In this document: piece by piece, positions 1 through 64,000 of the stretch
Position numbering within the stretch: the first letter of the stretch is position 1
How the letters are laid out: the number at the start of each line of letters is the position of its first letter
Origin: Eledone cirrhosa
Taxonomy: Eukaryota
Direction: 5' to 3'
Length of the DNA stretch: 64,000 nucleotides
NCBI GenBank assembly: GCA_964016885.1
Contig: OZ024766.1
Location: forward strand, 13,888,001 to 13,952,000
Program-made: the position numbers and the translations under genes
The notes under the pieces: generated by a model
What the model was told of the DNA's origin: nothing
Seen by the model: only the letters and a program-made list of their open reading frames with translations
Databases searched by the model: none

Positions 1-30
1 TTGTGGCTATCATTATTATAGACTTCAAGT

Positions 31-195
31 CGGTAGAGGGTCAGACGCCATGCTTTCCAGCATAGTTACATACCTTTACGATCTGAGTTCAAATCCCGCC
101 GAGGTTGACTTTGTCTTTCATCCTTAGGGGGTCGATAAAATAAAGTACCAGTAATGCACTGGGTAATTGCTGGTCTTGTGCCTAAAGTAGAAACA
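31..195 (+). mobile_element. 5'-truncated tRNA-derived SINE (family A)
   Basis: B-box-like GAGTTCAAATCC; flanked by the 19-bp direct repeat ATTATTATAGACTTCAAGT (12-30 and 196-214), a TSD; further copies at 720-905, 15598-15782, 35610-35800, 59695-59828 and 61555-61740. Confidence 0.85.
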
Positions 196-232
196 ATTAT
201 TATAGACTTCAAGTAAATCTTTGTCAACTTAC

Positions 233-434
233 CTCCTTCACATATAATCAATGTGTTGTGTTGTTAGTTGTTACTAAACAACCAAAGAAATAATCTCTTT
301 GTTATCAAATTAAAAGTTTCAAAGATGTTATCAGCTTTATTTCACGACATTAACGTTGGTGTATCTTCTTCATCTTTAGTCATGAATTGATATCTTGTCA
401 GAATGAAGTAGTGAGGATGACTTTATGTCTTTAG
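233..434 (-). pseudogene. Degenerate exon, possibly the end of a fucolectin/F5-8-like domain (..NTLIICEG)
   Basis: Acceptor TGTAG at 435-439 and strong donor GAG|GTAAGT at 232; stops in all frames; terminal TLIICE resembles the LxLCE motif of FTP/galactose-binding domains. Confidence 0.3.
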
Positions 435-634
435 CTACAGATTTGATAGGAAATATATATATATTAGGTTGATATGTGGTCTAAAATATATATATTGTCT
501 ATAAATGACTGATAGCAGATGTTCTGGTGAAATAGTAGTTTTACTACTACAGATTGTAATGGAACTCTTAGTAGACACAATTGTAAAGTAAGAATAGATA
601 TGACAGTGTAAGACTGATGTCGGGGAAATTTACT

Positions 635-687
<53 letters not shown>

Positions 688-719
688 GTTACACAAGATA
701 TAATTAGATTAATTAAAGT

Positions 720-905
720 TATAATTGTTTCTACTTTAGGCACAAGGCCAGCAATTAACCAGTGCATTACTGGTACTTTGTTTTATCGACCCCGTAAGGA
801 TGAAAGGCAAAGTCAACCTCGGCAGGATTTGAACTCAGATCGTAAAGGGACGTAACTATGCTGGAAAGCATGGCGTCCGACCCTCTACCGATACTGCCAA
901 TTCAC
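720..905 (-). mobile_element. tRNA-derived SINE (family A), inverted relative to 31-195
   Basis: Reverse-complement match to 31-195. Confidence 0.85.
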
Positions 906-1805
906 CGCAATGAAGGCAGCAGGTACTCGGTGTCGTTGTGCATGTTTCAACTCTCTTCCCGGTGTCATACGTTAAAAGTCCCTGATATAATTTATACCTT
1001 CAGACACAGTTCCAATCGTTTTTAGTTTATTGTAAATCAGAAAGTATCACTCAATAAAATATCAATTATATATCAATAAGAAAACCTCTAGGTAGTCTCA
1101 CTGACTGCTAGAAATAGCAGCGATATTACCCATTACAACTGCTCTCTCTCTCTCTATATATATATATACACACATATATGTACGTATGTATGTATATGTG
1201 TATATATGTGTATGAATGAGTGTGTATGTGTGTATATGTGTACATAGGGTTTTGGTATATGTACGTTTGGTGAACATATGTGTATTTACCTGTAGGTATG
1301 TGTGAGTGTGCGTTCTATACGCATTTATGCGTGTATATTTATATATGTATTTATAATTATATGTATATATACACACACAAACATATATTTATATGTGTAT
1401 TTGGTGCATACAATCGTATGTGTGCGGGTATATGTGTTGCGCCGGTTTACGTCCGTGCGCGCCTGTTTATGTGTACGTATATGTATATGCATGCATGCCG
1501 TGAGTTTTTGCATATGCTCGTGTATAAATGTGTGTATGTATATATTTAATTATTATTACTTTTATGATTTTAATAACATCTGTCATTTTCGTTCAACTAA
1601 TTTATTTACATTATTCTGGACTCCGAAGCCGAGCATCATTCAGTTTCCTTAATAGAATATTAGTCTACGACTCCATTTACACCATAAACGTGGTTTTGTC
1701 TTTACGTGTAATTGTTGTCACCGCTCCACATAACGACGTATTATCTTCTTTTTCCCGTTCATTGCCAGGGAACGTCTTCACGAATCAAAGCATAAATTAT
1801 TTTCA

Positions 1806-2366
1806 CGAGCTGACGTACCCAGCTTCGCCCGGGTAAACAGATGATAAAAGAAAAGGTCCCTATTTACTCCCTTCACAACTCTGTATGTTAGACTGACAGA
1901 CAGGCACACAGACAGATAAACTGCGTGGCGATTGTGGAACGCCGCACGTATACACACATACACGCACACAAACTTACACACACACCCGTGCACTTACACA
2001 CACGCACACACTCACACATGTTGATAGTTTTTACTTTCTGTGGAACGCTGCACGCACGCACACATACATAAACATACGCGCACGTACATACACACGCACA
2101 CATGTTAATAGTTATTGCTTTACTCCCCCTCTTATTTCCACACACATCACACACACACACGTCTCTACACTGACACATATACATAGTGTATCCAACACAG
2201 CGTTCACTTTGCCTCTCTCTCGCCTCTCACTCTCTCATTGGCATTATACATATTAATTTAAGTTTGGCGTCGTTGAGGTGGGCGGAGTCGTTAGAAACCT
2301 ATGAACCAATGATAATCGAGAATTATGACACACGGAATATTGACATTGTTGAAATTAATATATAGA
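1806..2366 (-). mobile_element. Non-autonomous Helitron (internal-deletion derivative, about 560 bp)
   Basis: 5' TC at 2366; 1855-2366 matches 7000-7407; 3' hairpin ACCCGGGCGAAGCTGGGT followed by CTCG|T (variant of CTAG|T). Confidence 0.85.
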
Positions 2367-5300
2367 CTAGCTGACGTACCCAGCTTCGCCAGGGTAAACA
2401 GATGATAAGAGAAGACAGGTAAAAGAGAAAATGTCTGTATTGGATGTTTGTCTGGTTACAGTGTGAAGCGAGTCCGTGTTGTCTGTGTGATACAAAAAAA
2501 CTGTAAAAGAAATCTTCCAGATATACCAGATTCTTCGTTGTCCGGTTTGTGCATAGTATATGAACAATTCTAGGTGCTCCCACCTAGAATAGTGACCTCT
2601 AGGAGATGGTTCCTCTTCGGCCTGACTGGAAAACGTGTATCATTGCATAGACGTGGTTGTTCCACGTTTCTCAAAAGGATGATGGAAGTTCCAATCTTTT
2701 ATATTATATGTAGATATAGATATAGATAATTAATAAAAAAGATGTCCGTCAATGTAAAGAAGGTCCCTATTTACTTGAAATGGTTTATACAAATGCCAAA
2801 TTAATATGGATATGGATAACATGCTTATCTATAAGTGGTCAGCTATAATAATAATCCAACAAATTATATGACACAAAAATTTATTCAGTAATTTCCAGGC
2901 TCTTAGCCACTGAGTAATAGACAGTCAATATTGCCCAGATTTCAACTCGGGGAGGTGGCCTGGTTTGAACTCAAAATGGCGGATCCTTCTACTTCGAAAA
3001 TAGAATGGTTTTTCAATATTACTCTAGCCCTGGCCGGCCATAGGCACCAAACTTTTTGCCAGACTCAGCATATGATGAGGTTTTATTACCACTGCAATCA
3101 GAAGCGATAAATTTGAAGGCAATTTCTACCAATACTTGTTGGTTTTTATTGCTCATTATCGACAATAAATGACATTGAACATAAATGATAACTCTGCCAA
3201 AGCTCACAATACAGATGAAAGGAAACCAATGTCCGAATCATATACGTCGCTTATTGATAGCATTAAAGATATGCATACATCAGCTCAAAGCTTCATTATA
3301 GACAATATTTAGGTTTGTTCCTCTGTTAGTGGTATCAATTGCAAATTTTATACCATCAGGATCGCACACTCGAGATGCAGCAACATAGAGTTGCCCATGG
3401 CTGGATCATTCAAGCAGATACCGACTCGCTTGAAAGTCTGTCCCTGTGCCTTGTTGACAGTCATGGAGAAGGCCAAATTGACGGGAAACTGTCTCCTTTG
3501 CCAAATAAATGGCAGCAGATCTTCACTTGGTCTCAGCATGATCCTCGGAATGAGAACCGATGCCTCTCTGCCTGGGAGTTTAGCTTCTAAAACTCTTCCG
3601 TTAATCAATCTCTCAACAATCAATCTGGTACCATTGCAAAGACCCATTTTATGATTGATATTTCTAAGCAATATAATCGGCAAACCCTTTTTCAACCTCA
3701 AAATATGTGGGGGAAATCCGGGTATTTGAAGTGAATTCAGATACTCAGTCGGAACATCCATACTGTTCTGCTGATTAGGCTCCATTGCATCCGCACTGAC
3801 GGTCAACCATTCCTCTCCAGGAAACATTCCGGCTACTTGTGAATTTATTTCATCGACCGTTGCATTCGTATGAGTTAGAATAACACGTTCCGATATTCAG
3901 GAGATATTCTGCCAAAAAGCATTCAAATTAGGGAACACCCAGTCAATCAAGCCTTGGCGGTCCAGTGGCATGACCAAATGGTCTGGGATTTATACAGTCT
4001 GATTATCACCAACGTGTGGCAATTCATCGTTTCCCAACTGCATCAACCATCGGCCGTATGTCTCAGCCTCTTCGTTTTGCCCGAACATAGGAAGTCGCAT
4101 ATTATCGTGTAATCGCAAAACTCTGAAATGGCGCCACAACGGGGACTTTTTCAGACATGCATTGACAATTTGTGCTCTTTGAGCATTCCTAACAATTGGT
4201 AGCACCTGTCTGAAATCGCCACCAAGAACGATAGTCTTACCACTGAATGGCAGGTCACTACCGCAGATATCTCTCAAAGTTCTGTCCAATGCCTCCAGCA
4301 AATATCTGTGTGCCATTGGAGCCTTGTCCCAAATAATCAGAGACGTATTGCGTATAAGGCCCGCGAGTTCACTTTGTCCTGTAATATTACAGAAACTCAA
4401 CTTATCTGGAGCCAATGGAGCCTTGAAGCATGAGTGGAAGGTCCTTCCACCACTCAGCAAAGTGGCAGCGATGCCCCTGGTGGGCACAGGGAGAGCAATC
4501 TTCCTCTGAGCTCTGACTGCCGATAACATAGTGTTGAAACAGAATGTCTTTCCGGTGCCTCCTGGAACATCTATGAAAGCACAAAGTTGCTCATTAGTGG
4601 AAATCGAGTGGAGAGCGCCATCAACCAATTCTCTGTGAGATTGGGTCAACATTGGCATACGTTCATCCACAATACGTTGCTGTTCCAGTGGATCAAACTG
4701 GAATAGTTCCCTCCGATCGAGTGGCAACCATCTAAGCTGCAATCTCATGTTCAATGCTAAGACACGTTGCCGCATTTCTTCATCAGGAATTGGTAAATTG
4801 AAATCTGTTAAACATTTCAAATGAACTTCGAGCAGTTGCTCAATATTGAGCAAAACAATAGCTTTCAGCAAATTTTCATCATAGACCTAAAGATGATGCC
4901 TAAAATCATCAGCCATAATTCCCCAATGGCGTTCAAATAACTCTCTTGGATCGGCAGGATTGCAGAATCCTAGAATCGTGACAAACAACTGCCTTATTCG
5001 AGCTGGCATCTGTGTTGTTCCTGCAGCTTCCATGGCGTTATACCATTCAGCGTCATCCTGAAGGAGTCCCAGATGCTGACACACAGCCTGGTATCTTTTA
5101 TATTCCACGCCATTGATTGTTTTCAAATCAGCGAAGCTCTGTTTACCTCTCGAAAAATCACTATGCAACAGAATTCGGAGATAAAACACATCACCAGATG
5201 CTGGATGGACATTACAAACCCGTCCAATAGTCATGAATCTCAACTTTTGTTTTCTATCATTCCATTTCTTTCCCTTCTTATCCCACGTATAGTGCGAAGG

Positions 5301-7407
5301 GAAATCACAGTAGAGTTGCTTTTGATCCGGGTTCAAAGCATGTTCCCTATTATGCTTGAACCACTCAGTCAATTCCGTCTTAGGAGGTGGTGCGTTAGCA
5401 ATTCTTTCGATACCTCTTCTAGTGTCCTTAAAACAGACCATTTGCCTATTTTCTAAGTGAACCGTCAGTTTCTGAACACTGTGTTTGCGTTCATTGAGAT
5501 CAAAATCGAACAATCTCCAGCAAGCTTCGCTAGATCCAATCGAGCGAACATCCTGGAACCTGCCAACTTCATCTCCTTGGTTCACTTCCTCATTCCTGAC
5601 ATTCATCATTGCCCCATCATGACCTTTGTAAACATATTTGAATAGATATTTGCAAGCTTTCACTGAGCTACAAATTTCCACATTAATATGACAACGATAT
5701 TTCATAATCAAATATGGATTGTATGGCACAACCCATTGATTTGTAACCTGTCGACCGTTTACATTTTCGACCAAACCACCATCGGCAGGCGACCGTCTTC
5801 TGTATGAGGGATGAGCATCCCCATCATTCCAGGAAGTGTTCGTGACAAAAGATTTCGGAAAGTGCTTACTGCATTGGCCATTTTTCATGCAAGGCGCTTT
5901 CCGATTTGCCACTCCGCATTGGTTGTGCACCATTGACTTTGCCACCAAGTTGCATAGTGCCTCATTCTCCGGCAGTTCAGCACACACAATGCTGTCGACA
6001 TCCTCAGCACATCACAATTTGCTATCTCTATGTAAAATGATCAGCAAATGTGCATGTGGCAATCCTCTTTTTTGGAATTCAATTACGTATGTAAAAGCAA
6101 CTATACCTCCAAAGATTCCCTCTTTTTCCACATCATCCATTATCTTTTTCAGATATCCTTTGAATACTCTTGCCACAATATCAGGACGGTCCTTTGCCGT
6201 TCAAGTTCAGTTATATTTCCCGGCAACTTCATCCAACCGATCCTGATATCCTCCTCCGATTCACTATAATCTGGATCGTTAACGTAAATTTGAGCGAATC
6301 AAGGCCTCTCTCCTGGGGTAACTTCTAAATTACCGATACAATGATACAAACGGCATTGAATGACGACATTCGGTTGCCATGCTCCACTCTCAAATATCTC
6401 ACTAACTCTCTGCGATGCTAAAGCTAATAAATTGTTAATTTGCCCCGAATATTTGCGCAGTAATCTACCTCGGTCTCATTGATCACCCCACATACTTAGT
6501 ATTTTAAACACTGGTGACTCCCCATCATCCGGCATTCGCAAAGGTTCTAGTTGAACTGCTCCTTTGTGACAGCACATTGTGGTCCACGTCTTTTCGTGCC
6601 ACCAAAGCAATGCTCCACAATGTGGAGACCCTGCTCGTCCACCAATCTGACAATGACACGGTTGCCATGATCCATTTTTAATATCATTCGTTCGCCTTCT
6701 AGCCTCTTTACTGGAATGAGGAGCACTTTGCGACACATTCCCTGAACTTCTGTATTGCGCTGGCGCTGTTCAGCCAGCTCCTCTTCATCCACCGGAGCAC
6801 GCCATTGCTGCTGAATTCTGGCCACCTGCTGATGATGCTCAGCCAGTTCGTTTTTCAACCATCGCAGCACTCCGTCGCCGCTGTAGTTCACTGTTTGATA
6901 AAGTCGAATTGCTTTTCTTATCAGTATTCATTTGGAGCAATTGTAAAAAAAAATGACACAATAATAAATATAAAAGATGTCCGTCAATGTAAAGAAAGGT
7001 CTCTATTTACTCCCTTCACAACTCTGTGTATGACAGACAGGCACACAGACAGATAAACTGCGCGGCGATTGTGGAACGTCACACGCATACACGCATGGAA
7101 ACGCGCACATGCACGCAAACTTACACACGCACACACTCACACATGTTGATAGTTTTTACTTTCTGTGGAACACTGCACGCACGCACACACACATAAACAT
7201 ACGCGCACATACATACACACGCATACATGTTAATAGTTATTGAACACAGCGTTCACACTCTCCCCTCTCACTCCCTCATTGGCATTATGCATATTAATTT
7301 CAGTTTGGCGTCGTTGGGGTGGGCGGAGTCGTTTGAAACCTATGAACCAATGATAATCGAGAATTGTGACACACGGAATACTGACGTTCTTCAAATTAAT
7401 AAATAGA
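2367..7407 (-). mobile_element. Near full-length Helitron (rolling-circle transposon), decayed
   Basis: A|TC 5' end at 7407; 3' hairpin ACCCTGGCGAAGCTGGGT then CTAG at 2370-2367; RepHel coding remnants inside. Confidence 0.93.
3300..6891 (-). pseudogene. Helitron RepHel (HUH Rep endonuclease + PIF1-family SF1 helicase), frameshifted
   Basis: EFQKRGLPHAH HUH motif (about 6050-6085), YLFKYVYKG motif (ORF 4887-5987), PGGTGKT Walker A and GGDFRQVLP (3990-4871), LLRNINHKMGLCNGTRL and FSMTVNKAQGQT (3348-3827). Confidence 0.93.
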
Positions 7408-8204
7408 TATATATATATCATCATCATCATCATCATCATCATTTTACGTCCACTTTTCTCTGCTTGCAAGCCATGTGCCTCTTCCTATATATACATATAT
7501 ACTATATATATATACACACATATACATATATATATGTATGTATATATATATATGTATATATATATATACGTACTTAATACATGCATACATTTATTTTTTT
7601 TAAATTAATTGAGTTCTTAACACGCAGGATTAAAATTGTTTTTAAAAAAACTAATTAACCCACGTGTATATTATTTTACTTTCTTGTGTTTCGCGATTGC
7701 CTCCCTTTTCCGCTTCGTGACGCTGTGATATTCCTCAGTCTAGGACTGCTGGAATTTCAAATTTGGCGGTCATTATGATGCGTGAAGGGACGACTTAGCT
7801 GACACAAAAATAACTGCGGTAAGAAATGTTTTCTTATATCAATGTTTGAAGGGCATCCACTGATGATTTATAAGGCCCACCTGCATATGTTCTTACAGAA
7901 AAATATGTAGGCTTCTACATAAACAAGAAACATTCTCCCAACTTGTAGAAAACTTATAATGAAACAATTGTTTGGAAAGAGAGATATATTTTAATTTTAA
8001 TTATATCTCATATAAAATAATACAACTGGCTTTCCACAAAATACATATAGTTAGCACCCCAAACACAAAATTGGGATTATACTAAGGTATATCCTAATGT
8101 TTGTTGAGTGAGATGGTAGCCAGTCAGAGTTTAGCTTAAAGCTTTCTCTGTTATTGTATTAAATATATGTGTATATATATATATATGTATCTATATATAT
8201 ATAT

Positions 8205-11190
8205 CACCTTGACCGACCAGTCTGTCGGGCGTCCATTCGACGCCGCTGGTCACAGCACGCCGTCCATTCCTCTCTGGATTGTGCTTTCCTCATCCATGTA
8301 GTCCCAATTATATTCCTAAAATGATCTTCCACCTTCGTGGAGGCCTTCCGAGTGGTCGCTTCCACTCGCACGGGTACCACTCCGCAACTGCGCAGGTCCA
8401 GCGATTATCGGTGAACCGGGCGACGTGTCCAGCCCATCTGAACTTGCTGCGTATATATTGCGCGATGACGTCCCTCACGTCGGACTTCTGTCTGATGACT
8501 TCGCTCCTGATGTGCTCTCTCAACGAGATTCCTAGCATTGATCTCTCCATGGCTCTTTGAGCCGTTACCAGCCTCTGCTCTTCTCTCTTCGTTGTAGCCC
8601 AAGATTCACTGCCATATAACTTTGTAGGTAAAACTGTGCTATTGAAGAAGTTGGCTTGGGCGATCTTGTCTAACCTCCCCTTGAGCACATCACTTATGCC
8701 GCTGAACGCCTTCCATCCGGCCTTTACTCTCTGCGAGATCAGCCTCTCAATGTCTCAGCGCATGTTCACTTCTTGTCCTAGGTAGACGTATTCCTCCACC
8801 TCCTCTATTTCATCACCGCCAACCACCATTCGACCTGTTGGTATGTTGTCGGACCGCATGAAGTTCATTTTCATGCTGTTCATCTTGAGGCCTACTGCAG
8901 AGCTTTTGATGTCGAGCTCCGTCAGCATGGTCTGAAGCCGATCCGTGGTTTCAGCGATGAGTACGATGTCATCAGCGAAACGGAGGTGGGTAAGTATCTC
9001 CCCATTGATGGTGACACCGCCTTGCCAGTCAATGCCTCTGAAGATCTGCTCGAGACACGCGGTGAAAACTTTTGGAGAGATCGTATCTCCTTGCTTCACT
9101 CCCTTCTCGACCGGCACTCGTACGGGTGATGACAGCAGAGCTGTGTCGGTGGTGCATCCGGAATTCGCCTCCTTGAGCAGTTGAACGTATTGCGCCTCGA
9201 CTCCTTGCCTCTGCAGCGAGTTCAGCACTGCGTTGATTTCGACGCTGTCGAAGGCCTTCTTGTAGTCTACGAACGCGACGCAAAGAGGCATCTTGTACTC
9301 TTTTGCTTGCTCAAGCAGTTGTGTCAGAGTAAATATGTGATCCATCGTGCTGTAGTTCTTCTGGAAGCCGGCTTGCTCTTTCGGTTGCTGTTCGTCCAGA
9401 TGATGTGATAACCTGTTCAGGATTATCTTCGTGAACAGCTTGTACACGTGAGACAGCAGGAATATGGGTCGGTAGTTCTTCAGATCTTCTCTATCGCCCT
9501 TCTTTTATAGCAGGATGGTATTCGACTCTTTCCACTGCGAGGGTATTCTTCCCTCGTCCAGATCGTGTGTGAATCGCTCGGCGAGGATTTTCCAGAGCTG
9601 CTCTCCGCCTGACTTCAACACCTCCGATGTTATGCCGTCTTTCCCTGGCGCCTTTCCGCTTTTCATCACGCCGACGGCTCTTTCCACCTCACCGACAAGG
9701 ATGGGTGGCACATTTTCTTCCTGTTGGAGTGACGGCAATGGCTGCACATTCCGGGCAGACTTGAAGAGCTTGGTGTAGAAGTCTTCGTAAATCTTTTCCA
9801 TCTCATTCTTGTCGCTGACCGGTACTCCAGCTGTGTTCTTCAGGGTCGTCACCTCCGATCTGTACATTGCCATGTCCGTCTCGCATTTCTTGAGGCTTTT
9901 CTTTTCCTCTGCGGCCTTCAGGAGCTTCCCCATCCGGTATGGCTCGAAGTCACTCTTCAGTTGCCGTATCACTCTGCTGAGAAGGGAATATTCGAGGTGA
10001 TCTTCAGGTGTCCCCTTCATAATCTTCCTCTTCTCAAGCAACTTCATAGTTTCCTCCCAGACTCTTCCCTTCCACTCCTTCGGGCACACACCCTTAGCCT
10101 TCCTCAAGCACTCCTTCAGTTTCCTTATCAGTGAGTCGTAGTCAGCGTCTATGCCGTCTCCTTTACACCACTTTTCCTGCATGATGGCTTCCTGCTGCTG
10201 CGCCTCGTTGAAGACCCAGACGCGTTCTCCCTTTGCCGCCAAATGCAGCGCCTTCTTTTCCCTCGTCCGATCGATGACGACCTTCGCCCTCACCAGACGA
10301 TGATCACTGCCAGTGTTAAATGGCGTTATGACGGAGACGTCCTGCAGTATACGTCGCTTGTCGACCAGGATGTAGTCGATCTTGTTTCCGTGCTCAGAAT
10401 TTAGCGATACCCAGGTCCATCTTTTCTCCTCCTTCTTCCTGAATAGGCTGTTTCCGATGTAGAGCCGTCTCATCTCCGCCATGGTGACCAGACACTCTCC
10501 TCTTTCATTTCGATATCCCAGGCCGAATTTTCCTACATACTCTTCCCCTTGCCGTCCCTGTCCGACCTTTGCGTTGAAGTCTCCCATCACTACGGTGTAA
10601 GTGGACTTCACAGCTAGCACTTTGTCTAGCTGGCGATAGAATTCTTCCACTTCCTCGTCGTCGCTGGCACTTGTGGGAGCGTAGGTCTGCATGATCTTGA
10701 GGGTGGCCTTCCCTGAGAGGTTTACGTTCACTACACCAATCCGTGACGATATGAACTGGCAAGAAGGGACCTCCGAAGCCCATTCCTTGCTTACGATAAA
10801 CCCTATACCAATCTGGCATCCTCTGCTTTCCCGAGTCTCACGGCGCATCCATCTTGCCATCGGGAATTCGCCTCCTTCTTCTGGCGGGTCTCGCACAGCC
10901 CTAACACGTCCCACCTGATCTTCTTCTTCTCCTCCATTAGGTGGTTCAGTCCTTGCCCCCCTGCCAAAGACCTGCAGTTGTATGTGCATATGGCAAGGTT
11001 AGTCCTGTTCCATGGCGGCCTTCGTGAACCTGTGATTCTTAGCAGCCTTTCGTCGCTCGGGTTGCACTCCGACGTCATGGAGTAGCCCGATTGACTCGCA
11101 TGGTACTGAGGCCCTTTTCTTCGTGCTGTTTTAACCATAAGATGACGCCATCCCATTGGCTGGGCGGGCAGGCCGGTACCTTCTCAGTTT
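8205..11190 (-). mobile_element. Near full-length RTE-clade LINE (APE + RT), several frameshifts and stops
   Basis: CTYNCR, YAPT, GDFNAK and SDHRL endonuclease motifs (9505-11156); DYKKAFDS, KQGDTISP and RFADD RT motifs (8755-9447); RWAGHVAR..RPLGRPPRRW C-terminus (8308-8688). Confidence 0.92.
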
Positions 11191-11319
11191 AGCTAGCTTT
11201 TGAACTCTAGAAGATGATGAATCATCTCTAGGACCCAATTCGGGTCAAACAAATAAGAAAATATATACATATATATATATATATATACATATATATACAT
11301 ATATATATATATATACATA

Positions 11320-11458
11320 TACTTGGGGAGGTTCATATTGTTGTAATAATATTGCCAGAAATAATAACAGAACACACTCACTGTTTGGTTGGTTTTCGCT
11401 TCTGTATCTTTTATATCTCCATAGTTAATTTATTTGGCAATCAAAGAACTTTGTTAGA

Positions 11459-11529
<71 letters not shown>

Positions 11530-11655
11530 ACCATTCGTCAATCAATGCCAAATAAATTAACTATGGAGATATAAAAGATACAGAAGCGAAAACCAACCAA
11601 ACAGTGTTATTATTTCTGGCAATATTATTACAACAATATGAACCTCCCCAAGTAT
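11320..11655. repeat. Inverted repeat pair (about 115-bp arms) around a (TA)n spacer
   Basis: 11320-11441 is the reverse complement of 11545-11655, apart from one short indel. Confidence 0.85.
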
Positions 11656-11674
11656 AACAATATATATATATATA

Positions 11675-11754
<80 letters not shown>

Positions 11755-11867
11755 TATATACACACACACATATATATATACACACACACATATATATACA
11801 CACACATATATATACACACACATATATATATACACACATATATATATATACATATATATATATACAC

Positions 11868-12206
11868 ATCATCATCATCATTCTACGTCCACTTTTCCCT
11901 GCTTGCAAGGGTGGGATGGGAACTGATCCTGGCTTGATTTCTACAGCTGGATGCCCTTCCTAAGACCAACGTCATTTACAGTGAGTGCTGGGTGCTTTTT
12001 TTGCCGTGGCACCTCCATGACCACTTTACAGTGGAATGATAGGGACCCCAGTCCCTATCATCTCATTTCTACAGCTGAGTAAACTGGAGCAATGTGAAAT
12101 AAAGTGTCTTGCTCAAGGAAACAACGCATCACGTGGTCTGAGAATTGAACTCACAACCTTTCGATTGCAAGGCCAATGCTCTAACTACTAAGCCATGTGC
12201 CTCCAT
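11868..12206 (-). mobile_element. tRNA-head CORE-like SINE (family B) with LINE-derived (ATG)n tail
   Basis: Reverse complement of 19530-19857; A box TGGCTTAGTAG, B box GAGTTCAATTC, CCTTGAGCAAGACACTT core. Confidence 0.85.
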
Positions 12207-12254
12207 ATATATATATATACATATATATATATACACACACATATATATCTAAGT

Positions 12255-12533
12255 CTAAAGTCTGTCTTAAGCCAGCAGGCTCGTTTGGCCGGTGCTTATA
12301 CCGGTTTCATGGCGTGAAGTGAGTGAGAGTACAAGACTACCCCCTGGACAGGACGCCAGTCCATCGCAGGGTTAAACCTCCAGCTATTGCTGGTACACAT
12401 TTTCAGCTGAGTAAACTGGAGCAACGTGAAATAAAGTGTCTTTCTCAAGGAAACAACACATCACCCGGTCCAAGAATGGAACTCACACCTTTCGATTGAA
12501 AGCCTAATGCTCTAACCACTAAGCCATGTGCCT

Positions 12534-12537
<4 letters not shown>
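12255..12537 (-). mobile_element. SINE with family-B head and a different 3' body
   Basis: Same tRNA head and core as family B, then an unrelated 3' segment (CCCCTGGACAGGACGCCAGTCCATCGCAGGG on the + strand). Confidence 0.7.
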
Positions 12538-12607
<70 letters not shown>

Positions 12608-12613
<6 letters not shown>

Positions 12614-13647
12614 AGTATGTATGTATGTATACATACATACATATATGTATACAGACGTATAGTCGTATGTATATATATACATACATGCACACATATATAT
12701 ATGTACGTATCAGTTTACCAAACATTTATTATAATGCTCGGTTTGTCTGTTTGTAAACAAACAAACAGCCCGAATTACGCCGTACAGTGTTTAGGCAACC
12801 ACGTCACCTTTTTGTTCAACACTGACACAGGAATGATGTACTAGTTTCAAGCTTATTAGCTATCGTCAGCATTGTATACCTTCCTGCCAGATGGTTGAAC
12901 GTCTGAAAGTATATACTTTCCTTATGCATATTAACGGCTGAGCAGCCTAATTTGCATATCGAGTGAGATCAGTCGGCTGGGCACACCGAAAACGATAAAT
13001 GGAATAGAATGAAACGAAATTTCATTTCTCACTCTTAGTAAGGCACTTACTTAAATGTAAGTATGTATGTATACGTACATACATATATGTATACAGACGT
13101 ACAGTAGTATGTATATATATACATACATGCACACATATATATATGCACGTATCGGTTTACCGAACATTTATTATAATGTTCGGTTTATTTGTTTGTAAAC
13201 AAACAAACAGTCCGAATTACGCCGTACAGTGTTTAGGCAACCACGTCACCTTCGTTTCATTCTATTCCATTTATCGTTTTTGGTGTGCCCGGCCGACTGA
13301 ACTCACTCAATATGCAAATTAGGCTGCTCAGCCATTAATATGCATAAGGAAAGTATATACTTTCAGATGTTCAACCATCTAGCAGGAAGGTATACGGTGC
13401 TGACGATAGCTAATAAGCTTGAAATGAGTACATTGTTCCTGTGTCAGTGTTGAACAAAAAGGTGACGTGGTTGCCTAAACACCGTACGGCGTAATTCGGG
13501 CTGTTTACAAACAAACAAACCGGACATTATAATAAATGTTCAGTAAACCGATACGTGCATATATATATGTGTGCATGTATGTATATATATACATACTACT
13601 GTACGTCTGTATACATATATGTATGTACGTATACATACATACATACT

Positions 13648-13650
<3 letters not shown>
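12608..13650. repeat. Large foldback: about 410-bp inverted arms with an internal direct repeat
   Basis: 13251-13650 is the reverse complement of about 12610-13020; 13055-13250 repeats 12610-12808; a related copy lies at 25612-25890. Confidence 0.85.
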
Positions 13651-13733
<83 letters not shown>

Positions 13734-13861
13734 ATTATATAGAACAATAAAATATGGCACCAGATGTTCAACCCAAGACCTTATGATTGAGAACAGCACA
13801 CCTGTAACCTCTAAGCTATATATCTTCACACAGACTTTCTGATAAAGACAGAAGTACCCAC

Positions 13862-13999
13862 CTGACTGACAGTTGTCTCCCCTGAAACCAGCTGCACATC
13901 CAACACTAGAACACACCCCAGATTTAATGTCGCAATGATCGTTGTCAGCACAGTGGCACAAATACTGACAGTTCAAGCCAAAATAACCCTTTTTACATT
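13862..13999 (-). CDS. Internal exon encoding EGF/laminin-EGF-like repeats (MEGF10/11 or scavenger-receptor-F-like)
   Basis: (T)nCAG acceptor, G|GTGGGT donor, 138 nt, phase 1-1, open frame CKKGYFGLNCQYLCHCADNDHCDIKSGVCSSVGCAAGFRGDNCQS. Confidence 0.85.
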
Positions 14000-14127
14000 C
14001 TGAAAAAAAAAAAAAAAAAAAAATAGAATTATATACACAACATATATATAAAATTATACACAATAACACATATATACAATGATACACAGCTATAACATAC
14101 ATATACACAATTATACATAACTATAAT

Positions 14128-14490
14128 GCCAATGTGCGTGAATGACCAAGCATAGACGAGTTGAGAAAGAAACTGGGTATAAGAGGGATAAGTTGTGGTG
14201 TGCAGGAGAGAAGGCTGAGCTGAGATGGTATGGACATGTGATGTGCATGGAGGATGACCGCTGGGTAAAGAAGTGCCAAGAAATCCCAGTAGAAGGAAGG
14301 CGCAGTAGAGGTAGACCATGAAAAACATGGGCGGAGGTGGTGAGAGAAGACCTCAAATTGCTGAAACTCACAGAGGAGATGACAAGGGACCGTGACGAAT
14401 GAAGAGATGCCATGCTTAATAAGACCCGTCCCACCCTTGCAAGCAGGGAAAAGCGGACGTAAAATGATGATGATGATGATGATGATAATA
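14128..14490 (+). mobile_element. 3' fragment of RTE-X-like LINE
   Basis: RWYGHVM..RGRP.KTW remnant and GGACGTAAAATGATGATG tail; matches 27100-27440. Confidence 0.8.
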
Positions 14491-15215
14491 ATAAAATTAT
14501 TGTGTACAGTGCTCAGGGGCACTACAACTCATCAATGGTGAATTTATAGTACATTAGTGAACAGACAGTGAACAGTGTATGAGTCATGAGATACACACAG
14601 ACACATGCATGCGTGTGTATGGAGGGGGAATATCAGGTGTAGTGTTGGCGCAAAAAAAAAATAAAAGGAAATGCTTACAGCACCTAGGTTTCTCAAGTGG
14701 TTTCCCATCTAAGTACTAACTAGGCTCGAGTCAAGATATATGTGTGTGTGTGTATGCATGGAGGGGGAATATCAGGTGCAGTGTTGGCGAATTTCAGGCA
14801 GCATGGAGGTTTTAAAGGATGCAGTGTCCCGGCAGCTAACAACTGATGCAGGTAGTTTGTTCCATGCTTCAGTGAATTTCAGGAAGCATGGAGGTTTTAA
14901 AGGATGCAGTGTCCTGGCAGCACACAACTGATGCGGGTAGTTTGTTCCATGCTTCAGTGAATTTCAGGAAGCATGGAGGTTTTAAAGGATGCAGTGTCTT
15001 GGCAGCACACAACTGATGCGGGTAGTTTGTTCCATGCTTCAGTGAATTTCAGGAAGCATGGAGGTTTTAAAGGATGCAGTGTCCTGGCAGCACACAACTG
15101 ATGCGGGTAGTTTGTTCCATGCTTCAGTGAATTTCAGGAAGCATGGAGGTTTTAAAGGATGCAGTGTCTTGGCAGCACACAACTGATGCGGGTAGTTTGT
15201 TCCATACTTCAGCAA
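14490..15215 (-). mobile_element. CR1-like LINE 3' fragment with an 85-bp internal segment amplified about 5 times
   Basis: Reverse-complement match to 57320-57575; unit starts at 14872, 14957, 15042 and 15127. Confidence 0.8.
14672..14730 (-). pseudogene. 5S rRNA 3'-half pseudogene fragment
   Basis: Minus strand TCGAGCCTAGTTAGTACTTAGATGGGAAACCACTTGAGAAACCTAGGTGCTGTAAGCA resembles the 5S 3' half (GGTTAGTACTTGGATGGGAGACC..GGTGCTGTAGGC), followed by a T-run. Confidence 0.8.
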
Positions 15216-15597
15216 ATTTTTATATATATCGATTGACCAACAGTTAAAAAATATAAATATAAATATAGTTTCTCAGAGTTTTTTCATCACACATCTGTGA
15301 CATCATCAGTGATATTTCTATGCTTGTCATATTCCTGTGATGTTTTCTTATTCTATTTTATTTATTTGCAGTAGTTCCAACGTAAAAGACTTTCATAATA
15401 GTTGATCACTATAAATAACAGTTAGGAAAACCAGATAAAGTACATGTGGAGATAGAAAGAAGTAGACGGAGGGTCCTGTAAGGAACAGGTGCAAGTTTGC
15501 TTCCTTGCAAATACTTCTGTCTACATCTACCTTTCTCCTGAGATACTTTACTACCCACATTAACCTGTCACCTGTGGTCCATTACTGTCTACCAGGA

Positions 15598-15782
15598 ATA
15601 ATAATTGTTTCTACTTTAGGCACAAGGTCAGCAATTATCCCAGTGTATTACTGGTACTTTATTTTATCGACCACGTAAGGATGAAAGGCAAAGTTAACTT
15701 CGGTGGGATTTGAACTCAGATTGTAAAGGGACATAACTATGCTGGAAAGCACGGCATCCGACTCTCTACTGATACTGCCATA
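15598..15782 (-). mobile_element. SINE family A
   Basis: Matches 720-905. Confidence 0.8.
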
Positions 15783-16125
15783 ATATAGTTAGACTAGTTA
15801 GAAGTAGAAATAAAAGACTATTAAACATATGTAGTCATTAATAATATAGTTATACTAGTTAGTAGTAAAAGTGAAAGAGTAATACACCTATGTAGTCATT
15901 AATAATATAGTTATACTAGTTAGTAGTAAAAGTAAAAGAGTAATAAACCTATGTAGTCATTAATAATATAGTTATACTAGTTAGTAGTAAAAATAAAAGA
16001 GTATTAAACATATGTAGCCATTAATAATATAGTTATACTAGTTAGTAGTAAAAGTAAAAGAGTAATAAACCTATGTAGACATTAACAATATAGTTATACT
16101 AGTTAGTAGTAAACGTAAAAGAGTT
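15780..16125. repeat. 61-bp AT-rich tandem repeat, about 5.5 copies
   Basis: TAATAATATAGTTATACTAGTTAGTAGTAAAAGTAAAAGAGTAATAAACCTATGTAGTCAT repeated. Confidence 0.9.
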
Positions 16126-16298
16126 TACAACAATCTGCATTGTTGTGGCTTTCTTAAATACGTATTTTACACATTTCACAATGCTTCAAGCAAACTTTAA
16201 CACCCTCATATACATGTATGTATGTATATATATATATATACATGTATGTATATATATATACATGTATATATATGTATATATATATATACATGTATATA

Positions 16299-16339
<41 letters not shown>

Positions 16340-16377
16340 ATGTATATATATATATACATGCAACAAAAAAAAAACTC

Positions 16378-17342
16378 CGTCCTAGTCAGGATGCGTGACA
16401 GACAGGATGTGCAGTGTGTTCGTGTTCTTCGTGGAGCTGAGTGCTGGACGGACCACCGCCTGGTACGCGCAAAAGTGAAACTAATCACCAAACGTAAAAT
16501 CCGGGCTCCTGGTGTTGCCCTGCCCAAAAGATTGAATGCTGCTCGTCTTAAGGATAAAAATGTGAAGAGGACATTGGAAGAAGAGATGCAGGCTGCAGAT
16601 CTTGGTGAGGATTGGCCTACCCTTAAAAAGTCGGTTTATGATGTAGGCAGGCGTGTTCTGGGATTGGTGCAGAGAAAACATCAGGACTGGTTTAATGAGA
16701 ATGATGTACATATAGAAGACTTGTTAGCTGATAAGAGGCGTGCTCTGTCACGCTACTTGACGGCAAAACCACAGGAGAGGAATACGTTGCATGAGGAACT
16801 CAGGGATGTAAAATCACGTGTTAGGCGGAGTCTTTCTCAGATGAAGGATCAGTGGTGGAGTGAGAAGGCTGGTGAGATACAAACTGCGTCTGATTGCAAT
16901 AACACAAAGCTGTTGTACAGTCTCTTGCGTGAGGTTTATGGACCGTCTTCTTCTCTGGTGACACCGCTTCGCAGTAAGGATGGCAAAGAACTTCTTCGTG
17001 ACTCACAGGGAATTCTATGAAGGTGGCGAGAGCACTTTGATGATCTTTTGAATCGGCCGTCTGTCGTCAGTGAAGATTTCCTCAATCTCATTCCAGAAAG
17101 TCCTGTGAAAGTAGCTCTCGCAGAACCTCCGACGCTTGTGGAGGTTGCAGTGGCTATTTCGAAGCTGAACAGTGGAAGATCTCCAGGTATGGATGGCATA
17201 CATGCTGAGCTCCTACAATATGGTGGTGAGAGACTCCTGCAACATCTTCACTCTCTGTTTGGAGGGATATGGGCTAATGAATCCGTGCCTGAGGACTGGA
17301 GAGATGCAGTAATGGTGGTCTTGTACAAGGGAAAGGGTAAAC
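16378..17342 (+). mobile_element. RTE (BovB-like) LINE, middle part (end of APE to start of RT)
   Basis: [43 protein letters not shown]. Confidence 0.85.
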
Positions 17343-18580
17343 CTTGATTTCAGCAAGGCCTTTGACAGGGTTGATCATAACATTCTACTGAGAAAGCTGT
17401 CCAATATTGGTGTCACTGGAAAGCTGCTGCAGTGGATCAAGAGCTTCCTGTCAAACAGAACCCAACATGTTGTAGTTGAGGGAGTCAAATCAAGCCCAGC
17501 CAAAGTCAGTAGTGGAGTCCCACAAGGCACTGTGTTGGGCCCACTTCTCTTCATCATCTATATTAATGACATCACTGACATCATCAAACACAGCAACATT
17601 AAAATTTTCGCTGATGATTCCAAGCTCCAAAAGGTCATCAATGGCGTGGATGACCGGATAAGCCTTCAGTCAGACCTACTGGCTGTTACCCAATGGGCAG
17701 AAAAGAACAACATGTTACTGAACGAAGACAAATTCGAACTGATCCACTTTGGAAAAGAGGATGCTCTGAAACTCCCGTACTCCCTTCCCTCCGGGGAAAC
17801 TCTCGTGGCATCTAACAACATCAGAGACTTGGGAGTAACCGTGGACAGCAACATAAGCTGGACCACGCATATAAGCAGCAAAGTTGACATGGCCCGCAGA
17901 ATGTGTTCCTGGATCCTCAGAACCTTCCAGTCGAGAGATTCCCGCACCATTATCCTTCTCTTCTCTACTTTCGCCCGACCACACCTTGAATACTGTTGTC
18001 CACTGTGGTCTCCCCACACGAAACAAAGTATCATGAAACTTGAAGCTCCTCAAAGGGCAATCACGAAAAAGATAGATGGCATGTCAGACCTTGACTACTG
18101 GGGTCGATTGGAAAACCTGAAACTTTACTCACTCCAACGTCGCCGTGAGCGTTATATTATCTGCATGATGTGGAAAATGTTCCATCATCACTGCCCAAAT
18201 GATGTTGGCATCGCCTTCAAGATACACCCAAGGCTTGGGCCCCGTGCTATCCGTCCCATTCAAAAATCTAAATCGCAACTCATAACAACAATACGGCACA
18301 ATTATTTCACCTCAATCGGCCCTGCTCTCTTCAACATCACACCAGGACACGTCAAAACAGAAACTGACCACACAAAATTCAAGAAGTCTTTGGACAAATT
18401 CCTCCAAGTAATCCCGGACAAACCACCCACACCCGGATATGTCTCCGCAAACAGTAATTCTCTTCTCGAATGGGCCATGGTGCCCAAATCCTGAATTGAA
18501 AGACTTCGCCAGGTGGTGCTATTAAGTTAGACATGGCCTGGGCCAATACTGGCCAAAACATTTCAAAGTTATTCAAAGTT
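17343..18580 (+). mobile_element. 5'-truncated CR1/Jockey-group LINE (RT C-terminal half, largely open)
   Basis: DFSKAFD, GVPQGTVLGPLLF, FADDSK, YCCPLWSP and LQRRRERY motifs; 3' UTR runs into (TA)n. Confidence 0.88.
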
Positions 18581-18602
18581 ATATATACATATATATATAT
18601 AT

Positions 18603-18701
<99 letters not shown>

Positions 18702-18943
18702 CATGTATATATATATACATATATATATATACATGTATATATATATACATATATATACATGTATATATATATACATATATATACATGTATATATATATAC
18801 ATATATATATATATATACATGTATATATATATACATATATATATATATATACACACATATATATATACATGTGTATATATATATATATACATGTGTATAT
18901 ATATATATATATACATGTGTATATATATATATATATACATGTG

Positions 18944-19017
<74 letters not shown>

Positions 19018-19050
19018 CATATATATATATACATATATATATATACATAT
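18580..19050. repeat. Compound (TA)n/(TACA) microsatellite
   Basis: Direct inspection. Confidence 0.95.
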
Positions 19051-19200
19051 GGTGGCTGCCAACTCGTTTTCGAGTACGGCCACTACTTTATATCCATGTA
19101 GGAGAACCCCTACCGATGCGCTGAACGAGTGTGACTTTTTAGTCCAACCAGCGACTTGAAAACTCTGGTACAAACACTACACTTGTGACAATTATTGACA
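19050..19200 (-). mobile_element. 3' tip of an RTE LINE (C-terminal CCHH zinc finger + short UTR)
   Basis: [25 protein letters not shown] followed by a short UTR and a microsatellite tail. Confidence 0.6.
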
Positions 19201-19442
19201 CATAGTGCTGGGCCCATGGTACCATGTGATGACAAGTGCAGAGAGATCTCCAGATCATATATACATATATATATATACATATATATATATACATATATAT
19301 ATATACATGTATATATATATACATATATATATATATACATGTATATATATATACATATATATATATACATATATATATACATGTATATCTATATACATAT
19401 ATATATATATATACATGTATATATATATACATATATATATAT

Positions 19443-19507
<65 letters not shown>

Positions 19508-19529
19508 CATGTATATATATATATATATA

Positions 19530-19857
19530 TGGAGGCACATGGCTTAGTGGTTTGAGCATTGGCCTTGCAATCGAAAGGTTGTGAGTTCAATTCTCAGACC
19601 GGATGATGTGTTGTTTCCTTGAGCAAGACACTTTATTTCACATTGCTCCAGTTTACTCAGCTGTAGAAATGAGATGATAGGGACTGGGGTCCCTATCATT
19701 CCACTGTAAAGTGGTCGTGGAGGTGCCACGGCAAAAAAGCACCCAGCACTCACTGTAAATGAGGTTGGTGTTAGGAAGGGCATCCAGCTGTAGAAATCAA
19801 GCCAGAATCAGTTCCCGTCCCACCCTTGCAAGCAGGGAAAAGTGGACGTAAAATGAA
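19530..19857 (+). mobile_element. Full-length tRNA-head CORE-like SINE (family B)
   Basis: A box TGGCTTAGTGG, B box GAGTTCAATTC, CCTTGAGCAAGACACTT core, GGAAGGGCATCCAGCTGTAGAA motif, LINE-like tail CTTGCAAGCAGGGAAAAGTGGACGTAAAATG. Confidence 0.88.
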
Positions 19858-19909
19858 TACATATACATGTATATATATATACATGTATATATATATATAC
19901 GTGTATATG

Positions 19910-19944
<35 letters not shown>

Positions 19945-20041
19945 GTATATATATATATCTATATATATATATACATGTATGTATATATACATGTATATAT
20001 ATATCTATATATATATATACATGTATGTATATATACATGTG

Positions 20042-20072
<31 letters not shown>

Positions 20073-20389
20073 ATATACGCATGTATAAATGTCTTGTTAC
20101 GGGGGACTAAACCCAGAATTTGTCTACTATTATTGATGGTCGCTTGTTCAGTTTTCTTCTACGAAATGTAACGTACATATTTCATTTTCTTCTCAACTCT
20201 CCACATTCGGTTCATTCATCTATATATCTTACAATCCCCCAGAATCAAAATAATCGTATTCAAAATTGGCTTTCTATAATTCTGTTCTGTCTCACCGTTG
20301 TTCTAAAAATAATTCTGCTCCTCGCAAACTACCCCTCCCGCCCCCACTCTCCACCTTATTATTTGGACCAATCACAAGTAAACGACAAG

Positions 20390-22604
20390 TAACACTAACT
20401 TCAAAAAACGAGAAAATCACTTGATCACCTACAGATCAGGGGATCATACCAGCCAGGTAGATTATATCCTTACCAGAAGACGTGACAGAGTGACTGTTGT
20501 AAACACTAAATCCCTCCCCCATGAAGAATGCACCTCCCAACATAGACTGATAATTAGCGACCTCATAGTCAGGACGAGACGTACTCGACAGCAGAAGAGG
20601 ACTATCCTCAGGAGAAAAATATGGAAGCTAAAGGACCCCACAGCCAGAAATAAATTTCAAAGCATATTACTTGATGCTTTCGACAGTAAGGAAGAGCATT
20701 TAGAGTCGTACAATATAGAGGAACAGTGGGAATTCCTGAAAGCAAACCTGCTGATGGCGGCAGACGAAGTCTGTGGCCGGAGCAGGCCTGTAGGTAGGAG
20801 GAGAGTAACATGGTGGTGGGACAGTAAGGTGGAGGAGTCGATTAAGGCCAAAAAGCAGGCTTGGAAAGTATGGCGGGATGGGGGAAGTAGAGAAGACTAT
20901 CAAGTGGCCAGGAGGGAAGCTAGGAGACAAGTGTACTTCGCAAGAAGGGAAGCAGAGGAAAGAAAGTTCAAGCATGTTCTACAACGCGAGGACCAAAAAC
21001 GTGAGGTGTTCAGGATTGCTAGACAATGTGTCAAGGAAAACCGTGATATTGTTGGGGAGAAGTGTGTACTAAATGATGATGGTGTACTCGCCATCACTGA
21101 CGCTGATAAGAAGGTCGCTTGGAAGTGTCACTACGAGAGGCTACTAAATGAGGAGAATAAATGGGAGAAGGATAGTCTCCCCCAGATCGATCCAATAGAG
21201 GGACCAGCAGTGTTAGTTGAAGGTAGTATAATAAGTAAGGCAATCAAAGATATGAAGACGCGTAAGGCGGCTGGGCCTTCGGAAATAGTTGCTGAGATGC
21301 AAGGGTAAAGGAGACGCCCTAGATAGGAGTAACTATAGAGGCATTAAATTAATCGACCAGGTCATGAAGGTCACGGAAAAAGTAATAGTGCAACTAATCA
21401 GAGAGAGAATCGATCTAGATGAAATGCAATTCGGGTTTGTGTCAGGCAAAAGTACCACAGACGCTCTTTTCATTGTACGACAACTACAGGAGAAGTACCT
21501 AGCTAAAAGTAAACCCCTATACTTAGCCTTTGTCGACTTGGAGAAAGCCTTCGACAGAGTCCCCCGTTCCATTATCTGGTGGGCTCTTAGAAAACTAGGT
21601 GTTGATGAATGGCTTGTGAGAGCTATACAAGCCATGTATAAAGAAACAGTGAGCAAGGTTAGAATTAACAACGAATATAGTGAAGAATTTAGCGTAAAAG
21701 TTGGTGTCCATCAGGGTTCTGTTCTTAGCCCCCTATTTATTATTGCCCTTCAGGCTATAACAGAGGAGTTCAAGACCGGCTGCCCATGGGAACTCCTATA
21801 CGCAGATGATCTAACGCTCATAGCTGAATCAATAGCCGAGCTAGAGAAGAAATTCCAAACATGGAAGCACGGCCTAGAATCAAAAGGCCTTAAAATTAAA
21901 CTAGCTAAGACTAAAGTTCTAGTTTGTAGGAAAGAAAATAAGGCGCCGGTCCCTTCCGGGAAATGGCCATGCTCAGTGTGTAGGAAAGGCGTAGGTAGAA
22001 ACTCCCTTTTATGTCCCAAATGCAAAGTATGGGTGCATAAAAGATGTAGTGGGATCACAGGTAAGCTAACTAAGAACACAGATTTTACATGTGGCCGGTG
22101 CTCTGGTGCAATAAGTAGCAGCAAGTGCCCATCAAAATACTAGCTCTTTCAATTGCGCAGAGAGTTCTATAGAAATAGTGGACAGCTCCCGTTACCTGGG
22201 TGACAAAATCAGCAGTGGGGGAGGGTGCTCTGAAAGTACAGTAGCTAGAGTCAGAACTAGAGAGGAACGAAGCTTGCATGCTCCACTGGATGTGTAATAG
22301 TAATATACGTGAACAGCAAAGCATAAACGAACTAAGGAAAAAATTAGAAATAAGAGGGATCAGATGTTGTTTACTCGAGAGAAGGCTACGTTGGTATGGT
22401 CACGTGATGCGCATGAAAGACGACAGCTGTATAGCAAAGTGCAGGGCAATAAAGATAGATGGTAGCCACGGAGTAGGCAGACCCAGAAAAACCTGGGACG
22501 AGCTGATAAGTTCCGACCTCACACACTTACACCTCTCCAAGACAATGTCACTGGACCGAGACCTTTGGCGGTACTCAGTAATAGAGAAGACCCGCCTTAC
22601 CTAA
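20390..22604 (+). mobile_element. RTE-X-like LINE (APE end, RT, PHD-like finger), internally deleted
   Basis: SQVDYIL..SQHRL; DLEKAFDRV, HQGSVLSP, YADD; CSVC..CPKC..HKRC..CGRC; RLRWYGHVMR..GRPRKTW. Confidence 0.9.
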
Positions 22605-22623
22605 ATACAAAGTAAAACCTACT

Positions 22624-23700
22624 ACAGTCAGTAGGCATCTCTAACAAAATACACCCCCGTCCCACCACCCCCACTCCATCCACACCGCCCCTTTCAATGT
22701 AAAGTTATGTTGGTGCCACAACATCCAGGCCGAAACAAATGAGATCGTGTAGGTGTCACGACAAAAAAACACACAGTCCACGCTGTAATGTGGCCGTGTA
22801 GGCAACACGGTAAAAACCTCCCAGCCCCACACTGTAAATGTGGTTGGTGTTAGGAAGGGCATCCAGCTGTAGAAAACCCGCCAGACAGTCCACGCTGTAA
22901 TGTGGCCGTGTAGGAAAACACGGTAAAAACCTCACAGCACCACACTGTAAATGTGGTTGGTGTTAGGAAGGGCATTCAACAGTCAGTAGGCATCTCTAAC
23001 AAAATACACCCCCGTCCCACCACCCCCACTCCATCCACACCGCCCCTTTCAATGTAAAGTTATGTTGGTGCCACAACATCCAGGCCGAAACAAATGAGAT
23101 CGTGTAGGTGTCACGACAAAAAAACACACAGTCCACGCTGTAATGTGGCCGTGTAGGCAACACGGTAAAAACCTCCCAGCCCCACACTGTAAATGTGGTT
23201 GGTGTTAGGAAGGGCATCCAGCTGTAGAAAACCCGCCAGACAGTCCACGCTGTAATGTGGCCGTGTAGGAAAACACGGTAAAAACCTCACAGCACCACAC
23301 TGTAAATGTGGTTGGTGTTAGGAAGGGCATTCAACAGTCAGTAGGCATCTCTAACAAAATACACCCCCGTCCCACCACCCCCACTCCATCCACACCGCCC
23401 CTTTCAATGTAAAGTTATGTTGGTGCCACAACATCCAGTCCTAAATAAATGAGGTTGTGTAGTTGTCACGACAAAAAAACACAGTCCACACTGTAATGTG
23501 GCCATGTAGGTAACACGGTAAAAACCACCCAGTTCCACACTGTAAACGTGGTTGGTGTTAGGAAGGGTACCCAGCCATAGAAAACCCGCCAGACAGTCCT
23601 ATGTGAGCAAGACAACCACTCTTGCCTCAAGTGGGAAAACTCCCGTCCAAACCCATGCAAGCGTGGACCATGGACGTTAAACGATGATGATGATGATGAT
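22624..23700 (+). repeat. Tandem triplication of a 355-bp SINE/LINE-tail unit
   Basis: Near-identical units starting at about 22624, 22979 and 23334; a single related copy lies at 54700-55020. Confidence 0.9.
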
Positions 23701-23718
23701 ATATATATTTGCGCATAC

Positions 23719-24470
23719 CATCCTGACTAGGACGTAGTCCAAAAGATGCCATTCCTTAGATGCAGGATGCATCCATGTGGTCTTGAATTTGTTCTTTTGT
23801 TGGAACATGGTGTTGGTAACACACAGATCCAGCTCCTCACACATCTGCAGCAGGAGCATACCATTATTGTTACACTTTCCCACCCCATGCCTTCCGATTA
23901 CATTCCATGTGTTAAAATCCTTACCCAGTCTAGCATTAAAGTCACCAAGCACGATGACTTTGTCTGCCTGAGGGATATTTCTTAAAACACCTTTCAAGGC
24001 ATGGTAAAAGGACACTTTTTCTTCATCGACAGAATTCATAGTTGGAGCATACACACTCACCAGGGTCGCATATCTTCCTTTGTCCAGCGGAACTCTCATG
24101 TACATAAGACGCTCACTAATCCCTACTGGGAATTCTACTAATTTATTCACAAGTACAGTCTTAACAGCAAATCCTACCCCAGCCTCTCTTCTGGTTCCTT
24201 CATCTCTTCCTTTCCAAAAGAATGTATATTCTCCACAAAATTCTGTAAGATGACCATCTCCAGCTAACCTCGTCTCAGATAAAGCCACGATGTCAAGATC
24301 GTAACGTCGAAGCTCCTTTGCAACAAGAGCGGTCCTTCGTTCAGGACGCTCCAAGGAATCCCTGTCAAGCAGCGTCCGTACGTTCCAGCAGCCAAGACTA
24401 AATGCCTTGTTTGGCTCTATTACAATGGCACGATGACGAGCGGGCCCCGGCTGTGATAACCTGGGACCCC
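23719..24470 (-). mobile_element. RTE (BovB-like) LINE 5' part (APE N-terminal), open frame
   Basis: GCWNVRTL, PERRTALVA, ALSETR, YAPT, LGDFNAR, TTWMHP..HLLDYVLVRM. Confidence 0.9.
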
Positions 24471-24599
24471 TGCCCTTATTGCCAATTATCTTTTTTGTTC
24501 CAGAACCTAAATTGCCAATTATCTCTTTTATATTGTTCTGGAACATCATTGAATTGGAAGAAAAAAAAAAATAATAATAATAATAGTAACAATAATAAT

Positions 24600-25612
24600 A
24601 ATGATTTCATTTATTAGCCACAAGGGCCGACATGTAGGGGACAATACAAAGACAGGGACAGTGGGGGTTTACAATAAGGTCGAGTAAAAGTGCACAATGG
24701 CAAGTCTAATTTAACAATGAAGATATAAAAATATAAAATAAACTATGCATAAATATAACAAAATAAATTCCCCGATAGGGGTGGACGACCCTGGGGTGAT
24801 TTGGGTACCCCACCAATCCTGAAGCACCCTGCTCTTCTAGGGCACCCAGGGAGAGCACCCCTCTCCTCAAGTTAGCTAGCCTATAGGCGCATGGTCAGAG
24901 TAGGCCCATTCACACGAGCCATTCTCGCCACATTCACCCACCTTTTAGCAAATGTACTGGGGGGCAGCACTTCTCTCTCCACCCTCACCTTCCTTTCCAG
25001 GTGAAACTTGAAGAAGTTGATGAGGGATTGGCTGAAGAGAAAAGTGTCTGTCTTTAGTCCTTTCAACCTGGTCCACCATATAATCTCTTTCTCAACTTCC
25101 ACCAGACAGAGGAAATGTCCTGCTCTTTCTGACCTAAGGAAGGCGGTGGATCGATCTTCACTATGGACTCGGCCGATAGCCGGATTCGTTCCACACGTGA
25201 CAGTAGCTGTTCGACATAACTCCACAAGTCAGTAATGCACGGACATTGGACAAGTGCGTGCAGAACGGTTTCGTCGTTCTGTGCGCATCTTGTGCAGGTC
25301 CGTCTGACAGCACTTCCGTGCCTGTAGAGTTTATCCCGAACCGGCAGTGCCCCCCGGTAGCACTGCCAAGCGAGGGATTTCTGGAAATTGTCCATCGCCC
25401 CTGGCTCAAAAGTCCTCCGGTACAGACTGGTCAGTTCGACTTCGTCGAGGCCCAAAGCTTCTCCGAGTGCGTCATTGCACTTGCCCACCACTAATCCTCT
25501 ATAGAACTCGAGAGTGGAAGTTCCACTGATCGCATTGCCCGCTTGGTAGAGGGCAGTGAGTGCCTGGCAACATTCCAGGTGCCAGTCACCCAGTCTCGGT
25601 CTCTTCTTGCTA
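24600..25612 (-). mobile_element. 3' part of a Tx1/L1-group LINE (zf-RVT region)
   Basis: LAWQCYRGALPVRDKL..CTRC..ETVLHALVQC CCHC finger; FAKRW C-terminus; polyA signal and (TTA)n tail. Confidence 0.8.
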
Positions 25613-25888
25613 GTACAGCGTTCCTTTGTCAGTGTTGAACAAACGAGCAACGATGGTTGCTGGACACTATGGCTTCATGCGGGATGTTTGTTTACAAACA
25701 CACCGAGCATTATAATAAATGTTCGGTGAATCCATACGTACATATATATATGTGTGCATGTATGCATATATATATATACATACTACTGTACGTCTGTATA
25801 CATATATGTATGTACGTGTACATACTTATATTTAAGTAACAGCCGTACTAAGAGTGGGAAATGAAATTTCGTTTCATTTTTTTCCGTT

Positions 25889-25961
<73 letters not shown>

Positions 25962-25963
<2 letters not shown>

Positions 25964-27437
25964 AAGGTAAAGGGGATGCTCTGGAGAGGAGCAATTATAG
26001 GGGCATAAAGCTGATGGATCAGGTTATGAAAGTGGCAGAGAGAATATTAGCGCAACTGATTAGAGAAAGGGTCAATTTAGATGAGATGCAGTTTGGTTTT
26101 GTGCCTCGGAAAAGTACAACAGATGCCCTCTTCTTAGTGAGGAAACTACAAGAGAGGTTCTTAGAGAAGAACAAGCAACTATACTTAGCTTTTGTTGACC
26201 TAGAGAAGGCCTTTGATAGGTACCCCGATCTGTCATCTGGTGGTCCCTAAGGAAACTAGGTGTAGAGGAATGGCTTGTGAGGACAGTGCAAGCTAAGTAC
26301 AGGGGTGCTGTCAGTAAAGTGAGAATAGGAATGGAGTTTAGTGAGGAATTGCAGATGCAAGTAGGTGTAAATCAGGGTTCGGTCCTCAGCCCACTCTTGT
26401 TCATTATAGTCCTCCATACCATAACAGAGGAGTTTAAGATTGGATGCCCATGGCAACTTCTCTATGCTGATGATCTGGTTCTTATAGCATAATCAGTAGA
26501 GGAGCTAGAGAATAAATTCTGCCTATGGAAACAGTAGTTGGAATTAAGAGGCCTGAGAGTGAACATAGCTAATACAAAAGTGTTGATGAGTAGAAAAGAG
26601 GACAATACTCTGATTCCATCAGAGAAATGGCCATGTTCGATATGTAGGAAAGGAACTGGCATAAATTCCATAAAATGCAGATCTTGGGTACACAAGAGAT
26701 GTAGTGGGATAGTAGGCAAACTAAGAGGTAGGGAAAACTACATATGCAGTAGATGTACAGGGACATTTGACAGTAGGAGTCGCAGTGATAGACACATTTT
26801 TCAAATACAGGTGGGTTCTATAGAAGTGGTTGATAGCTTCCGGTACCTAGGTGATCAGATTAGCATGGGAGGGGGATGTTCCAAGGCTATAGTCTCCATA
26901 ATAAAGACGGGTTGGAAGAAGTTTAGGGAGCTGCTTTCTCTGTTGACAAAGAAGGGTTTCTCCCTGCATACGAAAGGGCGGTTATATGATGCCTGTGTGA
27001 GATGCGCGATGCTGCATGATAGTAAGACATGGGCCGCAACTGCAGAGGATATGCACGGCTGGAGAGAAATGAAGCAAGCATGCTCTGTTGGATGTGCAAT
27101 GTCAACGTGTGTGAACGACCAAACATAGACGAGTTGAGAAAGAAACTGGGTATAAGCGGGATAAGTTGGGTGTGCAAGAGAGAAGACTGAGATGGTATGG
27201 ACATGTGATGCGCATGGAGGATGACCCCTGGGTAAAGAAGTGCCAAGAAATCCCAGCAGAAGGAAGACGCAGAAGAGGTAGACCACGTAAAACATGGGCG
27301 GAGGGGGTGAGAGAAAACCTGAGATCACTGAAATTCACAGAGGAGATGACGGAGAACCGTGACAAGTGGAGAGATGCTGTGCTGAATAAGACCTGTCCCA
27401 TCCTTGCAAGCAGGGAAAAACGGACGTAAAATGATGA

Positions 27438-27440
<3 letters not shown>
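25962..27440 (+). mobile_element. 5'-truncated RTE-X-like LINE (RT to 3' end)
   Basis: KGKGDAL..NYRGIKL, DLEKAFD, YADD, WPCSIC, RLRWYGHVMR; (ATG)n tail. Confidence 0.9.
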
Positions 27441-27511
<71 letters not shown>

Positions 27512-27689
27512 TAGTATTCCAGTGTTTAGGGAGAGACCGATAACATTGTTAGAACTTATTGCAGCCTTGAAGAGATGGTTTCAACAAGATTGGGTGGTGA
27601 AAGTTATAGTTTTTGTAGAAGGATCTCATCACATAAGGTTCCTTCAAAGATTCTTCTAGAGTTACAGAGTCATTTATATATATGTATGT

Positions 27690-27945
27690 GTTTTGAACAA
27701 TGAAAGTAAAACTTGAGACAAAGATATGTTCTTAATTAGTTCACTGTTTTACGATCATTTCAGAGGTTTGATTGATCATGGTAGATTGATATATTGACAA
27801 ACAGGTAGTTGTTATGTCACTAAATCCCTGATCAATCACACCGTATCAATATATTGATTTACCATGATCAATCAACCCTCTGAAACGATCGTAAACAATG
27901 AACCATATCTCAGACTTTTGTTTTATTTTCAATGTTCAATACCCA
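27690..27945. mobile_element. Diverged MITE-like inverted repeat
   Basis: TTTACGATCATTTCAGAGGTTTGATTGATCATGGTA versus TACCATGATCAATCAACCCTCTGAAACGATCGTAAA. Confidence 0.7.
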
Positions 27946-28329
27946 CAAACACACATATATAATTGATAATTTCTTTGGAATAATTTATGAGACTTGTGGC
28001 TGGAACAAAGTACCAGCCAGACAGAGGGTGACCTAGTGGTGAAACAGCACAGTAGATAGAGCTATTAACCCTGTAGCATTTACATTACTCTATATTTACT
28101 ATTATATTTTCATGGTAAAGTCTTTATCTCACATAATATTGAATCTATGAGACTTTGATATTACTTATTTTGAGGACAATACATTAACATCAATATGAGC
28201 AGCGAGTTACAGCCGGTTTGAACAGAAAGAGGTGAGAGAATTCTGGCTGGATACGGCCAGTTTAAATGATAAAGGGTTAAAGACAAGTGACAGGCATGGA
28301 AAGACTGGAAAAATAAGGGTATCAGTCCA

Positions 28330-29685
28330 GGACCAGGTAGCTAAGAGAGAAGCTAGAAGACAGGTAGACATAACACAGAGAGAGAGGCTGAAAAAAGAAA
28401 GTTTGCCAAAGTCTTGAGACGTTAGAATCAGAGGTGTGAAGTGTTCCACGTTGCAAGACAGGGAAAGGTGTGTTAGAAATGACACTGGTACACTTAGCAC
28501 CACTGATGCTCAAAAGAGGCCTGGAAATGTTACTATGAGAGATTGATGAATGTAGAGAAGAAATTAAGAAGCAATCTTAGACTTTTGTTTTATGTTCATT
28601 GTTCAACACACACACACATATAATTGACATTCTCTTTGGAATTACTGATGAAACTTGTTAGTGACACAACTACAAAAGAGGTTCCTAGCCAAGATTAAGC
28701 TGCAATATTTAGCTTTCATAGATCTAGAAAAGGCCTTTGGCAGAGTACCTTACTCTGTTATCTGGTGGTCCTTCAGAAATTTAGGTGAAGAATGGCTTAT
28801 GAGAGCAGTGCAAGCCATATACAGAGGAGCTGTCAGTAAAGTGAGAGTAGGAAGGGAGTTTAGTGAAGAATTCAATGTACAGGTAGGTGTTCATCATGGT
28901 TCAGTTCACAACCCACTGCTGTTCATCATAGTTCTCCAGGCCATAACCAATGGGTTTAAGACTGGCTGTTCACAGGAAACAGTCTATGTGAATGATCTGG
29001 TCCTTATAGCTGACTCCATAAAAGAACTAGAGAATAAGTGACCCTACTGCATATGTAGAAAAGGAGTAGGCATAAAATGTACACAATGATAGCTTCTGCT
29101 ATCTAGGTAACCTAATTAGTAGTGGAGGAGGGTGCTTCGTAAGAGAGGATAGGATTGAAGTTTAGAGAGCTACTTCCACTGTTGGCAAATAAAGTTTCTC
29201 CCTACGTACAAAAATGTTGGCTGTACAATGCTTGTGTGTAAAGTGCAATACTGCATGGAAGTGAAACATGGGCAGTAACTGCAGAAGACATGCATAAGCT
29301 GGAGAGAAATGGAGCAATCATGCTTCGTTGGATGTGCAACGTAAATGTGAGAGGAAGGCAGAGCTTGGATAAAATGAGGAAGAAATTGGACTTCAGAGGA
29401 AACCGAAGTGGTGTTCAAGAGAGAAGACTGCTTTGGTAGGGATATGTGATATCCATGGATGGTGATCACTGGTTAAAGAAGTGCCACGGAATACCAGAGG
29501 AGGAAAGCCATACTAGAGGTAGACCAAGGAAGACCAGGGTAGATGTGGTGAGAGCTGATCTCAAATTGCTGAGACTCACAGAGGAGATAACGAAGGAACA
29601 AGCGAGTGGGGAGATGTTCTGCTTAAAAGAACCCATCCAACTCATGCCAGGATTGAAAAACGGACGTGAAACTATGATGATGATG
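28330..29685 (+). mobile_element. Older, decayed RTE-X-like LINE
   Basis: DLEKAFGRVP, RGRPRKT and (ATG)n tail; many stops and deletions. Confidence 0.8.
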
Positions 29686-29744
29686 TAGATGAAGTAAACT
29701 AACTCTAAACAGATTTCGACTAAAACGAACAAAACTTCCCTGAA

Positions 29745-30068
29745 ACAACAAGGTACAGCTAAATATAAACTATATTTTATAATGTAAAGTAGTGAACCAC
29801 ATAATTAAATAGACGGAGGTAACTTAAATAATAAAAATATCTTTAATTTACTTAAAGCAATAACAAGGTACAGCTAAATATAAACTAGATTTTATAATGT
29901 AAAGTAGTGAACCACATAATTAAATAGACGGAGGTAACTTAAATAATAAAGATATCTTTAATTTACTTAAAGCAATAACAAGGTACAGCTAAATATAAAA
30001 TATATTTTATAATGTAAGGTAGTGAACAAGATAATTAAATAGACGGGGGTATTTTAAATAATAAAGAC
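29745..30068. repeat. 115-bp tandem repeat, about 2.8 copies
   Basis: AACAAGGTACAGCTAAATATAAA at 29747, 29862 and 29977. Confidence 0.9.
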
Positions 30069-30405
30069 AGTCATGATAATATATTTTATATCACATGTAA
30101 CAGTGGAATCGGTTAATTACTGGATCGTTGAAGAGTTCACGTAATTCTATAATTTACACACATTAATATAGACATTAAGTAAATCTTTGTCAACTGTACA
30201 TGGCTTGCACTGCTCTCACAAGCCATTCTTCTACACCTAAAAGCGGAAGAGGAGGCGCTCCATTTGTGTCAGAGTTGGGCCGGGACAATATTTCCCAATT
30301 CCACTTAATTCCATTAAATATTCAATCTTGGTCGAAATAAATATTTTCATCGGTGACGATCTGTACAACCAATAATAGTAGGAGTCACGTTACATGATAT
30401 ATATA

Positions 30406-30481
30406 CAGGGTGTCCCTAAAATATGTATACACATTTACATAGACTGTAGTTGAAGTGTGTATACATTTTAGAGAGACCCTG
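30406..30481. mobile_element. Tiny Tc1/mariner-type MITE
   Basis: TA|CAGGGTGTCCCTAAAAT...ATTTTAGAGAGACCCTG|TA inverted termini with TA flanks. Confidence 0.7.
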
Positions 30482-31366
30482 TATATATTTTATATATACA
30501 TATATATGTTAAAAGATGATTGATATATATATCTACACACAAATGTATATTTATATATATATATATAAATATATATAAATATATGTATATATATATATAA
30601 AGATATATATACTCTTACGTGTATACGTCTGAAAATGTATATATGTATGTAAACACATACCTAAAAATGCATGTATACATATAGATGGACAGTTATACAT
30701 ATACAATAACTTATTTCTATACATATACCACAAGGCATGGAGCTGCCAACTAACCAGATCTCCCTCATAATGGACCAGCTAGATCCTAAAATACAGGCCT
30801 GCTAGCCAACACACAGTCCCAATAAATGTAAGTTACAGTGCAGCTATCTGGACAGACTTAAGACTACACATTATCCTACTACATCTTTTGTATACTATAT
30901 ATATACTGTATATATACTGTTTATATATATAATTATACATATAATTGTGTATTCACACATTATCTTAGTAATGAAATAATAATTTTAGTAAATTGTTCAA
31001 AATTCTTCATTAACCCTTTTCGTAGAAACCCAGCCAAAATAGGTTCTCCTTCTATGGAAATGGTTCCTATCTAAATTAAAGTCTTCCAACGAAATTCTAT
31101 ATAACAACCATATGTTAAGTTACTATGTTAGTAATTAACTAACAATTGTGATAAATAGCCCAACATTATTCATAATTAATTGAAATACAAGGTTCATAAT
31201 TATAATAAAATCTTCGAACAGGCTACGAAGCCGGTAAACCTTAAAGGTACGCAACACACACGTCGCTATAGCGTTTCACCAGCCCCCTCCTTCCTCAATC
31301 ATTACATAGATGTGTGTGTATGTACTAAATATTTTGTATTGTGTGTCTATTTATGAATATGTATGT

Positions 31367-31820
31367 GTAGATGTGTGTGTGTGTAACACAGTAGATGTGT
31401 GTGTGTGTAACCCAGTAGATGTGTGTGTATGTCACTCAGCAGATGTGTGTGTATGTAACTCAGCAGATGTGCGTGTATGTAACACAGTAGATGTGTGTGT
31501 GTGTAACACAGTATATGTATGTGTATGTAACACACTAGATGTGTGTGTATATATAACACAGTAGATGTGTATGTAACACAGTAGATGTGTGTATATGTAA
31601 CACAGTTGATGTGTATATATAACACAGATGTGTATGTAACACAGTAGATGTGTATATATAACACAGTAGATGTGTATATATAACACAGTAGATGTGTGTG
31701 TATGTAACACAGTAGATCTGTGTGTATGTAACACAGTACATGTGTGTATGTAACACAGTACATGTGTGTATGTAACACAGTAGATGTGTGTATGTAACAC
31801 AGTAGATGTGTATGTAACTA
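31367..31820. repeat. Minisatellite GTAACACAGTAGATGTGT(GT)n
   Basis: Direct inspection. Confidence 0.9.
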
Positions 31821-32354
31821 AAGTGTAACGTACGTTACGAATGGACAACTAAAAGGTTTTAACTTGTTTTTTAACAATTGATGGTGGAAAAAAATTTAAA
31901 TTGTCTCAATTCAGACCATAAAGGGCCGCAACACACGGTGTTTGACACACTTACCGGCCACATAGCCTCGGAGTCTATTTTACTGAGACCGGCTACATAT
32001 CTTCTTCCTAAAATCTTCCAACATAATTTTATACAAGAACCACATGTTAAGTTACTAATAAAATAATTAATAATTAAAAACTTCAGTAAATCCTTCAAAT
32101 GATATCTCAGTAATGAAATAATTAATAATTGTTATAAATACCTCAAAATTCCTCATTAATTAAACCCAAGACAGGTAAAAACTCCAGAGTCTTTCAATCG
32201 GACATGAAACAAATTAATTTCTAATGGAAGAAGTAAAGATTTTAAAGTCAGCCAAGGGAGATCACTCTCAGCGACTTATTGTAATTCTTGTTCCTGAATT
32301 AATCCGGATTAAAATATTCCGGTGTATTTTGTGTGGAGGAAACCGGATTTAGGC

Positions 32355-32670
32355 GGTGATAGCACGCAGTACATGAACGTATGGTTCGTGAGTTCGAATC
32401 CCAGACCGGGTGGTCTGTACGTCGGGGCCTTGAACAAGACACTTTATTTTTCATTGTTTTATTTCACCCAGCTGGCAAAGATAAGTTGTAATAATTATAG
32501 TGGAAACGTTGTTACATAGAATTGTCACACTGAATCTCCCTGAGAAGAATGTCAACGGTTTACGTGTCAATGAAATACTCAGACACATTATAATATAAGA
32601 TGGGTTCTACATGTATTTCAAAGGGAAGCGATGCCATATGTCTTGCTGAATCTCCCTGAGAACTACGTAT
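32355..32670 (+). mobile_element. Diverged tRNA/CORE-like SINE
   Basis: GAGTTCGAATCCC B box and CCTTGAACAAGACACTT core; related minus-strand pieces at 40360-40820 and a + copy at 53336-53590. Confidence 0.65.
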
Positions 32671-32676
32671 ATACTA

Positions 32677-33565
32677 GTGACTATCAGACATAGTGTATCT
32701 AGGATTACATTATCTAATGTACAGTACAGTAGTTAGTATTAGTGGCTATAAGACATAGTATATCTAGGACTACATTATCTAATGTACAGTATAGTGTCTA
32801 TCAGACATAGTGTATCTAGGACTACATTATCTAATGTACAGTATAGTAGCTATCAGACATAGTGTATCTAGGACTACATTATCTAATGTACAGCATAGTA
32901 GCTATCAGACATAGTGTACCTAGGACTACATTATCTAATGTACAGTATAGTGGCTATCAGACATAGTGTATCTAGGACTACATTGTCTAATGTACAGTAT
33001 AGTGGCTATCAGACATAGTGTATCTAGGACTACATTATCTAATGTACAGTATAGTGGCTATCAGACATAGTGTATCTAGGACTACATTATCTAATGTACA
33101 GTATAGTGGCTATCAGACATAGTGTACCTAGGACTACATTATCTAATGTACAGTATAGTGGCTATCAGATATAGTGTACCTAGGATTACATTATCTAATG
33201 TACAGTATAGTGGCTATCAGATATAGTGTACCTAGGACTACATTATCTAATGTACAGTATAGTGGCTATCAGACATAGTGTATCTAGCACTACATTATCT
33301 AATGTACAGTATAGTGGCTATCAGATATAGTGTACCTAGGATTACATTATCTAATGTACAGTATAGTGGCTATCAGACATAGTGTATCTAGGACTACATT
33401 ATCTAATGTACAGTATAGTGGCTATCAGACATAGTGTATCTAGCACTACATTATCTAATGTACAGTATAGTGGCTATCAGACATAGTGTACCTAGGACTA
33501 CATTATCTAATGTACAGTATAGTGGCTATCAGACAGTGTATATAGTGGCTATCAGACAGTGTATC
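32677..33565. repeat. 52-bp tandem satellite, about 16 copies
   Basis: AGTGGCTATCAGACATAGTGTATCTAGGACTACATTATCTAATGTACAGTAT with period 52. Confidence 0.95.
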
Positions 33566-34000
33566 AGGGCAACCTGGAGAAGAAGAATATGGAAGATAAA
33601 GGAGCCCTCAGCCAGTAACAAATTTAGAGATATTTTGTTTGATACTTTTCACAGTAAAGAAGAAGATATAGAGACTCAGAAGATAGAGGAGGTGTTGGTG
33701 TTATATATATGTATGCTCTGATGGATGAGCAGCATTAGGAAACTGAGGGAATAAGTTGCTATAAGAGAAAGTAGATGTAGTGTGCTAGAGAGAAGACTAC
33801 GTTGGTATGGACATGTGATGTGTATGAAAGATAGCAGCTGCATAAAGAAATGGAGAAAAACTGATGTGGTTAGGACCATTGGAAGAGGCAGACCCAGGAA
33901 GACATGGGATGAGTGTGTGAAGACCTTAAAAGACCTCACAACAGAAATGACAAAGGACCACAAGAGCTGGCACTATGTTATGATAGTGAAGACCTGGTCA
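33565..34000 (+). mobile_element. RTE-X-like LINE fragments
   Basis: RRRIWKIKEP and RRLRWYGHVM..GRPRKTW. Confidence 0.75.
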
Positions 34001-34164
34001 ACAGCATACACTGTGGCCTGACCTAACCCCTTATCTTCCCTCTCCCTAGCACTCCCTAACAGGTATTTCTCACTACACCACCCCCACTCCTTATCTGCTG
34101 CCCCCTTCAAAACCTCTAGAACCCCTCACAGTTCACAATCTAGTAGACACTCCCCTCACTGTTA

Positions 34165-34620
34165 TGTACTCCATCCATGCCCCCTCCACTAGTACTCCCT
34201 AGCAGCTCTCCTCATCTCCACTAAATACCCCCACTCCATCCATGCTACCTCCACTAGTACTCCCTAGCAGCTCCCCTCATCTCCACTAAATACCCCCACT
34301 CCACCCATGCCCCCTCCACTTACTCCCTAGCAGCTCTCCTCATCTCCACTAAATACCCCACTCCATCCATGCTACCTCCACTAGTACTCCCTAGCAGCTC
34401 TCCTCATCTCCACTAAATACCCCCACTCCACCCATGCCCACTCCACTAGTACTCCCTAGCAGCTCTCCTCGTCTCCACTAAATACCCCCACTCCATCCAT
34501 GCCCCCCTCCACTAGTACTCCCTAGCAGCTCCCCTCATCTCCACTAAATACCTCCACTAGTACTCCCTAGCAGCTCCCCTCATCTCCACTAAATAACCCC
34601 ACTCCATCCATGCCACCTCC
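34165..34620. repeat. About 62-bp C-rich minisatellite
   Basis: CCACTAGTACTCCCTAGCAGCTCTCCTCATCTCCACTAAATACCCCCACTCCATCCATGC repeated about 7 times. Confidence 0.9.
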
Positions 34621-35609
34621 CTCGAGTATTTATCCCTTAGCTTCTGTCTCCCCCAATATAAACACTTAGAACCCTTCACTATCACACCTTAGTAGCTACC
34701 ATGCCCCCTTCCCTATCCCTCTGCTATTCTCTCCATCACTACACCTCCCCGTTTCTGACATTGGAGAGTGCCACCCCCACCACTTTGGTGTTCTCATCTC
34801 CATGGAAAAAGACAGGAGACAGGTGAAGAGGACCCTTCAGTGGTGTCAAAGACAGGACAATGTTCCTAGTGTTGGTGATCTACAAGATAAACACACCCAC
34901 TCCATGCTATAAAGTTGGTGCTAGGAAGGGTATCCAGCCATAGAAAGCTTGCCATACAAAGTGCTGGGAGGACCCTTCAGTAGTGTTAAAGATATGAAAA
35001 CCTCTCCTGTGCACTTGATAGTATGTGAGATCATACATAAGAGAGATAACAGACTCCTAACCATCCTGGAAGGTCAGCAGCCATGCATCAGTACTGACTT
35101 AGTCTATCTATACCCATCTATCCCTTACTAGCAAGGTAAGCAGACATTAAAACTATGATGATGATGATAATATATGTATATGTGTGTGTAGTGAAAGAAA
35201 TGTTTTCCCACAGTCTTCTCTTATGGACATGGCCACCAAAAAGTGACTTGTGACCTCGCAGAGAAGACAACAGTTCAATTTTCTGGAGGCTAGGTTTACA
35301 GCACCATTCCTACAAAGGAGAACATATTCTGGGGCCATCTGTTATTTATCAAAAATAACTAGCTGTCATTATAAATAGGCTGTCCTGTGGTCCTAACTCA
35401 GTCATCTGGCTCTTCATATAAACACAGCTCCCTTGCCACTGCTTACTACTACCTCTACTGGTACATACTGTCTGACTACTACTTGTCAATTTTTAATCAA
35501 ACATTGCATATTAAACAAAGATTCTCCAGTACAACACTATATTCATTTGTAAATATACAACACTATATTCATTTGTAAATACTACAATCAAACATTATAT
35601 TTATGATAT

Positions 35610-35800
35610 GAGGGTGGGGAATTGGCAGTATCGGTAGAGGGTTGGACGCCATGCTTTCTAGCATAGTTACGACCCTTTACAGTCTCAGTTCAAATCCCAC
35701 CGAGGTTAACTTTGCTTTTCATCCTTACGGGGGTCGATAAAATAAAGTACCAGTAATGTACTGGGAAATTGCTGGCCTTGTGCCTAAAGTAGAAACAATT
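35610..35800 (+). mobile_element. SINE family A with TSD
   Basis: Flanked by ATTATATTTATGAT direct repeats. Confidence 0.8.
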
Positions 35801-36094
35801 ATATTTATGATTTGAAGTAATCAGATTTTTTTACCTTTTTGCTGAAGTGAAGTAAACTTATATCTAACCAGAATTATTGGTATTTGTCTTGTTTATCATC
35901 CTCTTTCATAACAACCACTAACTTCCCTTCATGTCTACACACAGCCACATGTCTAATTCTCTTAATTTAAAATGTTTAAAAGTGAGTTGGCTGCTATTTC
36001 TAGCACATCGAGTAACAAGGTAAGAGACTGCTTCGTTGATATGTAATAATTATTTTATTGGTGATGTTTGTTTTACCAGGTGTTGGACAGTAGT

Positions 36095-36212
36095 CACACT
36101 GGAGAGAAACCCTGGGAAATATTTTGGCAGTAACAAGGTTTTAACTGTTAACAAGAGAACACACATTGGAGAGAAGGTATATCACGTTGAAATATGTGGG
36201 AAATCTTTTGGT
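36095..36212 (+). pseudogene. C2H2 zinc-finger array remnant
   Basis: HTGEKP and KRTHIGEKVYHVEICGKSF linkers, with frameshift and lost zinc ligands. Confidence 0.65.
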
Positions 36213-37204
36213 ATGGACATGTGATGCACATGAAGGATGACATCTGCATAAAAAGATACAGGGAACTTGAGGCTGTAGGGTGCCTCAAAAGAGGAAGACC
36301 TAGGCAGAAGTAGGATGTAATGACAAAAGGCCAACCTGGCTCAGCTGAACCCTCTCAATGGAGATGATACAGGACTGAGATCTCTGGTACTACAACATAC
36401 AACAAAGGACCAGAGTGAACCTCACGATGTGCAAAGCATGGTGCGGCCAATTGGCCTGATATCCCTCATAATGGGACCTCTCAGCTCCCAAATTACGGTT
36501 CCCCTGTGAACAGCAAGGCCAGCTGGCCAGACATTCCCCAGAACAGTGCCACCCAGTTCCACACTGTAAAAGTGGTTGGTACTAGGAAGGGCATCCAACA
36601 ACTGTAAAGACACAGCCACTACATAGTCAAAGCATGAGAGAACTGAGAGAGAACTAGGCATAAGAGAGATCAGATGTCGTGTGCAGGAGAGGAGATTGTA
36701 GTGGTATGGGGTGTGTATGGAGGGTGACAGCTGTATACATATATTTAGGGCTCTCAAAGTTGATGGTAGCTCTGGAAGAGGAAGACCTAGGAAAACTTCG
36801 AAGGAAGTGATAAAAGCTGACCTCAAAGGAGACGACACAGTATTGAGATCTCTGGATCATGCTGTACTTCAGAAGACCTGCCCCACCTCCCATGTAAAAT
36901 GATATGAAACAAACATGTAGAGTACACACTAATCTGCACCAATCTTCTCCCTACACCTCACCATTCACCCAGTCCACACTGTAATGTGGTTGGCATTAGG
37001 AAGGGCATCCAGCTGTAGAAACCAAACCAAAATACAGATCCATGTGAACAAGACATGTTTCATAACATGACACCTTGTCTAACATATCAAGTGTCAAATA
37101 CCAGACGTTAAATGATGATGACTATGATGATGATATACACATATATATATATTTTTGTGTGTGTATACAGAAATAATATATACACTACTTAATTACAGAT
37201 ATAT

Positions 37205-37530
37205 TCTCAGACCGGGTGATGTGTTGTTTCCTTGAGCAAGACACTTTATTTCACATTGCTCCAGTTTACTCAGCTGTAGAAATGAGATGATAGGACTGGG
37301 ATCCCTATCATTCCACTGCAAAGTGGTCGTAGAGGTGCCACAGCAAACAAAGCACCCAGCCCACACTGTAAAGTGGACATGTAGGCGCCACGGAAAAAAA
37401 GCACCCAACACTCACTGTAAATGAGGTTAGTGTTAGGAAGGGCATCCAGCTGTAGAAATCAAGCCAGGATCAGTTCCCGTCCCACCCTTGCAAGCAGGGT
37501 AAAAGCGGACGTAAAATGATGATGATGATA
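37205..37530 (+). mobile_element. 5'-truncated SINE family B
   Basis: Matches 19590-19857. Confidence 0.85.
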
Positions 37531-37769
37531 TACACATATATATATATATTTGTATGTATATATATGTGTGTGTGTATACAGAAATAATATATACACTACT
37601 TAATTATATATATATATATATATACAACATATCACAATAAATCAAATAAATTTAACAAACGACTGAATCTACCAAAATAGAATATTTTATTTATTTATAA
37701 TTTGGTGATAAACAAATATTTGGTAAAAGTAATTCTTCTCTTTTTCACACTTTCTTTCCATCCTTTTTC

Positions 37770-37857
<88 letters not shown>

Positions 37858-38094
37858 AGGGTATAAAGTGGTGGTGTAAAGTGATAGAGTTGCTGCCACA
37901 ATAAAATACACCTTGTTCACTCTGTAAAGTAGTCATGAGGGTTCCACAATAAAATGCACCCTGTCCACTCTGTAAAGTGGTTGTCATTGAAAACGTCATC
38001 CAGCAATGTCTGGTCCCGTTTCATGACAACACAAGCCATCCAACTAATGCTAGAATGGAACACAGATATAAGATGATGATGATGATGATAGAGA

Positions 38095-38300
38095 CTAGTT
38101 TTTCTCTGAATCTAGGCAACGAAGAGCATCATAACATTCTGCTGTGTCCAGAGCTTCTTTCAGAGTGGCTATGGTGCATTCTTCTGGTTCACACTTTTCA
38201 CTCCATTTGAGCAACATATGTAAAGCCTGTTTCACAACATCATTAGGATTGTTAAGCTTGATTGTGTCAAGTTCAATAGCTGGAACTCCTAATTGAATAC
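38095..38300 (-). CDS. ANK-RING-Death gene, coding exon 6 (Death domain C-terminal part, TAG stop)
   Basis: TTTTACAG acceptor, phase 1; GIQLGVPAIELDTIKLNNPNDVVKQALHMLLKWSEKCEPEECTIATLKEALDTAECYDALRCLDSEKN*. Confidence 0.88.
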
Positions 38301-39411
38301 CTGTAAAATATAAAACAATAACAAACCAATACTACAACAACAATAACAACATTAAACAAATTAGTTATATAAAATATGTATACCACAGGTTGTTGTAAAT
38401 AACAAATTAACTAGCTGTAGAGTAATAGAAATAATTAACATAAACATTCTAAAATATTGTTGTATGTTTCCAAGGATACCGACAAAAATAAAGAAGTTGA
38501 AGTGAGGAGAAGAAAGAAGAACAAGATTAAAGAAAATAGACTTGAGAAAATTATGGCAAAGAAATGGCAGAAGTTTTTGTATTGTCAGAACTTGTTCAGA
38601 ATTTAAATATCCAACATTGATAACCAACATTCCCAACATGTCATCCATAGGAAAGGTTTAAAGGATGAGATTGAAGACCCCTCAATAACATCACAAGATC
38701 AGTGTCTGAAATAGTCAGGGTTCTGCCTAAAATCTACCAAGACGTCAATGACAAGTGACAAATATTTCCTCATCCTCGCTACTAAACTTAATAGACATGT
38801 TGAGTAGCACCAAGGTGGCTCTCTTGGAGTACATGATGGCTAGAGGTATGGCTTGAGGGATCAAGACTCCTACAGTTCTGTGATGTAAATGACTTCAAGA
38901 TATCAGCCAGTCATTTGATCAGGTAGACATACAAGCTAGATTAACTTTATTCTCATCAGAAAACAAATAGACAGATGGTTGTAAACATTAAATCTTTTTC
39001 CAGAGAAGGAAGCCTTTGATAGAGAGTGTGGACAAAGGAAGACCATAACCTTAACAATAAGACTACACCATCTCATAAGACAAAGATGACTGAAGAATGA
39101 AGGAGTAACAATCTCTAGGAAGAATGTAGGGTGGTCACACCTGGAACACCCTCCATTATAAATCTGCAGATCATGGCAGAACCGAGACTAAATAACAATA
39201 ACAACCTATCTGTAGATTGAATGTTTCAATAAAAACAAACAAAAACATTCCCATTAACTCACATGTTTACCCCAATACACCAACAGATTTTTATTCCCTG
39301 TTTTAGAAGACAATATTAGTTATATTGTGTCTTCTAATTTATCCATTTTTACCAATTCAGTTAAAAGTAAACTTTATAGAAATCAACAAGATACTGTAAT
39401 CTTATACTCAC

Positions 39412-39483
39412 CAGCTTTAAACCAGTCACTCACTAATGTTTTCGCTACCTTTAAAAGGACTTTCACAGTTATCTGTTGAGACC
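39412..39483 (-). CDS. ANK-RING-Death gene, coding exon 5 (Death domain helices 1-2)
   Basis: TTTTCAG acceptor, G|GTGAGT donor, 72 nt, phase 1-1; SQQITVKVLLKVAKTLVSDWFKA. Confidence 0.85.
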
Positions 39484-40860
39484 CTGAAAAAATATTTCCA
39501 AGTTTTTTTCATTTTACTGTAAAGATTTTCTATTGCTGTTTATAATCTATATTTTATATTTTCAGACATTCCTATTATCAGAAGTCAACTAGTGATCACA
39601 ATGGTTTTAGTCAATATTTTCTCTTCTTGTTAAACTTTATAAATATTTTCTATCTATAAAAACATCTTATTTTCTATCTATAAAAACATCTTATATTACA
39701 TTATGGTAATTATCTCATTTCACTATCAGCTGATTATACATTTGTTTTTCTCATAGCTTTGTCTTTCACTTATGCCAAATCTACAATATAGCATCACTGT
39801 CCTAGCCACAAATTCATGATAGCCAACATGAAATAGGAGTAGATACACTGCTTTCCTTGAGAAAGGTTGATGTTGGCACTCTTTAGTGTAAACTGACCAC
39901 ATCTGTGTTCACCAGAATGTCATCTGATTCATGTAATATTTACAAATATTTACATGTCATGTGTCCTCCATAATGATACAGGATCTTATCGGTGAGCACT
40001 GATTATTCTATACAGGTGAGAAGGAAAGTGATAACAGGTGTCCTAAAACACTGTACACTTACACAAATCCTCATTAGCTCCCTTTAACAAGTCATCTCTA
40101 CATTAATGCAGTGAAAATATCTGAAAAGGATCCATGAAATGACCCCAACATTATAAATTATCTCCTACAGACCCCTTATATAAATAAATCATAGTTTCTC
40201 AAATCTTTGCTGACCTCTCCATCAATACAGTGGACATCAGTAGCGGGAGAAGCCAACTACCTGAAAATTTGAGGAAGTAAAAGTTACACCTGTCTTTTAG
40301 ACATTTGTCAGTTCTAACAATGAGTGTTCCAATTGTTTGAATAACAGAGCAGTTTACTCATGTAATTAAGGTGCAAATGGCTGAGTATTCCATAGACATG
40401 TACACCCATAGCGTAATTCTCAGGGAGAATCAGTATGGCACAGTGTGTGACAAAGCTGGTCCTTTTAATTACAGGTACAGTCCATCTTGTATTATAGTGA
40501 GAGTGGCTGAGTATTCCACAGACATATGTTCTCTTAACGTGATTCTAAGGGAGATTCAGTGATATGTTGTATGTGATATAGCTGGCCCATTGAATTACAG
40601 TAACAATAACGGTCACTATTATTATAATTCTCAGGGAGATTCAGCATAACAAAGTATGAAACAAAGCTGGTCTTTTGAATTACAAATACAACTCATTTTC
40701 CCATCTAAGTAGACTGAAGTAACATGAAATAAAGTGTCTTGCTCAAAGATACAATATGTTCCTGGGAATTGAACTCAGAACCTTATGATCATGAGACAAA
40801 CACACTAACCACTAAGTCATGAATGGAAATATACAGACAGATTATCAAATAATTACTTAC

Positions 40861-41039
40861 TAAATTCATCCACCGTACATACATTCATTCCACACTGTGG
40901 ACAATGTTCAATTGTGGAACAACATTTTCCACAAGCCACTTTATGTGGACATGGAGTGGATGTATTGGTGGCTTTATTAATCTGACATGGAGTGGATGTA
41001 TTGGTGGCTTTATTAACCTTACATGGGGGACATACAGCT
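40861..41039 (-). CDS. ANK-RING-Death gene, coding exon 4 (C3HC4 RING finger)
   Basis: TTTTACAG acceptor, A|GTAAGT donor, phase 2-1; CPPC..PCPHKVACGKC..CPQC. Confidence 0.88.
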
Positions 41040-41449
41040 CTGTAAAAGAAAATAAAGATACAACTCACCAACAACATTAATTTACACCAAATATTACATT
41101 GTATACAAGTTTACAGAGATTATGTGTGAAGGTTATAACAACCTCTCTAGTATTGGTGACATGATAAAATACAACCAGTACACTCTGTAATGTGGTTGCT
41201 AATAGGAAGGGCTTCCTGTCATACAAAACTTTCCAAACAAAGGATAGAGAGGATTCTGTAGTGGTTTCAAAGACATGACAACATCCCTAGTGCTGGTGCC
41301 ATGATTAAATCAGCAGTGCCTTTCATGATGATGATGATGCTGATTTATAATAAAAGGTGGGATTTGAACTCAGAACGTTCAGGACCATAACTCTATGCTG
41401 CAAAGCATGGTGTGTGACGCTCTACTGATACTGCCAATCCATATTCAAT

Positions 41450-41760
41450 AATAATAATGAAAATTATTGTGTACAATGCTCAGGTGCAATACAACTCATC
41501 AAAGGTTCATGTATTGTACATAGAGTAATGTAGAAATATCAGGAAAGTGAACAGTGATTGAGTCATGATATACACACACATGCGTGCATGTATGGAGGTG
41601 AGGATATCAGGTGTAGTGTTGGAGAATTTCAGGAAGGATGGAGGTGTTAAAGGATGCAGTGTCCTGACAGCTAACAACTGATGCAGGTAGTTGGTTCCAT
41701 GCTTCAGTAACTCTGAGCATGAAAAGATGTTTCTGAAAGTCATGGGGTCTGTACTGTTTT
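41450..41760 (-). mobile_element. CR1-like LINE 3' fragment
   Basis: Reverse-complement match to 57270-57575. Confidence 0.8.
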
Positions 41761-42483
41761 CCTGCTATTTCTTGGCTTAAAGCAGAAATCAGTTGTCAAA
41801 CTTCCACAACTTCTGCATTGAGGGTCTATTTTTGTTGTTGTTGTTGTTGATGTTCTTCAACAGGAATGGTAGGGGAAGACATGGTAGTTGGTTTGTGTTG
41901 TTGTTCAACAGCAATGGTATAGGAAGACACACAGGCCAGGGACTGAAAGGACCAATTTGGTAGCTGCACCTTTTCCTAGAATCCATCCATCATCGAAATA
42001 GGGTGTCTCTTTTTTTGACCTGGGATCTTTGGAATGTTTATGGCACATTGACGACAGAGAGAAACATGACATTTACCACATTGAATCTATTTTGGAAATA
42101 GTTCTTGGGTTCGGTACATAGATGACAGACGTGATTTTCCTGGCAATCTTCTATTTTGGGACAGAGAACAGTTTTATTACACACCCCTCATCTATGGATG
42201 TCACCATAGCAATTATGTTCTGTCTGTCCATCCATACAATACAACAATAGGTAAACAAATAGATATGTCTAAGTATAACACACTTGTTAAGGAGATCAAT
42301 AAAATATATTTTCTTTCTGTTTTCCTATTCTACGTGTGTGTGTATATAAAAAGATCTACACATGTATATATAATTAAGAGATGTATATAGGCTAGAAATG
42401 AAGTCTATGTCCAGTGTTTATAATGTAGGTACGATAGTTACTATAGTTTCTCACACACTAAACAGGATTTCCTTGCACTTTCT

Positions 42484-42592
42484 GTGTGTATATATATGTG
42501 TGTGTGTGTATATATATATGTGTGTGTGTGTGTGTATCTACATATATATGTGTGTGTATATCTAGGTATATATATATATATGTGTGTGTATC

Positions 42593-42629
<37 letters not shown>

Positions 42630-42703
42630 GTGTGTGTATGTGTGTGTATCTACATATATATATATATATAGATACACACACACACCCATATATATATGTA
42701 GAT

Positions 42704-42735
<32 letters not shown>

Positions 42736-45700
42736 GTACAGACACACACATACACATATATATATATATGTGTGTGTGTGTGATCTACATATATATGTGT
42801 GTGTATCTACATATATACATATATGTATGTGTGTGTGTGTGTGTATCTACATATATGTGTGTGTGTGTGTGTATATCTACATATATGTGTGTGTGTGTGT
42901 GTGTGTATCTACATATATATATATGTGTGTGTGTGTATCTAGATATGGGTGTGTGTGTGTATCTACATATCTACATACATATGTGTGTGTGTGTACATAT
43001 GTGTGTGTGTGTATCTACATACATGTATGTGTGTGTCTGTGTGTGTATCTACATGTGTGTGTGTGTGTCTACATATGTGTGTGTGTGTATCTACGTATAT
43101 ATCTGTGTGTGTGTCTGTGTGTATCTACATATGTGTGTGTGTGTATATCTACATATATATGTGTGTGCGTGTGTGTATCTACATATATATGTGTGTGTGT
43201 GTGTGTGTATCTACATACATATATGTGTGTGTGTATCTACATACATATGTGTGTGTGTGTATATCTACATATATGTGTGTGTGTGTATCTACATATATGT
43301 GTGTGTGTGTATCTACAAATGTGTATGTGTGTGTATCTATATATATGTGTGTGTGTGTGTATCTACATATGTGTGTGTGTGTGTATCTACATATATGTGT
43401 GTGTGTGTATCTACATATATATGTGTGTATGTGTGTATATCTACATATATGTGTGTGTGTGTGTATCTACATATATATGTGTGTGTGTGTATATCTACAT
43501 ATATGTGTGTGTGTGTATCTACATATGTGTGTGTGTGTGTGTGTATCTACATATGTGTGTGTGTGTATCTACATATGTGTGTGTGTGTATCTACATATAT
43601 ATATGTGTGTGTATCTACATATATATGTGTGTGTGTGTATATCTACATATATGTGTGTGTGTGTGTGTGTATCTACATATGGGTGTGTGTGTGTGTATCT
43701 ACATATCTACATATATATGTGTGTGTGTGTATCTACATACATATGTGTGTGTGTGTGTGCATATGTGTGTGTGTGTGTGTACATATGTGTGTGTGTGTAT
43801 CTACATACATGTGTGTGTGTGTATCTACATATATGTGTGTGTGTGTGTACATATGTGTGTGTGTGTATCTACATACATATGTGTGTGTGTGTGTGTATCT
43901 ACATATATGTGTGTGTGTGTGTACATATGTGTGTGTGTGTATCTACATACATATATGTGTGTGTGTGTGTGTATCTACATATATGTGTGTGTGTGTACAT
44001 GTGTGTGTGTATCTACATACATATATGTGTGTGTGTGTGTGTATCTACATATATGTGTGTGTGTGTGTATCTACATATATGTGTGTGTGTGTGTATCTAC
44101 ATATGTGTGTGTGTGTATCTACATATATATGTGTGTGTGTGTGTGTGTATCTACATATATGTGTGTGTGTGTATCCACATGTGTGTGAGTATCTACATAT
44201 ATGTGTGTGTGTATCTACATATGTGTGTGTGTGTATATCTACATATATATGTGTGTGTGTGTATATCTACATATGTGTGTGTGTGTATATCTACATATAT
44301 GTGTGTGTGTGTAACTACATATATATGTGTGTATGTGTGTATATCTACATATATGTGTGTGTGTGTATCTACATATATGTGTGTGTGTGTATCTACATAT
44401 GTGTGTGTGTATCTACATACATATATGTGTGTGTGTGTGTGTGTGTATCTACATATATGTGTGTGTGTGTGTGTACATATGTGTATGTGTGTATCTACAT
44501 ACATATATGTGTGTGTGTGTGTGTATCTACATATATGTGTGTGTGTATGTACATATGTGTGTGTGTGTGTATCTACATACATATACGTGTGTGTGTGTGT
44601 ATCTACATATATGTGTGTGTGTGTACATGTGTGTGTGTATCTACATAATATATGTGTGTGTGTGTGTGTGTATCTACATATATGTGTGTGTGTGTGTATC
44701 TACATATATGTGTGTGTGTGTGTATCTACATATGTGTGTGTGTGTATCTACATATATATGTGTGTGTGTGTATCCACATGTGTGTGTGTGTGTATCTACA
44801 TATATGTGTGTGTGTGTATCCACATGTGTGTGTGTATCTACATATATGTGTGTGTGTATCTACATATGTGTGTGTGTGTATATCTACATATATATGTGTG
44901 TGTGTGTATATCTACATATGTGTGTGTGTGTATATCTACATATATGTGTGTGTGCGTAACTACATATATATGTGTGTATGTGTGTATATCTACATATATG
45001 TGTGTGTGTGTATCTACATATATGTGTGTGTGTGTGTATCTACATATGTGTGTGTGTGTATCTACATATGTGTGTGTGTATCTACATATGTGTGTGTATC
45101 TACATATATATGTGTGTGTGTATCTATATATGTGTGTTTGTGTATCTACATATGTGTGTGTGTGTATCTACATATATATGTGTGTGTGTATCTACATATG
45201 TGTGTGTGTGTGTGTGTGTGTATCTATATATGTGTGTGTGTGTATCAACATATATATGTGTGTGTGTATCTACATATGTGTGTGTGTGTATCTACATATA
45301 TGTGTGTGTATCTACATATGTGTGTGTGTGTATATCTACATATATATGTGTGTGTGTGTGTATATCTACATATATGTGTGTGTGTGTGTGTGTATCTACA
45401 TACATGTGTGTGTGTGTGTGTATCTACATATATTTGTGTGTGTGTGTACATATGTGTGTGTGTGTATCTACATACATATATGTGTGTGTACATATGTGTG
45501 TGTGTGTATCTACATACATATATGTGTGTGTGTGTGTGTATATCTACATATATGTGTGTGTGTGTGTATCTACATATATATGTGTGTGCGTGTATCCACA
45601 TGTGTGTGTGTATCTACATATATGTGTGTGTGTGTATCCACATGTGTGTGTGTGTGTATCTACATATATATGTGTGTGTGTGTGTGTATCCACATGTGTT

Positions 45701-47818
45701 TGTGTATCTACATATATGTGTGTGTGTGTATCTACATATGTGTGTGTGTGTATATCTACATATATATGTGTGTGTGTGTATATCTACATATGTGTGTGTG
45801 TGTATATCTACATATATGTGTGTGTGTGTATATCTACATATGTGTGTGTGTGTGTGTGTATCTACATATGGGTGTGTGTGTGTGTGTATCTACATACATA
45901 TGTGTGTGTGTGTACATATGTGTGTGTGTATCTACATACATATATGTGTGTGTGTGTGTGTGTATCTACATATATGTGTGTGTGTGTACATATGTGTGTG
46001 TGTGTATCTACATACATATATGTGTGTGTGTGTGTGTGTGTATCTACATATATGTGTGTGTGTATGCACATATGTGTGTGTGTGTGTATCTACATACATA
46101 TATGTGTGTGTGTGTGTGTATCTACACGTGCGTGTATGTGTGTGTATATCTACATGTGTGTGTGTGTGTATCTACACGTGCGTGTATGTGTGTGTATATC
46201 TACATATGTGTGTATGTGTGTGTATATCTACATATATGTGTGTGTGTGTATATCTACATATATGTGTGTGTGTGTGTATCTACATATATATGTGTGTGTG
46301 TGTGTGTGTATCTACATATGTGTGTGTGTGTGTGTGTGTATCTACACGTGTGTGTGTGTGTGTGTATCTACATATGTGTGTGTGTGTGTGTGTATATCTA
46401 CATATGTGTGTGTGTGTGTGTCTACATATATGTGTGTGTGTGTGTGTGTATCTACATATATGTGTGTGTGTGTGTGTATCTACATATGTGTGTGTGTGTG
46501 TGTATCTACACATGTGTGTGTGTGTATCTACATATGTGTGTGTGTGTGTATCTACACATATGTGTGTGTGTGTGTGTGTGTGTATCTACATATGTGTGTG
46601 TGTGTGTGTGTATCTACATATGTGTGTGTGTGTGTGTATCTACATATGTGTGTGTGTGTGTATATCTACATATGTGTGTGTGTGTGTGTATATCTACATA
46701 TGTGTGTGTGTGTGTGTATCTACATATGTGTGTGTGTGTGTGTGTATGTACACATGTGTGTGTGTGTATCTACATATGTGTGTGTGTGTGTATCTACATA
46801 TGTGTGTGTATCTACACATATGTGTGTGTGTGTGTGTGTGTATCTACATATGTGTGTGTGTGTATGTACATATGTGTGTGTGTGTGTGTGTATGTACATA
46901 TGTGTGTGTGTGTGTGTGTATCTACATATGTGTGTGTGTGTGTGTGTATCTACATATGTGTGTGTGTGTGTGTGTATCTACATATATATGTGTGTGTGTG
47001 TATATCTACATATGTGTGTGTGTGTGTGTGTATATCTACATATGTGTGTGTGTGTGTGTGTATCTACATATGTGTGTGTGTGTGTGTGTATGTACATATG
47101 TGTGTGTGTGTGTGTGTATCTACATATGTGTGTGTGTGTGTGTGTATCTACATATGTGTGTGTGTGTGTGTGTGTATGTACACATGTGTGTGTGTGTGTG
47201 TGTATCTACATATATGTGTGTGTGTGTATCTACATATGTGTGTGTGTGTGTATCTACATATGTGTGTGTGTGTGTGTGTATCTACATATGTGTGTGTGTG
47301 TGTGTATCTACATATATGTGTGTGTGTGTGTGTATGTACATATGTGTGTGTGTGTGTGTGTATCTACATATATATGTGTGTGTGTGTGTATGTACACATG
47401 TGTGTGTGTATGTACACATGTGTGTGTGTGTGTGTATCTACACATGTGTGTGTGTGTGTGTGTGTATGTACACATGTGTGTGTGTACACATGTGTGTGTG
47501 TGTGTGTATGTACACATGTGTGTGTGTGTGTATGTACACATGTGTGTGTGTGTGTGTGTGTATCTACACATGTGTGTGTGTGTGTGTGTGTATGTACACA
47601 TGTGTGTGTGTGTGTGTGTGTGTATGTACACATGTGTGTGTGTGTGTGTGTGTATCTACACATGTGTGTGTGTGTGTGTGTGTGTATCTACATATGTGTG
47701 TGTGTGTGTGTGTATGTACACATGTGTGTGTGTGTGTGTATGTACACATGTGTGTGTGTGTATGTACACATGTGTGTGTGTGTGTGTATGTACACATGTG
47801 TGTGTGTGTGTGTACATG
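42484..47818. repeat. 5.3-kb compound microsatellite: (TG)n punctuated by TATCTACATA/TATGTACACA
   Basis: Direct inspection; lies in intron 3 of the ANK-RING-Death gene. Confidence 0.97.
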
Positions 47819-47989
47819 TTGTTGTTTAGACAATACTTACAGCAGTAAGTATATGTATTAAGTCCCATCATTAAAGAGACAACATAAGGAGGCCCCATGG
47901 TGGCATTTTGACATTAATGGCTGAATAAAAACCAGAGATTATTGAGTAAAAGAAAGAAATGTTGATATTCCATATCATTGTTAACTTAC

Positions 47990-48342
47990 TGTTCCATTGT
48001 TCCTCCTGCAGCTCTGTCACCTGGAACAGGGCTGGCATGAGACCCCAACATCTCTATTATAGCTCGGTGTCCTCCACGTTTGGCCAGTTGTAAAGCTGTC
48101 TCACCTTCGTCATTTACAATACTTAAGTCTGTTTCTGGCCTTGACAGCAACACCGCCACAATCTCTGTATCTCCCCCAATTACAGCCACATGTAAAGGCG
48201 TATTATCATTACAATCCCTCATATTCGGGTCAGCCTCCCCGGCTATCAATAGCTTTACCATGGCAACACTCCTCCCCCTCCCCCACCACCCCCCTGCAGC
48301 CACATGTAAAGGTGTGAACCCACTTCTATCTCCTTGATTGAT
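47990..48342 (-). CDS. ANK-RING-Death gene, coding exon 3 (ankyrin repeats 3-5)
   Basis: TTTTCAG acceptor, CA|GTAAGT donor, phase 0-2; GFTPLHVAA, DNTPLHVAV, GETALQLA. Confidence 0.9.
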
Positions 48343-49177
48343 CTGAAAATGTAAAAATATATTAAATATGGTGGGAGTGAGAGTGAAGGGGAGAGTATGT
48401 AGTAAGAGAGGGGGCGAGTGGAGGTGTGGGGAGAGAATTAACAATAGACGAGAGAGAGAGAGAGGGGAAGAGAGAGAGTGAGAGCGGTAAATAGAGAGTG
48501 AGTAAGACAGAGTAAAAGAGTGAGAGAGAGGGAGAAATAGAGAGCGAGGGGAGAAAAGAGGGAGAGAGAGGGGAAGAAAAGTGAGAGAGAAAGAGAGAGT
48601 GAGAAATTCGTATCTGTAACACCCCCCCCCCGTCCTTCTTAGATTTTTGTATTAAATAAATAGATTAATTCACACACACACACACACGTAGACAGATACA
48701 CATACACACAGAAATACATAGAAAGATACACATATATACTCACACACAGACACATACATACATACATACACAGACATATTCGTAGACCGATACACACGTA
48801 TATACACACAGAGAGTAACACACATACACACACAGACAGTCACACACGGACACACAGACAGACACACAGACAGTCACACACGCACACAGAAGTCACACAC
48901 GGACACACAGACAGACACACACATACACACACACACACACAGACAGTCACACACACACACAGACAGTCACACAGACACACACACACGGACACACAGACAC
49001 AAACAAATCCATACAGAGTGGTAGTAGCAGTAAGAGTAGACAACAGTGATAGTAGGAGGAAGGTGTGACGTCATAAGATAGACGCTACAGAAAGAAATGG
49101 TGGAAATATGTAAATGTCTCTAATTTGAGTTAAGTTTGACTTATTTCTCTCATTTAATGACAGAAATATGACAATAA

Positions 49178-49698
49178 TCTATATATATAATTCCCGTTCT
49201 GTGTGTGTGTAAAAGAGTTTCACTTGGAAAATATTCCATCCATCTCTGTCAAATTAAACACATAGCCAAAATAGGCTACGGTCTGTAACATAAAGAAAAA
49301 ATTATTTCATAATGATTAATTTCGAAGTCACAAACTTCGATTTTATAATCTTATAGGCTTTTGCACTAACAAATTCCATGACGGCCATTAAAGAGAGAGA
49401 GCGTTCCTTTTACACACTTCTTAACTGTCCCCCTTCCACAACACGACGTTATGGGATGGTATGTGTATGTGCGTGTGTATATGTGTGTGTATGTGTTTGT
49501 GTGTGTATGTGTGCGTGCATGTGTGTGTGTGTGTGTGTAATTTCCATAACGGCCAGAGAGAGAAGGATGTGTGAGAAGGGGATAGAAAGAGAGGAGTGAA
49601 AGAGAGAGAGAGAGTAAAATAAAGAAAGAGAGGAGTGTGTGTGACTTAACTCTCCCCCTTCCACAACGTCACGTCTTGGGATTATGTGTGTGTGTGTA

Positions 49699-49729
<31 letters not shown>

Positions 49730-52301
49730 TTGTGTGTGTGTGTACGTGCGTATGTGTGTGCATGTGTGTGTGCATGTGTGTGTGTATGTGTATAAATGTG
49801 TTAATCGTAAGAAATAACAGACGATACTTTAGCGATAAATACAGTGTTTATAATTTTAACTTATTTATTTACACTTAACTCTCCCCCTTCCACAACGTCA
49901 CGTCTTGGGAGTGTGTGTGTGTATGTGTGTGTGTGTGTGTGTGTATGTGTGTATGTGTGTGTGTATGTGTGTATGTTTGTGTGTGTATGTGTGTGTGTGT
50001 ACGTGCGTATGTGTGTGCGTGTGTGCATGTGTGTGTATAAATGTGTTAATTGTAAGAAATAACAGACGATACTTTTTATTCAAAAAATTAAACTCTAAAG
50101 CAGTTTTGATGTCATAAATCATATTTTCAAAGTGAAAATCGTCATTTCTTTAATACTTATTCAGAGGTTGAAATATATTTACTGTTTGTCTTTTGGTTTT
50201 TAATCAAATATTTACACATTGCTCAACCGACACTGCTAAACACGATATTAGCAAAATTATTTTGTAAGTATGAAAATCTAATATATAATTCCCGTGTAGA
50301 AAAAGCAGATGATAAAATATACTTTTTCGTCTTGCTTATTATTACAAAAATTTACACATTGTACACAACTATTTATTTCTTTTAATTGATTTGTATCAGC
50401 TTTATTCAATTACATATTTTCGGTAGAATGCCTCGAAAAAGAAAGAGTAACATTGGAAAAAAAACAAAAAATGCTTTTGCTTTGCGTTCTTTGCGCGCAA
50501 GCGAAACAGAAGAACAATGTGTGCTACGGCGTGCTCGCAATGCTGCTTCTACCTCGATCGCCAGAGCATTACAAACAACTGAACAAGCAGAACTCCAGCG
50601 TGCTCACAATGCTGCTTCTACTTTGAACATCAGAGCATTACAGAAAGCTGAACAAGCAGAACTCCGGCGTGCTCGCAATGCTGCTTCTAATTCCAATAGC
50701 CGTGCTTTAGAGACTGTTGACCAAAGGGCAACAAGGCTTGCGGCTGATTCTCAACGGAAAATGCGTACTTATGTCTTTCCGAGGGATTCTTCCTGTTACT
50801 GGTCTAACAAAGGTTTTCAATACAACCCCCAAGAGGACTACGCATCCCATCCACATATCATCATTGGTAGTATGTCAACTGTTTGCGTCCATTGTAATGC
50901 AATGAGGTGGCCAGCGGAATCTACCGGTATATGTTGCTCCAAGGGAACGGTTAGATTGCCTTATTTACAAGTCGGTGCCGAACCTTTGAATTCTTTGCTG
51001 CTTGGAGACCACCCTGATTCTAAACACTTTTTCAGAAATATAAGAGCCTACAATTCGGCTTTCCAAATGACAAGCTTTGGTCATACACCAATAAAAGATG
51101 GGAATTATATGCCCACATTTAAAGTGCAAGGCCAAATTTACCATCAAATAGAATCACTTATTCCACAAGATGGCAAAGAACACAGTTTTCTCCAGATCTA
51201 CTTTATGGGCAACGGACCTGAAGAAATTGCACGAAGGGCTTCAGTTGCTAAAGGAACGACACCTTCTCTTCTGCAGCCCCTTCAATATATGCTTCATTCC
51301 ATAAACCCGTACATCATCATTTTCAAAACTGCTTTACAACGTAGAGATGCTAACAACAATCAATACAAGGTTGTCATTCGAAATGACCGCGCTCCACCAG
51401 GGCAACATCAGGGTTGCTTTAATAGACCCCAAACCGATGAAGTTGCGGTGATTATAACACGTCCTAATCAGAGCGCTTCAAACCGTGATATTGTTATTGA
51501 ATGGCAGGACTCGCATCTTCAAAAAATAAATGAACTTCATCCCGCATATGATGCTCTCCAGTATCCATTGCTGTTCCCCTTTGGCGACGATGGCTACCGC
51601 ATTGATTTGCAAAAGTGTAATCCTGTAAGTTTAATGCATCTTACACCAGGGAAAACCATTTCACAAATGGAATTTTATGCATTTGTGAAAAACGACGTCA
51701 ATATTCTGCATAGAACACGGATGCTCCTCAATCAATACTGTGTAGACATATTTGCTAAGATTGACACTGAACGCCTCCAATGGATAAGACATCATCAAAA
51801 GGAACTGCGTTCAGAAGAATACGGCAATCTACGTGACAAAGTAAACCGAAATGATCAGGCTAATGCTTCGGATGTTGGGCTTTCTGTCATTCTCCCATCA
51901 TCATACACTGGAGGCCCCCGTTACATGCATGAAAAAATGCAGGATGCTCTGACCTATGTCCGCCATTGTGGCCGTCCTGATCTTTTTATCACCTTTACAT
52001 GCAATCCAAAATGGTTTGACATCCAGTCTCATTTACTGTTTGTCTTTCGGTTATTAATAAAAAAAATTACACATTGTTCAACCGACACGGCTAACGATAC
52101 ATTTCTCTATGTTCACATTTTAATGACACATATCTGTAAATAAAACTTGCTCTTTTTGAATACCGTCTCATTTTGTTTTATTGAAAGAGTTGATCAGGTA
52201 AAATTATCCTCCAAGTTAAACATACAACACGGAAATTGACCATTAACATTGCAGCCCTACCAAGAACTGACACCGTCCAATGGACGGGGGTCATTTGCTA
52301 G
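49178..52301 (+). mobile_element. Internally deleted Helitron in intron 2 of the ANK-RING-Death gene
   Basis: A|TC 5' end at 49178; 3' hairpin CCGTCCA-A-TGGACGG then CTAG|T at 52298-52302; internal about 230-bp tandem units at 49420-50080. Confidence 0.9.
50428..52143 (+). CDS. Helitron RepHel N-terminal half (Helitron_like_N, up to Rep motif I), truncated but open
   Basis: MPRKRK start, CVHC..CCSKG zinc motif, IRAYNSAFQMTSFG, YDALQYPLLFPFG, LPSSYTGGPRYM, GRPDLFITFTCNPKW; no HUH or helicase. Confidence 0.88.
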   Translation: MPRKRKSNIGKKTKNAFALRSLRASETEEQCVLRRARNAASTSIARALQTTEQAELQRAHNAASTLNIRALQKAEQAELRRARNAASNSNSRALETVDQRATRLAADSQRKMRTYVFPRDSSCYWSNKGFQYNPQEDYASHPHIIIGSMSTVCVHCNAMRWPAESTGICCSKGTVRLPYLQVGAEPLNSLLLGDHPDSKHFFRNIRAYNSAFQMTSFGHTPIKDGNYMPTFKVQGQIYHQIESLIPQDGKEHSFLQIYFMGNGPEEIARRASVAKGTTPSLLQPLQYMLHSINPYIIIFKTALQRRDANNNQYKVVIRNDRAPPGQHQGCFNRPQTDEVAVIITRPNQSASNRDIVIEWQDSHLQKINELHPAYDALQYPLLFPFGDDGYRIDLQKCNPVSLMHLTPGKTISQMEFYAFVKNDVNILHRTRMLLNQYCVDIFAKIDTERLQWIRHHQKELRSEEYGNLRDKVNRNDQANASDVGLSVILPSSYTGGPRYMHEKMQDALTYVRHCGRPDLFITFTCNPKWFDIQSHLLFVFRLLIKKITHCSTDTANDTFLYVHILMTHICK

Positions 52302-52814
52302 TTAAATATAAATTAACAACATGTTGCCAATGGATTCTCTACATTTTATTTTGTCTCTCTTGGAAAACTATTTCCATGTGAAAAGAAAGGTTTAATTTGT
52401 CGTCTGTTTGACAGGGTCTTTATTGAGGGGGGGTGCAAGACAGATGTGGTGGCAGTGTTAGTAGAAAATTACAGAGAGAGTGAGGGAGGTGTTTATTGAT
52501 AGTGGCGAAGGTGGAGAACGAGAGGGAAGACAGGGAGGGGGAGGGAATGAGAGAGAGGGAGGGAACGAGAGAGAGAGAAAAAGAGAAAGAGGGATGGAAA
52601 GAAAGAGAGAGAGGGAACGAGAGAGAGAGGTAAGAAGTTAGAGAGAATGAGGAAAGTTTATCTGTCTGTGTGGCTGTCTGTCAGTCTAGCATATAGTTGA
52701 CAAGGGAGATAATCAATTGGACAAACTTGGTGATATTTCGTTTTGAAAGAACATTTTTTGAGAGAGAGAGAACGTCTGAGAGAGTGAGAGAGAGAGAGAG
52801 AGATAGAGAGAACA

Positions 52815-52857
<43 letters not shown>

Positions 52858-52858
52858 A

Positions 52859-52889
<31 letters not shown>

Positions 52890-52892
52890 ACA

Positions 52893-52929
<37 letters not shown>

Positions 52930-53146
52930 GATAAATATATAAATAGAGTGAGGGTGAGAGATAGATAGCTAGGTAGACAGACAGATAGATAGATAAATTG
53001 CCTAGGGTAGATAGGTGGATATTATAGATAGATTGATAAATATACAATGATTTGGAAATATTTTCAGTATTTATCAATAGTGATGGTCATATTGAACAAT
53101 AATCAATAGAATCAGACAAATCTACAGAGTGTATATGTTGACCCAC

Positions 53147-53294
53147 CTTAATAGCAGGTGTGTTCATTAACAACTGTGCAATATCTGTACAGTCCTTAAT
53201 GACGGCCATGTGGAGTGGAGTATACCCGTCTTCATCCTGACAATTTACATCCACTCCAGAGGACAGCAAGGATTTCACCTTTTTATAGTTTTTT
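53147..53294 (-). CDS. ANK-RING-Death gene, coding exon 2 (ankyrin repeats 1-2)
   Basis: TTTCAG acceptor, AAG|GTGGGT donor, phase 2-0; KNYKKVKSLLSSGVDVNCQDEDGYTPLHMAVIKDCTDIAQLLMNTPAIK. Confidence 0.9.
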
Positions 53295-53594
53295 CTGAAA
53301 GTAGTAGAAATAAATACAAATACACATATATAGGAAATGAAGGCACATGGCTTAGTGGTTAGTGTGTTCTACTGAAGATCATAAGGTTGTGAGTTTGAGT
53401 CCTGGGGATGGCTTGTGTCCTTGAGCAAGACATTTTATTACATGATGATCCAGTCTACTCAGCTAGCAAAACTGAGTTGTACCAGTAATACAAAGGGTCA
53501 GCCTTGTTAATCTGCTTATCCTTGAGAACTACAATAAAGGTACACATTCATGTCTGTAAAGTGGTTGGTGATAGGAAGGGCATCCAGACCAGGA

Positions 53595-54185
53595 TACTGG
53601 AATAGCCTAACACCCTCATCTAGGAACATCAACTGATACATCAGTAAGGACCAGTGATGGTGAGGCTGAGATGCTGAAAGAGCCAAGCACCTTCACCGAG
53701 GAGCATCAAGTGACACATCAGTAAAGCATGGTGATGGTGAAACTAAGATACTGCAATAGCCAAGTACCCTCACCTATGAGTATCAACTGATATATCAATA
53801 AAGCATGGTGATGGTGAGGCTGAGATACTGGAATAGCCAAGCACCTTTACATAAGAGCACCATGAGATACATCAGTGAAGCCAAGTGATGGTGAGACTGA
53901 GATACTGGAATAACCAAGTTCTCTCACCAGGGAATATCAACTGGTATGACCGTAAGGCCTGGTGATGGTGAGGCTGAGATGCTGGAATAGCCAAGCACCT
54001 TTACATAAGAGCACCATGAGATACATCAGTAAAGCCAGGTGATGGTGAGACTGAGATACTGGAATAACCAAGCTCTCTCACCAGGGTGTATCAACTGGTA
54101 TGACCGTAAGGCCTGGTGATGGTGAGGCTGAGATGCTGGAATAGCCAAGCAGCCTCACCACCAGGAACATCACCTGATACATTGG
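53595..54185. repeat. Diverged about 60-bp tandem repeat
   Basis: GGTGATGGTGAGGCTGAGATACTGGAATAGCCAAGCACC recurring. Confidence 0.85.
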
Positions 54186-54294
54186 TAAGTGAAGCCACCA
54201 ACAAGAACAAGAGCCTAATTGTCAATGGCTACCAACTCCCCCATGAAAGTATGAAATAAATCAAACAGAATAGAAATAATTGTTGTAAACTTAC

Positions 54295-54380
54295 TGTAAA
54301 ACAGCTTCATGTAGTGTTATGTTACCAGTTCTGTCTTCCTTTAGCTGTAAACTAGCTGCTGCTCCACTTAATTTCTCCAT
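54295..54380 (-). CDS. ANK-RING-Death gene, coding exon 1 (putative ATG)
   Basis: AAAATGG start context, CA|GTAAGT donor, phase 2; MEKLSGAAASLQLKEDRTGNITLHEAVLQ; an acceptor at 54386-54387 implies upstream exon(s). Confidence 0.8.
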
Positions 54381-54618
54381 TTTAGCTGTTAATATATATA
54401 TATTTATATATATACACACACATGTATGAATATACATATGCGAGTGTGTTTTATTAAACGTAACTTAACGTTAAAAGCTTAAATGTAAGATTTTTGCCTA
54501 TGAAAATTAATCTAAAAAAAGTGGACACCATTGCCTATGTGACTTAAACTCACATTTGCCTTATACAGGACATCTGTGCTTACCAGTTGCAATCAACATA
54601 TATATATATATATATACA

Positions 54619-54658
<40 letters not shown>

Positions 54659-56579
54659 TGTATATATATATATATATATATGTATACACTCCCGTCCCAC
54701 TAACCCCACCTCCACCGCCATCTACACCACCCCTTTGATGTAAAGCTATGTTTGTACCACAACATCCAGTCCTAAATAAATGAGGTTGTGTAGTTGTCAC
54801 GACAAAAAAACACAGTCCACACTGTAATGTGGCCGTGTAGGTAACACAGTAAAAACCTCCCAGTTCCACACTGTAAACGTGGTTGGTGTTAGGAAGGGTA
54901 CCCAGCCATAGAAAACCCGCCAGACAGTCCTGAGCAAGACAACCAACCTCGCCTCAAGTGGGACAATTCCCGTCCAGACCCATGCTAGCGTGGAAAATGG
55001 ACGTTAAACGATGATGATGATTATGATATATATATATATATGGGTGTGTATGTGTATGTATGTGTGTATATATATATGTGTATGTATGTGTATATATATA
55101 TGTGTATGTATGTATGTGTTGATATCTGTTTGTATGTAGTATATATGGACTGTAGATATATTTACATATAGGGAAGTGAATATGTGAGCCAGCATGTCCC
55201 CCCACCCTTCCTGTCCCAAACCAATATCAACAACACATCTTTGACAAATCTTCCCAAACTATCCTTCTTTTCTCTTTTTCCTGTCATCCCATTCTTATCA
55301 AAAGACATGTATCTTACACCTCATTAAAACCCAGACAAGCACCTAAATTCATCTTTGATATAGAAATTTGTAGAAGATATTCTTTATGGATTTGGAAGAG
55401 TTGATTCAGCTATGCCATTATATACTCATCAAAGGTCAGCTAATGAAATAAAACCAGCAGGAGAGTATGTTTACAACTACCTTCTCAAACACCCTTATCT
55501 TACAACCTCACCATTTTCTGAGTGTATATATGTGTGTGTATGTGTGTATGTGTGTGTGTGTATGCTTTAATTCCTATGGACCTTCATCATCATCAACACT
55601 CATTAACACCACATGCCAACCCCAGACACATCCAAATCTCTCTCTTATATATAGTCACACATTTCAACACAACCTGATCTCAGTTTGACAATCTCCACAG
55701 ACAGAAGAATGCGAGAAAGTTCTCCAACCCAAGTTAACCAGGAATCTATAAAATTCTTCCCACCAAAGTTAAAGAACTTACTGGATCTATCAACTCATAA
55801 TATTATAATATTATAAAAATTAAATCAAACATGTTTTAACACTACAAATGACATCATTCTTTTCCTTTTTTTCAAATATACCTAACTGTACCAAGGATCT
55901 CACACATTTTCAAATATATATATAAATATATATACACATACAAGGGTGAGTCAAAATATAATGCAATTTTTGTCATAGAAAACATACTTCGGCACTGGGC
56001 ATATCAAAAGATCGAAATAATGGAGGTAAACTTTGTTCCATCATTATCTTTTCCTGCTTATTTCAAGATTTAGTTCTATTAAAATGTCCAAATGTCAATA
56101 CTTCCAGCTACGATATAATGGACGCTATATCACATCGTTTATATTTCCATCACTAATTTTCTCCTTTTTCGTTTTCATAAAATTTCACCATGATGCAGTT
56201 TATATATAATATCATCTTTTTTAAATGTATCATGGATTACTTTACTGATTACAGAAGAAAGTGTAACACACTCTCTTCAATTTCTGTGGATATTGTCAAT
56301 TACAATTTTATTTGAGGTATCATATCTACATGTATGTATATTTGTGTATAATATCTATATACACACTACACATGCCAGCAGAAAACCAACCGAAGGGTGT
56401 ATATAACAGCAACAACAACAGAACAAGACAAAGATTACCAGGTAACTTACTTTTTCGTCTATTTTACATTGTTTAGTCTTATATCACTTTCCACATTTTA
56501 CGTATGTGTGTGTATTTATATATATATATATATGCTGTGGTTATCCCGATCTCACTCGGGATCTCTCACACACACACAT

Positions 56580-57575
56580 GCTAACTTAAAGAATGCCACG
56601 GTACTAAAGTACGCAGATGACATCAAGCTGTACCTTGAGATAAAAAGGACAGATCCTGAACACTATAGATCTTGCTTGCAGTCTGACCAGGACACAATGC
56701 AACAATGGATCTCAGACTGGCAACTCAAGCTAGCTGTGGACAAGTGCACCACCATACATTTTGGGAGTAAAAACCCAGCGTCCACATACTCCCTCCACAG
56801 CACTAATATCAAGAAGTCTTCTTGTGAACGTGACCTGGGCATTACGGTCAGCAGCGATTTGCGTTGGACGAAGCACGTCTGTAAAATTGTCAAGAGCGTC
56901 AAGGGTGTCTTAGCATCACTCAGCAAGACCTTTGTCAGCCGTTCTCCAGATATCTATTTAAGGCTGTACATGGCTATGGTGCGGCCACACTTAGAATTTG
57001 CATCACCAGTCTGGAACCCCTATCTTGCTCAGAACATTGACCGCCTGGAAACTGTTCAGAGACGTGCAACCAAGCGAATACCCTCCATCAGGCATCTACC
57101 TTACACTGAGCGCCTTGCTTCCCTGGGCATGGATACATTGAAGCTCCGACGCCTGGCAACTGACTTGATACACACCCACAAAATTGTTAACCATCTTGCC
57201 AACAACAACCCTGAGTACCTTTTTGATTTCCATGTGTCTAACACACGTGGACATGCCCACAAAGTCAGAAAACTGCACAGTTCCCAAGACTTTCGGAAAC
57301 ATTTTTTCACGCTCAGAGTTGCTGAAGCATGGAACAAACTACCTGCATCAGTTGTTAGCTGTCGAGACACTGCAACCTTTAAGGCCTCCATGCTTCCCGA
57401 GATCCGCAAACACTACAGCTAATGTTCCCCCTCCATACACATACACACATGTATACCATGACTCATACCCTATTCACTTCCCGGACATTTGTGTATTATT
57501 CTATGTACTATACATACACCTTTTACGAGTTGTAGTGCACTTGAGCACTTTACACAATAATTTCATTATTATTAT
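56580..57575 (+). mobile_element. 5'-truncated CR1-like LINE
   Basis: KYADDIKL, ERDLGI, VRPHLEFASPVWNP, RGH..K, FFTLRV..WNKLP; (ATT)n tail. Confidence 0.9.
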
Positions 57576-57708
57576 TATTATTTTATATATATGTTTGTTT
57601 GTTTCATCTCTGACACACACACACATATATATATATATGTATGTTTGTCTCAGGTTCAATCAGAGGTAACCACAGTAAGTACGGTGCTCAATACATAGCA
57701 GAGTATGA

Positions 57709-57840
57709 ATATTTAATATAGAAATGGCTTCTACAGGACTAGAACTGTTTCAGTCAGGAGAAATCATCAGGAAGCTTCCTGGTGATTTCTCCCGAATCAA
57801 ACAAGTCTAGTCCTGTAGAAGCCATGTCTATATTAAATAT
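57709..57840. repeat. 132-bp imperfect palindrome centred on AAGCTT
   Basis: ATATTTAATATAGAAATGGCTTCTACAGGACTAGA versus TCTAGTCCTGTAGAAGCCATGTCTATATTAAATAT. Confidence 0.85.
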
Positions 57841-57854
57841 AAATATATATATAT

Positions 57855-58217
57855 CATCATCATCATTTTACGTCCACTTTTCCCTGCTTGCAAGGGTGGG
57901 ATGGGTCCTATTCAGCACAGCATCTCTCCACTTGTCACGGTCCTTCGTCATCTCCTCCGTGAGATTCAGCGATCTGAGGTCTGCTCTCACCACCTCCCCT
58001 CATGTTTTTTGTGGTCTTCCTCTACTGTGTCTTCCTTCTATTAGGATCTCTTGGCACTTCTTTACTCAGCGGTCATCTACCATGAGCATCACATGTCCAT
58101 ACTATCTCAGTCTCTTCTCCTGCACACCACAACTTATCCCTCTTATACTCAGTTTCTCTCTCAACTCATCTATGCTTGGTCGTTCACGCACATTGACATT
58201 GCACATCCAACGGAGCA
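57855..58217 (-). mobile_element. 3' fragment of RTE-X-like LINE
   Basis: Reverse-complement match to 27075-27440. Confidence 0.85.
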
Positions 58218-58380
58218 TACATATATATATATATATATATATAATATTAATTTGAGTATTTTTGGGGTAATTAGCGACACTTCAGTATGCAGGGTAGAGC
58301 ACTATATGCGACCAGTGCTTTGAGAAAACAACACCATACTTCGAGATGGGGCATATCAAAATATCAGAAGTAAGCTTTAC

Positions 58381-59670
58381 TTCATCTAGCTGTCTGGTGT
58401 GGTCATCTAGCTGTCTGGTGTGGTCATCTAGCTGTCTGGTGTGGTCATCTAGCTGTCTGGTGTGGTCATCTAGCTGTCTGGTGTGGTCATCTAGCTGTCT
58501 GGTGTGGTCATCTAGCTGTCTGGTGTGGTCATCTAGCTGTCTCCTGTGGTCATCTAGCTGTCTGGTGTGGTCATCTAGCTGTCTCCTGTGGTCATCTAGC
58601 TGTCTGGTGTGGTCATCTAGCTGTCTCCTGTGGTCATCTAGCTGTCTGGTGTGGTCATCTAGCTGTCTGGTGTGGTCATCTAGCTGTCTGATGTGGTCAT
58701 CTAGCTGTCTGGTGTGGTCATCTAGCTGTCTGATGTGGTCATCTAGCTGTCTGGTGTGGTCATCTAACTGTCTGGTGTGGTCATCTAGCTGTCTGATGTG
58801 GTCACCTAGCCGTCTGATGTGGTCACCTAGCTGTCTGATGTGGTCATTTAGCTGTCTGATGTGGTCACCTATCTGTCTGATGTGCTCACCTAGCTGTCTG
58901 ATGTGGTCATCTAGCTGTCTGATGTGGTCATCTAGCTGTCTGATGTGGTCATCTAGCTGTCTGGTGTGGTCATCTAGCTGTCTGGTGTGGTCATCTAACT
59001 GTCTGGTGTGGTCATCTAGCTGTCTGATGTGGTCATCTAGCTTAGCTGTCTGATGTGGTCATCTAGCTGTCTGGTGTGGTCATCTAGCTGTCTGATGTGG
59101 TCATCTAGCTGTCAGGTGTGGTCATCTAGCTGTCTGGTGTGGTCATCTAGCTGTCAGATGTGGTCATCTAGCTGTCTGGTGTGGTCATCTAGCTGTCAGA
59201 TGTGGTCATCTAGCTGTCTGGTGTGGTCATCTAGCTGTCAGATGTGGTCATCTAGCTGTCAGATGTGGTCATCTAGCTGTCTGATGTGGTCATCTAGCTG
59301 TCTGATGTGGTCATCTAGCTGTCTGATGTGGTCACCTAGCCGTCTGATGTGGTCACCTAGCTGTCTGATGTGGTCATTTAGCTGTCTGATGTGGTCACCT
59401 ATCTGTCTGATGTGCTCACCTAGCTGTCTGATGTGGTCATCTAGCTGTCTGATGTGGTCATCTAGCTGTCTGGTGTGGTCATCTAGCTGTCTGGTGTGGT
59501 CATCTAGCTGTCTGGTGTGGTCATCTAGCTGTCAGATGTGGTCATCTAGCTGTCTGATGTGGTCATCTAGCTGTCAGATGTGGTCATCTAGCTGTCTGGT
59601 GTGGTCATCTAGCTGTCAGATGTGGTCATCTAGCTGTCAGGTGTGGTCATCTAGCTGTCTGATGTGGTCA
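58381..59670. repeat. 21-bp minisatellite, about 61 copies
   Basis: TGGTCATCTAGCTGTCTGGTG/ATG unit. Confidence 0.97.
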
Positions 59671-60004
59671 TTGTTGTTATATAATCGTTTGCAGTACAGT
59701 TACGTCCCTTTACGGACTGAGCTCAAATCCCGCCGAGGTAAACTTTGCCTTACGCGGTCGATAAAATAAAGTACCAGTAATACACTGGAATTATTGCAGG
59801 CCTTGTGCCAAAAGTAGAAACAATTATATATATAACAGTGAATATGAATAAACAAAGTTAATTTTAGCCTGTTGACTTACACTTGTTGTTTTATATATAT
59901 ACTAGACCTCCAGTGACCTGTTGGGTCACGTACACTTAAATATAATTTTTACTTAATTAAAATATACACAGACATGTATATATACACAGACATGTATATA
60001 TATA

Positions 60005-60130
60005 TAGGAAAATGTATGACCCCGACGGCAGAGCTCAAGCCGTTTCGACGGTTATTTCTGGACTAAATTTAGTCCAGAAATAGACGTTGAAACGGCTTGA
60101 GCTCTGCCGTCGGGGTCATACATCTTCCTA
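60005..60130. repeat. 126-bp near-perfect palindrome
   Basis: TAGGAA.ATGTATGACCCCGACGGCAGAGCTCAAGCCGTTTC mirrored around AAATTT at 60065-60070. Confidence 0.9.
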
Positions 60131-61199
60131 TTACCCACTCTACTACCCTAAGTATTGAGTACTCTGGTGCATTATGGTCCATCTGGTTCCTTACTACAAC
60201 TCCTTCGTTATAAATATATATATGTGTGTATATATAAGTGTGTGTGTGTGTGGGTGTCTGTGACCTCTATACACTGGTTACAGACAGACACACACACACA
60301 CATATATATATATATACACACACTTAGAAACTCTTCCTATTCAGCAAGAGACAGTAATGTTGTAATTCAATTCTTTGAAGTCTCTGGTTATAAATTCATT
60401 CAACAACACCACCAGCTCTCTCTCTTCCATCCTCTGTCTCCTCTCCCTCTTTCTATGTCTCTCGTTCAATCTACTCTTTCACAACCACTATCTCTTTCTA
60501 TCTTTCTCACTCTCTATTTATGAAGGTACGCTGAAAAACTCCGTATCTCGGGAACCTGTGCTCCAATTTATGTGAAACTTGTTTTATTACATTTGTATTC
60601 CCATTTCAGGGCCAACTTCCTTTCAAACTATTTTCCCATTATGTGCCCTTTTGGTTGTATTACATTACACTAGCAGAAAAACCACACTTCAGGTAGTTTT
60701 CTGCTAGCATGTGTAGTGTGTATATTGATATTATATGCAGGTATATATATACATGTAGATATGATACATCAAATAAAATCATAATTGACAATATATAATA
60801 CATAGAAATTGAACGAAGATTGCGTTACACTGTCTTATGTAATAAGTAACGTAATCCATGATACATTAAAAAAGACGATATTATATATAAACTGCGTTAG
60901 GAGAAAATTAGTGACGGAAAATTAGTATGTTTATTTTAGCGATGGCCAACAGGAAGTGTTGACATTTGAAAATTTTAAAGAAGTGAATCTTTAAATAAAC
61001 AAAATATATTTAATGAATAGCCACGAAATTTAGTAGATAAATTATGTAATATTCATTCATTATTTATTCAAGGTAACCCAACTTATTTTACAAACGGGAT
61101 AAAACTAAAAAAATCGTACGCAATCCCGCAGGCCTTCCTTATAGTTTAGATTACAGATAAGCAAGCAATAACAGAGTTTTAGTAGTAGATAGATAGATA

Positions 61200-61522
61200 G
61201 ATATCTTTATCTGCCACAGGTGTGCACAAAAATGGGACATTACAAGACGTGACGGCGGGGATTTTACATAAAAATCATATAACTTTAACATTAATAAATA
61301 ACAATAAACTATATATAATAAAATAACAATTGAAATCCCCAATAGGGGGCAACGTTACTACAGGGTTGTTTTACACCCCATGGATAGAACAACCCTCAAC
61401 ACCAGGAACACGTTTTGTAGGTGTTCCCGTCTTCCCTCTGTTTATCTTCCTCAACCTACAGGTTTATATCACTCGGGACATTTTCGCCACATTCACTCAT
61501 CTTTCAGCGAATTTACTGAGGT
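61200..61522 (-). mobile_element. 3' tip of a Tx1-like LINE within an (AGAT)n tract
   Basis: Minus strand SKFAER*VNVAKMSRV resembles STFAKRWVNVARMARV at 24900-24960; AGAT repeats on both sides. Confidence 0.6.
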
Positions 61523-62085
61523 GAGATAGATAGACAGATAGATATATAGATAGATGTATTGTTTCTACTTTTGGCACAAGGCCAGCAATTACCCTAGTGC
61601 ATTGCTGGTGCTTTATTCTATCGATTCCGTAAGGATGAAAGGCAAAATTAACCTTGGCGGGGTTTTAACTCAAACCATAAAGGGTTGTAACTCTATGCCT
61701 CACAGCATGGCGTCCGACTCTCTACAAATACTGCCAATCCACTGCCCTTTTCTATCTACAGGAAGTGTTCCATCCCCAAGCCTTAATAGATTCAGGGTGA
61801 ACAGCTCTGATTGTTCACCTCTACCAAGGTCTGCCCTCATCTTTGTAGAGAGTTCAAAGTGTTGAATTTTTTCAAACAGGCTCAGATTTCATCACTTATT
61901 TCCTTTTGGAATGACAGGGAGGGTTTGTCTAGAACACAGGTTCTCAACCCATTTAGGCCAAACGCCCCCTTTTGTCCCTCGAAACCACGGAACGCCCCCC
62001 AACACCATATTGTTTCACTTTTTCAATATACTACTGATTTTTATATCAGTAGATTACTAAAAAATTGATTAACAATATTCCAAAC

Positions 62086-63133
62086 ATGTGTGTATTATCT
62101 GATTATGTGTTGTATGTGGTCCTAGATGTATGTATTATCTGATTATGTGTTGTATGTGGTCCTAGATGTGTGTATTATCTGATTATGTGTTGTATGTGGT
62201 CCTAGATGTGTGTATTATCTGATTATGTGTTGTATGTGGTCCTAGATGTGTGTATTATCTGATTATATGTTGTATGTGGTCCTAGATGTGTATATTATCT
62301 GATTATGTGTTGTTTGTGGTCCTAGATATGTGTATTATCTGATTATGTGTTGTATGTGGTCCTAGATGTGTGTATTATCTGATTATGTGTTGTATGTGGT
62401 CCTAGATGTGTGTATTATCTGATTATGTGTTGTATGTGGTCCTACATGTGTGTATTATCTGATTATGTGTTGTATGTGGTCCTAGATGTGTGTATTATCT
62501 GATTATGTGTTGTATGTAGTCCTAGATGTGTGTATTATCTGATTATGTGTCGTATGTGGTCCTAGATGTGTGTATTATCTGATTATGTGTTGTATGTGGT
62601 CCTAGATGTGTGTATTATCTGATTATGTGTTGTATGTGGTCCTAGATGTGTGTATTATCTGATTATGTGTTGTATGTGGTCCTAGATGTGTGTATTAGCT
62701 GATTATGTGTTGTATGTGGTCCTAGATGTGTGTATTATCTGATTATGTGTTGTATGTGGTCCTAGATGTGTGTATTATCTGATTATGTGTTGTATGTGGT
62801 CCTAGATGTGTGTATTATCTGATTATGTGTTGTTTGTGGTCCTAGATGTGTGTATTATCTGATTATGTGTTGTATGTGGTCCTAGATGTGTGTATTATCT
62901 GATTATGTGTTGTATGTGGTCCTAGATGTGTGTATTATCTGATTATGTGTTGTATGTGGTCCTAGATGTGTGTATTATCTGATTATGTGTTGTATGTGGT
63001 CCTAGATGTGTGTATTATCTGATTATGTGTTGTATGTGGTCCTAGATGTGTGTATTATCTGATTATGTATTGTATGTGGTCCTAGATGTGTGTATTATCT
63101 GATTATGTGTTGTATGTGGTCCTAGATGTGTGT
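62086..63133. repeat. 40-bp satellite, about 26 highly homogeneous copies, inside the hAT element
   Basis: GATTATGTGTTGTATGTGGTCCTAGATGTGTGTATTATCT. Confidence 0.97.
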
Positions 63134-63298
63134 TCTACTCGCTTCTGTTTTTTTCTTTTCTTTTTTTTATTTGTAATATTATTTATACAATAGGGAATAA
63201 AATGGATCTACATAGTGTTAACTCGTTACGGTTGAGTCAATAATTTCAGACAAGATTCTAACTGTCTGCGCTCAAAGTGTCTTTGACCCAGTTGACTG

Positions 63299-63472
63299 GG
63301 TTTTTCCATTTTTAGGATCTCAATTACCGGTTAACGTCTCAATTACCGGACATGCCTGCACACCTGCTCACAGCTGCAGACAGCATACCTATAGTCTGAC
63401 CGCAGGTGTGCAGGCATGTCCGGTAATTGAGACGTTAACCGGTAATTGAGATCCTAAAATTTGGAAAAAACC
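63299..63472. repeat. Foldback (about 70-bp arms) nested in the hAT element
   Basis: TTTTAGGATCTCAATTACCGGTTAACGTCTCAATTACCGGACATGCCTGCACACCTGC and its reverse complement. Confidence 0.85.
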
Positions 63473-63609
63473 AACGCCCCCCAACCCCCTCCCACACCTA
63501 CAACCCCCCCCCCCCTCCTAACGCGACCTTGCTCCAAAACGCCCCCCGGGGGTGCATATGCCCCCCGTTGAGAAGCTTTGGTCTAGAATGTCCTCCACTT
63601 CCTCTTCCC

Positions 63610-64000
63610 ACTACTGCTGCTACTACCATTACTACTACCACTACCATTACTACTACTACTACAACTACTACTACTACTACTGCTACCACTACTACTACCA
63701 CTACTACTACTACCACTACTGCTGCTACTACCATTACTACTACCACTACCATTACTACTACTACTACAACTACTACTACTACTACTGCTACCACTACTAC
63801 TACCACTACTACCACTACTGCTGCTACAACCATTACTACTACTACCACCACCACTACTGCTGCTACCACCATTACTACTACTACCACTACTACTACTGCT
63901 ACTACCACCATTACTACTACAAGTGCTACCACTACCACTACTACTGCTACTACCACCATCATTACTACTACTACTACTGCTATTACCACCACCACTATCA
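63610..64000. repeat. (ACT/ACC)n trinucleotide microsatellite
   Basis: Direct inspection. Confidence 0.95.

Follow-up and report, generated by a model that had tools for sequence, protein, structure and literature searches.

Among the closest described relatives of the gene reported here are the Mind bomb proteins. In MIB1, ubiquitin is transferred by the last RING only (10.1101/2024.03.01.582834), and the same is reported of MIB2 (PMC7815719), which also acts in mammalian TNF death signalling (PMC5912950, PMC7815719). MIB2 resembles our gene in that a related first RING comes after its ankyrin repeats, and the two have intron positions and phases in common; our gene lacks the MIB_HERC2/ZZ/REP substrate module and the catalytic last RING, has an added Death domain, and is multi-copy and hypervariable. 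Ankyrin repeats and a Death domain also occur together in ANKDD1A/B and NF-kB p105/p100-type proteins (ANKDD1 clusters were among the Atlas look-alikes at 0.90-0.92, with few shared features). Unlike the protein described here, these have no RING and no comparable lineage expansion, and the ankyrins of our gene trace to MIB2. Fungal NLRs offer an analogy in the way they work: in one study (PMC4986451), their ankyrin sensors show positive selection on the equivalent surface (inner helices and hairpin loops), repeat shuffling and coupling to death effectors. Compared with the fungal proteins, ours has no NACHT or NB-ARC (the six exons and the scanned Octopus family members contain neither), carries its effector at the C-terminus and is of unrelated origin.

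The gene lies in a 64,000-nucleotide stretch of the Eledone cirrhosa genome (contig OZ024766.1, positions 13,888,001 to 13,952,000), which we call the window and whose numbering is used below. It belongs to an octopod family in which an ankyrin array, a RING and a Death domain are joined, and in six young tandem copies its ankyrin repeats are diversifying at an extreme rate relative to the surrounding DNA.

Results

An earlier note on this DNA had assembled six minus-strand exons with GT-AG ends and phases 2, 0, 2, 1, 1 into 1044 nt encoding 347 residues with zero internal stops, and recomputation agreed on every count. The roughly five ankyrin repeats it had claimed are five, starting at residues 22, 54, 88, 126 and 160. 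The coding part of exon 1 (54295..54380, minus strand, as are all exons) holds the ATG and the beginning of repeat 1, exon 2 (53147..53294) covers repeats 1-2, and the hypervariable exon 3 (47990..48342) encodes repeats 3-5 with an invariant linker; exons 2 and 3 both score above the Pfam Ank cut-off. The RING encoded by exon 4 (40861..41039) is degenerate and akin to MIB2's first RING; all eight zinc ligands are present and the E2 contacts mostly gone. The initial part of the Death domain lies on exon 5 (39412..39483, phase 1-1), and the rest, with the stop codon, on exon 6 (38095..38300). Intron 2 contains a Helitron Rep fragment (PF14214; 50386..52143, plus strand), outside the gene, which served as a neutral control.

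This six-exon ankyrin-RING-Death gene is real. Its splice sites are conserved in 7/7 traced family copies, and one of the junctions that had been proposed for checking, that between exons 5 and 6, was seen spliced in a public run: in run X1 a joint skips exactly the intron 38301-39411, on a contig that matches exon 6 letter for letter along 114 letters. The joint is present in one of four public runs, and X1 is taken as RNA-like solely by it. A loose end at 41037 in the same run, resembling the family's upstream-exon end, was discarded, its consensus having no exact match in the genome. The ankyrin-to-RING junction (47990 to 41039) is supported at the level of the family, as distinct from the window copy itself, by an intron-less copy in which ankyrin, RING and Death parts are joined; this copy is a retrocopy of a family member and shows germ-line transcription of that member. 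Because an acceptor-like AG sits 5 nt upstream of the ATG, an untranslated exon upstream of exon 1 is likely. No further ankyrin-coding exon was found in the ~69 kb examined upstream, and a 3-kb upstream block that is shared with the C26 copy proved to be a LINE and not an exon. In two-cassette paralogues, exon 1 recurs internally, in frame behind a RING exon.

The Eledone genome, which is rich in Helitrons and LINEs, contains ~27 Death-exon copies and at least 7 traced genes, the window gene being one of six young tandem copies on C27. Fragments and pseudogenes are numerous in the family, as are partial copies with RING and Death only. A tandem exon array on C12 was considered as a source of alternative exons and rejected, as many of its units contain stops.

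Outside Eledone, many ANK-RING-Death proteins occur in Octopus vulgaris, O. sinensis and O. bimaculoides under the automatic name 'MIB2-like', and RefSeq/GenBank already hold such gene models as 'E3 ubiquitin-protein ligase MIB1/MIB2-like' (XP_029652081.1, CAI9744078.1, XP_014780589.2), names that are automatic only. These proteins share domain order and reciprocal similarity with the window protein; the best matches are ~32% identical across nearly its whole length, and their RINGs fall in one group with those of the window family (90/89). They differ in that most hold a MIB2-like insert behind the ankyrins, which the window copy lacks, and RING duplication is confined to the Eledone cluster. 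All of the Ank, RING and Death cut-offs were passed by 5/9 Octopus ankyrin proteins scanned, and all three domains are annotated in 9/24 hits. The earlier suggestion that the architecture is lineage-specific held; it is not unique, being that of a multi-copy octopus family. The family was recovered through profile search: a protein word search with exon 6 gave no match and one with exon 3 gave 54 generic ankyrin matches that missed the family, while a fold search of an Octopus model and a sequence search with P0066 returned only ankyrin proteins among the matches listed. The literature searched nowhere describes the family; subscription journals and genome-paper supplements, which lay outside that search, may mention it.

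Several observations connect the family with Mind bomb. At G000:C24:25.74-25.82 Mb there is a complete Mind bomb gene with two RINGs, the first of which is the best of 37 rows against the Octopus-family RING profile (61 bits, vs 18 for its last RING); with the family profile, the last RINGs of MIB1/MIB2 reach 10-18 bits. In a RING tree, family and inner Mind bomb RINGs form a clade (99/94), on 55 columns, with the bootstrap not settled and one long unrelated row inside the clade. Three intron features are common to the window gene and MIB2, among them the intron preceding exon 2, equal in position and phase, and the phases of exon 4 (2 in, 1 out), which equal those of the MIB2 first-RING exon. 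In the window protein, as in Mind bomb, an inner RING comes after the ankyrin array, and where a terminal catalytic RING with E2 contacts would stand it has the Death domain. MIB_HERC2 (PF06701) was absent from the six exons, and none of its 9 genome matches lies on C27. The family therefore likely originated from the ANK-first-RING half of MIB2, a Death domain having taken the position of the catalytic last RING.

The MIB/IAP spacing that had been described for the C3HC4 RING was not confirmed: its first loop spans 23 residues instead of 11 because of a 36-nt (12-residue) tandem duplication (40948..41026, minus strand), present as two units in the window gene and as one to seven across paralogues. 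Of the proposed HMMER checks, Ank succeeded for exons 2 and 3, Death succeeded for exon 6 at 28.3 bits (PF00531, cut-off 22.6), and zf-C3HC4_3 stayed below its cut-off of 27 at 17.7 bits. The equivalents of MIB1 V965, M989, P993, I994 and R996 are P, I, P, Q and G, so that 2/5 E2 contacts are retained. Neither the loop-2 hydrophobic residue nor the next Arg is kept in any of nine matched family RINGs from the Eledone genome, vs both in 14/20 other RINGs. In the C27 cluster, the His is missing from 3/6 first-cassette RING exons and two second-cassette RING exons are down to 59 nt, in each case with the frame intact. Omega in the family's RING exons is 0.73, indistinguishable from 1. The window-copy RING is thus likely a spacer relic rather than a ubiquitin ligase. 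Some Octopus members may be ligases, since 6/31 Octopus family RINGs retain both key E2 contacts.

A family Death profile matches residues 262-346 at 103 bits, and the domain has weak matches to PIDD, ankyrin-3 and FADD. Its closest non-family counterpart among those tested is an octopod RIPK1-like kinase-less Death adaptor (XP_052833014.1; G000:C24:15.36 Mb), at 78.8 bits vs 49.8 for the next Death domain, with an identical two-exon split and phase. This is a single adaptor with neither ankyrin nor RING, which we take to resemble insect IMD; a RHIM gave no Pfam match in it. The base of a Death-domain tree is without resolution. We infer from similarity and exon split that the two Death exons were gained from this adaptor gene.

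The ankyrin binding face is under extreme diversifying selection in the six C27 copies. Their introns and upstream DNA differ by 0.3-0.7% (42/3346 columns variable in intron 2), vs 6.0% in exon 3 (39/322 columns), a 12-fold excess. One-step codon variants in exons 1-3 number 66 replacement vs 0 silent, with 9 multi-step variants in addition (binomial p 1.6e-8 or lower), and 59 vs 0 when the G-rich loop is removed; the Helitron control within intron 2 shows 16 replacement vs 3 silent variants over 1755 nt. Against omega = 1 on a fixed tree, codon models give omega 25 for exon 3 (p 9e-9) and 34 for exons 1-3 (p 8e-12), on six copies from one assembly. DARPin-type library positions are variable at 19/29 vs 34/135 elsewhere (p 5e-5), exon-3 sites with at least 3 residues fall in hairpins, loops or inner helices of an AlphaFold model in 10/11 cases, and the linker after the ankyrins varies at 0/14 sites. 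The four-gamete test is failed by 237/465 site pairs, which indicates shuffling between copies, and the six distinct exon-3 alleles are more than two haplotypes could give.

Exon 2 across all 12 copies gives omega 1.8 (p 0.11, not significant). The Death exons give 1.4 in the six C27 copies (not different from 1) and 1.5 in 19 copies (p 0.08); they are without purifying selection, which fits relaxed constraint or mixed selection. The diversification of the ankyrin binding face, which is the main feature of the gene, went unmentioned in the earlier note.

Discussion

We give slightly better than even weight to the reading that this five-ankyrin, decaying-RING, Death protein from a set of diversifying tandem copies is an intracellular sensor of a fast-changing foreign protein with Death-domain output. 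In origin, the ANK-first-RING half of MIB2 would have been duplicated, the duplicate acquiring Death exons where the catalytic last RING had stood; ligand binding at the ankyrin face would cluster the protein, and the clustered Death domains would nucleate a complex that includes a Death adaptor of the host (a RIPK1-like protein or FADD), leading to NF-kB or caspase signalling. New specificities would come from duplication of segments, from gene conversion and from cassettes being gained or lost. The six C27 copies share with NLR-type systems a repeat sensor that diversifies on its binding face. Of the role suggested earlier, a likely link to immune or apoptotic Death-domain complexes stands, and ubiquitination of ankyrin-bound substrates is not supported for the window copy. 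Rather more tentatively, and short of even, octopods may possess a family of intracellular immune receptors that lack an NTPase and were assembled from half of MIB2 and the Death domain of an adaptor. They would amount to a 'natural DARPin library' in the germ line, with a binding face that selection and gene conversion diversify and that feeds straight into Death-domain signalling.

The selection implies a fast-changing partner and does not identify a pathogen. The ankyrin data would also suit a decoy or sponge that traps foreign proteins targeting host signalling, or whose Death domain caps Death complexes, triggering no signal; the many RING-Death-only copies and the lack of clear constraint on the Death exons agree with this. 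We nevertheless hold it unlikely, as 10/10 RING exons examined, deleted ones included, lead into the Death domain in frame, which suggests that the link from ankyrins to Death domain matters. Somewhat less likely again is an endogenous fast-changing partner, such as a selfish element, transposon protein, germ-line conflict factor or self/non-self partner. Diversifying selection does not name its driver, the retrocopy attests germ-line transcription, and Helitrons and LINEs abound; against it, the RIPK1-like relationship of the Death domain indicates immune or death signalling, as does the part played by MIB2 in mammalian TNF death signalling in the reports cited above.

An active E3 ligase, recruited through its Death domain to ubiquitinate ankyrin-bound substrates and possibly destroy pathogen proteins, was the role first proposed. 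Its eight zinc ligands, a weak match of the RING half to XIAP-type RINGs (E 0.006) and the Octopus relatives with both key contacts would speak for it. For the window copy we consider it improbable, given a RING that clusters with non-catalytic inner Mind bomb RINGs, the depleted E2 contacts and 12-residue loop insertion, the in-frame loss of the His or nearly the entire RING from sister copies, and an omega not different from 1. Neutral segmental-duplication debris, with the ankyrin variation a mutational or assembly artefact, would account for the many decayed copies, the tandem pseudo-exon array and the retrocopy. It is very hard to reconcile with the complete absence of silent variants, the exon excess over introns, the clustering of variable sites, intact frames, a spliced junction and more exon-3 alleles than two haplotypes allow, and we regard it as highly improbable.

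What is new here is the selection pattern, the ANK-RING-Death architecture itself being already present in octopus gene models. With introns 99.5% identical between copies, a 66-to-0 replacement excess makes for an unusually strong sign of selection, one that points to a handful of residues. Intracellular immune sensing in cephalopods is poorly mapped, and this family has been concealed by misleading 'MIB2-like E3 ligase' names. If the sensor model is true, the family would be an animal counterpart of the fungal ankyrin NLRs, minus the NTPase, and an instance, open to tracing, in which exon shuffling made a receptor out of a ligase.

Gene model, domains and splicing

The six-exon minus-strand gene proposed in the earlier note was confirmed, with GT-AG introns in phases 2,0,2,1,1 and 1044 nt encoding 347 residues (exons 1–3, ankyrin, window 54295-54380, 53147-53294 and 47990-48342; exon 4, RING, 40861-41039; exons 5 and 6, Death, 39412-39483 and 38095-38300). 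Pfam supported the ankyrin repeats (exons 2 and 3) and the Death domain (exon 6; 28.3 bits, cut-off 22.6), but the RING on exon 4 scored below threshold (17.7 bits, cut-off 27). Nor did its proposed MIB/IAP spacing hold, since a 36-nt tandem repeat in exon 4 extends RING loop 1 to a non-canonical 23 residues. The AlphaFold model of exon 3 contains three pairs of helices (mean pLDDT 87), and no upstream ankyrin-coding exon was found in about 69 kb searched. A 150-nt block at window 55914-56059, 86-89% conserved, lies 5′ of internal as well as first exon-1 copies and has a donor-like GT, making it a candidate untranslated first exon. The window also holds a Helitron Rep fragment in intron 2 (50386-52143, +), a Helitron PIF1 helicase region (3348-6011, -) and a lone cysteine-rich EGF-like exon (13650-14120, -; acceptor-like start, weak Pfam EGF_4 match, E 0.03), which may belong to a neighbouring gene.

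Four sequencing runs were aligned to window 37860-42440, a stretch covering exons 4–6. The last intron predicted in the earlier note appears spliced, as a joint skipping 38301-39411, in a single public run, X1, which we take as RNA-like because it alone of the four shows this intron joint; the other junctions were not among the joints listed for this stretch. One X1 contig at the joint matches exon 6 with zero differences over 114 letters. X1 depth is several hundred over 39890-41830 (intron 4 and the last part of intron 3) but falls to ~3 beyond 41990, a region in which the remaining runs keep to 400-1200, possibly reflecting an internal start or transcripts of RING-Death-only copies. A decayed, intron-less and partly tandem-repeated family copy on contig C1 (208.684-208.690 Mb) aligns continuously over the ANK-RING, RING-Death and Death-Death junctions, implying germ-line splicing of a family member in this pattern. 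In several Octopus gene models (P0079, P0092, P0055) the first Death exon is missing with the frame preserved, which suggests skipping of a symmetric exon, or annotation gaps.

An octopus gene family

In the 3.0-Gb Eledone genome, where the window lies at C27:13888001-13952000, a search with the Death exon gave 34 matches (27 of them with at least 53% identity), the RING exon 31 and exon 3 seven close ones. Genes with conserved splice sites were traced six times on C27, as a young tandem group including this copy, and once on C26. A second ANK-RING cassette is present in two of these genes, and part of one in a third. Stops are present in other family copies, and eight C18 regions 5′ of RING/Death exons (outside 12.59-12.65 Mb) contained no family ankyrin exon within 10-40 kb. 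A C2H2 zinc-finger array gene adjoins a RING-Death fragment on C18 (piece L098:4401-5435, -). On C12 (9.024-9.048 Mb), 24 tandem ~1 kb units each bear an exon-2-like ankyrin exon, many with an in-frame stop; the array looks like a captured pseudo-exon amplified together with a mobile-element fragment.

A profile from 16 Death exons matched 53 proteins among 1.84 billion representatives; the 30 whose source was looked up comprised 25 from three Octopus species, one from Argonauta, two from deuterostomes and two without a species label. Searching with one Octopus member gave 24 matches, 20 from Octopus, with Ank, RING and Death all listed for nine; relatives are automatically named MIB1/MIB2-like, ankyrin-like or uncharacterised. 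The claim that no ANK-RING-Death protein has been characterised survives in that no description was found in the literature searched (subscription journals and genome-paper supplements lay outside it), but the architecture already exists in Octopus database gene models. The gene is real, belongs to an octopus family annotated in databases yet undescribed, and is neither a Mind bomb nor an NLR.

Origin of the domains and fate of the RING

Eledone has a Mind bomb gene with two RINGs on C24, and three MIB1-type RINGs on C4. An Octopus family RING profile ranks the first MIB2 RING top (61 bits; last MIB2 RING, 18 bits), and a 54-RING tree places the family with the inner RINGs of Mind bomb proteins (99/94; approximate support from 55 columns), separate from terminal ones. 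The MIB2 first-RING exon shares the phases of exon 4, and in alignment the exon 1/2 intron falls at the same position, and in the same phase, as one of the MIB2 introns, although within repeats such coincidence can arise by chance. The nearest Death domain is that of a kinase-less RIPK1-like gene (C24:15.36 Mb; 78.8 bits, against 49.8 for the best of seven other Death loci), which shares the family's exon split; the base of the Death-domain tree has no resolved branching. We infer from these sequences that the ankyrins and RING probably came from MIB2 and the Death domain from the RIPK1-like gene. That gene shares its contig with MIB2 and with a single-exon Death-domain gene, FADD-like by eye, ~100 kb from MIB2 (C24:25.93 Mb).

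In MIB1, the last RING alone transfers ubiquitin, with E2 contacts V965, M989, P993, I994 and R996 (10.1101/2024.03.01.582834); MIB2 stays active when its first RING is mutated (PMC7815719). The present gene keeps two of the five contacts. Neither an I994-type residue nor R996 occurs in any of nine matched Eledone family RINGs (one further row did not match the pattern), whereas both occur in 14 of 20 other RINGs and in 6/31 Octopus family RINGs (two unmatched in each set). RING exons on C27 range from 59 to 359 nt, all in frame, and three of six first-cassette copies have lost the His.

Selection on the ankyrin face

Among the six C27 copies, divergence is lowest for intron 1 (0.34%), followed by intron 2 (0.49%), upstream sequence (0.57%) and the flanks of exon 3 (0.68%); exon 3 itself reaches 6.0%. 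Every codon column of exons 1–3 varying in sequence (55/55) alters the amino acid; one more differs by gap alone. Counted without a tree, one-step variants were 66 replacement and none silent (p at most 1.6e-8), with nine multi-step ones besides; leaving out the G-rich loop the count is 59 versus 0, compared with 16 versus 3 in the control, a Helitron within the intron. Codon models returned omega 25-34 (tested against 1, p below 1e-8). Variable sites are over-represented at the six positions varied in DARPin libraries (19/29 vs 34/135 elsewhere, p 5e-5), more strongly once the residue after TPLH, added afterwards, is included. These positions also differ between the DARPin repeats matched in a sequence search; DARPin libraries randomise six positions (PMC9611651). 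The four-gamete test fails for 237 of 465 site pairs, so variants have been shuffled between copies; the closest copy is identical in exons 1–2 and intron 1, yet ~22 replacements apart in exon 3.

Positive selection does not blanket the gene: omega is indistinguishable from neutral for the Death exons (1.4-1.5), for the RING exons (0.73) and across the full set of 12 exon-2 copies (1.8), and the second type of ankyrin exon falls at the margin of significance (14 vs 0 columns, p 0.048).

A putative sensor

A cytosolic binding face evolving this fast implies a partner that also changes fast. In fungal NLRs, the ankyrin sensors are under selection at this same surface (PMC4986451), and mammalian MIB2 functions in TNF death signalling (PMC5912950); together these favour a sensor. 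We lean towards a gene whose ankyrin face would sense a putative fast-changing ligand and whose Death domain would bring in a host Death adaptor, the presumed partner, to give a predicted signalling output.

The alternatives are given in descending order of probability. That the gene is a decoy is unlikely, and rather doubtful is that the partner belongs to an endogenous conflict. An active E3, as the earlier note proposed, is improbable: the two of five E2 contacts, the inner-Mind-bomb grouping and the His loss in sister copies make it unlikely that this RING acts as a ligase. Neutral debris, for which the decayed copies might speak, is very improbable beside the replacement-only change in exons 1–3. 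The sensor reading has a parallel in fungal NLRs, whose ankyrin surface is likewise under selection; although not itself an NLR, the gene would, by this analogy, work most like a repeat-sensor immune receptor.
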